DNA of 64,000 nucleotides from a virus. The DNA lies in UHGV virus genome UHGV-1374678; one strand, 5' to 3'. Position 1 is the stretch's first letter, and each line of letters opens with the position of its first letter. Below the pieces are notes generated by a model. The model was not told the DNA's origin. It saw only the letters and a list, made by a program, of their open reading frames with translations, and searched no databases. Below, in pieces: positions 1 to 64,000 of the stretch. The translations under genes and the position numbers were made by a program.

Positions 1-5
1 GAATT

Positions 6-212
6 GTGCTTGATTCATGCAAATCAGATAAGGAATACACTGTTTTGAATGAGAATGGATGTGTAGAAACGCTAAATGAAACTCAGATTTCATTAATCAA
101 TATTGACGATGGAAGAGTTAGTTTACATGTAGATTCTGCAAGTAAAAAGCTCAAAAGTTTAGTTTTATCATTACAGATGATTTCAGAGTTAGTAAATGAA
201 GATATTTGGTAA
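6..212 (+). CDS. hypothetical protein (upstream context missing at window edge)
   Basis: ORF from the track; no recognisable motif. Confidence 0.3.
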   Translation: MLDSCKSDKEYTVLNENGCVETLNETQISLINIDDGRVSLHVDSASKKLKSLVLSLQMISELVNEDIW

Positions 213-622
213 CAGAGAATAAACAAGTAAGAGATGTCCACGATGCAAATGACATTAAACTTATTGCACAGTGCTAACAAAAGAATAGAGATGATAGTTG
301 GTAGTGTCTACCATCTCCACTGAATTTCTTTTCCAACAACCGTTATTGCATTCGATTATCTAGTAACCGAAGACGAGATACCAGCTCGTACTTCTTAATA
401 CGGTTAAGCACTTTAAGCGGTTTCAGTTCCGCTTGGTACATGTCCTTAGCTGCTTTGCTTCCATTGGGCTGGACGAATTCAAAACTGCTTTCAAAGCAAA
501 TTCCTCCTTAGTCCATATAGGGACAGGAAGTATTATAACAGAACAAAGGACATGTATCAATAACTGATAGAGAATATATAAGTATAAAGTTTAAAGATTC
601 AAAGATTAAAGGAGAAAAGATT

Positions 623-1267
623 ATGAGTACAATTGAGAAAATGACAGTTCACAAAGCACTGGCAGAGTTAAAGATTATTGATTCTAGAATAGAGAGATCA
701 ATTGATGATGCACAGTTCTGTGTGGCAAACAAACATTCTAATGAAAAAATTAATGGTATTCCGGTTGAAGATGCTAAAAGGTTAATGGTTGGAAGTTATG
801 ACAAAGCATCTGATCTTATTAAAAGAAGAAACGCAATCAAGAGAGCAGTTGTTCTTTCTAACGCTAAGACAATTGTTGCGATTGCAGACAGAGAATATAC
901 AGTTGCAGAAGCTATTGAGATGAAAAATCATGGCATTGACTTTGAGGAACTTCTTTTAAATGAAATGAGATGTCAATACGCAGACGCTAATAGAACTATC
1001 TCAGCAGAAAATGGCGAAAAACTGAGCGAAAGAGCAGATAAATTTGTCATTGACATGTATGGATCAAAAGAGGGCAAAACAAATACTGCTGATTTTGAGA
1101 AAGCTAAGAAAGATTTTATCACAGCAAATTCTTATGACTTAGTTGATCCGCTTGGTATCAAGAAGAAGATTGATAAGCTAGAAGAATATATCTCAAATTT
1201 CAAGACAGAAGTAGATGCTGCATTGAGTGTTAGCAATGCTATTACAGAAATTACTGTAGAGTATTAG
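623..1267 (+). CDS. hypothetical phage protein
   Basis: 214-aa ORF with a strong RBS (AAAGGAGAAAAGATT) before the ATG; no motif recognised. Confidence 0.6.
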   Translation: MSTIEKMTVHKALAELKIIDSRIERSIDDAQFCVANKHSNEKINGIPVEDAKRLMVGSYDKASDLIKRRNAIKRAVVLSNAKTIVAIADREYTVAEAIEMKNHGIDFEELLLNEMRCQYADANRTISAENGEKLSERADKFVIDMYGSKEGKTNTADFEKAKKDFITANSYDLVDPLGIKKKIDKLEEYISNFKTEVDAALSVSNAITEITVEY

Positions 1268-2404
1268 AGAATATATAAATAGGAAATTATTTCACTGTTT
1301 GCTGAAAACTTAAAACTACAATCATTCAGACTTTTGCAAGTATAGCCTGAATAAAAACAATAAAGAAACTTGCAATATCCTAAAACATAAAAGGTAAGTA
1401 GAATATTAAGTAGAATATACAGATGAATGTTTAATGCACATTGTTAAACAGATAGCTGTAAAGAGTAAAGTTCAAATGTCAAGTAGTAAAACTCAAAATT
1501 CAAAGATTATGTTTTGTGTAAAGTTTAAATAGTAAATAGTAAAGATATAAAGTTTTATGAAATCTTCGATAACAGTTTTCAGTATGATTGTACTTGACTA
1601 TAAGTTGTCTGCGAAGCTGGTAAATGGTGAATTAATTATAAATGTCAACCTGCATAATAATATGCATAGTTATCGTGTGGGTTGACAAATAAGCACCCAA
1701 GGTGATGCGGTACGTTGCACCTGGCTTATATCCAGCGATTCTCCGTTCGACTCGGAGTGGGTGTACTGTATCTGAATATTCACAGAATGTGTTATTAATT
1801 TCCTTTCTTTCTATGAACATTCTAGTTCAGATACAATGTTTTTCATAACTTCCTTTTTGTTGGGTTGGCAACTTACCCTAGAGACAAAAAAGTTGCAAAT
1901 AAAAATATGGTGGATGACAGCAACGGAACGAAATTTGTTGTGCATGACAAATTCTAGTATGAGTAGGAACGCTGTGGTTGTAAGTGAAGTTGTTAAGAAG
2001 ATGCACATTCGAGGCAATGAATCTTATAAAGGTGGTTCGAATCCACCATCCATCTTTTAATTTCAAAACCTGTCGTTCAGCCTGTATGGTGAGCAAATTA
2101 TAAAATTGGAACACAAGCCTTAAATGAACGTAAAACAAAAGGAATCGAAGTACAAGATTCTGGAGTAGACCTAGACACAGTACCGTTATAAGATAGCTCA
2201 TAAACTGAAAAGATATATGTTTTTGAGTGAAAAAAGTAAGTAAAGAATGAAATACTGAAAATTCTTATGAAACAGAAATAGAAATCGCTCAAATTGCCAC
2301 GATGTTATGAAAGGTCATTGTGGAAATTCAATGGGCTGTGGTGAATAAGTAAACACATAGAGCTTTGACCTCTACATTAATGGGAGCGTTACCCATCAGC
2401 CTAG

Positions 2405-2431
2405 CTTGTGAGATTTTGGAACATCTCACAA
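2405..2431 (+). promoter_or_regulatory. perfect 9-bp inverted repeat hairpin (TTGTGAGAT-N8-ATCTCACAA)
   Basis: Read directly from the sequence; sits in the non-coding tRNA region. Confidence 0.4.
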
Positions 2432-2462
2432 ATAAAATTCTTTCATGGTATAAGTTTTTAAA

Positions 2463-2482
2463 GATGTGCAGAAATGCACATC
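2463..2482 (+). promoter_or_regulatory. 8-bp stem hairpin with GAAA tetraloop immediately 5' of tRNA-Leu
   Basis: GATGTGCA-GAAA-TGCACATC, perfect stem with a GNRA loop, 2 nt upstream of the tRNA. Confidence 0.45.
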
Positions 2483-2484
2483 GA

Positions 2485-2567
2485 GCTGGCATGGCGGAAT
2501 GGTAGACGCAATGGACTTAAAATCCATCGGTGGAAACACCATACGAGTTCAAGTCTCGTTGCCAGTA
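2485..2567 (+). tRNA. tRNA-Leu (anticodon TAA), type II with long variable arm
   Basis: Cloverleaf folded by eye: acceptor GCTGGCA/TGCCAGT, D-arm GCGGAATGGTAGACGC, anticodon loop CTTAAAA, long variable arm, T-arm CGAGTTCAAGTCTCG, discriminator A. Confidence 0.75.
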
Positions 2568-2726
2568 TTAGTCATATGAGACATTTTATTCCTTGAGCAA
2601 GAATGATGAAGTCGGTACAAGAGATTGCTCATTCTCTGTATTTTTCATTTGTGTGTTATGCGAGCAGCACGAATGACATATGGCATTACCCCCAACATAG
2701 GATATTTACATTTTACAAAAATGGTT

Positions 2727-2796
2727 TGGCTGTTAGCTCAGTTGGAAGAGCATCTATTGCAAGAGAGGGTCACAGGTTCGATTCCTGCACAGTCAA
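2727..2796 (+). tRNA. tRNA-like sequence; good acceptor, D-arm and T-arm but irregular anticodon arm (possible pseudo-tRNA)
   Basis: TGGCTGT acceptor pairs with ACAGTCA; D-arm TAGCTCAGTTGGAAGAGC; T-loop GGTTCGATTCC. Only 70 nt and the anticodon stem does not pair cleanly. Confidence 0.35.
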
Positions 2797-3071
2797 CTCG
2801 ACGCAGAAAACATTTGATTTTTGCATTCATGTTTTGCACGCCTCCTTTCTTAAAGTGCAAAGTAGGTTGTTAGTTTATTGGTAGAATATCTTATTGAAAA
2901 ATAATGTAATCCTGTTCTTTTCGCTTTCTTAACGATGTGACACATTATAATAAGAAGAAACACGTTCGATCCGTGTACAATCTATCAGTCTTGGTTGACT
3001 TTCCCACTTTCAAACGAAGACTCTAAATTCGGTAGTAAAGTGGAGAATATAATCATAGGTGGTGAAAAATT

Positions 3072-3293
3072 ATGAGATGTCCGTATTGTGACAAAGAAAT
3101 GATTAAGAAGTACAAAATTAAGCACTTCTGTAATTTCGATGATCCAAGAGATTCATGGGAGAAAGAGATACATATCTGTAATAAGTGTGGTATCAAGAAA
3201 GTAGTGGTAAATGGAAGATTCTACATAAGTATAGAAGACCATCAACCAATCAGATTCGCAGATGCAAGACTTTGGCTAAGATATATGACATAG
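3072..3293 (+). CDS. small zinc-ribbon protein (CxxC...CxxC)
   Basis: RBS AGGTGGTGA before the ATG; two CxxC pairs. Overlaps the alternative-frame ORF 3185..3412. Confidence 0.5.
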   Translation: MRCPYCDKEMIKKYKIKHFCNFDDPRDSWEKEIHICNKCGIKKVVVNGRFYISIEDHQPIRFADARLWLRYMT

Positions 3294-3412
3294 ATTTTGA
3301 GCCACTTCTTGCCAGACAGTGCAAGAGATTCATCACGAGAATGCTTAACAGATTACATAATCAGGATCATTGTTGCGATGAAGAACTCCATATCATTGGA
3401 GAGAATAAATAA
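3185..3412 (+). CDS. alternative-frame ORF (GTG start) overlapping 3072..3293; possibly the true 3' part of a frameshifted gene
   Basis: Cys/His-rich. Ends 19 nt before the next gene's RBS. Overlaps the previous ORF by 109 nt. Confidence 0.3.
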   Translation: MWYQESSGKWKILHKYRRPSTNQIRRCKTLAKIYDIDFEPLLARQCKRFITRMLNRLHNQDHCCDEELHIIGENK

Positions 3413-3430
3413 GAAAAGGAGATAAGCAAC

Positions 3431-3670
3431 ATGACAAGAGAAGAAAGAATGCAGAAAAGAAGAGACGCAGGTAAGGTTTACACTTACAAGAAGAATCCTT
3501 ATGAAAAAGGAACTAAAGAATGGGTTAAGGAAGAATGTGTGAGAGCAGAGAAAAGAAAATCTAAGAAACCACATTACGCTAAGATGACTTCTGTATTTGC
3601 TAAGTTGGACAATGAGCTTGCAAAAGCTGAACTTGCTGCAAAGAAGAAGTCCAAGAAAGAGAATAAATAA
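3431..3670 (+). CDS. small basic (K/R-rich) protein
   Basis: RBS AAAAGGAGATAAGCAAC ATG; lysine-rich 79 aa. Confidence 0.6.
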   Translation: MTREERMQKRRDAGKVYTYKKNPYEKGTKEWVKEECVRAEKRKSKKPHYAKMTSVFAKLDNELAKAELAAKKKSKKENK

Positions 3671-3862
3671 ATGAAAGAACCTTTCTTGAAAATTATTGGT
3701 ATTATCGGAATCTTCATTGTACTTCTTAGTTGGATTGTTACATGTGGATTTATAAAACTGATTACAATTTGCTTTGGGTGGACATTCAAATGGTCAATTG
3801 CAACTGGAATTTGGTTAATATTGTTATTGCTAGAAGCAACATTAAAACCTGAATCAAAATAG
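3671..3862 (+). CDS. small membrane protein with two predicted TM helices
   Basis: Hydrophobic 63 aa; its ATG overlaps the previous stop (TAAATG). Confidence 0.55.
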   Translation: MKEPFLKIIGIIGIFIVLLSWIVTCGFIKLITICFGWTFKWSIATGIWLILLLLEATLKPESK

Positions 3863-3874
3863 GAGAATAAGCCA

Positions 3875-4150
3875 ATGATAGAAATTATAGAAACTAATCT
3901 TGCTATAGATGAGAATAAAGATATTAGAGATCATCAGTCGAGAGTAGTTCTTGCAGATGATTGGGAATCTTATTGTGAAGCATACGAAAAGTATGACGGA
4001 TCAAGGGTGATATTCCCATCAAAGAATCCTGGTGCTAGTATCTATGAAGATAGAAATATAGAGGACTTGGAGCATGATGAGTATCATTTGTATTGCAGAA
4101 TAGTCAATGAGCATTTTACAGATACGAGACTTGCATACAAAATCAGTTGA
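3875..4150 (+). CDS. hypothetical acidic protein
   Basis: RBS AATAGGAGAATAAGCCA ATG. Confidence 0.55.
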   Translation: MIEIIETNLAIDENKDIRDHQSRVVLADDWESYCEAYEKYDGSRVIFPSKNPGASIYEDRNIEDLEHDEYHLYCRIVNEHFTDTRLAYKIS

Positions 4151-4182
4151 TGAAAACAAAGTTTCATTTGGAGAATAATATT

Positions 4183-4455
4183 ATGAAAAAGAAAATCGCA
4201 ATAATTATTGTTGCACTATCAATATGTGTTGGAATGGCAGGATGTTCTGGAAAAGCCAGAGATGGTAATTGTAATTTTACATATGTAGATAATGAGTATA
4301 TACATTTGATTACTGTTTGTGACAGAGATGATGGAAATATTATAGCTTATGATGAAAATACAAAAGTATTGTACTTATGTGTTTACGGATATTCTACAAT
4401 GGGAATTACGCCAATTTATAACTCAGACGGTTCTTTAAAACTGTATGAGAAATAA
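4183..4455 (+). CDS. putative lipoprotein (signal peptide plus lipobox-like VGMAGC)
   Basis: N-terminus MKKKIAIIIVALSICVGMAGCSG. RBS GGAGAATAATATT ATG at the internal ATG of ORF 4147..4455. Confidence 0.55.
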   Translation: MKKKIAIIIVALSICVGMAGCSGKARDGNCNFTYVDNEYIHLITVCDRDDGNIIAYDENTKVLYLCVYGYSTMGITPIYNSDGSLKLYEK

Positions 4456-4568
4456 TAAAATATGAGAATATCTTGTGTAAAAATGATAAGTGCATTTGCA
4501 AAACTGAGCATTAAAAACTGCAATGTAAAAGAAAAATAACAAAGATAAAAATAAGGAGAATAAACAAT

Positions 4569-4898
4569 ATGGACGTAATGACAAAAATGATGCTTGAAGA
4601 AGTACTCTCAGGAGAATCAGAAGACAATTCATTTGACGATATTATCAAAGGGTATATTAAAAAATATAAACCAACTGTATATATGGCATTCGATGAATTA
4701 GTTAAAGTTATGAAGGACTTCGTAAAGTATGATGACTATTACAAAGTAGTCGCAGAGAATAAAAGAAATATGTATGATGCATATGTGAAAATAGGATTCT
4801 CAGAAGATCAGGCAATGGCATTAATTCTTAACGACAATCTTCAGCTTATGAAATCTGTTCAGAAGATTAAAACAACAGCCAATTCAAGAAACAAATAA
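4569..4898 (+). CDS. hypothetical protein
   Basis: RBS AAGGAGAATAAACAAT ATG. Confidence 0.55.
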   Translation: MDVMTKMMLEEVLSGESEDNSFDDIIKGYIKKYKPTVYMAFDELVKVMKDFVKYDDYYKVVAENKRNMYDAYVKIGFSEDQAMALILNDNLQLMKSVQKIKTTANSRNK

Positions 4899-4910
4899 AG
4901 GAGATAAAAT

Positions 4911-5156
4911 ATGAATTTCGGTAAAGCTATTGAAGCATTAAAAGACGGTAAGAAGGTAACTCGTAAAGGTTGGAATGGGAAAGGAATGTATTTATTCCTG
5001 TGTTTTCCTGCATCAATTGAACCAAAAGCCGAGAATGTAGAGATTTATTCTGCCAGACAAAGTATTGCAATTCGAACAGTAGATAGTTCTATTGTTTTTG
5101 GGTGGAATCCTTCTCAGGAAGATATGCTTGCGGAAGATTGGGGTATTGTAGAATAA
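4911..5156 (+). CDS. DUF2829-like small protein (candidate Tad2-type anti-Thoeris sponge)
   Basis: N-terminal MNFGKAIEALKDGKKVTRKGWNGKGMYL matches, as I recall it, the DUF2829 signature (M.F..A...LK.GKKV.R.GWNG). 81 aa, typical size. Confidence 0.5.
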   Translation: MNFGKAIEALKDGKKVTRKGWNGKGMYLFLCFPASIEPKAENVEIYSARQSIAIRTVDSSIVFGWNPSQEDMLAEDWGIVE

Positions 5157-5416
5157 AATAATTTACTTCTGTTTATATAAATAAAAATATCAAAGAACCA
5201 AATCGGTTCACAATTCCAAATTAATCAAAATTAAATAGAGAATAAATATTTAGAGGTCGTACAGCGTGCCTTTGGTTTCTTGCACCATGAAATCGCTGTT
5301 TCATATAGATTCTTTACATAAATTTATTTTTGTGTTCCGTCCGGTTGGGCGTTTAGATAGATTGTTTTATTAACAATATTTACATAAATTTTTATTTTTA
5401 AGGAGGTCAAAATTTT

Positions 5417-6634
5417 ATGAATTTTGAAATGACAGGAAAATTAAGCATCGGTAAAGAGACAGAAAAATTCCATCCTTATACTGAGAAGACTTATCCATCA
5501 GGTTGGGTAAGAAAGCAGTTACTCTTTAATGTAACATGCGGAGATAACAGACACATGTTGACTGTTACAGCAGGTGCATTCTCCGATGGACACGGTGATA
5601 TCTATTCATTTACCAAAGGTGGAGTAGATGAGAATGGTAACAAAGTAAAAGGTGAATCTATTCAGATTCCATTTAAAGAAAGACTTACATCTCCTAAACT
5701 TGCCGAAATTGCAGAGTTTAAGAAATTCATCATTGATCTTGAGCAGCCAGGAAGAAGATATAAGCTTCAGAACATGGCGGACAAACTTCATGAGGGTAAA
5801 GAACTTACAGATGAAGAACTTAAAGAAGTTAGTCTTGAGTCAAAAGATGATGTTACAGCAGCTCTTGAGAAGAGCAATAAGAAGAGACATGAGTTTATTT
5901 CAGAATGGGACTACATCGACTTCATTAAGAAAGTAATTGATTCTGAGAAATATAAAGACAAGTTGTTCTTTATTCGTGGCAATGGTGAATATCAGTATTC
6001 AGATAACCAGCAGAAAGTATATGAGTCTTATATTCCTACAAGAATCTATCTTGCAGCAGATGACGCAGAACCGTCTTCAACAGCAACAATTAACATTATC
6101 TTCAATAGTGAAAGCCTTGATGAGATGAGCGTAGAGGAAAAAGGTAAGTATTATGTGAATGGTCATATGATGGAATACGATCAGAATCGTAAGGCTAATA
6201 TCCCTGTTCCAGTTACAATTGTAATTCCTGTTCCAGAAGATGATGAAAAAGGAAAGAAGAAAGCAGAAGCGTTTAAGCACAAATTTATGGTAGATGACGA
6301 TACTTATAAAGAGTATGGTGCGATTGTTAATATGCTTAATGGAGCGCAGAAAACAGAAATAACAGAGGATATGCTCACTGACGAGCAGCGAAAAGATTTG
6401 GATTTAGGGATTATTACAATGGATGATATTCGAGCCGAGATTGGTGGAAACGTATATGGTGATAGAATTCGTGAATATCAGCTTGTTAAACCTGCTCGTG
6501 GATTTACTAAAGGAAGACAGGATACGGTTTGGACTGACGAAGATATGATTATTAAACCTATCGAGGAAGCAATCCCAGATTCAGAAGACCTGTTTGAAGA
6601 TGAAGTTGTCGATGATGATGATGACATTCTGTAA
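5417..6634 (+). CDS. putative ssDNA-binding or annealing-partner protein with acidic C-terminal tail
   Basis: 405 aa ending EDEVVDDDDDIL (an SSB-like acidic tail with a terminal hydrophobic residue). Sits immediately upstream of the RecA-like Sak4 ATPase. Confidence 0.45.
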   Translation: MNFEMTGKLSIGKETEKFHPYTEKTYPSGWVRKQLLFNVTCGDNRHMLTVTAGAFSDGHGDIYSFTKGGVDENGNKVKGESIQIPFKERLTSPKLAEIAEFKKFIIDLEQPGRRYKLQNMADKLHEGKELTDEELKEVSLESKDDVTAALEKSNKKRHEFISEWDYIDFIKKVIDSEKYKDKLFFIRGNGEYQYSDNQQKVYESYIPTRIYLAADDAEPSSTATINIIFNSESLDEMSVEEKGKYYVNGHMMEYDQNRKANIPVPVTIVIPVPEDDEKGKKKAEAFKHKFMVDDDTYKEYGAIVNMLNGAQKTEITEDMLTDEQRKDLDLGIITMDDIRAEIGGNVYGDRIREYQLVKPARGFTKGRQDTVWTDEDMIIKPIEEAIPDSEDLFEDEVVDDDDDIL

Positions 6635-6705
6635 GTATGAGGGCTATATGCCCTTTTACGATTAAATATGACAACAAAAATATAATTTTAAAGGAGAATA
6701 TCCAT

Positions 6706-7839
6706 ATGGCATTTAAAAAACCTACAGTAAACGTAATTAAACCTGATATCAAAAATCTTTCAATCTATCTTAGAAGTACAAAGAAGTTTGGAAAATCAAC
6801 ACTTTTTAGAGATGTTATTCTTGCAAAATATGGAGATCCATCAAGAGGTCTTCTTGTAGGATGCGGCAATGAAATTGGATATAAAATGCTTGATAATCTG
6901 AACGTAACTCAGGTTGCTTCATACAAAGACATGGTAGAGCTTGAAAAATGGCTTATTGAAAAGAAAGGAATTGAACATAATATTGAGATTGTTGCATTCG
7001 ATACAGGAGATGAACTTGCACTTCTTGCAGATGCAGAAACTATCCGTCAATCAAATGTAGAGAATCCACAGAAAAAATGTAAATCAATTAAGGCAGCATT
7101 CGGAGGCTATACGGCAGGTGAAAAATATTCAGCAAACGACATTATTAAACCATATATGTCAAAACTTCAGGCTGCTGGATTTGGAGTATGGGTAATCGCA
7201 CATACCAAATTTAAGACAATCAAAGAAAAAGGTGGGCTTGATGAGGATGGTTATATGCAGTTATCTTCCAATATGGGAGCAGATTATGAAGCTGCTTTTG
7301 GAGATATCTTTGATGTAACACTTACTGGTGTTATTGATCGTGATTTAGAGGAAAAGAAAGTCGGAGATAAGACTAAGAAATATGCCACAGATGAAGTCAG
7401 AAAGCTTTATTTCCGTGGAACTACACTTATTGATGCAGGTGGAAGATTTGCAGACGGAGCAGTTCCAGAATATATGGTATTTGATAAGCCGGATATGGGA
7501 GCAGAGTTTGTAAGAGTTGTAGAGGAAGGTATGGAGAAATCCAAGACAGAACTTAGTAAAAGACCAAAGGCTACAACACCTGTAAACCCACCAACTCCGA
7601 CTGCACAGGAAGAAGAAGTTCCTTTTGCGGAAGACGATATTGATGACATCGACACGCCTACAACAGAAGAAGCATCTAGTGATTATCCAGAAGATCTTGA
7701 TGGAGTAATCAGAACAATGTTTAAAGAGTGTAAAGATGCAGACCTCAAAGCAAAGGTTAAGGCTGTAATTGCAGAGTATGGAAAACTTAATGATGTTGAC
7801 GAAGATGGTCTGAAAAAGATTTATGACATGATGAAATAG
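6706..7839 (+). CDS. RecA-like ATPase (Sak4 / AAA_24-type recombination protein)
   Basis: Walker A-like LRSTKKFGKSTLF; Walker B-like IVAFDTGDE. Internal ATG with RBS AAAGGAGAATATCCAT ATG preferred over the track start at 6637. Confidence 0.6.
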   Translation: MAFKKPTVNVIKPDIKNLSIYLRSTKKFGKSTLFRDVILAKYGDPSRGLLVGCGNEIGYKMLDNLNVTQVASYKDMVELEKWLIEKKGIEHNIEIVAFDTGDELALLADAETIRQSNVENPQKKCKSIKAAFGGYTAGEKYSANDIIKPYMSKLQAAGFGVWVIAHTKFKTIKEKGGLDEDGYMQLSSNMGADYEAAFGDIFDVTLTGVIDRDLEEKKVGDKTKKYATDEVRKLYFRGTTLIDAGGRFADGAVPEYMVFDKPDMGAEFVRVVEEGMEKSKTELSKRPKATTPVNPPTPTAQEEEVPFAEDDIDDIDTPTTEEASSDYPEDLDGVIRTMFKECKDADLKAKVKAVIAEYGKLNDVDEDGLKKIYDMMK

Positions 7840-7853
7840 GAGAATAAGTATTT

Positions 7854-8339
7854 ATGGCAAGAAAAGTTAAATGCCGTAAATGTGGTTCTCAAATAGATCA
7901 AAATACAGCTTTCAAAGTAGTAGTAGGTAAGGTTAATACCTACTACTGCAATGAAAAAGAATATGATTTAGTCCTTGCTGAAAGAAAAGTAAAGGATGAT
8001 ACATATGAATGCATTAATAAGATATTTGGATACATTATAACAAATACGGCTATATATAAAGAAATAAATGCTCTTGTAAAGGTGTACGGTTATGAACTTA
8101 TCCTGTCATATTTGCAGGAGAATTTTGACTATTTACATAATTTGATGAGTAGGGATTTTGAGAAAGAATACGGAAGAATCAGGTATTTTTCTGTTGTTCT
8201 AAGTAATAACCTTGCTGATTATAAGAAAGCTCAAGAAGTCAATGTGGAAGAGTCTGCTATCAGAGAAGTCGTAGTTGATATGCCAGAAATCCATTATAAA
8301 CGAAAAAATAAGCGCAGAGCATTAGACGAAATAGAATAG
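7854..8339 (+). CDS. zinc-finger protein (CxxC...C), possible replication accessory
   Basis: N-terminal CRKCGS...YYC; lies between the recombinase and the helicase. Confidence 0.55.
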   Translation: MARKVKCRKCGSQIDQNTAFKVVVGKVNTYYCNEKEYDLVLAERKVKDDTYECINKIFGYIITNTAIYKEINALVKVYGYELILSYLQENFDYLHNLMSRDFEKEYGRIRYFSVVLSNNLADYKKAQEVNVEESAIREVVVDMPEIHYKRKNKRRALDEIE

Positions 8340-8353
8340 GCGGTACGATAGAT

Positions 8354-9904
8354 ATGGCAGAATATATATCAGGAGTTAAAGAAAAATATCCATCTCAGTT
8401 GTTAAAGAACAGGATCGAAGTTGAGGGAAATGTAATTAGTTGTTTCTTTAAAGATATGTTATTACTTGACGATACATGTTTTGAGAGAAGCGACTTTATA
8501 ACAAGTGATGGAAGATTTTATTTTGCAATGCTTAATCAGCTTAGGATTAAAGGGTTTTACTCTTTGGATGAAGTAACAATTCTTTCCAATCTTCCAGAAG
8601 AAACGATTGAAATTTACGAAGATATGGGTGGTTGGGAAACCATTCAACATCAGATTGATATTATCAATACACAGAATTTTGATACTTATATTGATATTTT
8701 GTATCGTGAAAATATTATTCTTAAATTACATGATGATGGTTTTAACCTACTCAAAGAGATTGAAAGCAATGGTAAAAAGATTATTCCTCTAAAGATGTTT
8801 AGAAAAATGACATCAGAAGAAGTTACCGATTGGTATGAGGCAAGAATAAGTTCTTATGGAACTGGATATTCTAGCAAGATTCTTGAGGAAGAAGAGATTG
8901 ACTTTGATGATGAATTCATTGATTCTTGTGCAGACGGAGAAGAAAATGGAGTTCCGTTTGATATTGCCGGATATGATGTGAATGGCGAAGAAATGAATTG
9001 TTTTCCTTTTTTGTCACGTCAGGTAATGGGATTACTTGAAGGAACTACAACTATGATGGGTGGTTACAGTTCTGCTGGTAAATCGACATGGTGGGTAACT
9101 GTATTAATGGCTCTTTTGCATTACGATAGAAAAATTCTAATCATTTCGAATGAAGAGAATATCAAGAAGTTCAAAATCAAATTTATGGTTTGGTTACTTG
9201 GAAAACGTAATAGATATTTTAAGTTGACAAAAAAGAAAATGTCTTCCGGTGATATTAATAAAGAAAACAGACAACAGCTTGCAGACGTGCAGAAGTTTTG
9301 GAGAGAAAATTATAAAGGTCGTGTCAAGTTTATCTCTATCGTAGATGCAGATATGACTGTTGTTAAGAAGAAAATCAGAGAAAATGTATTAAGACATGGA
9401 TACGATGTTGTTTTGTATGACACATTTAAAATCCAGGGCGGTGATGTAGCACAAGCAAGACAAGACCTTTCGTTAGTTATGGACGGTCGAGAACTTGATA
9501 AAATGGCAAAGAAATACAATATCATAATGCTTGCATCTGTTCAGTTGGCAGAATATACAAAGGGCAAATTATTCTTGGATGCAAGTGTACTGAGTAATGC
9601 CAAGCAGATCAAAGAGCAGCTCGAAAATTTGTTCTTAATGAGAACCGTTTACACAGAAGAACTTGATCCAAAAAGTAAGTATTATTGTCATCCGTTTAGA
9701 TTAAAAAAGGTTAATGACAAATGGATTGAGGAAGAATATAATCCTGATCCTAATGCGGTTTGGAGGGCAATCTTTACAGAGAAATGCAGATCTGGTGCAA
9801 ACTCAAGTGATAATGGCGTTGGATATCTTTTACGCTATGATGGTGATCATTGCATCTTTAGAGAAGTAGCACAGGCAAGATTCAAACACGGAGAAATTAG
9901 ATAA
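8354..9904 (+). CDS. DnaB-family replicative DNA helicase
   Basis: Walker A GGYSSAGKST; helicase motif H4-like region LASVQL; typical DnaB size and N-terminal domain. Confidence 0.85.
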   Translation: MAEYISGVKEKYPSQLLKNRIEVEGNVISCFFKDMLLLDDTCFERSDFITSDGRFYFAMLNQLRIKGFYSLDEVTILSNLPEETIEIYEDMGGWETIQHQIDIINTQNFDTYIDILYRENIILKLHDDGFNLLKEIESNGKKIIPLKMFRKMTSEEVTDWYEARISSYGTGYSSKILEEEEIDFDDEFIDSCADGEENGVPFDIAGYDVNGEEMNCFPFLSRQVMGLLEGTTTMMGGYSSAGKSTWWVTVLMALLHYDRKILIISNEENIKKFKIKFMVWLLGKRNRYFKLTKKKMSSGDINKENRQQLADVQKFWRENYKGRVKFISIVDADMTVVKKKIRENVLRHGYDVVLYDTFKIQGGDVAQARQDLSLVMDGRELDKMAKKYNIIMLASVQLAEYTKGKLFLDASVLSNAKQIKEQLENLFLMRTVYTEELDPKSKYYCHPFRLKKVNDKWIEEEYNPDPNAVWRAIFTEKCRSGANSSDNGVGYLLRYDGDHCIFREVAQARFKHGEIR

Positions 9905-9932
9905 TAAAAAAGTAAATGAGGTACTAGGTGAT

Positions 9933-10961
9933 ATGCTTGAAGATGTTAAGAAAGAATTATTAAATCACCCTGATAAACTCAAAGAAGTATTAGAGCATTT
10001 CGGCTATTGTAATATTGTTATTCGAGACAGATATATGCAATTCGGAAGAGATGAAGTCTCATCAAAGAAATCAATTGTAATCAATTTAAAAGAAAATAGG
10101 TTCTTATATGTACATGATTATGCGAGAAATATTCAAGCAGATTTGTTCTCTTATATTATTTCACAGCGTCATGTTGAATTTAAAGAAGTATTAAATGAAG
10201 TTAAACATGTTCTTGGAATTACAGATTATTTTGATTTCTTTGGCAAGAGAGGAATCTTTGGAGGGTTTTATGAGAGGGTAAGAAAAAGACGAACAGCAAG
10301 TGAGTCTAAGATTTATGATGAATCGATTTTAAATCAGTTTTCTCAATGTGGAAACATGAGATTTCTTAAAGACAACATATCACTTAGAACTCAAAGGTTC
10401 TTTGAGATAGGTTATGACGTAGAATCTCAAGGAATAACAATACCAATTAGAAATCAGTTTGGTCAGCTAATGGGTGTAAAAGAAAGATTCAACTACGATG
10501 TAGAAGATGGCGAAATAAAGTATTTTTATCAGAGTCCGTGTTTAATGAGCAATACATTATATGGATATTCGCAAAATTATGAATTCTTAACTGGTGGCGA
10601 AGTGTTGATATTCGAAGCAGAAAAATCAACAATGCAATGCCATTCGTATGGAATTAGAAATTGTGTTTCTCTTGGTAGTGGAAGTATAAGCAAAAAACAG
10701 ATACAGATATTGCTTGAGCTTAATCCTAAGAAAGTAATATTCATGCACGATGCAGGATATAAGATGGAATACATTATGAGAAATATTGATTTTTTGAAAG
10801 GTTATTCAAGGTTTTCTGAATTACAGATTGGTTATTGGGATTACTTTGATAAAGGATACACTGACAAAGTTTCTCCATCTGATATGGGTAAAGAAAAATT
10901 AGAGTACATATTAAACAATGAGATAAAAATGATCGGAGATGATGATGACGAAGAATTATAA
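9933..10961 (+). CDS. DnaG-like primase (TOPRIM domain)
   Basis: TOPRIM-like VLIFEAEKSTMQ...KKVIFMHDAGY (E...DxD); positioned right after the helicase. Confidence 0.55.
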   Translation: MLEDVKKELLNHPDKLKEVLEHFGYCNIVIRDRYMQFGRDEVSSKKSIVINLKENRFLYVHDYARNIQADLFSYIISQRHVEFKEVLNEVKHVLGITDYFDFFGKRGIFGGFYERVRKRRTASESKIYDESILNQFSQCGNMRFLKDNISLRTQRFFEIGYDVESQGITIPIRNQFGQLMGVKERFNYDVEDGEIKYFYQSPCLMSNTLYGYSQNYEFLTGGEVLIFEAEKSTMQCHSYGIRNCVSLGSGSISKKQIQILLELNPKKVIFMHDAGYKMEYIMRNIDFLKGYSRFSELQIGYWDYFDKGYTDKVSPSDMGKEKLEYILNNEIKMIGDDDDEEL

Positions 10962-12549
10962 TATCTTAAATGATTGCAGAGGTATGTATGAGGAAGAAAT
11001 TTTTAATACAATTCTTGAACAAAGAGGTATTGATGATATTGAAGAGTTTCTTCGTCCTACAGAAAAAAATCTATTACCATTAGATAGCTTGGTTAATATA
11101 GACTATGCTGCAAGAAGAGTTGAATTAGCTATCGAAAATAAAGAAAAAGTTGCCGTGTTAGTAGATACAGACACGGACGGAATATCATCAGGGACTATTA
11201 TAACAAGGTATTTAAACAATTTCCTGTTTACGCCAGCAGTACCATTTATTGATGAGGGTAAGAAGCATGGTCTTAAAGGACAAGATTTAAAGAAATTTAT
11301 GTCATTTGATTTACTTATTATTGTGGATAGCTTGGATAATAGCGAAAAACAATATAAAGAATTAAGTGATAATGGCGTAGATGTTATCATTCTTGATCAC
11401 CATGCAATTAACTCAAAGATTCCGTATGATGATTATGTAATCTTGGTATCGTCTCAGAGGTCATATGATAATCCACATCTTTCAGGTTCTGGTGTAGTAT
11501 GGAAGTTCTGTAAATATCTTGATAGCAAGTTTGGTACTTATTATGCAGACGAATTAATGGACTTAGCAGCGTGCGGTTTGGTATCCGACATGATGGATAT
11601 GACTGTTATGGAGAATAGATATATTGTATATCAAGGACTACAACAGATTCGTAATCCTGCAATTAAAAAGATTGTAGGAAGTTTTCCATTTAATAGTACA
11701 GCAATTTCTTTTAGTATTGCGCCAATTATTAATGCTGCGAATAGAATGGGTAAAAATGAAGTTGCTGTAAAAGCCTTTCTTGCAGACGAAAATAAGACGG
11801 TTCTTAAATACATTAAAGAATTAAAAGGCTGTAAAGAAGCTCAGAATGAAGAAGTAGATAGATTACTTCCTGATGTGATTGAGCAATGTGAACAACAATT
11901 ACATAAAAAAATGATTACAGTTTTAATTGATACTCCATATGGGGTAGCAGGATTACTTGGAAATAAATTACTAGAAAAATACAAACGACCAATCATTGTA
12001 TTAAAGGATGTTGGTAATAAATATGCTGGTTCTATGAGAGCTATTGGAGTCGATGATTTTAGAAAAATATGCAACGACAGTCACTTAGCCAAAGTTGATG
12101 GACATGAACTTGCAGCAGGAATTCAAATTAAGAAAAACGATTTCGAACAATTCTTATCTTATATCGAGAACAATCTTCACGAATTAAAATTTGATACAAC
12201 GGTTACTGTAGATGTTCAGATTGATGTATCTGACATTACAAGAAAACTAATTGACTACATTAAGCAGATTGACTTGGTGTCTGGCGAAAACTTTAAATCT
12301 GTACGATTCTTTGTTGATGGAATTACAGATTATGAGATTGGTCAGATGAGCAATTATAAGCATCTTGTAGTTAAACCGAATGACTATTTACAGATTATTA
12401 AGTGGAACTTCAATGGATCTTTTGATGAATATGAAGACCATAGCATGATGAATGATGAGCTAGAAGTTGTTTGCAGCCTGGATTCAGGTTTCCTTGGTAG
12501 AAAGTTTGTGTTGAAAGCAGTGTGTGATGAAATTGGAGAGACTTGTTAA
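10939..12549 (+). CDS. RecJ-like ssDNA exonuclease (DHH phosphoesterase family)
   Basis: DHH motifs VLVDTDTDGISSG and IILDHH; DHHA1-like C-terminal region. Confidence 0.8.
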   Translation: MMMTKNYNILNDCRGMYEEEIFNTILEQRGIDDIEEFLRPTEKNLLPLDSLVNIDYAARRVELAIENKEKVAVLVDTDTDGISSGTIITRYLNNFLFTPAVPFIDEGKKHGLKGQDLKKFMSFDLLIIVDSLDNSEKQYKELSDNGVDVIILDHHAINSKIPYDDYVILVSSQRSYDNPHLSGSGVVWKFCKYLDSKFGTYYADELMDLAACGLVSDMMDMTVMENRYIVYQGLQQIRNPAIKKIVGSFPFNSTAISFSIAPIINAANRMGKNEVAVKAFLADENKTVLKYIKELKGCKEAQNEEVDRLLPDVIEQCEQQLHKKMITVLIDTPYGVAGLLGNKLLEKYKRPIIVLKDVGNKYAGSMRAIGVDDFRKICNDSHLAKVDGHELAAGIQIKKNDFEQFLSYIENNLHELKFDTTVTVDVQIDVSDITRKLIDYIKQIDLVSGENFKSVRFFVDGITDYEIGQMSNYKHLVVKPNDYLQIIKWNFNGSFDEYEDHSMMNDELEVVCSLDSGFLGRKFVLKAVCDEIGETC

Positions 12550-15500
12550 TGAGAAGAAATAAGTTAATTGAAGAAATAATTCCTACATTAAACTTTAAAT
12601 TTCCATATGAGATAAATGATTATTGTGAAAATCTATACTTTGAAAACTATCATTGCCATAAGGATTTTAGTAATCCAACTATTGCAGACAGTGGTGAATC
12701 TATTGAGAATTACGCTGATAGATGTCATGAGTTGAAAGCAAAATGTTTATTTTCTGGTGAACACGGCAATCAAGGGAATCATTTTCATGTATACACCGTA
12801 GCAGAAAAAGAAAAATTAAAATATAGACATTCAACTGAAGCTTATTGGGTTAAAGATAGACATGAAAAAGATAGGACAAACTGTCATATTGTTTTAGTTG
12901 CAAAAAATGCAGAAGGAAGACGAGATATCAATTACGCCTTATCTATGGCAAATATTGACGGATATTATTACAGACCACGTATTGACTTGGAATTATTAAT
13001 GAATATTCCAAAAGATAATGTAATTGTTACGTCTGCATGTATTGCCGGATGGTGGTATGATGACGCTTCTGATGTTTGGCTAAAGATACATGAACATTTT
13101 CAAGACAATTTTTTCTTTGAAGTACAAACAAATAATACTGATCCGCAGAAAAGATTGAATGAAAGAATTCTCAGATTGTCTGAAAAAAATGGAATAGATA
13201 TAATAGCAGGACTAGATAGTCATTATATCAATGATGTCGGAGAAGTAAAAAGAGACCAGATTTTAAAATATAAAAAAGTAACATATCCTGAAGAGCAAGG
13301 ATGGTTCATGGATTATCCAGATATGTTAACGGGTCTTGAAAGATTCGCAAATCAAAATGTATTGGATGAAAAATTGGCATTAAGAGCGTTTATGAACACT
13401 AATGTTTTTGTAAATGAATGCGAAGAAATAGTATTAGATAGAAGTTTTAAAATTCCTAGTATGTATAAGGATAAGACATATAAAGAAAAATGTAAGATTT
13501 ATATGAATGACCTTAATAAAGCATATTCAAAAGAAAAAATCAAATCAAAAGACAGAGCAGATGGAATTAGATACGAAGCAAAAGAAGTAATGAATTCTGG
13601 TGTTGTAGACTATTTCTTGACAAGTAAAAAAATAGTAGAAGATGCGATCAATAATGAGGGTGGTATTCTTACTACAACATCAAGAGGAAGTGCTGCTTCA
13701 TATATCACTAATAAATTAATCGGTCTTACAACTGTCGATAGATTCAATTCTGATATCCCAATTTATCCTGAAAGATTCCTTACAAAAGAACGTGTAGATG
13801 CTGGAATGATGCCAGATATTGACTTAAATATTTCAGACCAAGAACCATTTATTACAGCTACAAAAAAATTACTTGGAGAATATGGTTGTATGCCACTTAT
13901 GGCAGTAGAAAAACTTAAGAAAAAAGCAGCATGGCAATTATACGCAGGTGCAAATGATGTAGAACCTGCTATGGCAACTCAGATTTCTAAATACATAGAT
14001 GAGTATGAAGATGCATTGAAATATGCAGAAGAAGAAGAGAAAGAATTTATCAATGTAGAAGATTACATTCCTGAGAAGTATATTGATCTATTTAGAAAGA
14101 GTAACGATTATCAAGGAATTACAATTAATTTAAAAGTACATGCTTGTGGAAACTTAATTTTCGATGGAGATATTAGAAGAGAAGTTGGTCTCATAACTGC
14201 AATCTCTAAAACCACTGGGAAACGTACACTGTGCGCTTGTGTAGAGGGTGGAGTATTAGATGATTTTGGTTATGTTAAAGAAGATTTTCTTATTGTAGAC
14301 AGTGTATCTTTGATTCATAAATGTTTTAAAGCAATTGGAAGAGAAGTACCATCTTTCGAAGAACTCAGGGAAATGATTAAAGATGATAAACCGACATGGG
14401 ATATCTACGAAAAGGGTATTACTTGTTGTGTAAATCAGTGCGAGAAAGCATCTACTACAAATAAAGTTAAAAAATATAAGCCTAAGACATTAGCTGAATT
14501 ATCTGCATTTATTGCTGCAATTAGACCAGGATTTGCTTCTCTTCTAAACAGATTTCTCAATCGATCCGAATATACAACAGGAGAAGAAAAGATTGATGAG
14601 TTATTGAATGATACGGCACATTTCATGTTATATCAGGAATCAATTATGAAAGTTCTTTCGTTTTTAGGAATGAAAATGGGAGATACATATGGTGTTATTA
14701 AATCTATTTCTAAGAAGAAATTAAAAGGTGAAAAAAAAGAAAAGCTTCTTATTGAATTGAAAAAAGATTGGGAAAATGAATTTGGTAACTTAGATAATTT
14801 TTCAAATGTATGGAGCGTAATTGAGGATTCAGCTCGTTACGCATTTAATTCCCCTCATGCGTATTCGATGGCTGGCGACTCTGCATATATAGCATGGTTT
14901 AAAGCACATTATACATCAACATTTTATGAAGTCGCAATAAATCATTATCAACAAAAGAATAAAAAAGATAAGATAAATGCTCTTATTGAAGAGTCCATCA
15001 AATTTTATGGATATAAATTAGGTGATTATAAGTTTGGCAATGATAATAGAACTGTTACGGTAGATGAGAAAAATAAATTGATTTATCCAAATTTATCAAG
15101 TGTAAAAGGATTTGGAGAGGGTGTTGTAAATACATTGTATGAATTAGGACTAAAGGAATATAGTTCTTTCATTGACGTTTTAATAGCTCTTACTTCCAAC
15201 TCAATCAATAAAACAATTATCAATAAATTGATCAGAATCAACTATTTTGACAATTATGGAGACGTAAATACTTTATTACAAATTACTACGTATTTTGATT
15301 TAATAAATGGAATTAAGCAGATATCAAAAGAAAAAGCAATAAAAAATAATATTCCTTTTGAATGTTTGAAGGAATATGGACACGAAACTGAAAAGCAATT
15401 CAATAAAATAGATTCTGTTGGATTATTAAACGAATTAGTTTCAAATATTGAATATAAAGAACTTTCTTTAAAGGAAAAGATTGACAATCAACATGAAATT

Positions 15501-15836
15501 CTTGGAATTATAAATATTGTAGATCCTGAAACAAACAAACGAATGTATTACGTGTCTGAGCTAGAAGAGTTAAAAACTGTCACAAACATTACTCTTTATG
15601 AAATCTATAGCGGTAAAACACGTCAAGTAAAAATGTGGACTAATCAATATAATAAAGAACCTTTTGATGAAACTGATATCTTATACACTATTTCCCTTGA
15701 GAAAAAGAATAAAAAAGAACCTACTGGTGAAATTAATCCGGAAACAGGTAAAAAAATCTATGCCGATGTACCAGATAAATTTGAATATTGGCTCAAGAAA
15801 TTCATAGTAAAGGAAAGTTTAGAAGATGATAGATAA
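12543..15836 (+). CDS. dnaE: DNA polymerase III alpha subunit (DnaE-type, family C), N-terminal PHP domain
   Basis: PHP motif YHCHKDFSNP...SGEHGN; KEDFLIVDSVSLI resembles the DnaE KxDFLGL motif; 1097 aa. Confidence 0.8.
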   Translation: MLMRRNKLIEEIIPTLNFKFPYEINDYCENLYFENYHCHKDFSNPTIADSGESIENYADRCHELKAKCLFSGEHGNQGNHFHVYTVAEKEKLKYRHSTEAYWVKDRHEKDRTNCHIVLVAKNAEGRRDINYALSMANIDGYYYRPRIDLELLMNIPKDNVIVTSACIAGWWYDDASDVWLKIHEHFQDNFFFEVQTNNTDPQKRLNERILRLSEKNGIDIIAGLDSHYINDVGEVKRDQILKYKKVTYPEEQGWFMDYPDMLTGLERFANQNVLDEKLALRAFMNTNVFVNECEEIVLDRSFKIPSMYKDKTYKEKCKIYMNDLNKAYSKEKIKSKDRADGIRYEAKEVMNSGVVDYFLTSKKIVEDAINNEGGILTTTSRGSAASYITNKLIGLTTVDRFNSDIPIYPERFLTKERVDAGMMPDIDLNISDQEPFITATKKLLGEYGCMPLMAVEKLKKKAAWQLYAGANDVEPAMATQISKYIDEYEDALKYAEEEEKEFINVEDYIPEKYIDLFRKSNDYQGITINLKVHACGNLIFDGDIRREVGLITAISKTTGKRTLCACVEGGVLDDFGYVKEDFLIVDSVSLIHKCFKAIGREVPSFEELREMIKDDKPTWDIYEKGITCCVNQCEKASTTNKVKKYKPKTLAELSAFIAAIRPGFASLLNRFLNRSEYTTGEEKIDELLNDTAHFMLYQESIMKVLSFLGMKMGDTYGVIKSISKKKLKGEKKEKLLIELKKDWENEFGNLDNFSNVWSVIEDSARYAFNSPHAYSMAGDSAYIAWFKAHYTSTFYEVAINHYQQKNKKDKINALIEESIKFYGYKLGDYKFGNDNRTVTVDEKNKLIYPNLSSVKGFGEGVVNTLYELGLKEYSSFIDVLIALTSNSINKTIINKLIRINYFDNYGDVNTLLQITTYFDLINGIKQISKEKAIKNNIPFECLKEYGHETEKQFNKIDSVGLLNELVSNIEYKELSLKEKIDNQHEILGIINIVDPETNKRMYYVSELEELKTVTNITLYEIYSGKTRQVKMWTNQYNKEPFDETDILYTISLEKKNKKEPTGEINPETGKKIYADVPDKFEYWLKKFIVKESLEDDR

Positions 15837-16362
15837 TTTTAAGTATACAGATAAAGAAGTTAATGAATTGATTTCTTCTATGGTTATTCTTGTAGACACG
15901 AGGGAACAAAAGTGCGACCACATTTTAGATTATTTCGATAAGAAAAAGATTAATTACAAGAAGAAAGCTCTTGATTATGGGGATTACAGTTTTGTTATCC
16001 CCAAGAATGAAAATCTGTCAATACCAAGAGACTTGTATTTCAATCGAAAAGTTTGCATTGAAAGAAAAGGAAGTCTTGAAGAAATCAGTGGAAACTTCAC
16101 AAATGGTAGAGATCGATTCGAAAAAGAGTTGAGTCTTGCACCAAAAACAAAGGTATTACTGATAGAGAATGCTGATTATAGTGATGTTGCATGTGGTAAT
16201 TACAATACACAGTACAACAAAAAATCATTCATAGGTTCTCTTCATAGCTTTTGGTTTAAATATAACATACCTGTATTTTTCATGAAGGAGAATAAATATT
16301 CAGGAGTATTTATCAGAATGTACTTTGAATATTACTTCAAAAATTATTTGAAAGGGAATTAG
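15826..16362 (+). CDS. ERCC4 (XPF/Mus81/Hef)-type nuclease
   Basis: Signature ILVDTREQ ... LDYGDY ... IERKGSLEEI (GDY-x-n-ERKxxxD). Confidence 0.65.
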   Translation: MIDNFKYTDKEVNELISSMVILVDTREQKCDHILDYFDKKKINYKKKALDYGDYSFVIPKNENLSIPRDLYFNRKVCIERKGSLEEISGNFTNGRDRFEKELSLAPKTKVLLIENADYSDVACGNYNTQYNKKSFIGSLHSFWFKYNIPVFFMKENKYSGVFIRMYFEYYFKNYLKGN

Positions 16363-16364
16363 GT

Positions 16365-16634
16365 ATGAATTACGAGACTCAATATTACAAAGGGATTCCA
16401 TTAAATCTGATAAAAAGAAAATATGGAAACAGAAATGCGAAACGATTTGTAATTAATCATACAAATCAAAACGTATGGATTCCGAATAAACATCTTGAAG
16501 AAGATGGAACAATTAAATTTATGGAAGATATAGATTATGTATTTAGAAAATCGATACGACAATTAGAATTGGCTGGAATTACTCAACCAATTATAGGTAT
16601 TAAAAGACGAACAATAATGAGAATAAATGAATAA
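16365..16634 (+). CDS. hypothetical protein
   Basis: 89-aa ORF packed between neighbours with overlapping stop/start. Confidence 0.5.
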   Translation: MNYETQYYKGIPLNLIKRKYGNRNAKRFVINHTNQNVWIPNKHLEEDGTIKFMEDIDYVFRKSIRQLELAGITQPIIGIKRRTIMRINE

Positions 16635-17382
16635 AGTAAAAGTTTTCGAAGAACTTCTAACAAAGTTTGAAACAGAAGAGATTAAGAATTATTGCGAAGA
16701 TATGATTAATGATATTCCAGATTATATCTTCATGATTCCAAGTAGCACATCACTTAAATATCATAACGCAACACAGTGTAAGACACACGGACAGCTAATG
16801 CATATTCTTATGTTTGCTGAGATTATGAATTACATACTTGACTTGGAATATGTTAAAGAAAAGACTAATGAAAGACAGAGAGATTGTCTAAGATGTACAC
16901 CAATTTTTCACGATGCTATTAAGTGTGGGACAAATGGATCTCAGTATACTGTGCATGATCATCCGTTGCTTGCTGGTAAATGGATCAGAGATACAGTCGT
17001 TGAACACGATATTGACAAGGAGACAAAAGAATATATTGCAAGATTATGTGAAAGCCATTCTGGACAGTGGATTTCGAATAAACGAAGCAGTGTTATATTA
17101 CCTAAACCAGAAAACGATGAGCAGTTTTTGGTTCATCTGTGTGATTACTTATCAAGCAGATCAAATATTGATATGACATATTCCGATGAAGTATATGATG
17201 CGCTTGGCGGTATTGAAGTTACAAAAGAAGATCTTCCAGATATTAATGAATACAAATTAACTTTTGGTAAACATGCTGGCATGACATTGCCGGAAATTCA
17301 GGATATTGCTCCTGGATATATTAGATGGGCAAAAGAGAATATTACTAGAGAACCTGTAAGAAGTTTATTGGCTCAAATGTAA
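16627..17382 (+). CDS. HD-domain phosphohydrolase with C-terminal DUF3820-like motif
   Basis: H...HD metal motifs (KYHN, FHDAIK, VHDH); C-terminal FGKHAGMTLPEI...YIRWAKEN. Confidence 0.6.
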   Translation: MNKVKVFEELLTKFETEEIKNYCEDMINDIPDYIFMIPSSTSLKYHNATQCKTHGQLMHILMFAEIMNYILDLEYVKEKTNERQRDCLRCTPIFHDAIKCGTNGSQYTVHDHPLLAGKWIRDTVVEHDIDKETKEYIARLCESHSGQWISNKRSSVILPKPENDEQFLVHLCDYLSSRSNIDMTYSDEVYDALGGIEVTKEDLPDINEYKLTFGKHAGMTLPEIQDIAPGYIRWAKENITREPVRSLLAQM

Positions 17383-17476
17383 AAAGTCAAAAACCATGCC
17401 CAAAATTTCCCTTAAAAATTGAGATTTTTTGAACGTGATTTTCGGATGAAAGGTCGATTTCATTGGAGGTAATAAA

Positions 17477-17923
17477 ATGTGTAAAAAACAAAATATAGAA
17501 GAAAAAACAAATAAAATAAAAGTAACTAGCCTTGATATCATAGTAAACATGCATAGAGATAATCCATACTATGAAATTAAGTACAAAGAGGTAGGAGAGA
17601 ATTTTTATCATATTGGCTATAGCTCTTATGATTTAAACATTGTACTTGGTTATAAGGAAGAGTGTTTTGAGTTACTTGAATGTGAAAATAATTATGACGT
17701 TAATCCGTGGATCATTTGTAAGGAAGGACAAATGCCTGAAGATTTTAATTACAAAAATAATAAAGTTTTAAATGTATTAGTAACAACGGCAACGGGGAAA
17801 GTAACAAAAGTTCAAAGAATACTAGAACCTTATGGAACTAAAAGCTTTTGGAGATGGGGAAGAGTTTATGGTAAATGTAAGGCTTGGATGCCGTTACCAG
17901 AACCGTATAAAGTTGTTAAATAG
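17477..17923 (+). CDS. hypothetical protein with DUF551-like C-terminus (WMPLPEP)
   Basis: C-terminal ...KAWMPLPEPYK resembles the DUF551 tail motif. Confidence 0.5.
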   Translation: MCKKQNIEEKTNKIKVTSLDIIVNMHRDNPYYEIKYKEVGENFYHIGYSSYDLNIVLGYKEECFELLECENNYDVNPWIICKEGQMPEDFNYKNNKVLNVLVTTATGKVTKVQRILEPYGTKSFWRWGRVYGKCKAWMPLPEPYKVVK

Positions 17924-17947
17924 CCAAAATAAATGGAGAGATAACAA

Positions 17948-18250
17948 ATGTTTAAAATAATATTAGAATTAATAATTTTTATACTTTCTTTTGTAGGAAC
18001 AATAACACTTATCTTTGAATTTATAAAAGAATATGAGGATATAAAAAGTAAATTTCTTGATTGGCGAGATAGAGAATGTAAAATCAAATGTTTATGTAAT
18101 CATTCATATTCCATTAATTATCTATGGTATAGAGATAAAGAAGTATGTTTGAAATGTCCTAAATGTAATAAAGTAAAAAGAATCCAATTAGACGACAAAA
18201 CATTTGAAACATTCTGTGAAGTATGGAAAGAGGAATGTAAGAATAGATGA
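17948..18250 (+). CDS. small membrane protein with C-terminal Cys cluster
   Basis: N-terminal TM (IILELIIFILSFVGTITLIF), then CxxC-type cysteines. Confidence 0.5.
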   Translation: MFKIILELIIFILSFVGTITLIFEFIKEYEDIKSKFLDWRDRECKIKCLCNHSYSINYLWYRDKEVCLKCPKCNKVKRIQLDDKTFETFCEVWKEECKNR

Positions 18251-18411
18251 GTAACGTAAAAATATACACAGTCGATGATGAAGAACCAAATTGTAACAGA
18301 TGTGATCATGTATGTGATTCCGATATAGTGTGTCAACAGTATTGTGGAAACGAACATTATTGGAATGGATATTCACGAACTGAATTTATTGAAGATAGGA
18401 GAACCAAATGA
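18247..18411 (+). CDS. small Cys-rich protein (54 aa), translationally coupled on both sides (ATGA overlaps)
   Basis: MSNVKIYTVDDEEPNCNRCDHVCDSDIVCQQYCGNEHYW... Below the 60-aa ORF-track cutoff; start overlaps the previous stop and stop overlaps the FolD start. Confidence 0.4.
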   Translation: MSNVKIYTVDDEEPNCNRCDHVCDSDIVCQQYCGNEHYWNGYSRTEFIEDRRTK

Positions 18412-19217
18412 TTAAAATTTCATGTAAAGAATACGCAGCTAATCTAAAAGAAGAATTAAAAGAGTTATGTGAAAAATCACTAAGACAGCGTTGCCTTACA
18501 GTAATTCAGATTGGGAATGACGCAGCAAGTAACTCTTATGTAAATGGCAAACGAAAAGATTGTGAGTATGTTGGTGTCAAGTTTAATCATGTACATATTA
18601 AAGATTATGAAAACCTTGATGAATCAGATCTATGCCAAATTATTAAAGAACTTGATAATTCAAAGGAAGTTGATGGAATCATTATTCAGCTTCCTATTCC
18701 AGACAAATACAACGTAAAAACATTACAGCAATTCATCAGTCCTGAAAAAGATGTTGATGGCTTCAGAAAGGATTCACTTTACAATCCATGCACTCCGCAG
18801 GGAATTATGGATTGGCTCGAAGCTAATGACATTGATTTAAGAGGTAAGTTAGTAACTGTATTAGGAAGAAGTGAGATAGTAGGTAAGCCACTTGTAAACA
18901 TGTTGATTGATAAGGGTGCAACAGTTATTAATTGCAATAGTAAGACACCAAAAGATTATATGGGAAGCTTTATGGCAATGTCAGACATTGTTGTTTCTGC
19001 TATTGGAAAGCCTAAGAATTTTGATTATACCTGGTTCGATGATGAGACTATTATCATAGATGTTGGAATCAACAGGGACGAAGATGGAAAACTGTGCGGA
19101 GATATAGATAAAGAAGATGTTGATGGTTTTTTCGGTGAATTATGCTACGTAACACCTGTTCCTGGTGGTGTTGGTCTGTTAACAAGGGTTACATTACTGA
19201 AAAATGTGATGAGATAA
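18408..19217 (+). CDS. folD: bifunctional methylene-THF dehydrogenase / methenyl-THF cyclohydrolase FolD
   Basis: Motifs ASNSYVNGKRK, DGIIIQLPIP, KDVDGF, TPQGI, GRSEIVGKPL, TPVPGGVGLLT all conserved. Confidence 0.9.
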   Translation: MIKISCKEYAANLKEELKELCEKSLRQRCLTVIQIGNDAASNSYVNGKRKDCEYVGVKFNHVHIKDYENLDESDLCQIIKELDNSKEVDGIIIQLPIPDKYNVKTLQQFISPEKDVDGFRKDSLYNPCTPQGIMDWLEANDIDLRGKLVTVLGRSEIVGKPLVNMLIDKGATVINCNSKTPKDYMGSFMAMSDIVVSAIGKPKNFDYTWFDDETIIIDVGINRDEDGKLCGDIDKEDVDGFFGELCYVTPVPGGVGLLTRVTLLKNVMR

Positions 19218-19250
19218 GCAGATGAAAGAATCGTTTCATTAGGAGGAAAT

Positions 19251-19517
19251 ATGGAGACACTATGTATTTTAATGATTATTGCCTGCGTTGTTGTTTCAAT
19301 TCTCTTTGTTGTAGACCTAGTTCTATGCGACACAAAAGAAGTTGTTTGGAAAAGGAAAAGGTTTACAGCAGATAAGGCTAGAAAGATATCTAATGATTAT
19401 TCTGAAGACATTGACTTTATTGAGAAAGAAATCAGACAGGCTGCTAAACAAAACAAAACTTCTGTAGAACTGACTATTGACAGTGAAAAAAGTAGTAAAA
19501 CATTTCGAGAACGCTAA
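19251..19517 (+). CDS. hypothetical protein with N-terminal TM helix
   Basis: RBS AGGAGGAAAT ATG; hydrophobic N-terminus. Confidence 0.5.
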   Translation: METLCILMIIACVVVSILFVVDLVLCDTKEVVWKRKRFTADKARKISNDYSEDIDFIEKEIRQAAKQNKTSVELTIDSEKSSKTFRER

Positions 19518-19531
19518 ATTTGTTGTAACAC

Positions 19532-19717
19532 ATGTTGATAAACGTATTTACAACATTGATTGGAACAATGATAAAAAAAATAAAAGATATTAGAGAATAT
19601 TCAATAGAGAAAATAATTGATCCTATAACATTAGAACTTCGAGTCAGCATTGAAGATTTCAGACGCTGGCTTGGAGTTGATGAAAAGAAGATTTGGTTAC
19701 ACACTGGAGGAAAATAA
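19532..19717 (+). CDS. hypothetical small protein
   Basis: ORF track only. Confidence 0.35.
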   Translation: MLINVFTTLIGTMIKKIKDIREYSIEKIIDPITLELRVSIEDFRRWLGVDEKKIWLHTGGK

Positions 19718-19719
19718 AA

Positions 19720-20412
19720 ATGGGAACAGTAATAATCACAAAAGACACAACAAAATATCCTATCACAATGATTGGACGATATGCAGGTGTATGTTGGGGA
19801 GCAAATACATCTGACAATGAGAAAAATTATAAACGTGGTTTAGATTGTATCGAAAGTGAACACGGAAGAACATGGGAATTTCCAGACGTATATGCAATTA
19901 TTGATGGATATTCAGCAAAGGTTTTACGTGAATGGTATACACATGTAGGAGGTTTACCAACTAGATTACAAGCATCTACAAGATATATTAATTATTCTAA
20001 GGGTGAAGGGTTCAAATATGTAACTCCACCTACAATTGCAAATAATAAGGATGCCTTGGCAGAATGGTCATTGATGATGAGTAATATTAATGACATGATT
20101 AGCAAATTTATTAATGTGTATAATATTCCGGTCGAAGATGCGACTATGGCATTACCTATAGCATATCAAAGTAAAATGGTAGAAAAACGTAATTTCAGAA
20201 ACGTTGTTGATATGTCATTTCAGAGAACTTGCACAAGAGCATATTGGGAATATAGAAATCAGTTAATGAAGGATTATCTTAATGCATTAAGAGAATATTC
20301 AGAAGAATGGAAGACATTGATTGATATGACATGCAAGCCAAAATGCGAGAAGACTGGATTCTGTACAGAAAAGAAGACATGTGGAAGAAAACCAAGAAAA
20401 GACGAAAAATAG
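19720..20412 (+). CDS. thyX: ThyX-like (Thy1 family) flavin-dependent thymidylate synthase homologue with atypical signature motif
   Basis: Thy1-like architecture (SEHGRTWEF for HETPFEH; REWYTHVGG...STRY aligns to RQWFRHR...SxRY). The RHR motif appears replaced by THV. RBS GGAGGAAAATAAAA ATG at the internal start. Confidence 0.6.
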   Translation: MGTVIITKDTTKYPITMIGRYAGVCWGANTSDNEKNYKRGLDCIESEHGRTWEFPDVYAIIDGYSAKVLREWYTHVGGLPTRLQASTRYINYSKGEGFKYVTPPTIANNKDALAEWSLMMSNINDMISKFINVYNIPVEDATMALPIAYQSKMVEKRNFRNVVDMSFQRTCTRAYWEYRNQLMKDYLNALREYSEEWKTLIDMTCKPKCEKTGFCTEKKTCGRKPRKDEK

Positions 20413-20605
20413 GAGGATATCCATTATGAACAAAAATATCGAAAAAGTAATTTTAAATAATCAGAAAATAATCATGAGGGCATTACGCACAATTGTGTCA
20501 GAAAAATACAATAATGACGATAATTCCAAGTTGGATTGTGACCTGCTTGGATACAGAATTGAGAAAACAGGCGAACTTTTAAGAACATTGGAAGGTGAAA
20601 ATTAA
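20381..20605 (+). CDS. hypothetical small protein
   Basis: RBS AGGAGGATATCCATT ATG; overlaps the thyX-like 3' end. Confidence 0.45.
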   Translation: MEENQEKTKNRRISIMNKNIEKVILNNQKIIMRALRTIVSEKYNNDDNSKLDCDLLGYRIEKTGELLRTLEGEN

Positions 20606-20811
20606 TGAGGGATCCGAATAGAACATACCCATTTTGCAGAGAACTAGCAATCATTTGGAGTGATAAATATCCTGATATGAGATTTGGTCAGCTTATGTAT
20701 AACTTTATTGTTTGGTGTAGCAATACAAAGAAACGTGATATTTTCTTTCCAGAAGAAAAAGAATTTATGGAACTATTTAAAGAGTTTTGTGGAGTGAAAG
20801 ATGATGAATAA
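20605..20811 (+). CDS. hypothetical small protein
   Basis: ATGA overlap coupling with both neighbours. Confidence 0.5.
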   Translation: MRDPNRTYPFCRELAIIWSDKYPDMRFGQLMYNFIVWCSNTKKRDIFFPEEKEFMELFKEFCGVKDDE

Positions 20812-22768
20812 AGTAGATAGAATTAAAGAATTGATTTCAACACTTAACAAAGCGTCAGATGCTTACTATAACAGTGGTGATCCTATTATGACAGACTATG
20901 AATGGGATAATTTGTATGATGAGCTTGTAAAATTGGAAGAAGAAACTGGCGTTGTTTATCCTAATAGTCCTACGCAGCAGGTTGGATATACTATAGTAGA
21001 CAAAATCAACGAAGTAGAACATAACCATCCAATGCTTTCTCTTAATAAAACCAAATCTTCTGGTGAATTAATCAGGTTTGCAGGAAAAAAGGATTGTGTA
21101 TTATCAGTAAAATGCGATGGTTTAACATGCAGTTTAGGTTATAAAAATGGCAAGCTGATCAGCGCAGAGACAAGAGGAAACGGAGTAAGTGGATGCGATG
21201 TATTAATCAATGTTCTCACAATTGCAAACGTGCCACATGAGATTCCGTATAAAGAAGACTTAATTATTGACGGAGAAGTTGTTATTGATTGGAATACATT
21301 TAATAAAATCAACGAAAATCTTCCAGAAGATAAGAAGTATAAACATCCTAGAAACCTTGTATCTGGAAGTCTTACATTACTTGATAGCAAAGAGGCATCT
21401 AATAGAAATATGAGATTCATTGCTTGGAGAGTAATTAAAGGTTTTTCACATAAATCTATGTTTTTTGATTTAAAAGAAGCCGAGAAGAATGGATTTGAAG
21501 TTGTTCCAATGTTTACATATTCAAACAATTCAACTGACAAGGAAAACATTGATGCAATATTAGAAAGAATCAGAGATATGGCTGATGAAGAAAGCATCCC
21601 TTATGACGGAGCAGTTATGGCTGTTGATGATTATAGAATTGCTGAATCAATGGGTCGCACAAATAAGTTCTTCAGACATTCCTATGCTTATAAATATGAA
21701 GATTCTTTATATGAAACAGTTTTAACTGATATTGAATGGAACACATCTAAGACAGGCTTGATTAATCCTGTAGCAATCTTCCAACCAGTCGATTTGTCAG
21801 GTGCTATTACTTCAAGAGCAACGCTTCATAATATTACTTACATTAAGAACATGATGCTTGGTATCGGTGATCGAATTCGTATTTATCGTTCAAATATGGT
21901 AATTCCAAAAGTGCATGATAGCATTGATAAGTCTGGTAATTTCACAATCCCGTCAACCTGTCCTATCTGTGGAAAACCTACAAAGATTGTAAAAGATAAC
22001 AATTCGGAAGTTCTTATGTGTACGAATGATAACTGTGCAGGTAAACTTCTTGGCAAACTTTGTCATGCAGTCTCGAAGAACGCACTGAATATCGAAGGGT
22101 TATCAGAAGCAACAATTCAGAAATTCATTGACCTTGGCTGGTTAAAATCAATCAGAGATATCTATTACTTACATCTTCATAAGATGGACATGTATAAACT
22201 TGAAGGTTTTGGAAGAAAATCAGTAGACAAGCTGCTCAGTTCTATTGAAGATAGCAGAAATAGTGATTTAGTTAGATACATTTATGCACAGTCAATTCCT
22301 TTAATTGGACATACAGCAAGTAAAGCTATCTCAAAAATGTGTGATGGTGACTTAAATACATTTATTGAATATATGTCAAAAGGTGCAAAAGCATTCGGAA
22401 AGATTGATGGTGTTGGTTCTGAAATGGTTAAATCTCTTAGTAAATGGTGGGATATCAACTACTTAGAATTTGTAGATACATCAACAGTATTTACATTTAA
22501 GAAGAAAGAGACAGTAAATGTATCAGGATTAGACTTGACTGGAAAAGTATTTGTAATTACAGGAAGTCTTACTCAATTCAAGAATCGTGATGAAATGAAA
22601 GAAAGAATTGAGAGTCTTGGTGGAAAAGTATCTGGAAGCGTATCTGCTAAGACAACCGCATTGATTAATAATGATATTGAATCTACTAGCAGCAAGAATA
22701 AGAAAGCAAAGAGTCTGAACGTTCCTATCCTCACGGAGAATATGTTTGTTGAAAAATATTTACAGTAA
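20801..22768 (+). CDS. ligA: NAD-dependent DNA ligase LigA
   Basis: Adenylation KxDG (VKCDGLTCSL); N-terminal Ia domain (YY...DYEWDNLYDEL); Zn finger CPICG...C..NC; C-terminal BRCT-like region. Confidence 0.9.
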   Translation: MMNKVDRIKELISTLNKASDAYYNSGDPIMTDYEWDNLYDELVKLEEETGVVYPNSPTQQVGYTIVDKINEVEHNHPMLSLNKTKSSGELIRFAGKKDCVLSVKCDGLTCSLGYKNGKLISAETRGNGVSGCDVLINVLTIANVPHEIPYKEDLIIDGEVVIDWNTFNKINENLPEDKKYKHPRNLVSGSLTLLDSKEASNRNMRFIAWRVIKGFSHKSMFFDLKEAEKNGFEVVPMFTYSNNSTDKENIDAILERIRDMADEESIPYDGAVMAVDDYRIAESMGRTNKFFRHSYAYKYEDSLYETVLTDIEWNTSKTGLINPVAIFQPVDLSGAITSRATLHNITYIKNMMLGIGDRIRIYRSNMVIPKVHDSIDKSGNFTIPSTCPICGKPTKIVKDNNSEVLMCTNDNCAGKLLGKLCHAVSKNALNIEGLSEATIQKFIDLGWLKSIRDIYYLHLHKMDMYKLEGFGRKSVDKLLSSIEDSRNSDLVRYIYAQSIPLIGHTASKAISKMCDGDLNTFIEYMSKGAKAFGKIDGVGSEMVKSLSKWWDINYLEFVDTSTVFTFKKKETVNVSGLDLTGKVFVITGSLTQFKNRDEMKERIESLGGKVSGSVSAKTTALINNDIESTSSKNKKAKSLNVPILTENMFVEKYLQ

Positions 22769-22781
22769 GGAGATATAGAGA

Positions 22782-23345
22782 ATGATTTATGTAATTATTG
22801 GACGCACAGCTAGTGGAAAAGACACGATTGTATCAAAACTAATCAAATCTGGCTGCAAACGTATTGTAACTTACACAAGCAGACCAATGCGTAAGAAAGA
22901 AAAGAATGGTGAGACTTACCACTTTGTAACAAAAGAAGAATTTGAAGCGTTAATTCAGAGTGGATTCTTCGCAGAGTGGAGGTCTTACGACACAGTAGAT
23001 GGTGTTTGGTATTATGGATCATCAATAGATAGCTATGATACAGACGAAGATAGAATCATCATTTTAAATCCGGATGGATTTTCAAAAATCAAAAATATCT
23101 TAGAACCTGAAAAGGTCAAATCAATTTATGTATATTCAAACATAAAAACAATCAGAAACAGATTAAAAAAACGTGGAGATAAGAAAGAAGAAGCTGAAAG
23201 ACGCATTGAGCATGACTTAATTGACTTCAAAGGGCTTGAAAATGAAGTAGATAAGATTGTGTACAACAACGAAGATAATGACATTGACGATGTAGTTCAG
23301 AAAATTCTTTCTTATATAACAGAGAATAAACAAGTGGAGGAATAG
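22782..23345 (+). CDS. guanylate-kinase-like (d)NMP kinase
   Basis: P-loop GRTASGKDT; TSRPMRKKEKNGETYHFV...EF resembles the Gmk TTRxPRxGE..G.DYHFV motif. Confidence 0.7.
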   Translation: MIYVIIGRTASGKDTIVSKLIKSGCKRIVTYTSRPMRKKEKNGETYHFVTKEEFEALIQSGFFAEWRSYDTVDGVWYYGSSIDSYDTDEDRIIILNPDGFSKIKNILEPEKVKSIYVYSNIKTIRNRLKKRGDKKEEAERRIEHDLIDFKGLENEVDKIVYNNEDNDIDDVVQKILSYITENKQVEE

Positions 23346-23349
23346 TTAA

Positions 23350-23544
23350 TTGGTATCAACGACAGCACAATTGGCTAGAGGCTTGCACAACTTAGGGGAT
23401 AATTTTGTAATTGCTGTGGATGAAGATGGTGTGGAATACATCATCGATTCCATTGGCAAAGTGTGTAGACATTATGATAACCCATACGAATATTGTTCAG
23501 CACTTAAGTTAAAGAGAGCAAGTTCTGGCTGTATTAAAAGATAG
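23350..23544 (+). CDS. hypothetical small protein
   Basis: ORF track only. Confidence 0.4.
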   Translation: MVSTTAQLARGLHNLGDNFVIAVDEDGVEYIIDSIGKVCRHYDNPYEYCSALKLKRASSGCIKR

Positions 23545-23556
23545 GAGAATATAGAA

Positions 23557-23790
23557 ATGTATATTAATTTTGCAACAGTTAATGACGTGGCATTGTTCAC
23601 AACAACGTGTGATAAGTACGATGAAGATATAGATATTTACTTTGGTCACATGTGTTTTGATGCAAAATCGCTCGGAGCTAATATGAATCTTATTGGCAAA
23701 GATGCAAAAGTTGTTATTCATACGGATGATGAGTCTGTGAAGAATAAATTTAAAGAGGATGTAAATTTGTGGATTGTAAAGAAAGGGTGA
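23557..23790 (+). CDS. hypothetical small protein (intact paralogue of the frameshifted ORF that follows)
   Basis: RBS AGGAGAATATAGAA ATG. Confidence 0.5.
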   Translation: MYINFATVNDVALFTTTCDKYDEDIDIYFGHMCFDAKSLGANMNLIGKDAKVVIHTDDESVKNKFKEDVNLWIVKKG

Positions 23791-23796
23791 TTAAAA

Positions 23797-24035
23797 ATGT
23801 GGATTCTATTAAATGATACCACAGAGTTGGTTGCATTTAGAAATGGTGCAAGATTCTTTGACGGAACAATCGAAGTGCAGCAGGGCAGATATATTATAGA
23901 TGCCAAGAGTACACTTGCCTGTTTAGTCTTGATCTTTCTAAACCTGTAGATGTGACTATTGCATGTGACAGTGAGAGAGTAAAGGATAATTTCTATGATT
24001 ATGTCAAGAAGTGGAGTGTAGAAGATGTCATTTAG
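23797..24035 (+). pseudogene. frameshifted paralogue of 23557..23790 (two frames needed to read a full-length homologue)
   Basis: Frame 1 gives MWILLNDTTELVAFRNGARFFDGTIEVQQGRYIIDAKSTLA then stops at 23947. The -1 frame continues LDLSKPVDVTIACDSERVKDNFYDYVKKWSVEDVI, aligning to the C-terminus of the upstream gene (NLIGKDAKVVIH...). Confidence 0.4.
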
Positions 24036-24390
24036 ATATTCTGCATACAATACAACAATTTTCAATTGTCCATGTCCATGCTGTCTAACGTTGAAAGAAT
24101 GTAAAGCTATACCCCCATCAACATGTCAAAGGACATTAGATAGATATGTCGATTATTACGAAAACAAGAAAAAAGTAACAAATCGAATAAAGTATTCTGA
24201 AACAAAGAAATCTAAAGCTATCCGTGAAAAACTTGAGAAAGATTCAAAAGACATTGAGAAGTTAATTCTGCAATTATCAAAAGACGGATGTAAAAACGAC
24301 AATAATGAACTTGTTTTTCTCACGTCCAGATATTCATACATAAAAGAATTACTTAAAAAATATTGGAAAGATGGTGAGAAAAATGAGTAG
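24025..24390 (+). CDS. hypothetical protein
   Basis: ORF track; Cys-rich N-terminus, K-rich C-terminus. Confidence 0.45.
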   Translation: MSFRYSAYNTTIFNCPCPCCLTLKECKAIPPSTCQRTLDRYVDYYENKKKVTNRIKYSETKKSKAIREKLEKDSKDIEKLILQLSKDGCKNDNNELVFLTSRYSYIKELLKKYWKDGEKNE

Positions 24391-24979
24391 ACCTAAATTG
24401 TTCTTAGATTTTGACAATACAATCGTAGATACAATTGCAGCAGTTGTGTCTCTATACAATGAAGATTACGCATCTCATGAAGATTTTGTTCAGGTTGATC
24501 CTAAAGATGTCACAAGCTGGGAATTTATTGAATGTAACCTTGCTACATATGAAGAGATAGACAAGTATTTTGGTGATGAAAGATTCTTCCAAAGAGTTAA
24601 GTTGTATCCAAGCACAGGACAAGTTCTCCGTTCATTATCTCACAGGTATGATATTACTATTGTTTCACATGGGTATGCTAATAATTTGAAACTAAAAGAA
24701 GAATGGGTAAAAGATAAACTATTCAAAGAAATCTTTGATAACAGTTGTAATGCTGAATTCATTGGTGTTGATTGGGAGACACATAATGACAAATCTCATG
24801 TAGACATGTCTAATTCTATTTTCGTAGATGATTCTATCAGAAATCTCGAAACAAGTAGTGCAAAATATAAAATCTTATATGGAGAATATATGGATTGGAA
24901 CAATACAAATATTGAGTTTATTCGATGCAAGAATTGGCTCGATTTGAATAATCAGATTTGTCTGATTGAAAGGTTTTAA
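24371..24979 (+). CDS. HAD-family 5'(3')-deoxyribonucleotidase (NT5C-like)
   Basis: DxDxT motif LFLDFDNTIVD; overall NT5C-like layout. Confidence 0.7.
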   Translation: MVRKMSRPKLFLDFDNTIVDTIAAVVSLYNEDYASHEDFVQVDPKDVTSWEFIECNLATYEEIDKYFGDERFFQRVKLYPSTGQVLRSLSHRYDITIVSHGYANNLKLKEEWVKDKLFKEIFDNSCNAEFIGVDWETHNDKSHVDMSNSIFVDDSIRNLETSSAKYKILYGEYMDWNNTNIEFIRCKNWLDLNNQICLIERF

Positions 24980-24992
24980 GGAGGTGTGTGAA

Positions 24993-25169
24993 ATGGTAGT
25001 AACTAAATTTTTATGTTTTTTAGTTGGTGCAGTTGTTGGAGTTATAATGACATGCTTATGTAATGTTAATTATGACGATTCTCATGAAAGAGAATGGAAT
25101 GAACTGAAAAGTGACATGGAAGAATTCGAATTGGACGAAGATTTGAAAGAAACAAAGGAGGGCAAATAA
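24993..25169 (+). CDS. small membrane protein
   Basis: RBS AAGGAGGTGTGTGAA ATG; TM segment FLCFLVGAVVGVIMTCLC. Confidence 0.45.
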   Translation: MVVTKFLCFLVGAVVGVIMTCLCNVNYDDSHEREWNELKSDMEEFELDEDLKETKEGK

Positions 25170-25171
25170 TA

Positions 25172-28100
25172 ATGGTAAGAGTTATTAAAAGGGATTGCTC
25201 TGAAGTTGATTTTGATAAAAATAAAATTTCAACAGCAATCTTAAAGGCTATGAAGAATGGTAGTGGAATTGTCAAACCAAAGATTGCAGAATCTATTGCT
25301 GATGAGATTGAAGAAGAGTGTAAAGATCGAGAAGAGATTGATATTTCTGAGATCGAAGCAATGGTATTTGATAAGCTGATTACCAAAAAACAAAGACTTA
25401 CGGCAAGAGCTTATGAGGGTTATAGAAGTACAAGAGAATTCCAGAGAGAGAATGAGAATACAGTTGACGAGGAAATTCTTGGAATTGTAGAAGCAAACAA
25501 CGAAGAATGGAAAGATGAAAATGCGAACAAAAACCCAGCATTAAACCCTACAATTCGTGATTATATTGCTGGATCTGTAAGCAAAGACGCAACAAAAAGA
25601 TTTTTATTATCTCCAGAAATTATTCAGAGTCATTCAGAAGGAATCATTCATTTCCATGATTCTGATTACTTTATTCAGCATATGCATAACTGCGGATTAG
25701 TAAATCTTGAAGATATGCTTCAGAATGGTACTGTTATTAGTGAAACAATGATTGAAAAGCCACATAGTTTTTCTACAGCATGTACCGTGACTACTCAGAT
25801 CATTGCTCAAGTTGCATCTAGTCAGTATGGTGGACAGAGTATTTCACTTGCACACTTAGCACCATTTGTAGATATTTCAAGACAGAAAATTAGAGAAGAA
25901 GTAGAACATGCGTTGGTTGATATTGTAGATACCGTTCTTGACGGAACAGAATTAGAAAATGTAATTGATGAGATTACAGAAGAACGCCTTAAGAAAGAGA
26001 TTACAAAAGGTGTTCAAACAATTCAATATCAGCTAATTACGTTGATGACAACCAACGGACAAGCACCATTTATCACAATTTTCATGTATTTAAATGAAGC
26101 AAAGAGTGAGAGAGAAAAAAAAGACTTGGCAATGTTGATCGAAGAAACGCTTCGTCAGAGAAAACTTGGTGTAAAAAATGAAGATGGTGTCTATATTGCA
26201 CCTGCATTTCCAAAGCTTATTTATGTTCTTGAGGATGATAATTGTGATGAATCAACTGAATATTGGTACTTAACAGAACTTGCTGCGGAATGTACGTCAA
26301 AAAGATTAGTTCCGGATTACATCTCTGAAAAAGTAATGAAAAAACTTAAGGGAGATGTGTATACGTGCATGGGATGTGTAGACGGGAAAGAAGTTGTTAC
26401 ATATACATATAACAATAATCTTTATGTTGAATCATTTGAAAGAATGTGGAATAGACTTTCTGATAGATTTGAGATTAAACACCAATATAGTGATAGTAAT
26501 CCGAATTTATATATGGATTTGAATGATGTAGAAATCTATGATACAGACAAGGGTTTTGTCAACACAGAAAGGATAATTAGAAACATATCATCAAATTGGC
26601 TTGATATTAATTTTTCAAATGGTAGAAGATTATTATGTACAGAAGACCATCCGCTTACATTGAGAGATGGAAGAACGGTTCATGCTTCAGAGTTAAAACT
26701 AAATGATAAAATCCTTATCAATTCATATCAGTATAACGAAGAAAACATTGTATTTAATGAAGATAAGGCATGGTTATTAGGCTTTATGCTTTGTGATGGA
26801 TGTTATCAAGGTTCTTTATTTTCTTCAATTGCAGCAGAAAATGAAGATGAAATTGCAGATGAATTTTCAGAAACAATGAAGAAATATTTTGATCTCGATA
26901 TTGAAAAGAAATTACAACAAAGAGGTAAGAAAGGAACATATTACGATTTGATTGCACATAGTCAGAATGAAAAAATATCTGTGTATTGTAATTATTTCGC
27001 TAAAAAATTCGAGGGTCTGAATAAGATTGATAGACATGTTCCTAATGAAGTATTTTCATGGAATTATTCGTCAAAACTTGCTTTTCTAGCTGGAATGATT
27101 GATGCAGATGGGTACATTAATAGTTCTCAGAATAAAGGATTTTCTATAGTTCAAATTGGTTCCACAAACAAAGAACTTGCATTACAGCAAATGGCACTTG
27201 CACAGTCTTTAGGTATGCCAGCAAAGCTGTACCATAACCATTACAATAAACGTAACCCAGAGTTGATTAGATACAGAGTTGAGTTTTATCCAACAGATGA
27301 ACTAATTAATTATATTGTATGTAAAAAGAAATATGATAATTATATTGATTCAAATGCATCTAGTTATAATCATGAATCTGAAGTTACTGAAATCAACAAA
27401 ATTAATAAAAAAATGTTTTCTTACGATGTAACAACAACAAGTGAACATTTTGAAATTAGCGGAATTTATAGTCATAATTGTAGATCATTTTTAACTGTTG
27501 ATAGATTTTCTGATAAAGTTGGAAACATTTCTAACGCTAAAAACTTTGATGGAAAACATAAATATTACGGAAGATTTAATCAGGGCGTTGTCACAATCAA
27601 TCTTCCAGATATTGCATTTTCATCTGATGGTGATATGGATAAGTTTTGGGGAATTTTCGAAGAAAGAACAGAATTATGCCATAAGGCTTTAAGGGCTAGA
27701 CATAATCGTTTACTTGGAACTTCTTCTGATATTGCACCAATTCTATGGCAGAACGGAGCATATGCAAGACTTAAAAAACATGAACCAATTGACAAGCTTT
27801 TATTTGATGGATATTCAACAATTTCTCTTGGATATGCAGGACTTTACGAGTGTGTGAAATATATGACAGGAAAATCCCATACAGATGGTGATGTAGGAGA
27901 AAAGTTTGGGTTAGAGGTAATGCAAGCATTAAATGATAAATGTAATCAGTGGAAAGAAGCGGAAAATATTGATTATAGTTTGTATGGAAGTCCAATCGAA
28001 AGCACTACATATAAGTTTGCAAAGTGTTTAAAGAATAGATTTGGAAATGATATTTTTATTAAACTTGATGGATTTGATAGAAATTATATTACAAACAGCT

Positions 28101-28531
28101 ATCATGTTCCTGTATTTGAAAAAATCACAGCGTTTGATAAATTTAAAATTGAGTCAAAATTTCAAAACCTCAGTCCAGGAGGTGCAATTTCCTATTGCGA
28201 AATCCCATCAATTAACGTCAATGTTCATGCGTTATTGGAAGTAATCAAATTTATTTATGACAATATCATGTATGCAGAAATCAATACGAAAGATTGTTAT
28301 TGTGAAGTGTGTGGATTTGATGGAGATATTCCACTTATTGATGATAATAATGGCAAACTTGTATGGGAATGCCCTAATTGTGGTAACACTGACAATACAA
28401 AAATGGATATCGCATTTAGGGTCTGTGGTTATGTTGGTACTGCAAAAAATGGTGGAAATCAAGGAAGATATGGCGACATTCATGATAGAGTTTACCACAT
28501 CAATGATTTCGAATACGAGGAAAACAAATAA
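25172..28531 (+). CDS. nrdD: anaerobic ribonucleoside-triphosphate reductase NrdD (class III), interrupted in-frame by an intein
   Basis: ATP-cone N-terminus; glycyl-radical motif RVCGYVG; C-terminal Zn ribbon CEVCG...CPNCG. 1119 aa because of a 368-aa intein. Confidence 0.9.
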   Translation: MVRVIKRDCSEVDFDKNKISTAILKAMKNGSGIVKPKIAESIADEIEEECKDREEIDISEIEAMVFDKLITKKQRLTARAYEGYRSTREFQRENENTVDEEILGIVEANNEEWKDENANKNPALNPTIRDYIAGSVSKDATKRFLLSPEIIQSHSEGIIHFHDSDYFIQHMHNCGLVNLEDMLQNGTVISETMIEKPHSFSTACTVTTQIIAQVASSQYGGQSISLAHLAPFVDISRQKIREEVEHALVDIVDTVLDGTELENVIDEITEERLKKEITKGVQTIQYQLITLMTTNGQAPFITIFMYLNEAKSEREKKDLAMLIEETLRQRKLGVKNEDGVYIAPAFPKLIYVLEDDNCDESTEYWYLTELAAECTSKRLVPDYISEKVMKKLKGDVYTCMGCVDGKEVVTYTYNNNLYVESFERMWNRLSDRFEIKHQYSDSNPNLYMDLNDVEIYDTDKGFVNTERIIRNISSNWLDINFSNGRRLLCTEDHPLTLRDGRTVHASELKLNDKILINSYQYNEENIVFNEDKAWLLGFMLCDGCYQGSLFSSIAAENEDEIADEFSETMKKYFDLDIEKKLQQRGKKGTYYDLIAHSQNEKISVYCNYFAKKFEGLNKIDRHVPNEVFSWNYSSKLAFLAGMIDADGYINSSQNKGFSIVQIGSTNKELALQQMALAQSLGMPAKLYHNHYNKRNPELIRYRVEFYPTDELINYIVCKKKYDNYIDSNASSYNHESEVTEINKINKKMFSYDVTTTSEHFEISGIYSHNCRSFLTVDRFSDKVGNISNAKNFDGKHKYYGRFNQGVVTINLPDIAFSSDGDMDKFWGIFEERTELCHKALRARHNRLLGTSSDIAPILWQNGAYARLKKHEPIDKLLFDGYSTISLGYAGLYECVKYMTGKSHTDGDVGEKFGLEVMQALNDKCNQWKEAENIDYSLYGSPIESTTYKFAKCLKNRFGNDIFIKLDGFDRNYITNSYHVPVFEKITAFDKFKIESKFQNLSPGGAISYCEIPSINVNVHALLEVIKFIYDNIMYAEINTKDCYCEVCGFDGDIPLIDDNNGKLVWECPNCGNTDNTKMDIAFRVCGYVGTAKNGGNQGRYGDIHDRVYHINDFEYEENK
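26375..27478 (+). mobile_element. intein with LAGLIDADG homing-endonuclease domain inside nrdD
   Basis: Begins with Cys after ...YTCMG; blocks LLGFMLCDGCY and LAFLAGMIDADGYI; ends ...YSHN followed by extein Cys (CRSFLT). Confidence 0.8.
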
Positions 28532-29076
28532 TGAATTATTCACAGATTCGCAGCATGGATATTTCCAACGGGGATGGCATAGGCGTTGCCCTCTTCGTAC
28601 AAGGCTGTAACTTTCATTGTAAAAATTGTTTCAACCAAGATACATGGGATTTTAATGGCGGTACGAAATTCACCAAAGAAACGAAAGAAACATTTCTTGA
28701 ATTGATGGACAAGCCATATATTACAAGAGTCTCATTTCTTGGCGGAGAATGTCTTGCAGGTAAAAACCTTGAAGGAATCTACGATCTTGTAAAAGACGTA
28801 AAAAAAATGCATCCGGACAAAAAGCTCTGGATGCATACAGGGTATAATTGGGAACTAATTTTTTGCCCAATTGTAACACATGATTTTAATCCCGAACGAG
28901 ATCGACTAATTGAGTTACGCCAAGAAATTGTTAAAATGCTTGATGTTTTAGTTGACGGAAAATACATTCATGAATTAAAAGATATGAATTTGAAATTCCG
29001 TGGGAGTAAAAATCAGCGTGTAATTGACGTACAGGAATCACTAAAACGGGACAAAATAGTTCTGTATCTTAATTAA
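28531..29076 (+). CDS. nrdG: anaerobic RNR activating protein NrdG (radical SAM)
   Basis: Cx3Cx2C cluster GCNFHCKNC; typical size; ATGA overlap with the nrdD stop. Confidence 0.9.
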   Translation: MNYSQIRSMDISNGDGIGVALFVQGCNFHCKNCFNQDTWDFNGGTKFTKETKETFLELMDKPYITRVSFLGGECLAGKNLEGIYDLVKDVKKMHPDKKLWMHTGYNWELIFCPIVTHDFNPERDRLIELRQEIVKMLDVLVDGKYIHELKDMNLKFRGSKNQRVIDVQESLKRDKIVLYLN

Positions 29077-29089
29077 ACAAATAATAATA

Positions 29090-29121
29090 AAGAGAACGTA
29101 TAAAATTGCGTTCTCTTATTT
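29090..29121 (+). terminator. rho-independent terminator candidate after nrdG
   Basis: AAGAGAACG-N10-CGTTCTCTT followed by ATTT. Confidence 0.45.
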
Positions 29122-29137
29122 AGAAGGAGAATCAAAA

Positions 29138-29356
29138 ATGGACGAAGAAAATGTACGAACTAACATTCAGCTAAAACAAAAACAACACCTGTATTACGCA
29201 CAAATTCTGCCTTCTGTTGGCACTTACAACGTACTTGAAATGACAGTTTCAACGCTTCATACTTTGCTGTCACAGAAAAACGTGATAAACATCGTTATTT
29301 GTTTAATTATACCGATATTAATAAAACGATTTTTCTGGATAGAACAAAATGTTTAA
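29138..29356 (+). CDS. hypothetical small protein
   Basis: RBS GGAGAATCAAAA ATG. Confidence 0.45.
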   Translation: MDEENVRTNIQLKQKQHLYYAQILPSVGTYNVLEMTVSTLHTLLSQKNVINIVICLIIPILIKRFFWIEQNV

Positions 29357-29436
29357 AGAAGGTAAAAGACGCAGAAGCTCATGGTAAGAAAGTAAGCAAT
29401 GAAACTTATTATGAAGAAGATTAGGAGAGATAAACA

Positions 29437-30186
29437 TTGGCAAATAAATTATTAGAATACAAAGGACGCTTCAGATTGCGTGTGCCAATTTGTGAATCAA
29501 CCCATGATTTTGGACGCAAACTAAATGGGAACCTAGAGGATATTGATGTATTTATCGACTGTTTTTACGGAAATAAAATCTTCTGGTATGGAAGAGGAAA
29601 ATACGAGGCGTATATTCCGTCTTTGCAAAGAGGGCATAATATCTTAAAACAATTTTATTATGAAAATATCAACCCCAATAACATAAAAGCCGTTGAAAAT
29701 AAATTAATTAGAGACGATGGAAAGGAACTTGTAAGAATTACTTACAACATCATCGACAACGATTTATACAAAAAACAGTTACGAGATTTCTTTCCGTATA
29801 TCGTAGACACAGATTCAGAAGTAATCTTTCATTTCTTTCAAAAAGATTTCGAAAAAGTAATCCCACTATTAAAACCGAAAACATCTGGTGCAGGAATTTC
29901 GCCATTCAGCACAAAGAATTTGCCAGTACGAGAATATGAAATAAATGCAGACCAATTGATAGAATATAAGGATATAAACGACTCTGTTCCGAAAGAGGAT
30001 AAATTAAAGCTTTCAAAAATTACGGGCGATTTTATACACAATATTATGGCTAAAAAGAGACAGTATAAATCAATCGACATGTCAAAATTAATGAGAAAAC
30101 AGATGTTAAAAGGGAAAGAATTTATTCATCAACAAGGATTTTGGAACGAGTATATTAAGTATTTAAAAAAGAGTTTAAACATTTGA
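29437..30186 (+). CDS. hypothetical protein (TTG start)
   Basis: RBS TTAGGAGAGATAAACA TTG; 249 aa; no motif recognised. Confidence 0.55.
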   Translation: MANKLLEYKGRFRLRVPICESTHDFGRKLNGNLEDIDVFIDCFYGNKIFWYGRGKYEAYIPSLQRGHNILKQFYYENINPNNIKAVENKLIRDDGKELVRITYNIIDNDLYKKQLRDFFPYIVDTDSEVIFHFFQKDFEKVIPLLKPKTSGAGISPFSTKNLPVREYEINADQLIEYKDINDSVPKEDKLKLSKITGDFIHNIMAKKRQYKSIDMSKLMRKQMLKGKEFIHQQGFWNEYIKYLKKSLNI

Positions 30187-30211
30187 TAAACTTGATTGGA
30201 GAGTGTGAAAT

Positions 30212-30553
30212 ATGAAACAATTAAGACTTGATAAAAGATGTACGCCTAAAATTTTGCAAGATTATGGGTTTGTAAAACATGGATTAAATTACAAACTTTC
30301 TATTCCATTGTATGCATATAAGAGAACTCCGGTTATCAGTGTAAATTTTCTCGTTTCAGGAACAAATGATTATATTAGATATGATGTAATAGATAATAAT
30401 TCTGACATGATTTACTCGGCTTATTATGATACAAGTCAAATCAGCGAGAACAAAGTTTTAGACAAAATTAAACGAAAACTTGATGAAGTTTTTGAAGAAA
30501 TGGTAGAGAAAAATATTTTAGAAGAGGAGAACGAAAATGCAGAAGATTGCTAA
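30212..30553 (+). CDS. hypothetical protein
   Basis: RBS TTGGAGAGTGTGAAAT ATG. Confidence 0.55.
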   Translation: MKQLRLDKRCTPKILQDYGFVKHGLNYKLSIPLYAYKRTPVISVNFLVSGTNDYIRYDVIDNNSDMIYSAYYDTSQISENKVLDKIKRKLDEVFEEMVEKNILEEENENAEDC

Positions 30554-31052
30554 ATTTGAAAAAGTAAGTTGGGAGCAGTTTTATAAAGATTGGACAGATA
30601 CATTTCCTTCAATCGGCACACCAGACGAAGCAAAAATTAAACAGATTTATTATGGAATTAATACTCCAAAACGTGCAACGAAAGGATCAGCCGGATATGA
30701 TTTTTATGCACCAATTGAATTTAGTTTGCAGCCTGGTGAGACGATTAAAATTCCTACTGGAATTCGATGCGAGATGAATGAAGATTGGGTTCTTATGTGT
30801 TTTCCACGCAGCGGATTAGGATTTAAGTATCGCATGAAGCTCGATAATTCAGTTGGAATAATTGATAGCGATTACGCTTTCTCTGATAATGAGGGGCATA
30901 TATTTATTAAGTTTACTAATGAAGGTAATAAAAAATTAGAAGTTTTCGAGGGTAATGGTTTTGCACAAGGAATTTTCCTTCAGTATGGAATCACAGAAGA
31001 TGATAATTGTGATGTAATTCGTAATGGTGGTTTTGGATCTACAACAAAATAA
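30537..31052 (+). CDS. dut: dUTP diphosphatase (trimeric dUTPase)
   Basis: Motifs KGSAGYDF, PRSGLGFK, GIIDSDY, RNGGFGST. Confidence 0.9.
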   Translation: MQKIAKFEKVSWEQFYKDWTDTFPSIGTPDEAKIKQIYYGINTPKRATKGSAGYDFYAPIEFSLQPGETIKIPTGIRCEMNEDWVLMCFPRSGLGFKYRMKLDNSVGIIDSDYAFSDNEGHIFIKFTNEGNKKLEVFEGNGFAQGIFLQYGITEDDNCDVIRNGGFGSTTK

Positions 31053-31067
31053 AGAATAATAAATGGA

Positions 31068-31298
31068 GTGGTTATATTGACAAATACAAATATTATAAAT
31101 AATTGTGATGAGATACTTACAGTTAAAGAAGTTTCACAATATTTAAAAGTGAACGTTCACAAAGTTTACGAGTTAATTAATGATGGATTATTACCAGCTT
31201 TTAAACTTGGTAGCTTGAAAGTAAGTAGAAAATCATTAGAAGAATTCGTAAAATCATGTGAAAATGATTTTTTCTATCCGATGAATAATATACGTTAA
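31068..31298 (+). CDS. xis: excisionase-family DNA-binding protein (MerR-like HTH), GTG start
   Basis: LTVKEVSQYLKVNVHKVYELINDGLLPAFKLGS matches the Xis/HTH_17 pattern; sits next to attP and the integrase. Confidence 0.7.
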   Translation: MVILTNTNIINNCDEILTVKEVSQYLKVNVHKVYELINDGLLPAFKLGSLKVSRKSLEEFVKSCENDFFYPMNNIR

Positions 31299-31319
31299 TC
31301 ATGTATAAATATTTACGAA

Positions 31320-31725
31320 ACATAAAAGTTTACGGTTGCCCACATTTTGCCCACCGTGGGCAAACCATGAAAAAACACGTATATGCATAATGTAACATAA
31401 AATGGCACGAACCATTTGTGTATAGAATGTATTTTTGTTAGAATTAGACAAAGGAAAGCATAATAAAGCACAGTATGACAAATGCCACACCAATGGGTAA
31501 CAACCCGATGGTTGGTATGACTGTAGCCGTTGCAGTAGCTGTAGAGGAAGCTGCTAAGGCTGGTAAGTTCTAAAAATAGACAAAAATAGTCAAATATAAC
31601 CAAAAAAATTAGGAGGTATTCACAAATAATTGTGTTTACCTCCTTTTTTATTCCATTGCCCACAAATCATACACGGTGCTTTGCCCACACTTTGCCCACA
31701 CAAAAACTAACTTGTGGGCAAAATA
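31320..31725. promoter_or_regulatory. attP-like region: repeated TTGCCCACA arm-type sites (direct and inverted) flanking a GC-rich host-like core
   Basis: TTGCCCACA at 31325, 31336, 31657, 31681 and 31692; inverted copies GTGGGCAA at about 31344 and 31713. A 50%-GC stretch at 31475..31573 lies in otherwise 30%-GC DNA, between xis and int. Confidence 0.5.
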
Positions 31726-31751
31726 TAGATGGCTATATTATCATAAATTGA

Positions 31752-33038
31752 TTATTTTTTATAAATATTCATTAATACATCTAGTCCCTCTTTTGACATA
31801 GTATCTGTCAGATGATCTGTATATACTTTCGTAGTATCAATCTTTACATGCCCAAGTCTGTCTTTGATATACAAGAAAGGTGCTTTTTGTTCCAACAACA
31901 TTGTAGCATGAGTATGTCTTAAAGAATGAAAATCAAATTCTTTAAAATCTAATTGTTTGTGAATTACAGAAGAAACATGTTGCATTGTTCTAGGAGAAAC
32001 ATATTCACCAGACTCTCTTCTGTTTACAAAATCTACTTTAAATTCTGTCTCATCTAATCCAATTGGGTTTATTTCCATATCTATATCATGATTTTTTTCT
32101 AGTGGATTATAGATGCTATAATAGTTATAATATCTTTTACCATAATATTCTTTTGCTTTAATTTGTTTCTCTTTTTCTTCAATTAAATCAGCCAATAACT
32201 CGTCATCTAAATCAATTGTTCTGTAGCTGTCATACTTAGGAGTTGAGAAATACCAATACCCACCGCCAGTTTCTTTCGTGCCATTTTGTTTTAATTTATC
32301 TTCTTTTGTTCTGTTCTTATTTGACATCCATTGCACTTGCCTATTTACAGTTAATGTTTTATCTTTAAAGTCTATATCTTCCCAAACAAGTCCAAATGTT
32401 TCGCCTAATCTTAAACCACAATGATATGCAATCATCAATGGAATATAAGCAGAAGATCCCTTTGGAAATCTATCAAATATCTTTTCCATCATTTCCTTTG
32501 GAATAAAAACATGACTATCAATTCTTGACTTTACTTCTGTTCTTTTTGGAATTTTTAATTTATAAGCAGGAGATGATTTTATTATTTTGTTCATCTCACC
32601 CCAATCAAATATAGAGTTAATTAGTCCTTTAACGCTAGTAAGCGTATTCTTTGAAAATCCTTTGTTAGCCATGTCGGTTATTAATTCTTGCAATTGTAAT
32701 CTTGTAACAGATTTAGCCATATATTTGCCAATTACAGGCTTTATATAGAGTCTTATTTTCTTTTCATATCCATCAATTGTTTGTGCTTGCAAATCAGTTT
32801 TTCCATACTCTTCGAGCCATTTATCACATAAATCTGATACTGACATTTCAGATGGAACAACAACTTCTCCACAGTTTTCATATTGTTCAAGTGCTTCACG
32901 TCCGGCTTTGAGAGCTTCTGCTTTTGTTTTAAAACCACTCTTTGATTTCTGTTGTCTTTTTCCATTAATCGAAGCAAGAGTTATTCTATATTCCCAACTT
33001 GCACCAGATGGTCTTTTTCTTGCACTAACATCTCCCAT
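31752..33038 (-). CDS. int: tyrosine-type site-specific integrase
   Basis: C-terminal catalytic region HSLRHTHATMLLEQ...LGHVKIDTTKVYTDH (R..H..R..Y). Confidence 0.9.
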   Translation of the reverse strand: MGDVSARKRPSGASWEYRITLASINGKRQQKSKSGFKTKAEALKAGREALEQYENCGEVVVPSEMSVSDLCDKWLEEYGKTDLQAQTIDGYEKKIRLYIKPVIGKYMAKSVTRLQLQELITDMANKGFSKNTLTSVKGLINSIFDWGEMNKIIKSSPAYKLKIPKRTEVKSRIDSHVFIPKEMMEKIFDRFPKGSSAYIPLMIAYHCGLRLGETFGLVWEDIDFKDKTLTVNRQVQWMSNKNRTKEDKLKQNGTKETGGGYWYFSTPKYDSYRTIDLDDELLADLIEEKEKQIKAKEYYGKRYYNYYSIYNPLEKNHDIDMEINPIGLDETEFKVDFVNRRESGEYVSPRTMQHVSSVIHKQLDFKEFDFHSLRHTHATMLLEQKAPFLYIKDRLGHVKIDTTKVYTDHLTDTMSKEGLDVLMNIYKK

Positions 33039-33142
33039 AAAAATCCCTCCATTTATTTAATTTGTATTATCCAAGTAATCTCAAGGCAGTATTATATAAT
33101 AACATGTAAAACCATCGGGTTCAACTCTTATTACAAAAATCG

Positions 33143-33188
33143 TAAAAAAATGGGGAATAGAAGAGTATTAAATCTCAACTATTCCCCA
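33143..33188 (-). terminator. rho-independent terminator downstream of the endolysin gene
   Basis: GGGGAATAG-N17-CTATTCCCC, followed on the - strand by a TTTTTTTAC run. Confidence 0.6.
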
Positions 33189-33207
33189 TAATATTATTTA
33201 CAGAAAA

Positions 33208-34227
33208 TTAATTTGGACAAATCTGGAATCTATCCATTGATCTTCCGAAAGCTCCAGCATAACCATCCATGCCATTACCTTTCTCATTATCATACTGCCA
33301 TGAGTAGTAATCTTTGCCAATTACGGCAACTCTGTATTTAGCTTTCTTATATCCATACTTATTTGCATAAGCAGACGGTGTATTGTAATATACTTCAATC
33401 GCATCAATCTCTTTTCCATTTCCTGCATATCCATTATTCCCGTCAGAGACATTATATCCTGTTACATAAGGCAACCATTTTCCACCTTTAATATGAACAC
33501 GATATTTGACAGACCCTTTGTCAACTCCAATAGCAATATCTGTAATAGCCTTGCCTCTTACACCTGCATAATCTGCGAGGTTGTGCACTTCAGGATACCA
33601 TTTTCCACCAGCACGAACTTTATATTTAAATGTAATTGTTGGTTTTGAAACAGAAGTGGAATTTGAAGAACCAGAAGATGACTGTGAACCTGAAGACTGA
33701 GATGGAGTAGGGGTAGTTGCCACTGTACCACTTACTATATCTTTTTTAAACTGATTCCAAATAGAAGAGTCGCATCCGTTTGCTCCCCATCCGTTCCATC
33801 CTGGGCAACATTTAGAACATACATCCCAATGACGAACAACATGGTTTGCATCAATTTCATATTTTTTCATCAAGCTTTTTGTAAGCTCTACAGTATTTCT
33901 ATATGTAGCGTCTGCAATCTTTCCGCCAGTAGAACACATTTCAATACTAATAGAATTGTTATTTGTGCATTTGCCGAATAAATTATTTGATCCATAATTG
34001 CGACCAACAGCCCAAGCTGTATTTTCGTCTTTAACGACCTGTACTACAGTTGTTTCATCTACAAAATAATGGGCAGATGCTCCACGATTTGTATTTTTAA
34101 AATAGTTGGCATTACTCGTAGATTTATCGTTCTGATTTCCTGTGTAGTGAATGACAATATATTTTCTTCCGGAATTACCTTTTGAGTAATTAACGGTTGT
34201 AAGATTTTGAATAAAATTATATGACAT
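33208..34227 (-). CDS. endolysin: N-acetylmuramoyl-L-alanine amidase (Amidase_2/PGRP) with C-terminal repeated cell-wall-binding modules
   Basis: IVIHYTGN...SAHYFVD amidase_2 motifs; S/G/T linker; repeated GGKW(L/Y)P modules. Confidence 0.85.
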   Translation of the reverse strand: MSYNFIQNLTTVNYSKGNSGRKYIVIHYTGNQNDKSTSNANYFKNTNRGASAHYFVDETTVVQVVKDENTAWAVGRNYGSNNLFGKCTNNNSISIEMCSTGGKIADATYRNTVELTKSLMKKYEIDANHVVRHWDVCSKCCPGWNGWGANGCDSSIWNQFKKDIVSGTVATTPTPSQSSGSQSSSGSSNSTSVSKPTITFKYKVRAGGKWYPEVHNLADYAGVRGKAITDIAIGVDKGSVKYRVHIKGGKWLPYVTGYNVSDGNNGYAGNGKEIDAIEVYYNTPSAYANKYGYKKAKYRVAVIGKDYYSWQYDNEKGNGMDGYAGAFGRSMDRFQICPN

Positions 34228-34256
34228 AAAACTCCTCCTTTTAACACATAAAAAAT

Positions 34257-34304
34257 AAAAGCAAGCGTAAATACTCGAAAAAAGTATTAATTAGCTTGCT
34301 TTTT
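34257..34304. terminator. bidirectional terminator-like hairpin between the tail-fibre genes and the endolysin
   Basis: AAAAGCAAGC-N27-GCTTGCTTTT with T runs on both strands. Confidence 0.5.
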
Positions 34305-34369
34305 GGAACTTATCCTCTTTATTTTTTGTTTGAATTGCTACTTTTGTGAGATTTCTATTTTTCAAATAC

Positions 34370-34816
34370 TCAATCAACAATCCATACAACATTCCCACCA
34401 ATATAACTTCCAGTAATTGAGGTGGCTACATTTGCACCATAAAAAAGACCAACTTTCCCGGTGCCAGACGAAGTTGGTGTAACTGAAATAAAATAATCTC
34501 CTCGTGTTTGTCCTCTAACAAAAGCTGAGGCAAATGTATAATTAGACGGTCTATCTTTCTCTTCGAGGTTTACAATGGTTCCATTGCTAGATGATGATGC
34601 ATCGACGATATGTAAAATCCTCAACTTTCCCAACCTTTGTAATCTTACACCAGATGCCAAAGTGACAAGTTCTGGCTCACAGCCATCAACATAATCCTGA
34701 ATAGTTGTACTATTATCTTTTAACATGACATTTTCCGCACTAATAAATATTTTCTGAAATCCATTAGCAATTTTACGAAACAATGGAATAATAATCCCTG
34801 TATTAGTTTGAGCCAT
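34370..34816 (-). CDS. tail-associated hypothetical protein
   Basis: ATGA-coupled to the upstream gene; G/S/T-rich. Confidence 0.55.
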   Translation of the reverse strand: MAQTNTGIIIPLFRKIANGFQKIFISAENVMLKDNSTTIQDYVDGCEPELVTLASGVRLQRLGKLRILHIVDASSSSNGTIVNLEEKDRPSNYTFASAFVRGQTRGDYFISVTPTSSGTGKVGLFYGANVATSITGSYIGGNVVWIVD

Positions 34817-35610
34817 TAAATCACCACCCTGTCCACAGAAATTTTTTTGAAATTTGGATTATCGATAATTCCATATACAGGAATATCGTTTTCAGAATCG
34901 TCAGTTAATGATAATGTCATTGTTTCTGATTCTTGGTTTTTATCAACAATAAACGGTACATTATCCGTTGTTGTTTTATACAACTCTCCGTTGTACACAC
35001 ATTTATATCCTTCGTCTTTTGCAACAAAATTTTGTGTCGCAAGATCAATAAATAAAGGATATATATCTATAAACTTTGTTGCATCATCATCACTTAAATT
35101 CTGAGCAAGAGTAGACACTACATCGTATGACAAATCGTATTTATTAGCCTTTTTCGACAACGAATTAATTCTATCATTAATACTGGCGTTCTCAAGAGTA
35201 ACGGTAATTATTGTCCCATTTTTTGTGATTTTTTCACTTTCTATTTCTGCTGGATGAAAGACCTTCTGAACAACTCTGTTTCCATCTTCGTCTACAATTT
35301 CTTCTCCAGTTTCGGCATCTACTAAGTTCTCTTCAGTAAAATAGCCTTCTTTAATAATAGTATTTTTTTTGATTGTTATTGAGCCATTTTCTGATTGAAT
35401 TGATTTTAATTTCATGTCCAAAGAATAACTTGTTTTTATACTAGTTTCATCGTCATACAGTGTACAGTTTTTAATTATATCGTCCCCAAAGAATACTGCG
35501 ATTGTAGAATAATCCGAATCAAAAAATTTAAAAATACATGATGTTTTTGTCAGATAAAAATCATAATATTCTATTTGATCTGTGTTGTTTAAACTTAAAT
35601 ATTTCGCCAT
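34816..35610 (-). CDS. tail-associated hypothetical protein
   Basis: Sits within the tail-fibre cluster. Confidence 0.55.
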   Translation of the reverse strand: MAKYLSLNNTDQIEYYDFYLTKTSCIFKFFDSDYSTIAVFFGDDIIKNCTLYDDETSIKTSYSLDMKLKSIQSENGSITIKKNTIIKEGYFTEENLVDAETGEEIVDEDGNRVVQKVFHPAEIESEKITKNGTIITVTLENASINDRINSLSKKANKYDLSYDVVSTLAQNLSDDDATKFIDIYPLFIDLATQNFVAKDEGYKCVYNGELYKTTTDNVPFIVDKNQESETMTLSLTDDSENDIPVYGIIDNPNFKKISVDRVVI

Positions 35611-35624
35611 TTTCTCCCTCCTTT

Positions 35625-37493
35625 TTAAGACGAACTTAAGTCAATGGTTGCAATAATTGGACACCAAATGCTATTATCTATTAAATTTTCTGGTTCAATT
35701 TCTTCACTTTCAGTAAAAGTAATTTTCTCCGAAATTGTTTCCAAGACTTTTCTTTGATTGCTTTCAGAATCGGTTACTATAACATCACTTGCAACTATCA
35801 ATTTACAATTACTTGACAAATTGTCCTGATTTGGAATTTCCCCGATTAATACAGTACCATTATCACTAACTGTCATTAAAGGGCTTCCTTGACCAACAGA
35901 GGTAACATATGTAATACTTTGCATTTTATCTGTTATAACAAATTCAAAATCATATGACTTTTGATTATCCAATGTAATGAATAAGGCGTTGGAATATGAA
36001 ATTTTAAAATCATTTCCAGAAGTGGAAACTGAAGGAGATATGGCAGTATAGCTTGACCAGCTTCCATTTTGTGTACGATATCTGTATTTTAATGATTGTA
36101 ATGAATTTCTATTTGAAGAAGTGTAAACTCTAGAAATATATCCATCTACTACAAGACTTGTTTCTTTTTCGAAGTTGTTTATACGGGATAAATTTAAGTC
36201 AATTGATGGATTATGATATAAATAAACCTGAAATGATTTTGAAACTAAGTTGCTAATATTCCCTCTTGAATCAACAGCCTCAATATTTATTTTTACAGTT
36301 CCAGGTTGTGAAAATGATCCAAAGTCTAAAGATAAAGTAGAAGAGGACTCTTCAATCTTTTTTAATATCGTAGTTTTATCCGGATCTGTCACTGATACAT
36401 TGTAATAACTAATTGTTGAACTATTTTGTGGAGTAGCTTTCTGTGATTGCGTCAAAGATACTTTTAGGTTTCCATAATAAGTAATCATAGTAGTGCTGTT
36501 GCCAAGCATAGAAATAGATTTAGAGTCGGTATTAGCAAACGTAAAAGTTGACAAAACTGGATTACTATTTGTTACAAAAGCCTTTCCTAAATATTCATTT
36601 GTATATTCTTTTGAATTTATAGTTGTCCCACATATAATTTTGATTTGACATTCGTTTGAATTTGGCGTATTATCAAACATTGTTGTTTTAAAGTTAGTCA
36701 AATCCCATTCATAAGTTTCTTGTTGTATCTCTTTACACTCATCAATTAAATCCCATTCATCGGATAAGTTTTTTTGATATAGTCTAAGAAATGATTTATT
36801 GTTTGAATAATTTGTAAAAGAAAGAGATAATTTTTCTCCAATATTACATGATATTGAAGAATTGTTTATCGACGCAATCGGTTTTGTTTTAAACGTTTTG
36901 TAGGCACTGTCTTTCCATAACTGACTGTCTTTTCTTTTCACACTAATTTTTATTTTATAATCCTTTCCCGGATCCAACCCGGTTACATCAAAAGACAATC
37001 CAGTTAAATATACCCATTGTTTTCCTTCTATCATATATGCCACACTATCACAAGCTGCATCTGCATTCCACGTAATACGGACACTTGTTTGTGTTATATC
37101 CGATAAGGTATAAGTAGTTATGTTTGCATAACGTCCAATTTTTGTCAGAGCAAAAGAACCAGAAGCCGCAAAGGAAGCAGGGGATATACCAGTATAAAAA
37201 CCTCCTGCACAACTAATAGTTTTACTTCCGTCGCTGTTATGTGGTATCTTGAAACTGTAACTTCCTACAGTCCACCAAGTTCCGGCAGGTGTATTATTCC
37301 AATTAAATGTCAAAGAATGATTTCCTGATGCCGTTCCATTACAATTTATATACCAATATGCACTAGAGCTATGTCCAATCATTGCATAATTAGTACGTCT
37401 TATCTGCATTGTTATTGTTACATTAGAATAGTTTTCTTGTCCTCCGGACACATATGTTTCAGAGCATGTAAGTCTGCTTTCCCAATTTGCCAA
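35625..37493 (-). CDS. putative tail fibre / receptor-binding protein with FN3/Ig-like repeats
   Basis: N/S/T-rich with repeated beta-rich modules; position distal to Tal. Confidence 0.6.
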   Translation of the reverse strand: MANWESRLTCSETYVSGGQENYSNVTITMQIRRTNYAMIGHSSSAYWYINCNGTASGNHSLTFNWNNTPAGTWWTVGSYSFKIPHNSDGSKTISCAGGFYTGISPASFAASGSFALTKIGRYANITTYTLSDITQTSVRITWNADAACDSVAYMIEGKQWVYLTGLSFDVTGLDPGKDYKIKISVKRKDSQLWKDSAYKTFKTKPIASINNSSISCNIGEKLSLSFTNYSNNKSFLRLYQKNLSDEWDLIDECKEIQQETYEWDLTNFKTTMFDNTPNSNECQIKIICGTTINSKEYTNEYLGKAFVTNSNPVLSTFTFANTDSKSISMLGNSTTMITYYGNLKVSLTQSQKATPQNSSTISYYNVSVTDPDKTTILKKIEESSSTLSLDFGSFSQPGTVKINIEAVDSRGNISNLVSKSFQVYLYHNPSIDLNLSRINNFEKETSLVVDGYISRVYTSSNRNSLQSLKYRYRTQNGSWSSYTAISPSVSTSGNDFKISYSNALFITLDNQKSYDFEFVITDKMQSITYVTSVGQGSPLMTVSDNGTVLIGEIPNQDNLSSNCKLIVASDVIVTDSESNQRKVLETISEKITFTESEEIEPENLIDNSIWCPIIATIDLSSS

Positions 37494-37510
37494 TTTATCA
37501 CCTCGTTTCT

Positions 37511-39052
37511 TTATGAATTTCCAGAGCTAGATATGAATACCAAGCTTCCAATCTTCAAATTCCCAAAAGTATAAGTCATTGGTATTTCTTTTATGGTATA
37601 ATGATCTACACCATTTTTTACTTTAAGTCGTGTTAAATACATTAAATCTTTTTCAATACTCATTGCGTTCTCATAAGTTCCACGACCATTATCATATTCG
37701 ATTTTAATCGTATCCCCTGTAAACTGTGTTCGATATCCTTCACTGGCAGATCGAGTAATTGTCATTCCGTCATGCGTTAAAGACATGCTTACTGTCTCTG
37801 TTGCATAAGAGTCATCATATGCACCAATGTTTGCCAATGATACACGCCATCCATTTGCATCAAGAATCTCTTGTGCTTGTTTTTCTACCGCACCTTGGAT
37901 TGAGGTTACTTGTTGAGAAATTTGATCAGAATTTAATTTGATTTCAGATATTTGCTTATTAACCGAATCTGTAAGAGTAGGAATTGTATCATCCTGAATT
38001 TCTTGAGTTGTATTTTCCACGCTTTCAACTCGTTGTGTAATAGAATCAACATCTGTTGCTATACTTGCGTAGTTATTCTCTGCATCCTGAACTTTTTGAG
38101 TAATAGAATCAAGATTTACTTTAATAAAAGACAAGTTCTTATTAACCAGTCCGTCATTTATAAGGTAAGTCTTTCCATCTGAAGTTTCGTCGTATGTACC
38201 ATTTTTTTCGCTATTAAATAATTCGTACCAGTTATTTCCATCTAAAGATACTACAAGTTTATGATTATATGATTTTCCTTCTTTATGGTAAATAGTAATA
38301 TAACCAGTATTTATTGCATTTTCTTCGCCTAGGTCAATCTGGATATAATGCCAGTCAGAATCTGTGGTTGTCACGTTTGTATCCAAATCTTCATCTACAA
38401 AATTTTTAATATCTTCTAACTCAATATCCGACGAAAGAGTGGTTGAGGTCAAACATGCAACATTCTGTTCGCCAGATACAATATTTGTATTATTTGTTAC
38501 AACTTTACACTCGACCCAACAGCTTTCCGTATTATCTGTTGCCAATGCGAGATAATCTCGAATATATCTAATTTTTGCAGGAAGTATATCTTGTTTTGAA
38601 GCAACTGACAATTCAATAAAATCTGCTCTTTGCTCAAAATTTGACTGAATAGAATATAGTTTTTGATCAAAATCTTCTGGAGCAGGAGTCCACGCAGTTG
38701 CAACCGTACCAGTTTCTAATTTCGCATTGTAAAACCAATATTCTCCCGAATTAAATATTAAATCAATATATAAAGACTCATTATCTTCTACAGAAAATTT
38801 TTGAACAAACCTTTTCCATTCAATTTCAGAAGAAAGTTCGAATTCCTGATCTTTAATTTTTAGTGTGATAGAAGATTGATTTTTTGATTTAAGAATAATC
38901 TGATAGACATAATCTCCTGTCAACTTTATTGTATTATTCAATCTTAAAGTTGTTGTTTCTGTACATTCAATATGTCCACAAGTTATTTCTTCCCCAGACA
39001 TTCCGACAATAGAAACTGAATCAAAATTTTTCAAATTATAACCTCCTTCCAT
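37511..39052 (-). CDS. tail fibre protein with discoidin (F5/8 type C)-like carbohydrate-binding domain and coiled-coil repeats
   Basis: SDWHYIQIDLGEE resembles the discoidin motif; repeated SITQKVQDAENN / SITQRVESVENT heptad-like segments. Confidence 0.6.
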   Translation of the reverse strand: MEGGYNLKNFDSVSIVGMSGEEITCGHIECTETTTLRLNNTIKLTGDYVYQIILKSKNQSSITLKIKDQEFELSSEIEWKRFVQKFSVEDNESLYIDLIFNSGEYWFYNAKLETGTVATAWTPAPEDFDQKLYSIQSNFEQRADFIELSVASKQDILPAKIRYIRDYLALATDNTESCWVECKVVTNNTNIVSGEQNVACLTSTTLSSDIELEDIKNFVDEDLDTNVTTTDSDWHYIQIDLGEENAINTGYITIYHKEGKSYNHKLVVSLDGNNWYELFNSEKNGTYDETSDGKTYLINDGLVNKNLSFIKVNLDSITQKVQDAENNYASIATDVDSITQRVESVENTTQEIQDDTIPTLTDSVNKQISEIKLNSDQISQQVTSIQGAVEKQAQEILDANGWRVSLANIGAYDDSYATETVSMSLTHDGMTITRSASEGYRTQFTGDTIKIEYDNGRGTYENAMSIEKDLMYLTRLKVKNGVDHYTIKEIPMTYTFGNLKIGSLVFISSSGNS

Positions 39053-39079
39053 TTTATGTAGAGAGGCAAATATACCTCT

Positions 39080-42000
39080 CTACATGATTTCATATTCTTT
39101 AAAATCTAACGTGTTTGAATTCCTTAATAAATTACGTCCTCCAACACTCAATGCAGCCAAAGCATCTTTTGACAGATATTTTTGTGATACCTCTGTTTTA
39201 AAAGACGCTGCATCTTGCTTTAAATTCGATATCTCTCCATTTGCAGATTCAACAGATTGTTGAATTTGTTCTGATGTTTGTTGTAATTTAGAGATGTTTC
39301 CATTTGCATCCTCTACGCTTTGAGCAATTTTGTCTGCTCTTAATGTCAAGTCAGATTTGATTGTATTAACATTATCTTTGGTTTCGTAAGTTTCGCTTAC
39401 TTCCAATTTAATCTCTTTTGCACTTTCTGAGATAGCAGAAGATAAGGCACTTTTCATAGAATCATTGGTAACATAATTACTTTCAACTGTCTGTCTAAAT
39501 CCTTCTGCGGTCTGCTCGTTTTGAGATACTTTTTCTGATAATTTTTGAACAGTCGAACCGTCAGCTTTCTTTTCAAGCGTTGACTGTACGTCAGAAACAG
39601 TAGAAGAAATATTTCCAATAATAGACTTTGTTTCAGCCAGCTGATCCCTAACTATCTTTATTTCTGAGTTGTCATATTCTTGAATTTTTGTATTAATATC
39701 ACTCTGCCAAATTTTACTATCAATACTTTTTTCAACGGCATCAACCTTTGAAGACATACCAGACATTGAGGTTTTTATTTCTTTGATTTCTTCCGAAAGA
39801 GAGTTAGAATCAGACAATACGACAACTGTTTGTTCGTCTAATTGATTAGAAACTCCTCCTGACGAACATAAAATACATTGTATTGATTCTACATCGTCAG
39901 TAGAAATATTATATACAATACTATCTTCGTCCTCTATTGACATATATTTAGTGGAGTATGTTGATCCATCTGGCGATTCTTTTACAATAAACCTTCCTAA
40001 GTATGATTGTTTTTTAGTTGAATTACCTTCTCTATACGATGAAGAAAATGTAATTGTATTTGGAATAAAATCTCCGTTCTTATTCTTCTTTACAACAAGA
40101 GAAGATGCATTTAATTCAAAAATCCTTGCAGACGCTCCGGCTTGCCCAGGATCTCCCATTTTTGATTTTGTCCAATTAAAATTTTTAACAATCTCTTTGC
40201 CGTTAATTGTAAATGTAATTGGAATTGTTCCTGTTAAGATGTCATCTCCACCAAGATTTGCGTTCTGCGAAATATTTAAAATAACTTTTCCAGACGTAGT
40301 ATCTGTTGCGTCTTCAATTGTTCCTAACGTCATACCAGTAGGAAGAACCCCAACTGTTGCAGAACATGAAACCTGGGACATGCCAACAAAACCAATAAAA
40401 GGAATCTCAATTAACAATGGGAGAGAAGTGAGTCCATTATTATCACAAGGGATATTTTGTGATTCATTTGACATTACAATATTAAAAGATGGTTCAATCC
40501 CAGAAATGTCTTTCTTCACAGATTCTATTGATTCACGAATCGATGTGAATTCTACATCAATTCCTTTTCCATTTATTACAACTTTTCCTGCGTCGATATT
40601 TCCATTTTCGTCAGGCTCAACAATACTAAAATTTAATTTATCTTTACTAATTGAATTATCAGCAAGCATATCGTTTTTTATCAAACCATCAGAAATAGCA
40701 GATTCTTTTACCCCTGTTGAGTCAATTAATACTCCTTGCCCAGTTTCATCATAAAGACAGAATGTAAAATTATTCGTAGCATCCCTGCCTATCTGAATTC
40801 TTACAACGTTATTAGAATCTTTAAACTGCATTGTGTTTCCAATAATTTCAACACCGCCATCTTCAGACACAATATGGAATTTATCTGTACTAATATCACT
40901 TGCTTTTAACATTGACACTGTGATATTTGCTGCAATAAGATCTCGTATTACAGCTTCGTCAATTTGCACATTTTCTGCTGTAAGCTTAATTACATGAGCA
41001 ATTTCTGCACTAATATTACCAGCCAACAAGTTATCAATTGCAGCAACCAAAGCAGATAAAGTCTTAAAATCGGCACTTTCCGAAATGATTTTGTCTGCCG
41101 TTATAAGCTTTACTTGCAAATATTCAAAGAATCCATTCTCGCCAATAATGTCAGTTACTTGAATCATTTTTGCATTTAAATCAGAAATAGAAATAGATCC
41201 ACTACCTCCGGCAATAATTCCTGCAAATTCATTATTCACAATTTGAGATACTTTGTTTGAAAAAGCTCCACTAGAAATGAGTTTTTGTATAAGACCAGCA
41301 GTTAAAGTTACGCCTTCGTTATTTAAAAAGTTATTGGAATTTCCAGACGCAGATGTTTTTGAACCACCAGTAGAAGAATCTAAAAGAGACATGGTATCAC
41401 TACGAGAACTTCTGGATTGAATCATATTAGAGAAAGAAATGGACAAGTTATTATCCATAATCATTGGATAATATTCCATTGAAACCACACGAAGTTTTAC
41501 GATTTTATTTTTCCCCAGACCAAGATGTATATAGTCCCCTACATTTAATTGGTCTGTATAATTCTTGTAATCATATTTTGCAAGAAAATTATCTAAACTT
41601 GTTGTGTAAGTGTATTGTGGATGTGCGGAAATGTATAAATCATCTTGTGCGGCATTTAACAGTTTTAACTGTTCGTCTATTGCAGACACCTGATCGTCAG
41701 AATCCACAAGAAACATATTCTCATTTGTATAGTCACCGTCTATGTACAACTTTGACAGTTCTAATAGCTCGTCTTCTGTAAATGGAAGAATCTCTTGAGA
41801 CAAAAGGAATCTGTTTCCTTCTTCGTCTACAATATAATTTCCCTCTTCATCTGTAAGATATTTCTCAGACCCGTCAAGAACATGTTCCCAAGTTTCTTTT
41901 TCTACAGACTCGGCAATGGCTTTTCTTGCATCGTCATATTCTTTTTGGATTGCTTTAGCCGAATCAATCTCTACCTGTCTTTGATTATATGCCTCTTTGC

Positions 42001-43549
42001 ATCCATCGACAAAATCTGGATCTAATTGGTTCTTTGCATCGAGATACTTTTCATACATCGCTTCGTGAGTATCTTTTGTATGTGACGACTCATCAGAATA
42101 TGGTTCACTATATCCATTTTTCTCACAGATGTCTATAATGTTTTGATACTCATCAAGCTTTACTTGTAGTTCGTCCAACCCATATAATTTCCAGTTTGTT
42201 TTCCACGTATCAACATAATCCGCTTTGTCATCGTCCGTCGGCAATTCTCGGTTCGCAAATTCGATTTCAATCGACGGAAGGATTACATCCTTTATCTGAT
42301 AATAATCATTTGCATCTACCGACGCTTTTAATGCATCTTCATCAAAATTTCCATCTTTATCAACATAAAAAGATTCATATCCTTTTAACTGTGCCTTGTA
42401 GTTTTCTTGAGCTTCTCGCAATTCGTCATCTGTAAAAGTACTCCAATCTGTAGAACAGTCATCAAGCGGAACTCTGTCATACAATTCGGATATTACACTC
42501 ATCTGTTTGTTATATAGACGAGTATTTTCTATGTAAGATGGTCTTCGTGCTTCAACGTCATCTTTCCATAAATTATATTTCCAAATAGTTAATGGGCTTA
42601 AATATTTTTCATTAAGATAATAAGAAATGTCTTCAATATAATTATGTCCAAAATTAACATAGGTAATCCCAAGATCGTCTTGCCCTTGGACATAATATCT
42701 TGTAAATATATTGGAATCATCTACACTTATCTCGTGAGACTGTTGCAGATTGCGGAAACCAATATTTATATTCGTATCTTTCCCTAGATTTTCAGGATGA
42801 TATACATTAATAACAAATCTTTTAAAATCAAATACGAACACAACTTCGAAAAATTTTGCCATGTCTTGTGTGAAAAATGAATACAAATCTTGGCTTTCAA
42901 TGTCAAACGATCCAACCTCGTCGGATAGAAGAGTGGTCTTTTCTTTTAACTCACCGTCTTCATAATATTTATAAGTCTTAGGGACTTTATCAATGTGTCC
43001 GACCGTCCATCCGTATAATCCAGACGCTTTCATCGCTAAGTCTAAAAGACTAAGTTGTGGATTGTCTGCGTTATAGAATTTAATTTGTTCTTTCGCAAAT
43101 TCTACATCGTCAATAATTTCTACGTTCCCATCTGCGAGCATTTCCAATGAATCGGTTGTTCCCTGGTTAATTTTAAATGATTTTAGGTCATGTTGCTGAA
43201 ATTCTATTTCTGCGGACTCGGCAGAGATTGTTTTATACTCTTTATATGCTTCTCCATGTACTACAGGAGGACTCATAATAAACCATCCAATATTTTCAAC
43301 ATACACTCTCATTTTCTGATCGAGCAAAAGGTAGACATAAGATTCAACTTCTTTGGTTCGTCCATTATCTTCATATAAGATGAATTTATTTACATCAAAG
43401 GTTAAAGACCATGTGTTGTTAATGTTCGGAGTAAGAACACAAGAATCTTCTACCATTCCGTTAATGGCACACAACACTTTATTATTTGGAGTTCCAAGAT
43501 ATAATTTTGCCGGCTTCGGCTGACGATGGTTGTCAAAATAAATATTCAA
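39080..43549 (-). CDS. tail-associated lysin / tail tip protein Tal (Prophage_tail family N-terminus), 1489 aa
   Basis: N-terminal region typical of siphovirus Tal (PF06605-like); sits immediately downstream of Dit. Confidence 0.7.
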   Translation of the reverse strand: MNIYFDNHRQPKPAKLYLGTPNNKVLCAINGMVEDSCVLTPNINNTWSLTFDVNKFILYEDNGRTKEVESYVYLLLDQKMRVYVENIGWFIMSPPVVHGEAYKEYKTISAESAEIEFQQHDLKSFKINQGTTDSLEMLADGNVEIIDDVEFAKEQIKFYNADNPQLSLLDLAMKASGLYGWTVGHIDKVPKTYKYYEDGELKEKTTLLSDEVGSFDIESQDLYSFFTQDMAKFFEVVFVFDFKRFVINVYHPENLGKDTNINIGFRNLQQSHEISVDDSNIFTRYYVQGQDDLGITYVNFGHNYIEDISYYLNEKYLSPLTIWKYNLWKDDVEARRPSYIENTRLYNKQMSVISELYDRVPLDDCSTDWSTFTDDELREAQENYKAQLKGYESFYVDKDGNFDEDALKASVDANDYYQIKDVILPSIEIEFANRELPTDDDKADYVDTWKTNWKLYGLDELQVKLDEYQNIIDICEKNGYSEPYSDESSHTKDTHEAMYEKYLDAKNQLDPDFVDGCKEAYNQRQVEIDSAKAIQKEYDDARKAIAESVEKETWEHVLDGSEKYLTDEEGNYIVDEEGNRFLLSQEILPFTEDELLELSKLYIDGDYTNENMFLVDSDDQVSAIDEQLKLLNAAQDDLYISAHPQYTYTTSLDNFLAKYDYKNYTDQLNVGDYIHLGLGKNKIVKLRVVSMEYYPMIMDNNLSISFSNMIQSRSSRSDTMSLLDSSTGGSKTSASGNSNNFLNNEGVTLTAGLIQKLISSGAFSNKVSQIVNNEFAGIIAGGSGSISISDLNAKMIQVTDIIGENGFFEYLQVKLITADKIISESADFKTLSALVAAIDNLLAGNISAEIAHVIKLTAENVQIDEAVIRDLIAANITVSMLKASDISTDKFHIVSEDGGVEIIGNTMQFKDSNNVVRIQIGRDATNNFTFCLYDETGQGVLIDSTGVKESAISDGLIKNDMLADNSISKDKLNFSIVEPDENGNIDAGKVVINGKGIDVEFTSIRESIESVKKDISGIEPSFNIVMSNESQNIPCDNNGLTSLPLLIEIPFIGFVGMSQVSCSATVGVLPTGMTLGTIEDATDTTSGKVILNISQNANLGGDDILTGTIPITFTINGKEIVKNFNWTKSKMGDPGQAGASARIFELNASSLVVKKNKNGDFIPNTITFSSSYREGNSTKKQSYLGRFIVKESPDGSTYSTKYMSIEDEDSIVYNISTDDVESIQCILCSSGGVSNQLDEQTVVVLSDSNSLSEEIKEIKTSMSGMSSKVDAVEKSIDSKIWQSDINTKIQEYDNSEIKIVRDQLAETKSIIGNISSTVSDVQSTLEKKADGSTVQKLSEKVSQNEQTAEGFRQTVESNYVTNDSMKSALSSAISESAKEIKLEVSETYETKDNVNTIKSDLTLRADKIAQSVEDANGNISKLQQTSEQIQQSVESANGEISNLKQDAASFKTEVSQKYLSKDALAALSVGGRNLLRNSNTLDFKEYEIM

Positions 43550-43551
43550 AT

Positions 43552-44649
43552 TTATTCACCAACCTTTCGTGATTCTATGTGCTTAAATGTAAAATCTGCA
43601 TTGCCATACAGAAGGATAGAATTATTCCCATGCAAAAGTTGCAACCAGTACATGTAGTCAACGTCGTTTATACCAAGACGGTCATAAGTAATCATTCTGC
43701 CAAGCTCGTCATTAATGGTTAATTTTAAGCAATCCATATATACCGTAAGGTCTTTGTACACTTTCATATATACAAATCCATTTTCAACAATCGAATAAAC
43801 ATGGGTATCCGGCATATAGTATGCGGTGCATTTTGTTTCGACACCGTAAATATCTGTTAGATTAAATTGCACAGCCGTCCCGTCGCATAGACTTACAATG
43901 TCATACGCACCTGATCCGGTGTATTCTAATGTGTAATTATTTTTGGATGCGAATTCTTCCACGGTATCAAGAAGAGAATTAAAGTAAGAATTTGAAGTAG
44001 AAGAGAGTGTCAGTGTTCCTGTGGCTATGATATTTGCATCATTTAGGTTGCAAATATAAATTTCTCCATTTTCATGAGGGTTAATTACAATTGATGGATA
44101 ACAACTGGATTCAAGCTCATCACTGTCATTTGATATAAGGATATTCTTGTAATTTGAAACACTGATTTCATCGACAATTTCATTTGTGTATCCAAATGGA
44201 GTAGTACACCGGAATGTCATTCTTATTCCATATATTGATCCATATGCAACAAAAGTTTCAATATTAGAAAACCATCCGTAATACCGAACAGCATCATCTG
44301 TTTCATTATCATATTCAAAGTTTAACCATTCTGGAAAATGTGATGATGTAAGCCATCTTGTAAGCTCTCTAATATCAGATTTTGTAATTTCCAAATTTTC
44401 CTGTGAATCGTATTTGCAAGGATTCTTCATAATATCTAATTCTATTTCAAGGTTGTCTGACCATTTATCGTAAAATGTATTCGCCTCAACTTTGTATCTG
44501 TTGGAATCTCCAACTTCCATGTCTCTTGCCATTGAAAGAGATACGTCCCCATCTGCATCGAAATCAACTGAAATATAATCTGCTAATAAATTGCTAAATT
44601 TTTCGCTACAAAAAGTAAAATCTTTAAATTTTTTTGCCATTTCTTTCAC
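43552..44649 (-). CDS. distal tail protein Dit (Sipho_tail-like)
   Basis: Position between the tape-measure region and Tal; 365 aa. Confidence 0.6.
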   Translation of the reverse strand: MKEMAKKFKDFTFCSEKFSNLLADYISVDFDADGDVSLSMARDMEVGDSNRYKVEANTFYDKWSDNLEIELDIMKNPCKYDSQENLEITKSDIRELTRWLTSSHFPEWLNFEYDNETDDAVRYYGWFSNIETFVAYGSIYGIRMTFRCTTPFGYTNEIVDEISVSNYKNILISNDSDELESSCYPSIVINPHENGEIYICNLNDANIIATGTLTLSSTSNSYFNSLLDTVEEFASKNNYTLEYTGSGAYDIVSLCDGTAVQFNLTDIYGVETKCTAYYMPDTHVYSIVENGFVYMKVYKDLTVYMDCLKLTINDELGRMITYDRLGINDVDYMYWLQLLHGNNSILLYGNADFTFKHIESRKVGE

Positions 44650-44702
44650 CTCTTCTCATAAAAAACGAAGACACCATTATCTGATGCCTTCGCTAAAATA
44701 AA

Positions 44703-46202
44703 TTATCTGATTTTTTTAAGACCAAGCTTTCTTGCTTCTTGAGTCATTCTTTTATCAATATACTCATATGCATATTCCGCCATTTTTTGTGTTCCAGGGA
44801 ATGTGTCTTTGTCAACATTTCCTTCAACATTAATCAAGCTTCCATAAGTATTTTGAATTGTCATGTTTCCAGAAGAATCTGCTTTCGTATCATTAATCAA
44901 TTTTAAAGTATTGATCATACTATCAACTAACTTATTGGCAGTAACAGAGCTATCAATTTGTGTCTTGTATTTCTGTCCACCAAACATAATGTTTCCATCT
45001 TCATCCAGATGAGCAGAAAGAGCCATTAATTTCTCTGTTTCATTATTTGGAATTACTCCATCACCACGGTGTAATTTTGTAAGCTTTGCACCATCGCTTT
45101 TTCTGACAATAATTTCTCGTTTATTGTCCTCACCAGTCCATGCAAGCTGATCTGCACCAACTCCTAATGTACCGTTTTCATAACCGCTAATCTGTGACAA
45201 GCTAACCCATCCAAGGTTCCCATAACGTCCGTCAGCAGATTTAATATGGATTTTTAAATTTCCAGTATTACGTCCAGTTCCGCCATAATCCTTGCTAGAA
45301 TAACTGTCAATTACAACACCGTTTGGAACACCAGAGTATCTGGTTCCGGCTGGATTCATTCCCCATGAATCGTAGTAATATCTACCAGTAAAGGTTACAA
45401 CATCACCTACTCGTGGGATGCCATCTCCACCAGTGCTAACAGACGGTTTCTTAGCCGGTTTAGGTGGCTCGGGTTTCTTTGTAACGGTAACGGCAATCGT
45501 TTTAGAGATGCCACTGCCATCGGTTGTCGAAACCGTTACAGTACATGATCCAGGCTTAATTGCTTTGATAGTACCGTTTGATGCGGTAGCAACAGCAGTA
45601 TTGCTTGATTTCCAAGAAAGAGTCTTGTTTTTTGCATCATTTGGTCTTATCGTTGCCTTAATTGCTGTAGATTTCCCTTCCTCAAGGGTCACAGAAGTTT
45701 TGTCTATCTTCAGTTCGGCTACCGGACGATTCTCCGTATTCTCTGGAGACATAATATCTTCTGTGATTTTGCCATTTTCAATTGCATTATCTTTAATTGG
45801 ATCTGTAATTGTGCCACTGGCAGAAGAAGAAGGGTTTTTATTTGCATCGGATTGAGATTGAGAAGCGTTGTCTTTTTGAGACTGTGCTCCTTCTTGGGAC
45901 GACATTTGATTTTGATTATTGTTAAAATCGGTGCTTCCGACCCATCCAAAATTGGATATAATAGAATTAATCTTATTATAAGCATCTTGATATTTTCCTA
46001 CAGCCTTATTAAGCATTGAATCGATTATTTCAAGCTGCTTATCTGCATTATGACTAATTTCATATTCCGTATCCTCTAACATCTGTTGGAGGTCATCAGA
46101 AAGCTTGTCGTAGCCTTCGCTCTGCATATCATTTGCATGATCACGTTTTGTGTCGGACAACTCATCTTCAGCAGATTTGAGCTGTTCCTTCAGCTTTTTC
46201 AC
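44703..46202 (-). CDS. coiled-coil / Big_2 / SH3b-like protein with no RBS; probable 3' exon continuing the tape-measure reading frame after the intron
   Basis: N-terminal coiled coil; Big_2-like domain (VTLEEGKSTAIKATIRPNDAKNKTLSWKSSNTAVATASNG...); SH3b-like GW repeats. Frame is open upstream to a TGA with no ATG and no SD. Confidence 0.5.
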   Translation of the reverse strand: MKKLKEQLKSAEDELSDTKRDHANDMQSEGYDKLSDDLQQMLEDTEYEISHNADKQLEIIDSMLNKAVGKYQDAYNKINSIISNFGWVGSTDFNNNQNQMSSQEGAQSQKDNASQSQSDANKNPSSSASGTITDPIKDNAIENGKITEDIMSPENTENRPVAELKIDKTSVTLEEGKSTAIKATIRPNDAKNKTLSWKSSNTAVATASNGTIKAIKPGSCTVTVSTTDGSGISKTIAVTVTKKPEPPKPAKKPSVSTGGDGIPRVGDVVTFTGRYYYDSWGMNPAGTRYSGVPNGVVIDSYSSKDYGGTGRNTGNLKIHIKSADGRYGNLGWVSLSQISGYENGTLGVGADQLAWTGEDNKREIIVRKSDGAKLTKLHRGDGVIPNNETEKLMALSAHLDEDGNIMFGGQKYKTQIDSSVTANKLVDSMINTLKLINDTKADSSGNMTIQNTYGSLINVEGNVDKDTFPGTQKMAEYAYEYIDKRMTQEARKLGLKKIR

Positions 46203-47672
46203 TTGTGCTTGAGCACTTAAATTATTTCACTTGTCTTTTCATCCATTCGCTACATGGATGAGAGCATATTAAATACTCCTCATACTTTCATATGAGAATG
46301 GGACTATATCTTCTATTTGAATAAAATTATTTTGAATTTTTGTTTGAAATGTTTGAGATATTTTGGACATTATAAAAGAGCAGTAGTGATTTACTGCTCT
46401 TGGATATTATATCTTTTCATTTTTAGGTTTATATGACGGACTTCGGTAAATTTCAGTTTTACTCTCAAGTTCCGTTTCAAAATGTGTGATTTTATTTAAT
46501 AACAACAATGTACTTTTTGAAGTTCCACGGGTATAATCTGTATAATACTTTTTAAAAAATGAACAACCTTTATGTTCATTTTCAAATTTAGGATAAATTC
46601 TTTCTTTAACAAGGAATAAATAGAATGTTTCTGCATCTACATATTCCAAAAGATAATCTGCAACTATTTCTGTATATTGCGTGTAAAATCGTGGATTGAT
46701 TTTATACATAACATCATTATTTTCTATAATATCTTCTAATAAATATAAATTTGCTATACGTTCTTCAACCTTGTATTGTTCATATTTTAAAGATTTTTTT
46801 AAATATTCAATTTTCAAATCTCCACTTAATATATCTTTAAATATACGTTCTCTATTTGTAGAAGAAAATTTTAAATCATCTAAATGTTGTATTCCTGCTA
46901 AATGAAAGAAGGAATCATATGGAAAGTGAAGCAATAAATTATATTCTTTTCCTTTTCTTCCAAGCTTAATTTCATATGCAACATGTCTTAATTTTGCATA
47001 TTTTACAGCCGCTTCATACAATATGTCTTGTTGCATTTTATCCCCCGTAAACACAAAAGGCTCTGTTTCAAACAGAGCCCTTTTATGTGATGTTTTCTTT
47101 CGGATCTAGCCTAGTCAGATTGTGGACGAACATCAAACCCCATAATGTCAGTATATACCACTTTTCTGACAAAGCGACATATACCATTTGACAACAGACA
47201 CTCAAGTTGCCTGTTTATAACATTGTAAGAAAGACACATATCTTTCTTAACTATATTATAGCCAATTTAAGAGAAAAATGCTACCCAAAAATACTACAAA
47301 AGTACGCATTTTTTATTATGCAAACATTCCAAAACATACGTTCTATTTTACGTGTTATATATATCTTTTCCATTATAATTTGTTTTATTCAAATAGTCTA
47401 TATTTTTCAAGTCGCCAATCGCTTGCGACCCTACATTAAGGCTTACGCCACCCATAAAGGGTTAGTCTCTGAATGTCTTCCGTATCTGTTGACTTAGGAA
47501 GTTCACTGCGTCTGGGAGACTTGCACTCCCGGTTATCCCTAACCTATTTGTTTTTTATGGTTTCTATCTTTCGACTGGTGAGTTTTAAACTCATACCGCA
47601 TTCACGCTTACCGTTTCCAGTTACGTTGTAGCAAAATAGGGTTATGGGGATGTCCCCGCAATTAAATAGATT
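46203..47672 (-). mobile_element. group I self-splicing intron (approximate bounds) with an internal ORF, between the TMP ORF and the downstream exon
   Basis: On the - strand: P-like AATTGCGGGG (47646..47663); P5 hairpin GGGGACATCCCC; Q-like GACGCAG; P6 CCTAAGTCAACAGAT (47484..47498); R-like TTCAGAGACTAA (47462..47474); GTAA-looped P8 GGCGTAAGCC; P9-like hairpin at 47411..47429. Then an ORF with its own RBS. Confidence 0.55.
46407..47054 (-). CDS. intron-encoded ORF (215 aa), unknown family; no canonical GIY-YIG, HNH or LAGLIDADG motif seen
   Basis: RBS GGGGGAT before the ATG, directly after the hairpin at 47055..47084; followed by the hairpin at 46377..46400. Confidence 0.55.
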   Translation of the reverse strand: MFTGDKMQQDILYEAAVKYAKLRHVAYEIKLGRKGKEYNLLLHFPYDSFFHLAGIQHLDDLKFSSTNRERIFKDILSGDLKIEYLKKSLKYEQYKVEERIANLYLLEDIIENNDVMYKINPRFYTQYTEIVADYLLEYVDAETFYLFLVKERIYPKFENEHKGCSFFKKYYTDYTRGTSKSTLLLLNKITHFETELESKTEIYRSPSYKPKNEKI

Positions 47673-50600
47673 TTACAGGTGCAATAATTTCACACCTTCA
47701 AGTGCTGCAATCTGAGCTTTTAGGCTGTTAATATCTTTGCTCTGATTTTTGATCTTTTTGTCATAATCGTAATATTCAGCTTTTCTCTGCAAAGCTTCCT
47801 TTCTCTTTGAGATGATTTTATCAAGATATTCAACTTCCGTTGACATTGCATTCTTGTATAAATCAATTAAGGAATCTTGGTACGATTTAACATCTTGTGT
47901 GCTGTCCTGAATACCCTTTCGATATTCTTGTGACTTTTCATTATACTCGTCTAATGAAATAACACCGTTCTGATATAACTCCTGTAACTTTTGAAGTCCA
48001 GTTGTATAATCAGATATCTTTTGTTTCGCATTTCCAAGGCTTTGGGACAGGAGAGCAATTTGTGCCAATCCATCTTCTGTAATTCCGCCTTGTTTATCAA
48101 GAAAAGCATCTTCATTAAGGAGTGCTCTAAATCCTGATAATTCGTCTTCAAGATCAGAATAACTTTGAATAGCCTTTTCTATATTTGTCATACGGAGATC
48201 ATAAATCGAATCCTTAAGATCTTCATTGTCTTTCTGAAGTTTTAGAATCTCTGTATCCGCACTGCTAATTTTATCAGCCAGCTCCTGATATCTTTTTGAA
48301 TTAACATCATAAACAGATTGCTCCTTAAGATATTGGTTTCTTAAATCATACTGTTTTTTAATATTAGCATTGTTATTATCAATTTGCTCCTGATATACAG
48401 TTTCCGGGACTTCTTTATCTTGTGCCTCCAACAAATCAACATATGAACTAAGTTTATCTACTCTACGTGAGAATCCGTCAATAATATTCTGAAGAGTATC
48501 ATAACTAATCTGTCGTAACTGATCCTGCAACTCAATTAATTCAGACGATGCTTTTGTTATATTGGTTGTAAAGTCCTGAATGTTCTTCATGGTATCATAC
48601 CATTGCTCAGAACCTTTTTTCATAAGACCGGAATTCAACTGAGAGTTTACTTCTGCTTGGTAGTCAGACAACTTCTTTGTCAAAGAATCGTAAATTTCAG
48701 ATTGTGTCTGAATCGATTTCTGTATACTGTCTGTATTTTGATGGTTATCAATTGCCGTACCGAGATTTTCAAGAAGAGTGCGGTTTTCTTTAAGACCGTC
48801 TTTTATAGACTCTTTCAGATTCTCTATTGCATCATATTCATCTTCAATAATACTAAGCCTTTTCTCTGCTAATTCTGTTAATTTATCTTCTAAAGTAAGT
48901 ACATTGTCAAGAGCAGATAGATAATTTTCATAATATGTTTTATATTTAGAAATTTTATCATTCAAATCACTGTCTTTAATTGTCTCAATATTTAATGTAC
49001 CATTACGAACTTTAGATGCATATGTCTCGCTTAATCCAACCGCATTTGCGGCATTCAAATATGCTTGGGCTGCTTGTTGGTTAGTTTTGATTTCAGACTG
49101 TACCTTGGAAATAGCATCCGCAGCTTTCACTTGCTTATTCACAAGACCAATCGCCCTGTCAATTGCATCAACTGCTAAATCAGTTATTCTCTTAACTCTT
49201 GAAAGTAAAGTTTCAATCCAATCAATAACATTTTCTGATGCGTCTTTTGATGAACTATCCGATGAGGAATTATTATTAGAAGAGGAGTTGTTATTAGAAG
49301 ATGATTTCTTTTTCTTTGAAGAAGATGTTGCTTTGCTTCCAGAACCACCAGTTCCGAAAGTAACACCGCTAGTACCACCATACCCTGCATGTGCAGTACC
49401 ATGTGCCAAAGCCGTTCCTCGTGAATTAATAAATCCAGAAGAAAGCAGTTGCTTTGTTTGATTTGCATCAAACACAATAGAACCTTGTGGAATACGTGTA
49501 AATTCAGCACCATTGTCACCAACGGTTCGCCATTTACCATTCTTAGGATCAACAACAATTTCTTGTCCTAGTTCACCAACTAAAGAGCCTTCAGATTTTT
49601 TTGTTCTCCAACTAGATTTTAACCAACTTGTATCAGATATATTGCCATTTGCGTAAGCACTTCCGTACATTCTTGGATTGATTGTTCCAAATGTATGTGC
49701 AGTACCAGAAGCACTTGAAGCTCCTTTTTTTACTGCGGATGCAACTTTACTTGCTACATTGGTTTGAGGCATATTTACAGTTGAAGCATAGTATGTGACT
49801 TTTCCTGTTAATGTTGGTGCGGAATTAGGGAATAAAGCCTTTGTATAATTGGCAAGACCATTAATTGTAGGTGCTATCTTAGGATGGTCGCCCATTTCAT
49901 AACTAACTGTACCATCTTCATTTTTTACTTCATCAAGATAATAATTAACACCATCAACATTTGCGATATAAGCAATTTCTCCACTTTCTGTTTTGACAGC
50001 TTCAATCTGAGTTGGTACATTATCGACGTTTGCCGTAAAATATAATTCTTGTCCCGTTTTTAACTGATTGAGCTGTGCTTGAACTTGATCTGTTGTAGCA
50101 TCAACTTTCATATAAATTGTGTTATCATCTGGACGAGATAAAATACCATCAATTTTTGCATCCGCTTCTGTAGTATCAACGTCAACCTTGATCAGCCCCA
50201 TATCTGATAATACATCAACAAATTCATTTAAATACGACGGGTCAATATTCATAGATTGCATTAATGTACTTAATGAATCTTCCATTGCAGAAGTCTGGTT
50301 ATCTGTCAAATCAATTGACTTCAATTGTTGTTCAGAATAATCCTTAAGAGAACTAAGAGATGCTTTTTGTGCTTCGTCCCCAAGATAAAATTGATCCTGT
50401 ACAAGATGTAGGGCTTCAGCATATCTATTGGCTTGCTCTACAGAATCTTCTCCATAATAAGTTCTTATTTTAAGACCGTCAGTATCTTCTCCACCATTTA
50501 AAAGTTCTTGTGCATAACTTTTTAATTCTTCCGGGCTATACACATCTCCATTTGGTAAAATAGGAGTTACGACAATTGTTTTATCCCCTGCTTCATTTGA

Positions 50601-53600
50601 GAATCCACTTGTATACACAGTTGCAGTAGAATCTTCTGGAACGTCCCAACCGACATCGTTCATATACTTACCAGAAACTTCAGGTCTATTTGTTAAATCA
50701 ACATTTCCTCTTTCTGTAGTTACTTCAACCGTTGCTTTTTTACCTTCTGTTTTATTGATGGCATTATCAACAGTTGAGTCAAATTTAGATGTATCTGCAT
50801 CAACCGTCATAGTTCCAGAAGTATTGTCAACTTTCTCTTTAGTTTCTTGAGTCTTCTGATCTACCTCTGTTGTATCGGCTTTGTAATGATAGATTCCATC
50901 AAAACTTTTATAAAGTTCTACCTTTTTCCCGTCTTCAAATTCTGCATAGTAATGAATTTCACCATCGATTCTTTGTCCCGAAATTACAGATGACTTAGTT
51001 GTTGTTTTCCCGTTCTCGTCAGTAAATTGAACATCGCCATTAAAAGTAATAGTCTGTCCCTCTTTTAGATTGTCTATTTGTGCTTGGATCTGAGAGAAAT
51101 CTGCATCCGCTTTCATGACAATTAATAAATCATCTGAATATGCAACACCCATCAAATCATTTAATGCTTGTTGCTTTTCAATCTCAAGAGTTGCAATTAT
51201 CTCTGGATCCATATTCTCAATAGTGCTCAGAACACTTTCTTGACTAGACGGATCAATCCCAAGGTCAGTCAGCATCTGTGGGTCTGCATTTTTAATGGTT
51301 TCGTATAAAGTCTTAACTTTATTCTCCGCATCTGTAGTATCAATGTCTATCCCAACGCCTTTTAATGTTTTTTGTCTTTCAAGTTCGTATTTAGCCTGAG
51401 AAAATTCTTTAAGGCTATTTAAAAGATTTGCAGAATCGTTCTTGAGATTTGCAAAATTAACTCCACTATATTTACTTTCGGTAAGAGACTGTTTTTGAGC
51501 ATATAATGCATTAATAGAATTGATCATTGCCTGAGAAGAGCTGTCATTAAATGACTTTCCTTTACCGTTGAGCTTTTGGTTACTTAACAACGCTTTTTGA
51601 ACAAGGGCAATTTGATCGTCAAGATTTTGTTGATTTGTTGAATCAAAATTGATTGTTGCGTCATTAATTCCATGTGTTTTTGCATAGCCCATAGAATATT
51701 TATTAACCAAATTTTGTGTTGTTCTAATAGTTTTTTGTGCTTGCTCTTTAAGTTCATCGGCATTATTTAAGTCCACATCGATACCAATGACTTTATTCGA
51801 TATTTTATCAAGTTCTTCTTCTGCATTTACAATATTTAAATTAGCATCTAGCTCGATACCATTCTCATTTGCAATTTTCTGAATCTCTGTTTCGAGTGCT
51901 TTTGCAACTTCGTCTGTGTCTGTTCCATACGCTTTGGTAGATTTAATTCTATCTCTTTCAGTAAGCAGGGTAGTAATCTGTTCTTTTCCTTGTTTAATCT
52001 TTTCAGCATACTCATCTGCGGAGTGTTTTGCTAACTGTTCTGTAGCAGAGCGTGTTTCTGCTAAATCATTCTGTAATGCAGCGATTTCATTTTTCTTTTG
52101 TGTAATAGCTGTGTTGTCAGCACCAGTGGCTTGCAACTCAGCTAACTCAGCCTGTGCCTTTGCAATTTTCGAAGATAAGTCTGTAATTCTTTCAGCACCG
52201 TCAGCTACAGATCCAACAAAATTATTATGAGCACCATAATCTTCCAATCTGCCAAACATGTCCATGAACCAATCAAAGCTCATACCCATATCTTTAGCAG
52301 CGTCAGTTATGTCTCCAATGTTGTATGTCCATTGTTTACTTCCATCAGCGAGTGCTTGAGAAGCTGCGTATCCCTTTTTCTCTAAATCTGTTAAGAAATT
52401 CTGAACCCCTGTTGCATCTTCTGTCATATATCTTGCTGCTTTGTTATAATTTTCTGCAAAATTTACAGCATCATCAGCACCAGTAGGAGAGAAGTATGCA
52501 GCCCTGGTCTTAAAATCATCTGTGCCAATAAGACCTTTATCAAAGGCTTCTTTTGCTTCTGTCAGATATGTAACACCTTTTACATAATCGTCCCCAGCAT
52601 TTGCGGATTCGTCAGCAGCATCAATTGCAGAAAAGGCACTGTTGTCTTTTAAGTCAATGGCAGTAGCTCCGGCTGCAATCGTATCTTCTATTTTCTTCTT
52701 AAGCTTATCAAAATCATAGCCAACTTCGTCCGCATTGTCACTCATGACAATATCATATGCGGTATTTATCTCTTTGATATTGAGATCGTTTATAGCGTCT
52801 CCAAACTTTTCTTTTAAGACTTTTGTTTTGTCAGAAACTTCTTCTGTCAATTGATCTAACCCGAATATTGTCTTGAAAGAATTTTGTGCCTCCTTATCAT
52901 TCGGGAAGGCATCATCTAAAGCCTTGCTTATTGCGTATTTATAATTTTCAAGATGTAGATTGTCAGGATTGATATTTAATAAATCAGCAATTTTTTCTTG
53001 AGCTTCTGGTTTAAGATCATTCATTGGCTCTATAAACTCAGAATATATGAAACTTGTAATATCTCCATCATAATCATCCATGATAGTATCGATATCAAAG
53101 TCAAAGTCACCAAAATTAGTTGTGAATGCATTTTGTAATTTGGAATCCAAAGATGTAAATTCTGTTGAAGTTTGTAAATATTTCGATACAGAATCACTCA
53201 AAGATTTAAACTGTTCTTTTATTAAAGAATTCTTCTCTTGAACTTTTTTCTTATCTTCGTTAATTTGTTGAGTAAGCTTTTCTTCAGAATTAATTTTGCT
53301 CTCCTCTAACACTTTACTGAGTTCCTTCGCAGTATCTTTGTTCATTGGAGTGGAATAGGTTAATAACCCTGTTTTTTCAGAGTATGTTGACGCAGGAGTC
53401 AAACCGTGTTTCTTTAATACTTTAAGTAGGTCGTTACCTTTAACAAGTGTTGGATCAAAAGAAACCGATTGTTTCTTAAAAATATTTTTATCATTAGCTC
53501 TTTCTGAAATTGCTTTTATTGCATTTTCTTTTTTTTCTATTGAATTTTCAAGATCTGTTCTATCATTAGAATATACTTTAATTTGTTCTTTAATTCCATC

Positions 53601-54248
53601 AAATGCATCTTGCAAATCTTCTCCAATTTTAATATGGGAAGAGTTTAAAGAAGCGTCATACAATTCGTTTAAAGATTTTGCAGCAGTGGCTGCATTGTTT
53701 CCAATATTTAAAATTGCATTTCCCTGTGCGTCATAACCTGCAACTATTTCCGGGAATACATTAGCTAATTGATTCGACGTATCAATATAAGATTGATAAT
53801 CTTCATCGCTTAACAACTTGTTAGAATTATCTGAGTTTACGCCTTCTTTTAATTCGGCATACTTTTTAGCAACTTCATCAATTGCATCCCCAGTGCTTTT
53901 TATTTCTTCTGGATTTTTTGCAAAACTTTTCCCAAGATTTTCTATAGAATTTTTATTTTCAGAAAAAGTCTTGAAAGTAGAGTCAATGGAAGCCTTTGCC
54001 TCCTCTCCTTTTTCAATTAGTTTTTCTGACCGATGAATATAATCATCAATTAATTCTATTCCTTTAGTTATTATAGCGGAAGCAGCCATGCTAATTCCAA
54101 AACTTGCGATTGAAGAGACAAAAGTTCCTGCAAAATTTTTCACGCCAGTTTTTAATTTTGACATGGTAGAAGAAAATTTGCTTTGAGAACTTGTTGCTTC
54201 TTCTGTAGCAACTTGAAATTCACTATAACTGATTTTCCCTTCTTTCAA
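47673..54248 (-). CDS. tail tape measure protein, main part (2191 aa, TTG start; frame open a further 92 codons upstream)
   Basis: Long coiled coil; hydrophobic segment FAGTFVSSIASFGISMAASAII; S/N low-complexity run; sits upstream of Dit and Tal. Confidence 0.8.
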   Translation of the reverse strand: MKEGKISYSEFQVATEEATSSQSKFSSTMSKLKTGVKNFAGTFVSSIASFGISMAASAIITKGIELIDDYIHRSEKLIEKGEEAKASIDSTFKTFSENKNSIENLGKSFAKNPEEIKSTGDAIDEVAKKYAELKEGVNSDNSNKLLSDEDYQSYIDTSNQLANVFPEIVAGYDAQGNAILNIGNNAATAAKSLNELYDASLNSSHIKIGEDLQDAFDGIKEQIKVYSNDRTDLENSIEKKENAIKAISERANDKNIFKKQSVSFDPTLVKGNDLLKVLKKHGLTPASTYSEKTGLLTYSTPMNKDTAKELSKVLEESKINSEEKLTQQINEDKKKVQEKNSLIKEQFKSLSDSVSKYLQTSTEFTSLDSKLQNAFTTNFGDFDFDIDTIMDDYDGDITSFIYSEFIEPMNDLKPEAQEKIADLLNINPDNLHLENYKYAISKALDDAFPNDKEAQNSFKTIFGLDQLTEEVSDKTKVLKEKFGDAINDLNIKEINTAYDIVMSDNADEVGYDFDKLKKKIEDTIAAGATAIDLKDNSAFSAIDAADESANAGDDYVKGVTYLTEAKEAFDKGLIGTDDFKTRAAYFSPTGADDAVNFAENYNKAARYMTEDATGVQNFLTDLEKKGYAASQALADGSKQWTYNIGDITDAAKDMGMSFDWFMDMFGRLEDYGAHNNFVGSVADGAERITDLSSKIAKAQAELAELQATGADNTAITQKKNEIAALQNDLAETRSATEQLAKHSADEYAEKIKQGKEQITTLLTERDRIKSTKAYGTDTDEVAKALETEIQKIANENGIELDANLNIVNAEEELDKISNKVIGIDVDLNNADELKEQAQKTIRTTQNLVNKYSMGYAKTHGINDATINFDSTNQQNLDDQIALVQKALLSNQKLNGKGKSFNDSSSQAMINSINALYAQKQSLTESKYSGVNFANLKNDSANLLNSLKEFSQAKYELERQKTLKGVGIDIDTTDAENKVKTLYETIKNADPQMLTDLGIDPSSQESVLSTIENMDPEIIATLEIEKQQALNDLMGVAYSDDLLIVMKADADFSQIQAQIDNLKEGQTITFNGDVQFTDENGKTTTKSSVISGQRIDGEIHYYAEFEDGKKVELYKSFDGIYHYKADTTEVDQKTQETKEKVDNTSGTMTVDADTSKFDSTVDNAINKTEGKKATVEVTTERGNVDLTNRPEVSGKYMNDVGWDVPEDSTATVYTSGFSNEAGDKTIVVTPILPNGDVYSPEELKSYAQELLNGGEDTDGLKIRTYYGEDSVEQANRYAEALHLVQDQFYLGDEAQKASLSSLKDYSEQQLKSIDLTDNQTSAMEDSLSTLMQSMNIDPSYLNEFVDVLSDMGLIKVDVDTTEADAKIDGILSRPDDNTIYMKVDATTDQVQAQLNQLKTGQELYFTANVDNVPTQIEAVKTESGEIAYIANVDGVNYYLDEVKNEDGTVSYEMGDHPKIAPTINGLANYTKALFPNSAPTLTGKVTYYASTVNMPQTNVASKVASAVKKGASSASGTAHTFGTINPRMYGSAYANGNISDTSWLKSSWRTKKSEGSLVGELGQEIVVDPKNGKWRTVGDNGAEFTRIPQGSIVFDANQTKQLLSSGFINSRGTALAHGTAHAGYGGTSGVTFGTGGSGSKATSSSKKKKSSSNNNSSSNNNSSSDSSSKDASENVIDWIETLLSRVKRITDLAVDAIDRAIGLVNKQVKAADAISKVQSEIKTNQQAAQAYLNAANAVGLSETYASKVRNGTLNIETIKDSDLNDKISKYKTYYENYLSALDNVLTLEDKLTELAEKRLSIIEDEYDAIENLKESIKDGLKENRTLLENLGTAIDNHQNTDSIQKSIQTQSEIYDSLTKKLSDYQAEVNSQLNSGLMKKGSEQWYDTMKNIQDFTTNITKASSELIELQDQLRQISYDTLQNIIDGFSRRVDKLSSYVDLLEAQDKEVPETVYQEQIDNNNANIKKQYDLRNQYLKEQSVYDVNSKRYQELADKISSADTEILKLQKDNEDLKDSIYDLRMTNIEKAIQSYSDLEDELSGFRALLNEDAFLDKQGGITEDGLAQIALLSQSLGNAKQKISDYTTGLQKLQELYQNGVISLDEYNEKSQEYRKGIQDSTQDVKSYQDSLIDLYKNAMSTEVEYLDKIISKRKEALQRKAEYYDYDKKIKNQSKDINSLKAQIAALEGVKLLHL

Positions 54249-54494
54249 TGCCTTTGCCGAATCGACAAGCTTTTTATCAACATCCCCAAGCGATTTTCCA
54301 AGCGCTGCCGTTGTAATATTAAGTGGTTTTTGTTGTAAGTTTTCTAGATTTGTTCCGCCTTCTGTTACAGAAGAAATTAATTTGCCAAAACTGCGATTTG
54401 CTTTTATTTGGTTTTCAGATTTTGGCGTAAATAAATTAGAAAAAATAGAACTAAAACCGTTTTCTTTGTCATAGCTTAAAATCGTTTTTTTAAT

Positions 54495-54523
54495 TGATAT
54501 AATTATATTACTTGCAATAATAT
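54495..54523 (+). promoter_or_regulatory. sigma70-like promoter for the island gene 54549..55004
   Basis: TTGATA - 17 nt - TAATAT, 25 nt upstream of the ATG. Confidence 0.4.
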
Positions 54524-54548
54524 ATTATTTGAAAATGGAGGAGAGTTT

Positions 54549-55004
54549 ATGAATATCAAATACTGTCCAGAATGTGCGAAATGTAAAAAATCAATAGAAG
54601 ATCCTGAAGATTTTTATGCTGGATATCAAGTCTATTTTTTTCAAGATAAAATTGGGAAAACATGTCAAATTTGTAACAAGGATACGTTAATAGAAACAAA
54701 CATAACTGAAGATGAGCTTCATGAAATAGGAGAAGCGTCAAACTATAATCCTTCTTTTCTCAAAGCCATGCGTGAACTCAAAGAAAAAGACATCATAGAA
54801 TATGAACTTAAAATGTCACAGTTCCGGTCACAAGTCGAACAGAAAAACAAAGCAAGAGAAGAAGCAAATCGTCCGAGGTGTCCGAAGTGTGGTTCTACCT
54901 CAATTGCAACGACAACTCGTGGTTACTCATTTTGGACAGGATTTGTCGGCTCTGGTAAACCAATGAACGTGTGTCAAAATTGTGGTCATAAGTGGAAGAT
55001 ATAA
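54549..55004 (+). CDS. double zinc-ribbon protein (N-terminal CPEC..C..C, C-terminal CPKCG...CQNCGHKW)
   Basis: RBS TGGAGGAGAGTTT ATG; the 3' end is the source of the 42-nt repeats. Confidence 0.6.
54954..54995 (+). repeat. repeat copy 1 (native 3' end of the zinc-ribbon gene)
   Basis: GGTAAACCAATGAACGTGTGTCAAAATTGTGGTCATAAGTGG. Confidence 0.55.
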
Positions 55005-55305
55005 CACGAATATTTTATCCAAAGCACAAATACGCTCTTGTTTTTTTGCTAACTGCTTTTGATAAATATAAGTTTTCTTCATAAAAATATCACCTACTTT
55101 AAAAATATTTATTTTTAGAACGTTTGCAACATTTGTTCCTGTGTTCATTTTCAAGAACCTTACACCTACGGTTGTATTCTTTAACATAAGAAGCAGGGAT
55201 ATAGTTTGTATCTTCTATTGGCTTGCTTAATTCTACCATATAACCTATTAACATTTTTTCAATATTACAAATAAAGACCATCTCCTTTAAGAAAGTGTGA
55301 TATGT

Positions 55306-56061
55306 ATGGATAAAAATATATTAAAAATCTACGGATTAACTGGTGCGTATTGTAAATTTATGGGAATTACTAAAATGCCAAAATTTAAAGTAAAAACATT
55401 TAAAGGTGGAAATGCATCTGCGTATATTTCCTATCAAAATAATTCTCAAATATTTAATATAGAAGAAAACTATATTAATGTTTTAAAACAAAACGCACTA
55501 CCTCTTATTTATCATGAATTTACTCACATTGTAGATAACGAAAGTTTTCTTCCAGAAGTGAGTGCAAAAACAAAAATTCCATTCATAAAAATGTTATCGG
55601 AATATAGAGCTATTCAAGTTCAAATGAAAATAAGCATGAATTTTGAAATCTATAATGAAGATAAAAAGTTTTCATTTGATGATAAAACACATGATTGGTT
55701 TGAAGAAAAAACCGTAAAAGAAGATATAGTATATAAAACTGAAGATTTTGTTGCAACGATAAAAAATCTTTTAAGTAAAAAAGAAAATAATTATACTTAT
55801 TTTTTAGTTCTACATTGTGTGTATTACCAGAGCATGTGTGATTTTTGGAAAGAATATTGTATTAATGAAGTTCAACATCTATTAAAAGAAGATATAATAA
55901 ATACTTTATTTGGATTAGAATTTGATATTTTCCATCATATGTTATCAAAAATAGATAACAAAGATATAAATTATTTTAAATTACTGTTATCATCTCAGAA
56001 TAAAATGGTCGGATATTTTGGATTATATGAAGACGAAATCATAAAAACATTAAGCGTATAG
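55306..56061 (+). CDS. HExxH-motif protein (putative ImmA/IrrE-like or other zinc metallopeptidase)
   Basis: LIYHEFTHIVDN; start ATG at 55306 inside track ORF 55297..56061. Confidence 0.55.
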   Translation: MDKNILKIYGLTGAYCKFMGITKMPKFKVKTFKGGNASAYISYQNNSQIFNIEENYINVLKQNALPLIYHEFTHIVDNESFLPEVSAKTKIPFIKMLSEYRAIQVQMKISMNFEIYNEDKKFSFDDKTHDWFEEKTVKEDIVYKTEDFVATIKNLLSKKENNYTYFLVLHCVYYQSMCDFWKEYCINEVQHLLKEDIINTLFGLEFDIFHHMLSKIDNKDINYFKLLLSSQNKMVGYFGLYEDEIIKTLSV

Positions 56062-56151
56062 AAATAAATTATTCTTAATGTACAGCGAAAAGTGATATCT
56101 GTCGGGAAGAAGATCAAAGGATCTATATTGTTTGGTTTATTCAGCAACGAT

Positions 56152-56193
56152 GCTAAAAAACAAATGAGATGCAAGGATTGTGGATATAAATTT
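56152..56193 (+). repeat. repeat copy 2 (remnant zinc-ribbon 3' end, ...MRCKDCGYKF*)
   Basis: GCTAAAAAACAAATGAGATGCAAGGATTGTGGATATAAATTT; same frame as the upstream gene after two stops. Confidence 0.55.
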
Positions 56194-56334
56194 TAATCAA
56201 ATAAATGTGCAATCGTATAGCAAAATAATTTTATCCTTAAAAGTAAAATTGACATTCTTTTCTTTTTTACTTCTTTTGAGTAAACATAATTATCTTTCAA
56301 AATAAAATCACCTACGCTTTCTGGAGGAATGAAT

Positions 56335-56496
56335 ATGACAAACGAAAATAACAAAAGTATAAAGCAAACTACAGCAGATAAAAACAAGCAAAAAGATACT
56401 CGTAAACCATTACCGAAAGCTAATATAATTGGTAAACGCTTAGAGATATTTAACATGGATTTAAATGTTATATACAAGAAGAATAAGAAAAAATAG
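56335..56496 (+). CDS. small basic protein (53 aa)
   Basis: Strong RBS CTGGAGGAATGAAT ATG; below the ORF-track size cutoff. Confidence 0.5.
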   Translation: MTNENNKSIKQTTADKNKQKDTRKPLPKANIIGKRLEIFNMDLNVIYKKNKKK

Positions 56497-56692
56497 CATT
56501 TTACTTAGTTTTTTATACTTTTGGTTTCTTTCCATGCAGCAAATGCCATTCTACATTTTTTGAATTCTTGATCTGCAATTTTGTCTTGTTTTTTATTAAA
56601 ATCATCACATATTTTTTGCTGCTTAAAGGAAAGACAGAATATTTCTTGTCGCATTCCTATAATATGTGCTTTTGGCAAAGGAGATTTTTTTA

Positions 56693-57223
56693 ATGAGTTC
56701 ATATAACGATATCCTTTCTTTTGAAAATGACTACTACAAAGAATTATATTACGATGGTGCAAAACAGAGAGATAGGATAAATAGTAAATTTACACCAACA
56801 ATAACATTATTAACTGCTGAAACATCTGGAATCATTTGGATTATCTTCAATTTAGTGAAGAAGATGAAGTCGTTTAATTTTATATCAATTACAGCAACAA
56901 TAATCTTGTGTTTTATAATTTTATTTGGGTTAGTAGCTCTTGTGAATTTTTTATTTTGTTTTTTAAAATATGGCTTTCTATATCCAAAACCAGCCGATGT
57001 GAAAAATTTTATTAAAGAAAATAAAACATATATTGGTGAATATACAGAAAAAGAGATTGTTGATAATATTGTAGAACAAATTTCTTCTGAATATATTACA
57101 ATGGCAATTAAAAATAATAAAGAAATAAATAACAGGTCAAAATATCTGAACAAGTGTTACATAGGAATTGTGTACACGTTGTTATTTATGATTATTGAAT
57201 TCCTAATATTATTATTTATGTAA
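56693..57223 (+). CDS. three-TM membrane protein (candidate abortive-infection / exclusion effector)
   Basis: RBS AAAGGAGATTTTTTTA ATG; TM helices IIWIIFNLV, ISITATIILCFIILFGLVALVNFLF, IGIVYTLLFMIIEFLILLF. Confidence 0.6.
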   Translation: MSSYNDILSFENDYYKELYYDGAKQRDRINSKFTPTITLLTAETSGIIWIIFNLVKKMKSFNFISITATIILCFIILFGLVALVNFLFCFLKYGFLYPKPADVKNFIKENKTYIGEYTEKEIVDNIVEQISSEYITMAIKNNKEINNRSKYLNKCYIGIVYTLLFMIIEFLILLFM

Positions 57224-57261
57224 AAGTATAATAAAATATAATTGTTTTATTAAGTAAGAAC

Positions 57262-57304
57262 GCTAAAAACAAAATTTGAACGTAAGGATTGTGGATATAA
57301 GTGG
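57262..57304 (+). repeat. repeat copy 3 (remnant zinc-ribbon 3' end, ...ERKDCGYKW*)
   Basis: GCTAAAAACAAAATTTGAACGTAAGGATTGTGGATATAAGTGG; 15/18 identical to copy 1 across the Cys-codon core. Confidence 0.55.
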
Positions 57305-57328
57305 TAGGAGAACATGGATGTTTTTGAA

Positions 57329-57541
57329 CTACCGATCATACAAACTAATTAAAACTTTTCCAAGTTCAAGAGCAATGGCTTCATCAAAGTCTTCTGCGAT
57401 TAATTTTGCTAATTCACATGTTGGATGACACAAAACAAAATCTTCATCATCCGATAATTTGCTTTTACCAGTTTTTGGAGCAAGTTCGTTCCAATAATAA
57501 CTAATAAATTTACCTGTTTTCGAATGATCCATATCATTCAC
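57329..57541 (-). CDS. small acidic protein (GTG start), divergent from 57567..58031
   Basis: 70 aa; weak RBS; only 25 nt from the divergent gene. Confidence 0.35.
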   Translation of the reverse strand: MNDMDHSKTGKFISYYWNELAPKTGKSKLSDDEDFVLCHPTCELAKLIAEDFDEAIALELGKVLISLYDR

Positions 57542-57566
57542 CTGCCTTTCAAAAAATGGAGAAATT

Positions 57567-58031
57567 ATGAGATTAAATCACGATTATATTAGAAACATTC
57601 TTCTTTTTATAGAAGAGAACTTAAATTATAAAGAATATACTGATATGCCATCATATCATAAAACACCTTCTTTTGCAGAAGTATTATCTGATGAGTATTT
57701 TGTGGACTACAACCAAGAAGAACTTTTGTATGCAATGGAACTTCTAATACGAGAGAAGTATATTCAATGTACAAAAGAGCCATATTTTGTAAATGGTAGT
57801 CTTATGAGCGCAGACATTGTTGGATTGACATGGAACGGATATCAATTTCTTGATAATGTAAGAAACGATACTGTTTGGAATGCAGTAAAAGAAAAAGCAA
57901 AACAATATGGTCAATTTTCAATCAAGACATTAGCATCCGCAGCAGGTTCTTTATCTGTAGCTTTAATGAACGATACAAACGCTATTCAGAATTTTTTACA
58001 AGGTGTTGGTAATATAGTTAAAATTATTTGA
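57567..58031 (+). CDS. DUF2513-like (YjcQ-like) winged-helix protein
   Basis: N-terminal MRLNHDYIRNILLFIEEN; internal DIVGLTWNGYQFLDNVRNDTVW; RBS TGGAGAAATT ATG. Confidence 0.5.
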   Translation: MRLNHDYIRNILLFIEENLNYKEYTDMPSYHKTPSFAEVLSDEYFVDYNQEELLYAMELLIREKYIQCTKEPYFVNGSLMSADIVGLTWNGYQFLDNVRNDTVWNAVKEKAKQYGQFSIKTLASAAGSLSVALMNDTNAIQNFLQGVGNIVKII

Positions 58032-58150
58032 AGTGACTTTACTATTGAAACTAATAATGTAATTACTGAAATAATCATTGACAAGTTTTGGTATTTTTCT
58101 GAAAGCTTCAATAGTGGCATAAAAATTTTATCATTAATAAAATCAGACAT
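57986..58150 (-). CDS. small single-TM protein (54 aa from the internal ATG)
   Basis: RBS GAGGTAATAAC ATG; TM segment LSMIISVITLLVSIVKSLQIILTIL; overlaps the 3' end of the convergent + gene. Confidence 0.35.
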   Translation of the reverse strand: MSDFINDKIFMPLLKLSEKYQNLSMIISVITLLVSIVKSLQIILTILPTPCKKF

Positions 58151-58212
58151 GTTATTACCTCGAAACAAAAGAATGGCATTGTAATAGCTGTGGAAGTGAC
58201 TTTTAAATCAAT

Positions 58213-58238
58213 AAAAGACACCGATTAAGGTGTCTTTT
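58213..58238. terminator. bidirectional rho-independent terminator
   Basis: AAAAGACACC-GATTAA-GGTGTCTTTT with T runs on both strands. Confidence 0.6.
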
Positions 58239-58241
58239 AAT

Positions 58242-59255
58242 TTAATTAGAATATATAGATAACGGTGCAACAATACTACTTACTTTTGATTCTAATACAA
58301 CATTACTTTCTATTACTGCATCTTCAGTTGTCACATCTAATAAGTGTGGTTGACTCATCGTTTTAATCACTTCTATAACATCAAGTATTGGAAATTTTGA
58401 TCTTGAAACTAATTCTTTACAAACCAAACGATCCAAAGGAGAACATAAATTGATTTCCTTTGGCATATTCCCATTTGCGTTGATAAATTGTTTTACAATA
58501 TTCCAACCTTCATAGAAAATCTCCATAAAAGATTCGTCATATGGAACTGGACATACAATTAAATTTTTTGTTTCATGTTGATAAATTTTATCGGATTTCC
58601 CTTGAGCAGAAGGAACTATCCCAAGTCTTAAACCTCTTGCACCTTCTAATTGCTTTGGATTTATTTTAACAGTTGTACCAACCCATTTGTCTACATCTGT
58701 ATTTCCAACAAATAAATCTGCTTTCCATAAACCATTTATGCTACTAGGAAGTTTTTCTCTCTCTTTTGGTTTTCTGAACGATGAAACAACTCCGTTTATA
58801 TGTCTTTTTAATTTTATTGGCTTCCCTTTTTTACCTGTTAACAATATAGAATCATCAGTCAGATGTTCTTTTACACTGTCAATAAACTGTATTGTATTTG
58901 CTTCTTTTTCTACGCCAAACAAAATAGAAGATGGATCGTTCCCTTTTATGTTGCAGAATTTTGAAAGTGCAGAATCTATTCTGTTCAAAACATTTGGATC
59001 TTTTGATATGATTGCATCATGTACCGCATATTCAAAACAAATTCCACAATCTCCATCACCAGGACTGTATAATCTTGTAAATAATTCAAGTGTTATTTTG
59101 TCGTATCCACCGATCTGGTTTATTATGTCTTGTTTTATAGTATGCACCAAACCAGTTAAAATAGGATGAATAACAGAGAATAATGCTTCGTATTCAGAAT
59201 TAACTGCATTTGTTTGAATGCATTTTATTTTTTTAATCATTTTTATTCTCTCCAT
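58242..59255 (-). CDS. 337-aa protein of unknown family (candidate defence / nuclease-like), divergent from the XRE regulator
   Basis: No recognised motif; alone between terminators. Confidence 0.6.
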   Translation of the reverse strand: MERIKMIKKIKCIQTNAVNSEYEALFSVIHPILTGLVHTIKQDIINQIGGYDKITLELFTRLYSPGDGDCGICFEYAVHDAIISKDPNVLNRIDSALSKFCNIKGNDPSSILFGVEKEANTIQFIDSVKEHLTDDSILLTGKKGKPIKLKRHINGVVSSFRKPKEREKLPSSINGLWKADLFVGNTDVDKWVGTTVKINPKQLEGARGLRLGIVPSAQGKSDKIYQHETKNLIVCPVPYDESFMEIFYEGWNIVKQFINANGNMPKEINLCSPLDRLVCKELVSRSKFPILDVIEVIKTMSQPHLLDVTTEDAVIESNVVLESKVSSIVAPLSIYSN

Positions 59256-59355
59256 TTATTTTCTCCTTTTATTATACGACACAATATGACAAAGTACAAT
59301 TCAAAACATATGTTCTAATATATGCTAACAAGTACAAAAGCATCAGATTTTATAT

Positions 59356-59384
59356 TTGACCCAATTCCATTTTCTTCCTATAAT
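59356..59384 (+). promoter_or_regulatory. near-consensus sigma70 promoter (TTGACC-17-TATAAT) for the XRE gene
   Basis: Read directly from the sequence; 38 nt upstream of ATG 59422. Confidence 0.5.
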
Positions 59385-59421
59385 AATACACATCATCTTT
59401 TTTACTCGGAGGGTGCAATAC

Positions 59422-59628
59422 ATGAATTATTTTTCAGAAAACCTTTTATATTATAGGAAGAAACGTGGAATGACACAAAATGATATTGCCAGAAAAGTAT
59501 TTGTTAAGCATCAGACAATCTCAAATTATGAAAAGAACACAAGAACCTGTGATTTGAACACACTTGTTTTACTTTCCAATGCTCTTGATATCACACTGGA
59601 TGAATTGATTAAAAATCCACATCCATAA
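59422..59628 (+). CDS. XRE-family HTH transcriptional regulator
   Basis: GMTQNDIARKVFVKHQTISNYEKN...; RBS GGAGGGTGCAATAC ATG. Confidence 0.7.
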   Translation: MNYFSENLLYYRKKRGMTQNDIARKVFVKHQTISNYEKNTRTCDLNTLVLLSNALDITLDELIKNPHP

Positions 59629-59642
59629 TACTTAGTTGTATG

Positions 59643-59822
59643 TAGGAATACCAACAAACACAAGACCTTTTACATTATGAGCATCTATACTTTTACCTGC
59701 TTCTTCATAACTTGTGAATTTTGTTTCCGATACAACCTTGTGATCAAATTTACCTTCTGTATTTTTCGTTACCTGAATTCCAATGACATCTACACCTATA
59801 TTTTTCATCATATCTTTCCTCC
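59643..59822 (-). CDS. small protein (59 aa), co-transcribed downstream of the - strand XRE gene
   Basis: RBS GGAGGAAAGAT ATG placed 4 nt after the HTH gene stop; below the ORF-track size cutoff. Confidence 0.5.
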
Positions 59823-59826
59823 ACTC

Positions 59827-60030
59827 TCAGAGTTTGAATATATCTTCAACAGACACACCAAGAGCATGGGCAAGTTTGATAGCTGTATAAACATGTGGGT
59901 TTTCAAGAGGATTATTTTCTATCAAACTTATTGTAGAATGTGACACATTGCTTTTCATAGCAAGTTGTGTTTGTGACCAATCTTTTTCCCATCTTAATTC
60001 CTGCAATCTGTTACGCATATATTCACACAC
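59827..60030 (-). CDS. XRE-family HTH transcriptional regulator (Cro/cI-like)
   Basis: LRWEKDWSQTQLAMKSNVSHSTISLIENN... Confidence 0.7.
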   Translation of the reverse strand: MCEYMRNRLQELRWEKDWSQTQLAMKSNVSHSTISLIENNPLENPHVYTAIKLAHALGVSVEDIFKL

Positions 60031-60151
60031 CCTTTTATTTTTAGTATGTGTAAATTGAAGCTTCTTCTTTACAAGAAAATAATACCAATAATTTTTGCAT
60101 AGAAGTAGAACAGTTTTTTATGGAAATTACGTAACTTTTTCTATATTCAGT

Positions 60152-60173
60152 TATATACTATATATAGTATATA
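60152..60173. promoter_or_regulatory. perfect 22-bp palindrome TATATACTATATATAGTATATA (operator candidate)
   Basis: Lies in the divergent intergenic region upstream of the - strand XRE gene. Confidence 0.5.
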
Positions 60174-60275
60174 CATTTTCAGATGTGTATGAACTAATGT
60201 TCTGTATTTACCATTTTTAGTGAAAATGATATAATATTTTCTGATAGATAGTTATGATGCAAACCTGTACCATCA

Positions 60276-60617
60276 TTGTATGCGCGCACTATCCATCAAA
60301 AAAACAGGGAGTACCAGTGTAAGACTGATACGGTTCGAAAAATTAAAGAGTGTCTAAAATTCAGGGTGTTCTGCCCATTTTATTCCCTCGTAATTAACAT
60401 TCTTACAGAAGGGAGGGTAGAGTTGAATTTACTAGAATTAATAGTAAACAACTTAGACATTAGTATAATTGCAGCTTGCGTAATGTATTTCATTCACGAA
60501 GCTTTCAAATTTGCAAGTGTTATTGTGATTTCCAAGTCCGATAATCTTACAGATAAGAAAGCTCAAGCAATTGCAAAGATAATGTCATTTAGATTCGACT
60601 TTCGAATCAAAAAATAA
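60276..60617 (+). CDS. small membrane protein; likely true start at TTG 60423 after RBS GGGAGGG (65 aa)
   Basis: TM segment ISIIAACVMYFIHEAFKFASVIVI; the 5' 140 nt of the track ORF looks like a structured leader. Confidence 0.4.
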   Translation: MYARTIHQKNREYQCKTDTVRKIKECLKFRVFCPFYSLVINILTEGRVELNLLELIVNNLDISIIAACVMYFIHEAFKFASVIVISKSDNLTDKKAQAIAKIMSFRFDFRIKK

Positions 60618-61203
60618 TTTCTGAATTTTGTCATTTTTCATTTTTAATTTTTCCTTTAATTCAATTATGCTCCGTGGAGTCCATATCTTCACGGAGTTCT
60701 TTATATTATATTCTCCAATAGGAGATAATATTTGTTTTATGTTTTTTATACTCATTAAGTTTTTGCAAGTCATCAATGAGTTTGTGTGATTTGTGTCAAT
60801 AGGGTAGTAGTAGACTACTTGCATATCCCCTACGACTTCCACAGGCTTTCCCCGTGGTCACGGACTGTATGTTTGAACCAATAGTACAATTACGCCTGTA
60901 CTACGTCATGCCTTGTCAGCCTCTCGCACGATACATGAAACCACACTTTCATTTTTATTGTAACGTGTCGGGACTACCGTTTTCGTATTTCTACTTATTT
61001 CTTCGTGAACATAAGATTTAATCTTACGCTTTTATTGCATCACTCCGATACCATATTTGTATGGCTTACGGCTTCCCCCGAAATTCGGCATATTTTGATT
61101 TTAGTTAAATCAAGGTGGATAGAAGATATGTATGTTCATATTACTTCATATTCTCTCTACGTTAAACATATGGCATTGTTATATGTCCTTATAGAAATAG
61201 GCA

Positions 61204-64000
61204 TTAAAAACTATGACGTTTACCTCCACCTTTACTTTTTAAAGATGCTACAGCAGATATTGTACCTATGATTGCTGGTATTCCACCGAATGTATCAACA
61301 ATTTGTGTTAATACTTTTAAAAATTCATTTGCACCTTCAACAGCAGTTTTAAAAAGATCAGAGCCTAAGAAGCTTGTTGAAAAATCCTGAAACGTACCTT
61401 TGATTTGCTCGATACTATATTCAATACCTTTCTTATAATTTTCCAACTCTTTCTCTGCTGATCCAGATGAATTTTCTGCTGTTTCATAAGCACTCTTAAT
61501 TACGTCTACATTATTAATAGCGGCTGCGAGTGCGTTTGACTGATTCTTACCAGCCAATGTTTCGAGCAAGTCTGCTCGATTAATATCTGAAAGGCTTGAC
61601 CACCTTTCACCGATTCCTACAACAATATCATAGATATCTTTATAGGTATCTTTATCCTGCATGATGTCAAAGCCACCTGTCAGTGCTTTGACTTTTGCTT
61701 GTAATTTTGAGGTTGAGGTTATAAGACCATCTGTGTCCTCGTTCATCTCACTAAGCTCAGACTCTGAACCTCTAAGTCTGGCACTAACCGTTTTCCACAT
61801 ATTACCGACCTTATCTGGATCCTGTAATGTAGTATTGGTTCCAGTAATCAAAGCAATTGACTTTGATAAACTTGTATGACTCGCATTAAATGACGCAGCA
61901 CTTCTCTGTAAAGCGTCACCAATTCCATCACTTCCGATTGCGAAATTATTTGCTACCTCATTAAGTTTATCCACAATCGATTCTGCTTGCGAAGCCTGCA
62001 TATTATAACCCTGAAGGATTGATACAAGACTTTGCGATGCAGTTTCTTGAGTCATGTTATCTCCGACTCGCTGATACAATGTTGTTGCATCAGATGATTT
62101 CTTAGCGTCTTCAAGATTATAACCCAATTTTGACCAGTCAGCAGTACTGCTAATTACGTCACTGACTGTCGCACCATATTTTTGTGCACTTGCAGTTGCT
62201 TCATCCCAGTAATTTTTCAATTCTGTATCAGAAGCATTGCTTACTTTTCTTAATTCAATCTGTGCAGCATTAACTTCCCTTACTGCACTAACAACTTTGG
62301 ATGGGAACTGCATCATTGTATTCTGTAATATATAATACATCCCGGTAAACTGAGCAATCTGTCCAAAAGCACGCTTCATATCTGCCCATGTAGAAGACCC
62401 TGTTAGACCTTGAGATTTAATCTCTGCTTGCAACTGCTTTGCTTGGCGAGCTGCATCAGCCTGATCCCCTTTTGTCTGAGCATTAGCCTTCGCTTGATAA
62501 ATGGATTCCATCCGATCTTTGTATTTTGACCATGCTTTAGTATTGCTGTTCATATAAGCTCGGAACTCATTTGCGTCCTTTTGTGCCTCGCCTTTCCCAA
62601 GCGTTTTAGACTCCACTTGTTTTACTTCTTGCAAAGCATTCTTATACTTAGTTACTGATTTTTCAAGGTTTTCATAAAGAGAAGAAACATGTGACGTATC
62701 TATATTTTCCGCTGTTAATGCACTTGTAATTTCTGTTTGATACGCATTTACTTGCTTTGCCAATGAACGAAGTTTTTCTAAATGGGTGCTCGACTGACCA
62801 GTATATTTACTAAGTTCAGTTTCCATCGTTGTTGTTCTAAGACTGAACTCCCCAGACTCTGCCTTGTCTCTAATGGAAGATAGTTTGGTCAACGCTTCTT
62901 TGCGTTGCTTTACCTCTACCATAACTGCACTTAGTTCTTTATCTACAGACTCTTTGCCAGATGAAGTTAATCCGTCAGTATATTTCCCCTGAATCTTAGT
63001 CAAACTTTCTGACTGAGCCTTTGTCATAAATTCAGAATATTCTTTCTGGAAATTGGCAATCTTTTCCCTTGCTTTATCGAGAGAAGACATATTCAAGGAT
63101 TTTTCCATGGTAGACTCTACAGTACCCATAGAAGCCTCAAAAGCCTTCGTAGCAGCAGTTAAATTATTAAATTCTCTTTCAATTTCTCCTAGGGAAGCAC
63201 CTGTAGAAATCAGGCTTTTAAGACGATTTTGCGAATCAAGAATTTTCTGACTCCAATCTTCTGCATTTGTCAAATCAGAAGATGTTTGTCCAGAATAGTT
63301 AGAAATACGATTTTCTCTTTTTGCTCTCGATGTAGTTATAGCTTCGTCTGTTACCAAAGCTTTTGCTTTTTCTCTAATGGAAGATAATTTGGTGTTTTCA
63401 GCAGCCATCAAAGAGTTCTGTCGTTTTGTGTAAGCATCATGTTCGGCTTTTGCTGACTTGTCCATATCAGCGATCCATTTTTCCTGTTCAGCCTTTTGAG
63501 CTTCGTGATATGCTTTTTGTGTAGCAAGACGATTCTTTTCTGCTTGGTTTTCCTTTGCCTGCTGTCGAGCTTCTACACCCATTTCATAATCAGATTTAGC
63601 ATTTCGATAAATACGTGCTGATCGATTTTCGTATTCGTCGTTATAAAATCCACGATCTTTTGCTTCTTTAAGATATTTTCTTCTGTCGAGAATAGATTTT
63701 TCTAAATCAGCCATTCTTGCTTTTGTCTGTTGATATTCTTCTGGCTTAACATTCCCTTTTGATACCTTCGTCTTTAACTGATAATATTCTGTTATTTCTT
63801 TATTTAAGGCACCGTATTCTTTTTTTAAATTAATAACTTCTTTCTCAGAAGTAGTTACTCCATTAACAGTCTTTATGTTCTTTCCGTTAGAGTATGTTGT
63901 GTCTGTGACAGTTTTATCTCTCCCTTTGGTTATAGTTGTCTTGTCAATATTCTTAGATTGTTTATCTACATTTTTTCCACCTTGATTATTGCCAAAAGCC
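61204..64000 (-). CDS. TP901-type tape-measure N-terminal fragment (5' end beyond window; frame open to the edge)
   Basis: TMP core-like GSDGIGDALQRSAASFN...GTNTTLQDPDKVGNMWKTVSARLRG; hydrophobic C-terminus FGGIPAIIGTISAVASL; long coiled coil. The - strand frame has no stop between 63715 and 64000. Confidence 0.65.
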   Translation of the reverse strand, partial: AFGNNQGGKNVDKQSKNIDKTTITKGRDKTVTDTTYSNGKNIKTVNGVTTSEKEVINLKKEYGALNKEITEYYQLKTKVSKGNVKPEEYQQTKARMADLEKSILDRRKYLKEAKDRGFYNDEYENRSARIYRNAKSDYEMGVEARQQAKENQAEKNRLATQKAYHEAQKAEQEKWIADMDKSAKAEHDAYTKRQNSLMAAENTKLSSIREKAKALVTDEAITTSRAKRENRISNYSGQTSSDLTNAEDWSQKILDSQNRLKSLISTGASLGEIEREFNNLTAATKAFEASMGTVESTMEKSLNMSSLDKAREKIANFQKEYSEFMTKAQSESLTKIQGKYTDGLTSSGKESVDKELSAVMVEVKQRKEALTKLSSIRDKAESGEFSLRTTTMETELSKYTGQSSTHLEKLRSLAKQVNAYQTEITSALTAENIDTSHVSSLYENLEKSVTKYKNALQEVKQVESKTLGKGEAQKDANEFRAYMNSNTKAWSKYKDRMESIYQAKANAQTKGDQADAARQAKQLQAEIKSQGLTGSSTWADMKRAFGQIAQFTGMYYILQNTMMQFPSKVVSAVREVNAAQIELRKVSNASDTELKNYWDEATASAQKYGATVSDVISSTADWSKLGYNLEDAKKSSDATTLYQRVGDNMTQETASQSLVSILQGYNMQASQAESIVDKLNEVANNFAIGSDGIGDALQRSAASFNASHTSLSKSIALITGTNTTLQDPDKVGNMWKTVSARLRGSESELSEMNEDTDGLITSTSKLQAKVKALTGGFDIMQDKDTYKDIYDIVVGIGERWSSLSDINRADLLETLAGKNQSNALAAAINNVDVIKSAYETAENSSGSAEKELENYKKGIEYSIEQIKGTFQDFSTSFLGSDLFKTAVEGANEFLKVLTQIVDTFGGIPAIIGTISAVASLKSKGGGKRHSF

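Follow-up and report, generated by a model that had tools for sequence, protein, structure and literature searches.

Accessory genes of phages, such as morons and the accessory genes of the P2/P4 hotspots, have conserved phage genes on either side, and mosaic junctions are said, from work by Juhala and Hendrix in 2000 and by Pedulla in 2003, to arise by illegitimate recombination. For the locus reported here, in which an intact zinc-ribbon (ZR) gene is followed by small accessory genes separated by 3' ends of other ZR genes, we considered two further systems. First, the orphan cdiA-CT/cdiI and rhs-CT arrays of Rhs/CDI loci (PMC3150448) consist, like the ZR array, of a full gene followed by same-strand, 5'-truncated 3' fragments that lack translation starts. 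In both, a fragment and its downstream gene or genes form a module that other genomes carry after an intact gene, and in both the head genes are chimeric, with exchanged C-termini. Rhs/CDI arrays also carry a conserved VENN or PxxxxDPxGL motif that sets off the variable tip and the point from which orphans are homologous; this tip is a toxin, and its immunity protein is encoded by the downstream gene. Second, in the PeSL cassettes of T4-type phages, as in the ZR array, short repeats flank non-essential ORFs in a plastic phage region and coincide with the boundaries of insertions, deletions and replacements between close relatives (PMC2839356, PMC4122927). Each PeSL repeat carries a strong early promoter and a terminator stem-loop, recombination between repeats yields mini-circles (PMC2839356, PMC4122927), and shuffling mediated by PeSL is documented (PMC2839356).

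The ZR array lies in UHGV virus genome UHGV-1374678, of which one stretch of 64,000 nucleotides was analysed (the window). The array belongs to a big temperate siphophage of Lachnospiraceae/Clostridia, in which two large tail genes flank the low-GC hotspot that it occupies. This accessory block runs antiparallel to the late genes and its content varies among relatives. As in moron hotspots, it occupies a fixed position between conserved genes, but its cargo lies inside one transcription unit rather than in self-contained promoter-gene-terminator units, and the gene on its left flank leaves a serial record of stubs.

That gene, ZR1 (54549–55004, + strand), is intact and encodes 151 aa laid out as an N-terminal ribbon, a conserved helix, a linker and a C-terminal ribbon of type 1. 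Sigma-70-like promoter candidates precede it at 54476–54523 on the + strand (TTGATA-16-AATAAT with a TG extension, 10/12 matches, by consensus only). A ZR profile found nothing below E = 0.005 among PDB sequences, and an AlphaFold model of ZR1 (pLDDT 79.7) retrieved only generic zinc ribbons from the PDB with Foldseek (E ≥ 0.1). A weak match to Ogr/Delta (E = 0.0024) fell under our cut-off and was not counted as evidence. Behind ZR1 and a promoter-like leader (55005–55097, +; TTGATA-18-AAAAAT) lies cassette 1 (55099–56061, both strands), in which a 60-aa ORF (−, 55099–55281) stands head to head with a 254-aa HExxH protein (+, 55297–56061). Cassette 2 (56329–57223, both strands) has its own 5' leader (56197–56318, +) and comprises the small basic protein S1 (+, 56329–56496), the small protein S2 (−, 56505–56702) and a protein with three transmembrane segments (3-TM; +, 56693–57223). 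Module 3 (57329–58031, both strands) again pairs a 70-aa ORF (−, 57329–57541) head to head with a DUF2513 protein (+, 57567–58031). A bidirectional intrinsic terminator (58212–58239; −12.2 kcal/mol, z = −3.0) closes the + strand array; it is the sole strong terminator of the island and is conserved in the related loci L001, L002, L003 and L005. The cassettes are each at most 1.1 kb and encode no recombinase.

A preliminary description of this DNA had reported three diverged direct repeats of the ZR 3' end around cassettes 1 and 2. The repeats are where it placed them and exceed chance, by pattern search and by HMM scan of the 64 kb. With up to three mismatches, GATTGTGGATATAARTGG matched only 54978–54995, 56176–56193 and 57287–57304 in the window, against a chance expectation of 0.16 matches, and three matches were reached in 0/100 shuffles. 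An HMM with 42 positions, built on the C-terminal zinc ribbon (CT) of ZR, scored 86.8 bits over positions 1–42 in the C-terminal segment of ZR1 (54870–55004, +; this includes copy 1), 40.4 bits for copy 2 (56095–56190, positions 10–41) and 16.4 bits for copy 3 (57257–57304, positions 27–42), while the top unrelated match anywhere in the window scored 9.9 bits. The encoded ends CKDCGYKF and KDCGYKW, each followed by a stop codon, read as first described, whereas the core TGAACGT, thought to be common to all three, is present in copies 1 and 3 and absent from copy 2. Both downstream copies are longer than the 42 nt originally assigned to them. Copy 2, hereafter relic 2 (56087–56196, +), is an open frame that covers the last 35 codons of a ZR paralog of type 2 and lacks the parent's start codon, and copy 3, hereafter relic 3 (57239–57307, +), keeps about 21 codons from a 3' end resembling type 2 and contains a 1-nt frameshift. 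Aligned as DNA, copies 2 and 3 match each other at 38/53 columns, while copy 1 reaches only about 55% identity with them (33/59 columns for copy 2 and 32/59 for copy 3). An additional fourth copy, relic 4 (58165–58206, +), encodes TKEWHCNSCGSDF followed by a stop codon, and the terminator starts 5 nt further on. The relics do lie in the frame of the preceding genes, but this agreement is a coincidence: two to three stop codons intervene and the frame is not kept in L005, on which grounds we also rejected a cargo–relic fusion by read-through or frameshift.

The resident gene at 54549–55004 had been taken as the source of the repeats, through its 3' end. Instead, each relic comes from a ZR allele or paralog of its own. 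Over 111 nt, relic 2 shares 85.6% identity with the 3' end of ZR2, the intact second paralog of L001, against about 55% with ZR1, and relic 3 is 77% identical to the same ZR2 over 70 nt. Relic 4 is the 3' end of a fifth CT type, whose intact end, KEWHCNECGSDF followed by a stop codon, is present in L166; shorter vestiges (NSCGSDF, NECGSDF and EMHCKDCRSDF, each with a stop codon) occupy the place of relic 4 in L001, L003 and L166. A ZR1-type relic (92% identical) lies behind other cargo in L005. The relics are 5'-truncated ZR genes, not target-site duplications, and they probably persist as non-coding remnants.

These parentages bear directly on the original idea of repeated insertion or capture at one target. 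Site-specific insertion into the 3' end of a resident ZR gene with target duplication, as by integrative elements at the 3' ends of tRNAs and other genes, would account for repeats that are direct, stand at cassette boundaries and all cover a gene 3' end. However, every copy is a different ZR allele, nearer to an intact relative elsewhere than to the resident ZR. In addition, the copies vary in length, the 5' half of a disrupted ZR gene lies upstream of no cassette, and neither an integrase or other recombinase gene nor a hairpin site was found in the island. Because left ends range from HMM position 5 to 33, the relics share no common core. This explanation is already contradicted, and we regard it as extremely improbable. 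An integrative element with att repeats was rejected because the repeats are not copies of ZR1 and there is no integrase per unit; the single integrase is that of the phage (31752–33038), about 21 kb from the island.

We then considered the relics across 169 related loci (designated by L numbers), which held 40 non-redundant relics; 23 are truncated and 17 consist of the CT alone. Of the truncated relics, 22/23 follow a full ZR that is on their own strand. On the left, breakpoints are scattered over HMM positions 5–33 and the linker, and on the right the relics end at the stop codon; the central helix is kept in a single relic, and true 5' fragments number about two or three in total. The repeats were neither absent from homologous islands nor unrelated to cargo boundaries there, as the relics mark module boundaries in about 20 independent phage or prophage arrays. 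The proposal that the two cassettes were independently acquired also agrees with their distribution. L005 has cassette 2 (94% over 1385 nt) but no cassette 1, cassette 1 occurs in another order and context in L168, after a ZR1 relic truncated down to the CT (94.7% over 742 nt), and both are absent from L001, L002 and L003. Homologs of the HExxH protein, which belongs to a 7-member orphan family, directly follow a ZR-like gene in L170–L172 (52–54% identity), and the cassette 2 module exists in four diverged variants. Module 3 is found as a 94–96% identical unit at other positions in L166–L169 and stands directly behind an intact ZR in L166.

Wherever another locus permits the test, a relic is inherited with its downstream cargo. 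The sequence downstream of the L009/L014 relic (HMM positions 6–42) recurs behind intact genes in L017 (100% over 250 nt) and in L012; the L035 relic matches the region following intact genes of L076, L083 and L085; and an intact P0004 gene accompanies a 50-aa TM gene in L166, while its counterpart beside the same TM gene in L005 is a relic. One downstream module is preceded by a relic from position 13, by a relic from position 20 or by none, with different upstream DNA each time. At every module boundary the ZR 3' end comes from another allele, and the same module is found elsewhere behind an intact ZR. The C-terminal type is not strictly bound to cargo, as type 1 precedes at least five different things, so there must be further exchanges that take place at the stop-codon boundary.

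The head genes are themselves chimeric, one N-terminus being found with four C-terminal types. Conservation of ZR DNA peaks at the central helix (coding segment 54749–54838, +, the proposed homologous anchor) and at the C-terminal ribbon before falling away sharply at the stop codon; the central-helix segment collects 34–54 HSPs per bin, and the N-terminal part 9. Close relatives cease to match either within 54830–54899 or exactly at the stop codon: identity ends at 54830 for L003 and at 54898–54899 for L166/L167.

Taken together, we think it probable that ZR heads a + strand accessory operon in which modules, each a CT with its cargo, have been stacked by recombination that displaces the old 3' ends. 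Under such a scheme, ZR would be the head gene of an operon running from a promoter near 54500 to the terminator at 58212–58239, and an incoming module, consisting of a ZR C-terminus and its cargo, would come from a related phage or prophage. The first crossover would be homologous, in the conserved 5'/central-helix segment of ZR, and the second junction would be illegitimate or use short homology slightly downstream, within the linker or C-terminal ribbon of the resident. The head gene would remain intact, often chimeric with a new C-terminus, while the resident C-terminal stub and all cargo behind it would be shifted downstream. Repeated rounds would give the order ZR1, cassette 1, relic 2, cassette 2, relic 3, module 3, relic 4 and terminator, and the process would formally be the C-terminal displacement by which orphan arrays arise in Rhs/CDI loci. 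The one strong terminator, behind relic 4, agrees with this. On the other hand, no junction could be mapped at single-base precision from both parental sequences, and microhomology could not be shown. A left-to-right age gradient of relic decay holds in the window, L005 and L167 and was rejected as a general rule: relic length or score decreases from left to right in about five arrays and increases in four, and because of this inconsistent trend the expectation that the newest module is leftmost is not generally confirmed.

The array could also have begun as tandem paralogs, with intact units of ZR and cargo whose inner ZR genes were deleted under packaging pressure, and with stubs surviving beside downstream ribosome-binding sites. 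Arrays of two to four intact tandem ZR genes do exist (four in L094, three in L107, two in L001, and also L034), so some relics could stem from later deletion. The same downstream module can follow a continuum from intact gene to CT-only relic to short stub to nothing, the relics are abutted by cargo stop codons and downstream ribosome-binding sites, and relic 3 differs from its L005 counterpart by about 14%, as other non-coding stretches do, compared with 2.5% in coding DNA. However, random deletion should also leave 5' and central-helix stubs, whereas about two or three of the former and one of the latter stand against 40 C-terminal relics. Moreover, in L042/L048 compared with L036/L037/L046, differing breakpoints are each joined to different upstream DNA, and these are therefore new junctions rather than products of trimming. 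Erosion is an unlikely origin of the relics, and we continue to favour stacking by displacement.

The similarity between copies 1 and 2 continues for about 95 nt past the stop codon (55005–55097 resembles 56197–56318), and a promoter-like leader repeated after two ZR 3' ends recalls PeSL. The promoters in these two leaders are consensus-level matches only. The leader repeat is confined to cassettes 1 and 2, and no element is common to the downstream side of all ZR stop codons. PeSL are non-coding promoter-plus-terminator units with a stem-loop, whereas the ZR relics are derived from coding sequence, unstructured and of varying extent; no stem-loop was found in the relics, and no repeat pairs one with a strong promoter. 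If the relics nevertheless acted as recombination linkers like PeSL, a core of about 20 nt at the second knuckle, TGYAARGAYTGTGGATAYAARTGG, with the leader in some cases, would be kept as homology for shuffling or excision. Relics 2 and 3 do share a 17-nt identical run, module order differs between the window and both L166 and L168, and all six differences between the window and L005 in the two relic cores are transitions at third codon positions, which would suit copying from functional ZR genes, although this amounts to six sites only. Against this, the relics do not start at one shared point and some keep just 7–13 codons, their upstream halves are frameshifted and decay at a neutral-looking rate, and secondary structure in relics 1–3 is no better than in shuffles (z = +1.0, −0.1 and −0.2). 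With no universally conserved downstream element either, we consider active linkers improbable.

Known recombination machinery was likewise not apparent in the island. Pfam searches of its ORFs found no recombinase domain and no reverse transcriptase, and there are no inverted repeats at the relic sites, where hairpin or attC-like structures were rejected. Integron cassettes were dismissed accordingly, as there is neither IntI among the island ORFs nor attC at the relics. A diversity-generating retroelement was rejected because the copies are 55–72% identical with indels and their differences are not adenine-specific. The phage does encode an AAA_24 protein (6637–7839), predicted from this Pfam family to be a Sak4-type phage recombinase, and its presence is in keeping with the displacement scheme. 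The cargo itself gave few clues: DNA from 54300–58100 had no match among 50,697 GenBank phage records, the HExxH protein had no relative in IMG/VR, and the island proteins matched only DUF2513, HTH and function-unknown PHROGs families in searches of Pfam, PADLOC, PHROGs and NCBIfam.

The ZR array is no new kind of molecular machine. It differs from the Rhs/CDI arrays in lying within a phage accessory operon, in displacing a conserved zinc ribbon of 42 aa rather than a variable toxin domain, and in that the variable part consists of whole downstream genes. The relics also lack a motif like those that demarcate homology in Rhs/CDI genes, there is no evident toxin/immunity relationship, and the C-terminal type does not strictly co-vary with cargo. 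More speculatively, ZR might be a dedicated "docking gene", whose central helix and C-terminal ribbon serve as portable homology arms for capturing, stacking and reshuffling cargo in large gut phages, all within a single pre-existing promoter-terminator unit, with relics that are still exchanging. We hold this to be possible but doubtful; if true, it would be a protein-coding counterpart to integron and PeSL cassette systems, operating by C-terminal displacement without a dedicated recombinase. On the reading we favour, by which modules are stacked through displacement of ZR 3' ends, the array is a readable record of the module-by-module assembly of a phage accessory (moron or defence-like) island, and it places an orphan-array architecture known from Rhs/CDI toxin loci in gut Lachnospiraceae phages, with a small zinc-ribbon head gene. 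The relics would serve as precise markers delimiting independently mobile cargo (the HExxH protein, the S1/S2/3-TM module and the DUF2513 pair), and they nominate the conserved ZR segments as natural homology arms.

The three diverged direct repeats that the preliminary description had noted are real, as the core pattern occurs at those three sites only (chance expectation 0.16 hits) and, against a profile of the C-terminal ribbon (CT) shared by the zinc-ribbon (ZR) family, copies 1, 2 and 3 reach 87, 40 and 16 bits, with a background maximum of 9.9 bits over 64 kb. Copy 1 is the 3′ end of the head gene, ZR1 (54549–55004, +). Copy 2 (56087–56196) retains 35 codons in frame (ISVGKKIKGSILFGLFSNDAKKQMRCKDCGYKF, then a stop codon), and copy 3 (57239–57307) retains ~21 codons, interrupted by a 1-nt frameshift (…LSKNAKNKI / ERKDCGYKW, then a stop codon). 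A fourth copy (TKEWHCNSCGSDF, then a stop codon) was found at 58165–58206, 5 nt before a bidirectional terminator (58212–58239) that is the sole strong one of the island. The ~95 nt 3′ of the stop codon are likewise repeated between copies 1 and 2, forming two leaders (55005–55097 and 56197–56318).

The window belongs to the large, siphophage-like genome of a temperate phage. Replication and nucleotide-metabolism genes occupy the + strand at 1–31 kb, including Pol III alpha, a DnaB-like helicase, NAD ligase and NrdD (anaerobic ribonucleotide reductase, 25172–28531), which contains an intein that includes a LAGLIDADG homing-endonuclease domain (Pfam Intein_splicing, LAGLIDADG_3, Hom_end). The − strand at 31–54 kb and 61–64 kb holds the integrase, amidase and tail genes. 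The repeats lie in a low-GC block of ~7 kb (54250–61200; 25–28% GC vs 31–38% elsewhere in the window), flanked by a 2191-aa gene (47673–54248, −) and a PhageMin_Tail tape-measure-like gene (836 aa, 61204–63714, −). Two related loci, L170 and L171, have an accessory island at the same position between these two genes. A PBECR4 (Barnase/EndoU/ColicinE5-D/RelE-like) nuclease gene (46407–47054, −) sits among the tail genes, directly downstream of the 2191-aa gene, and the island holds two HTH_3/XRE-type genes in opposite orientation (59356–59628, +; 59827–60030, −), resembling a CI/Cro pair and far from the integrase gene (31752–33038). Relatives of the window are 90–205 kb contigs from IMG/VR or metagenomes, and ZR-family loci in bacterial genomes are nearly all from Lachnospiraceae/Clostridia MAGs; a DNA search of GenBank phages (50,697 records) with 54300–58100 gave zero matches.

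The ZR1 family has >500 members, built, from the N-terminus on, of variable zinc ribbon(s), a highly conserved helix (24 residues), a linker and a C-terminal ribbon of at least five sequence types. Since one N-terminus is found with several CT types (proteins P0004, P0006 and P0010 of L003), C-termini are swapped between ZR genes. The repeats had been attributed to the 3′ end of the resident gene, which was not borne out: copy 2 is 85.6% identical to the last 111 nt of ZR2, an intact second paralog that follows ZR1 (97% aa identity) in L001 (IMG/VR), and only ~55% identical to ZR1. Copy 4 corresponds to the terminus of a type-5 CT, and L166 has this CT intact (KEWHCNECGSDF, then a stop codon). 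The ZR1 CT of the window is itself a start-less stub in L167 and L168, followed in L168 by cassette 1 (94.7% over 742 nt), and a 36-codon stub (92%) behind unrelated cargo in L005. As the copies match different ZR alleles in these loci, the repeats are 5′-truncated relics of several alleles and did not arise by duplicating the 3′ end of the resident gene.

Six-frame translations of 165 related loci, and of 4 fetched later, were surveyed with the CT profile (≥12 bits). This yielded 209 complete CTs, 39 3′ fragments, 9 apparent 5′ fragments (mostly split alignments inside intact genes) and zero internal fragments; after clustering at 90% identity, the truncated relics numbered 23 and the CT-only copies 17. 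All but one of the truncated relics (22/23) lie on the same strand as an intact ZR, 0.2–5.6 kb downstream of it. Their left breakpoints are spread evenly over profile positions 5–33, and their right ends lie at the end of the profile, which is the ZR stop codon, or at most about five positions short of it. A single relic (in L092) keeps the central helix. L005 has one intact ZR and four relics in 3.4 kb, each between cargo units. The relics do not mark one target, and the idea of a single insertion target at the ZR 3′ end was dropped. Target-site duplication by an integrative element was rejected because relic 2 shows such low identity to the resident ZR1 and the cassettes have no recombinase, integron attC sites because copies 1–3 have no inverted repeats and fold no better than shuffled sequence and the island no recombinase (Pfam), and DGR repeats because copy differences are not adenine-specific and no reverse transcriptase was found among the island ORFs (Pfam).

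Wherever another locus permits the test, the relic is inherited with the DNA downstream of it. The L009/L014 relic is followed by the same sequence as intact genes are in L017 (100% over 250 nt) and in L012, and the L035 relic matches the region 3′ of intact genes in each of the loci L076, L083 and L085. A single downstream module occurs in three forms, with a relic from position 13 (L042/L048), with a relic from position 20 (L036/L037/L046) or with no relic (L047/L049), and the upstream DNA differs between the two relic forms. Cassette 2 (94%) follows relic 2 in the window (from position 10) and a relic in L005 (from position 33), and the same 50-aa TM gene accompanies an intact P0004 in L166 and a relic in L005. 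Module 3 (a 70-aa ORF and a DUF2513 gene, 57329–58031) comes after relic 3 in the window and in L005, and directly after an intact ZR in L166. Homologs of the HExxH protein of cassette 1 (55099–56061; 52–54% identity) lie immediately 3′ of a ZR-like gene in the same hotspot in L170–L172. These correspondences between relics and intact genes indicate that the unit of inheritance is the ZR C-terminus plus its downstream cargo; the combinations and order of modules vary among genomes. The proposal that the repeats delimit independently acquired cassettes is upheld, as relics are true cassette boundaries and modules recur in other loci and contexts.

As a three-gene module, cassette 2 recurs in four diverged variants (window 56329–57223; L005 5100–8301; L166 7691–8568; L167 8907–9784), in which the small basic S1 (+) and small S2 (−) proteins share a variant-specific motif of 12–17 aa (PLPKxNIIGKRxEIF, RPKLxPRDVSSIRxGxF or SPLGNRKLTxRT). 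As the S1/S2 arms have higher amino acid (67–92%) than nucleotide identity (64–69%), with mismatches by codon position of 19/13/39, selection seems to act on both strands at the protein level, and an RNA hairpin was rejected on these grounds. In all three cargo modules, a small − strand ORF lies head to head with a larger + strand gene, and the start codons are so close (55281/55297, 16 nt apart; 57541/57567, 26 nt apart) or overlapping (56702/56693, by 10 nt) that there is no intergenic space for promoters; these pairs may exert mutual antisense control. The DUF2513 gene, intact in the window (57567–58031, 154 aa), appears in L167 (8250–8714) and L168 (2822–3286) as two separate ORFs of 51 and 98 aa, despite 95.6% nucleotide identity to the window. 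Searches of Pfam, PADLOC, PHROGs and NCBIfam gave no match pointing to a function for the cargo proteins, and the ZR structure model (two ribbons and a long connecting helix, pLDDT 79.7) had no fold match in the PDB. Promoter-like sites of the + strand array lie before ZR1 and in both leaders, and its one terminator lies after relic 4, an arrangement that would suit a single accessory operon read against the late genes.

Across loci, conservation of ZR DNA peaks twice, at the central helix (54749–54838) and at the CT (54869–55004), and is lost abruptly at the stop codon. In the closest relatives, the match with the window ends at 54830 in L003, at 54898–54899 in L166 and L167–L169, and precisely at the stop codon in L001 and L002. 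A local island of conservation is formed by the ZR promoter and 5′ half (54441–54830), which are 86–92% identical to five related phages, and the adjoining start of the 2191-aa gene (53652–53924) is only 63–65% identical. We infer a one-sided homologous anchor in the 5′/central segment of ZR, with a second, illegitimate or short-homology junction slightly downstream within the resident ZR gene. Such an event would keep one intact head gene, install a new C-terminus with its cargo, and displace the old C-terminal stub and everything behind it downstream. This fits the presence of 3′ relics only, the almost complete loss of the helix and the chimeric head genes. Much would also be explained by erosion, in which redundant internal ZR copies are progressively deleted from intact tandem arrays such as those of L094, L107 and L001; however, erosion predicts more 5′ stubs and helix-containing stubs than were observed. 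Besides the one-sided anchor, clean homologous exchange within the CT would account for the finding that one CT type stands before five or more different cargos, the sequences diverging from the stop codon on. The order of arrival in the window would be a type-5 ZR with the terminator, module 3, cassette 2 and a ZR1-type CT with cassette 1, which agrees with relic decay there (35 intact codons, 21 frameshifted codons and 13 codons), although this gradient is not general (~5 arrays decreasing vs 4 increasing).

Two features hint at a recombination role for the conserved relic core: relics 2 and 3 share an identical run of 17 nt, and 6/6 differences between the window cores (56176–56193, 57284–57304) and those of L005 (7264–7281, 8362–8382) are transitions at third codon positions, even though the relics have no start codon. 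Conversion from functional ZR copies could account for this pattern, as could chance; outside the core, relic 3 differs between the window and L005 by an indel and mixed changes. Against such an active linker, the relics have neither a common extent nor structure and otherwise decay like non-coding DNA.

Overall, the original observation is confirmed and extended, and its first interpretation was right about the boundaries but not the origin. In orphan cdiA-CT/rhs-CT arrays, start-less 3′ fragments, each with its own downstream gene, are lined up behind a full gene (PMC3150448), and the displacement logic proposed for them is the same as that proposed here for the ZR array. The array is a phage version of these C-terminal displacement/orphan arrays.
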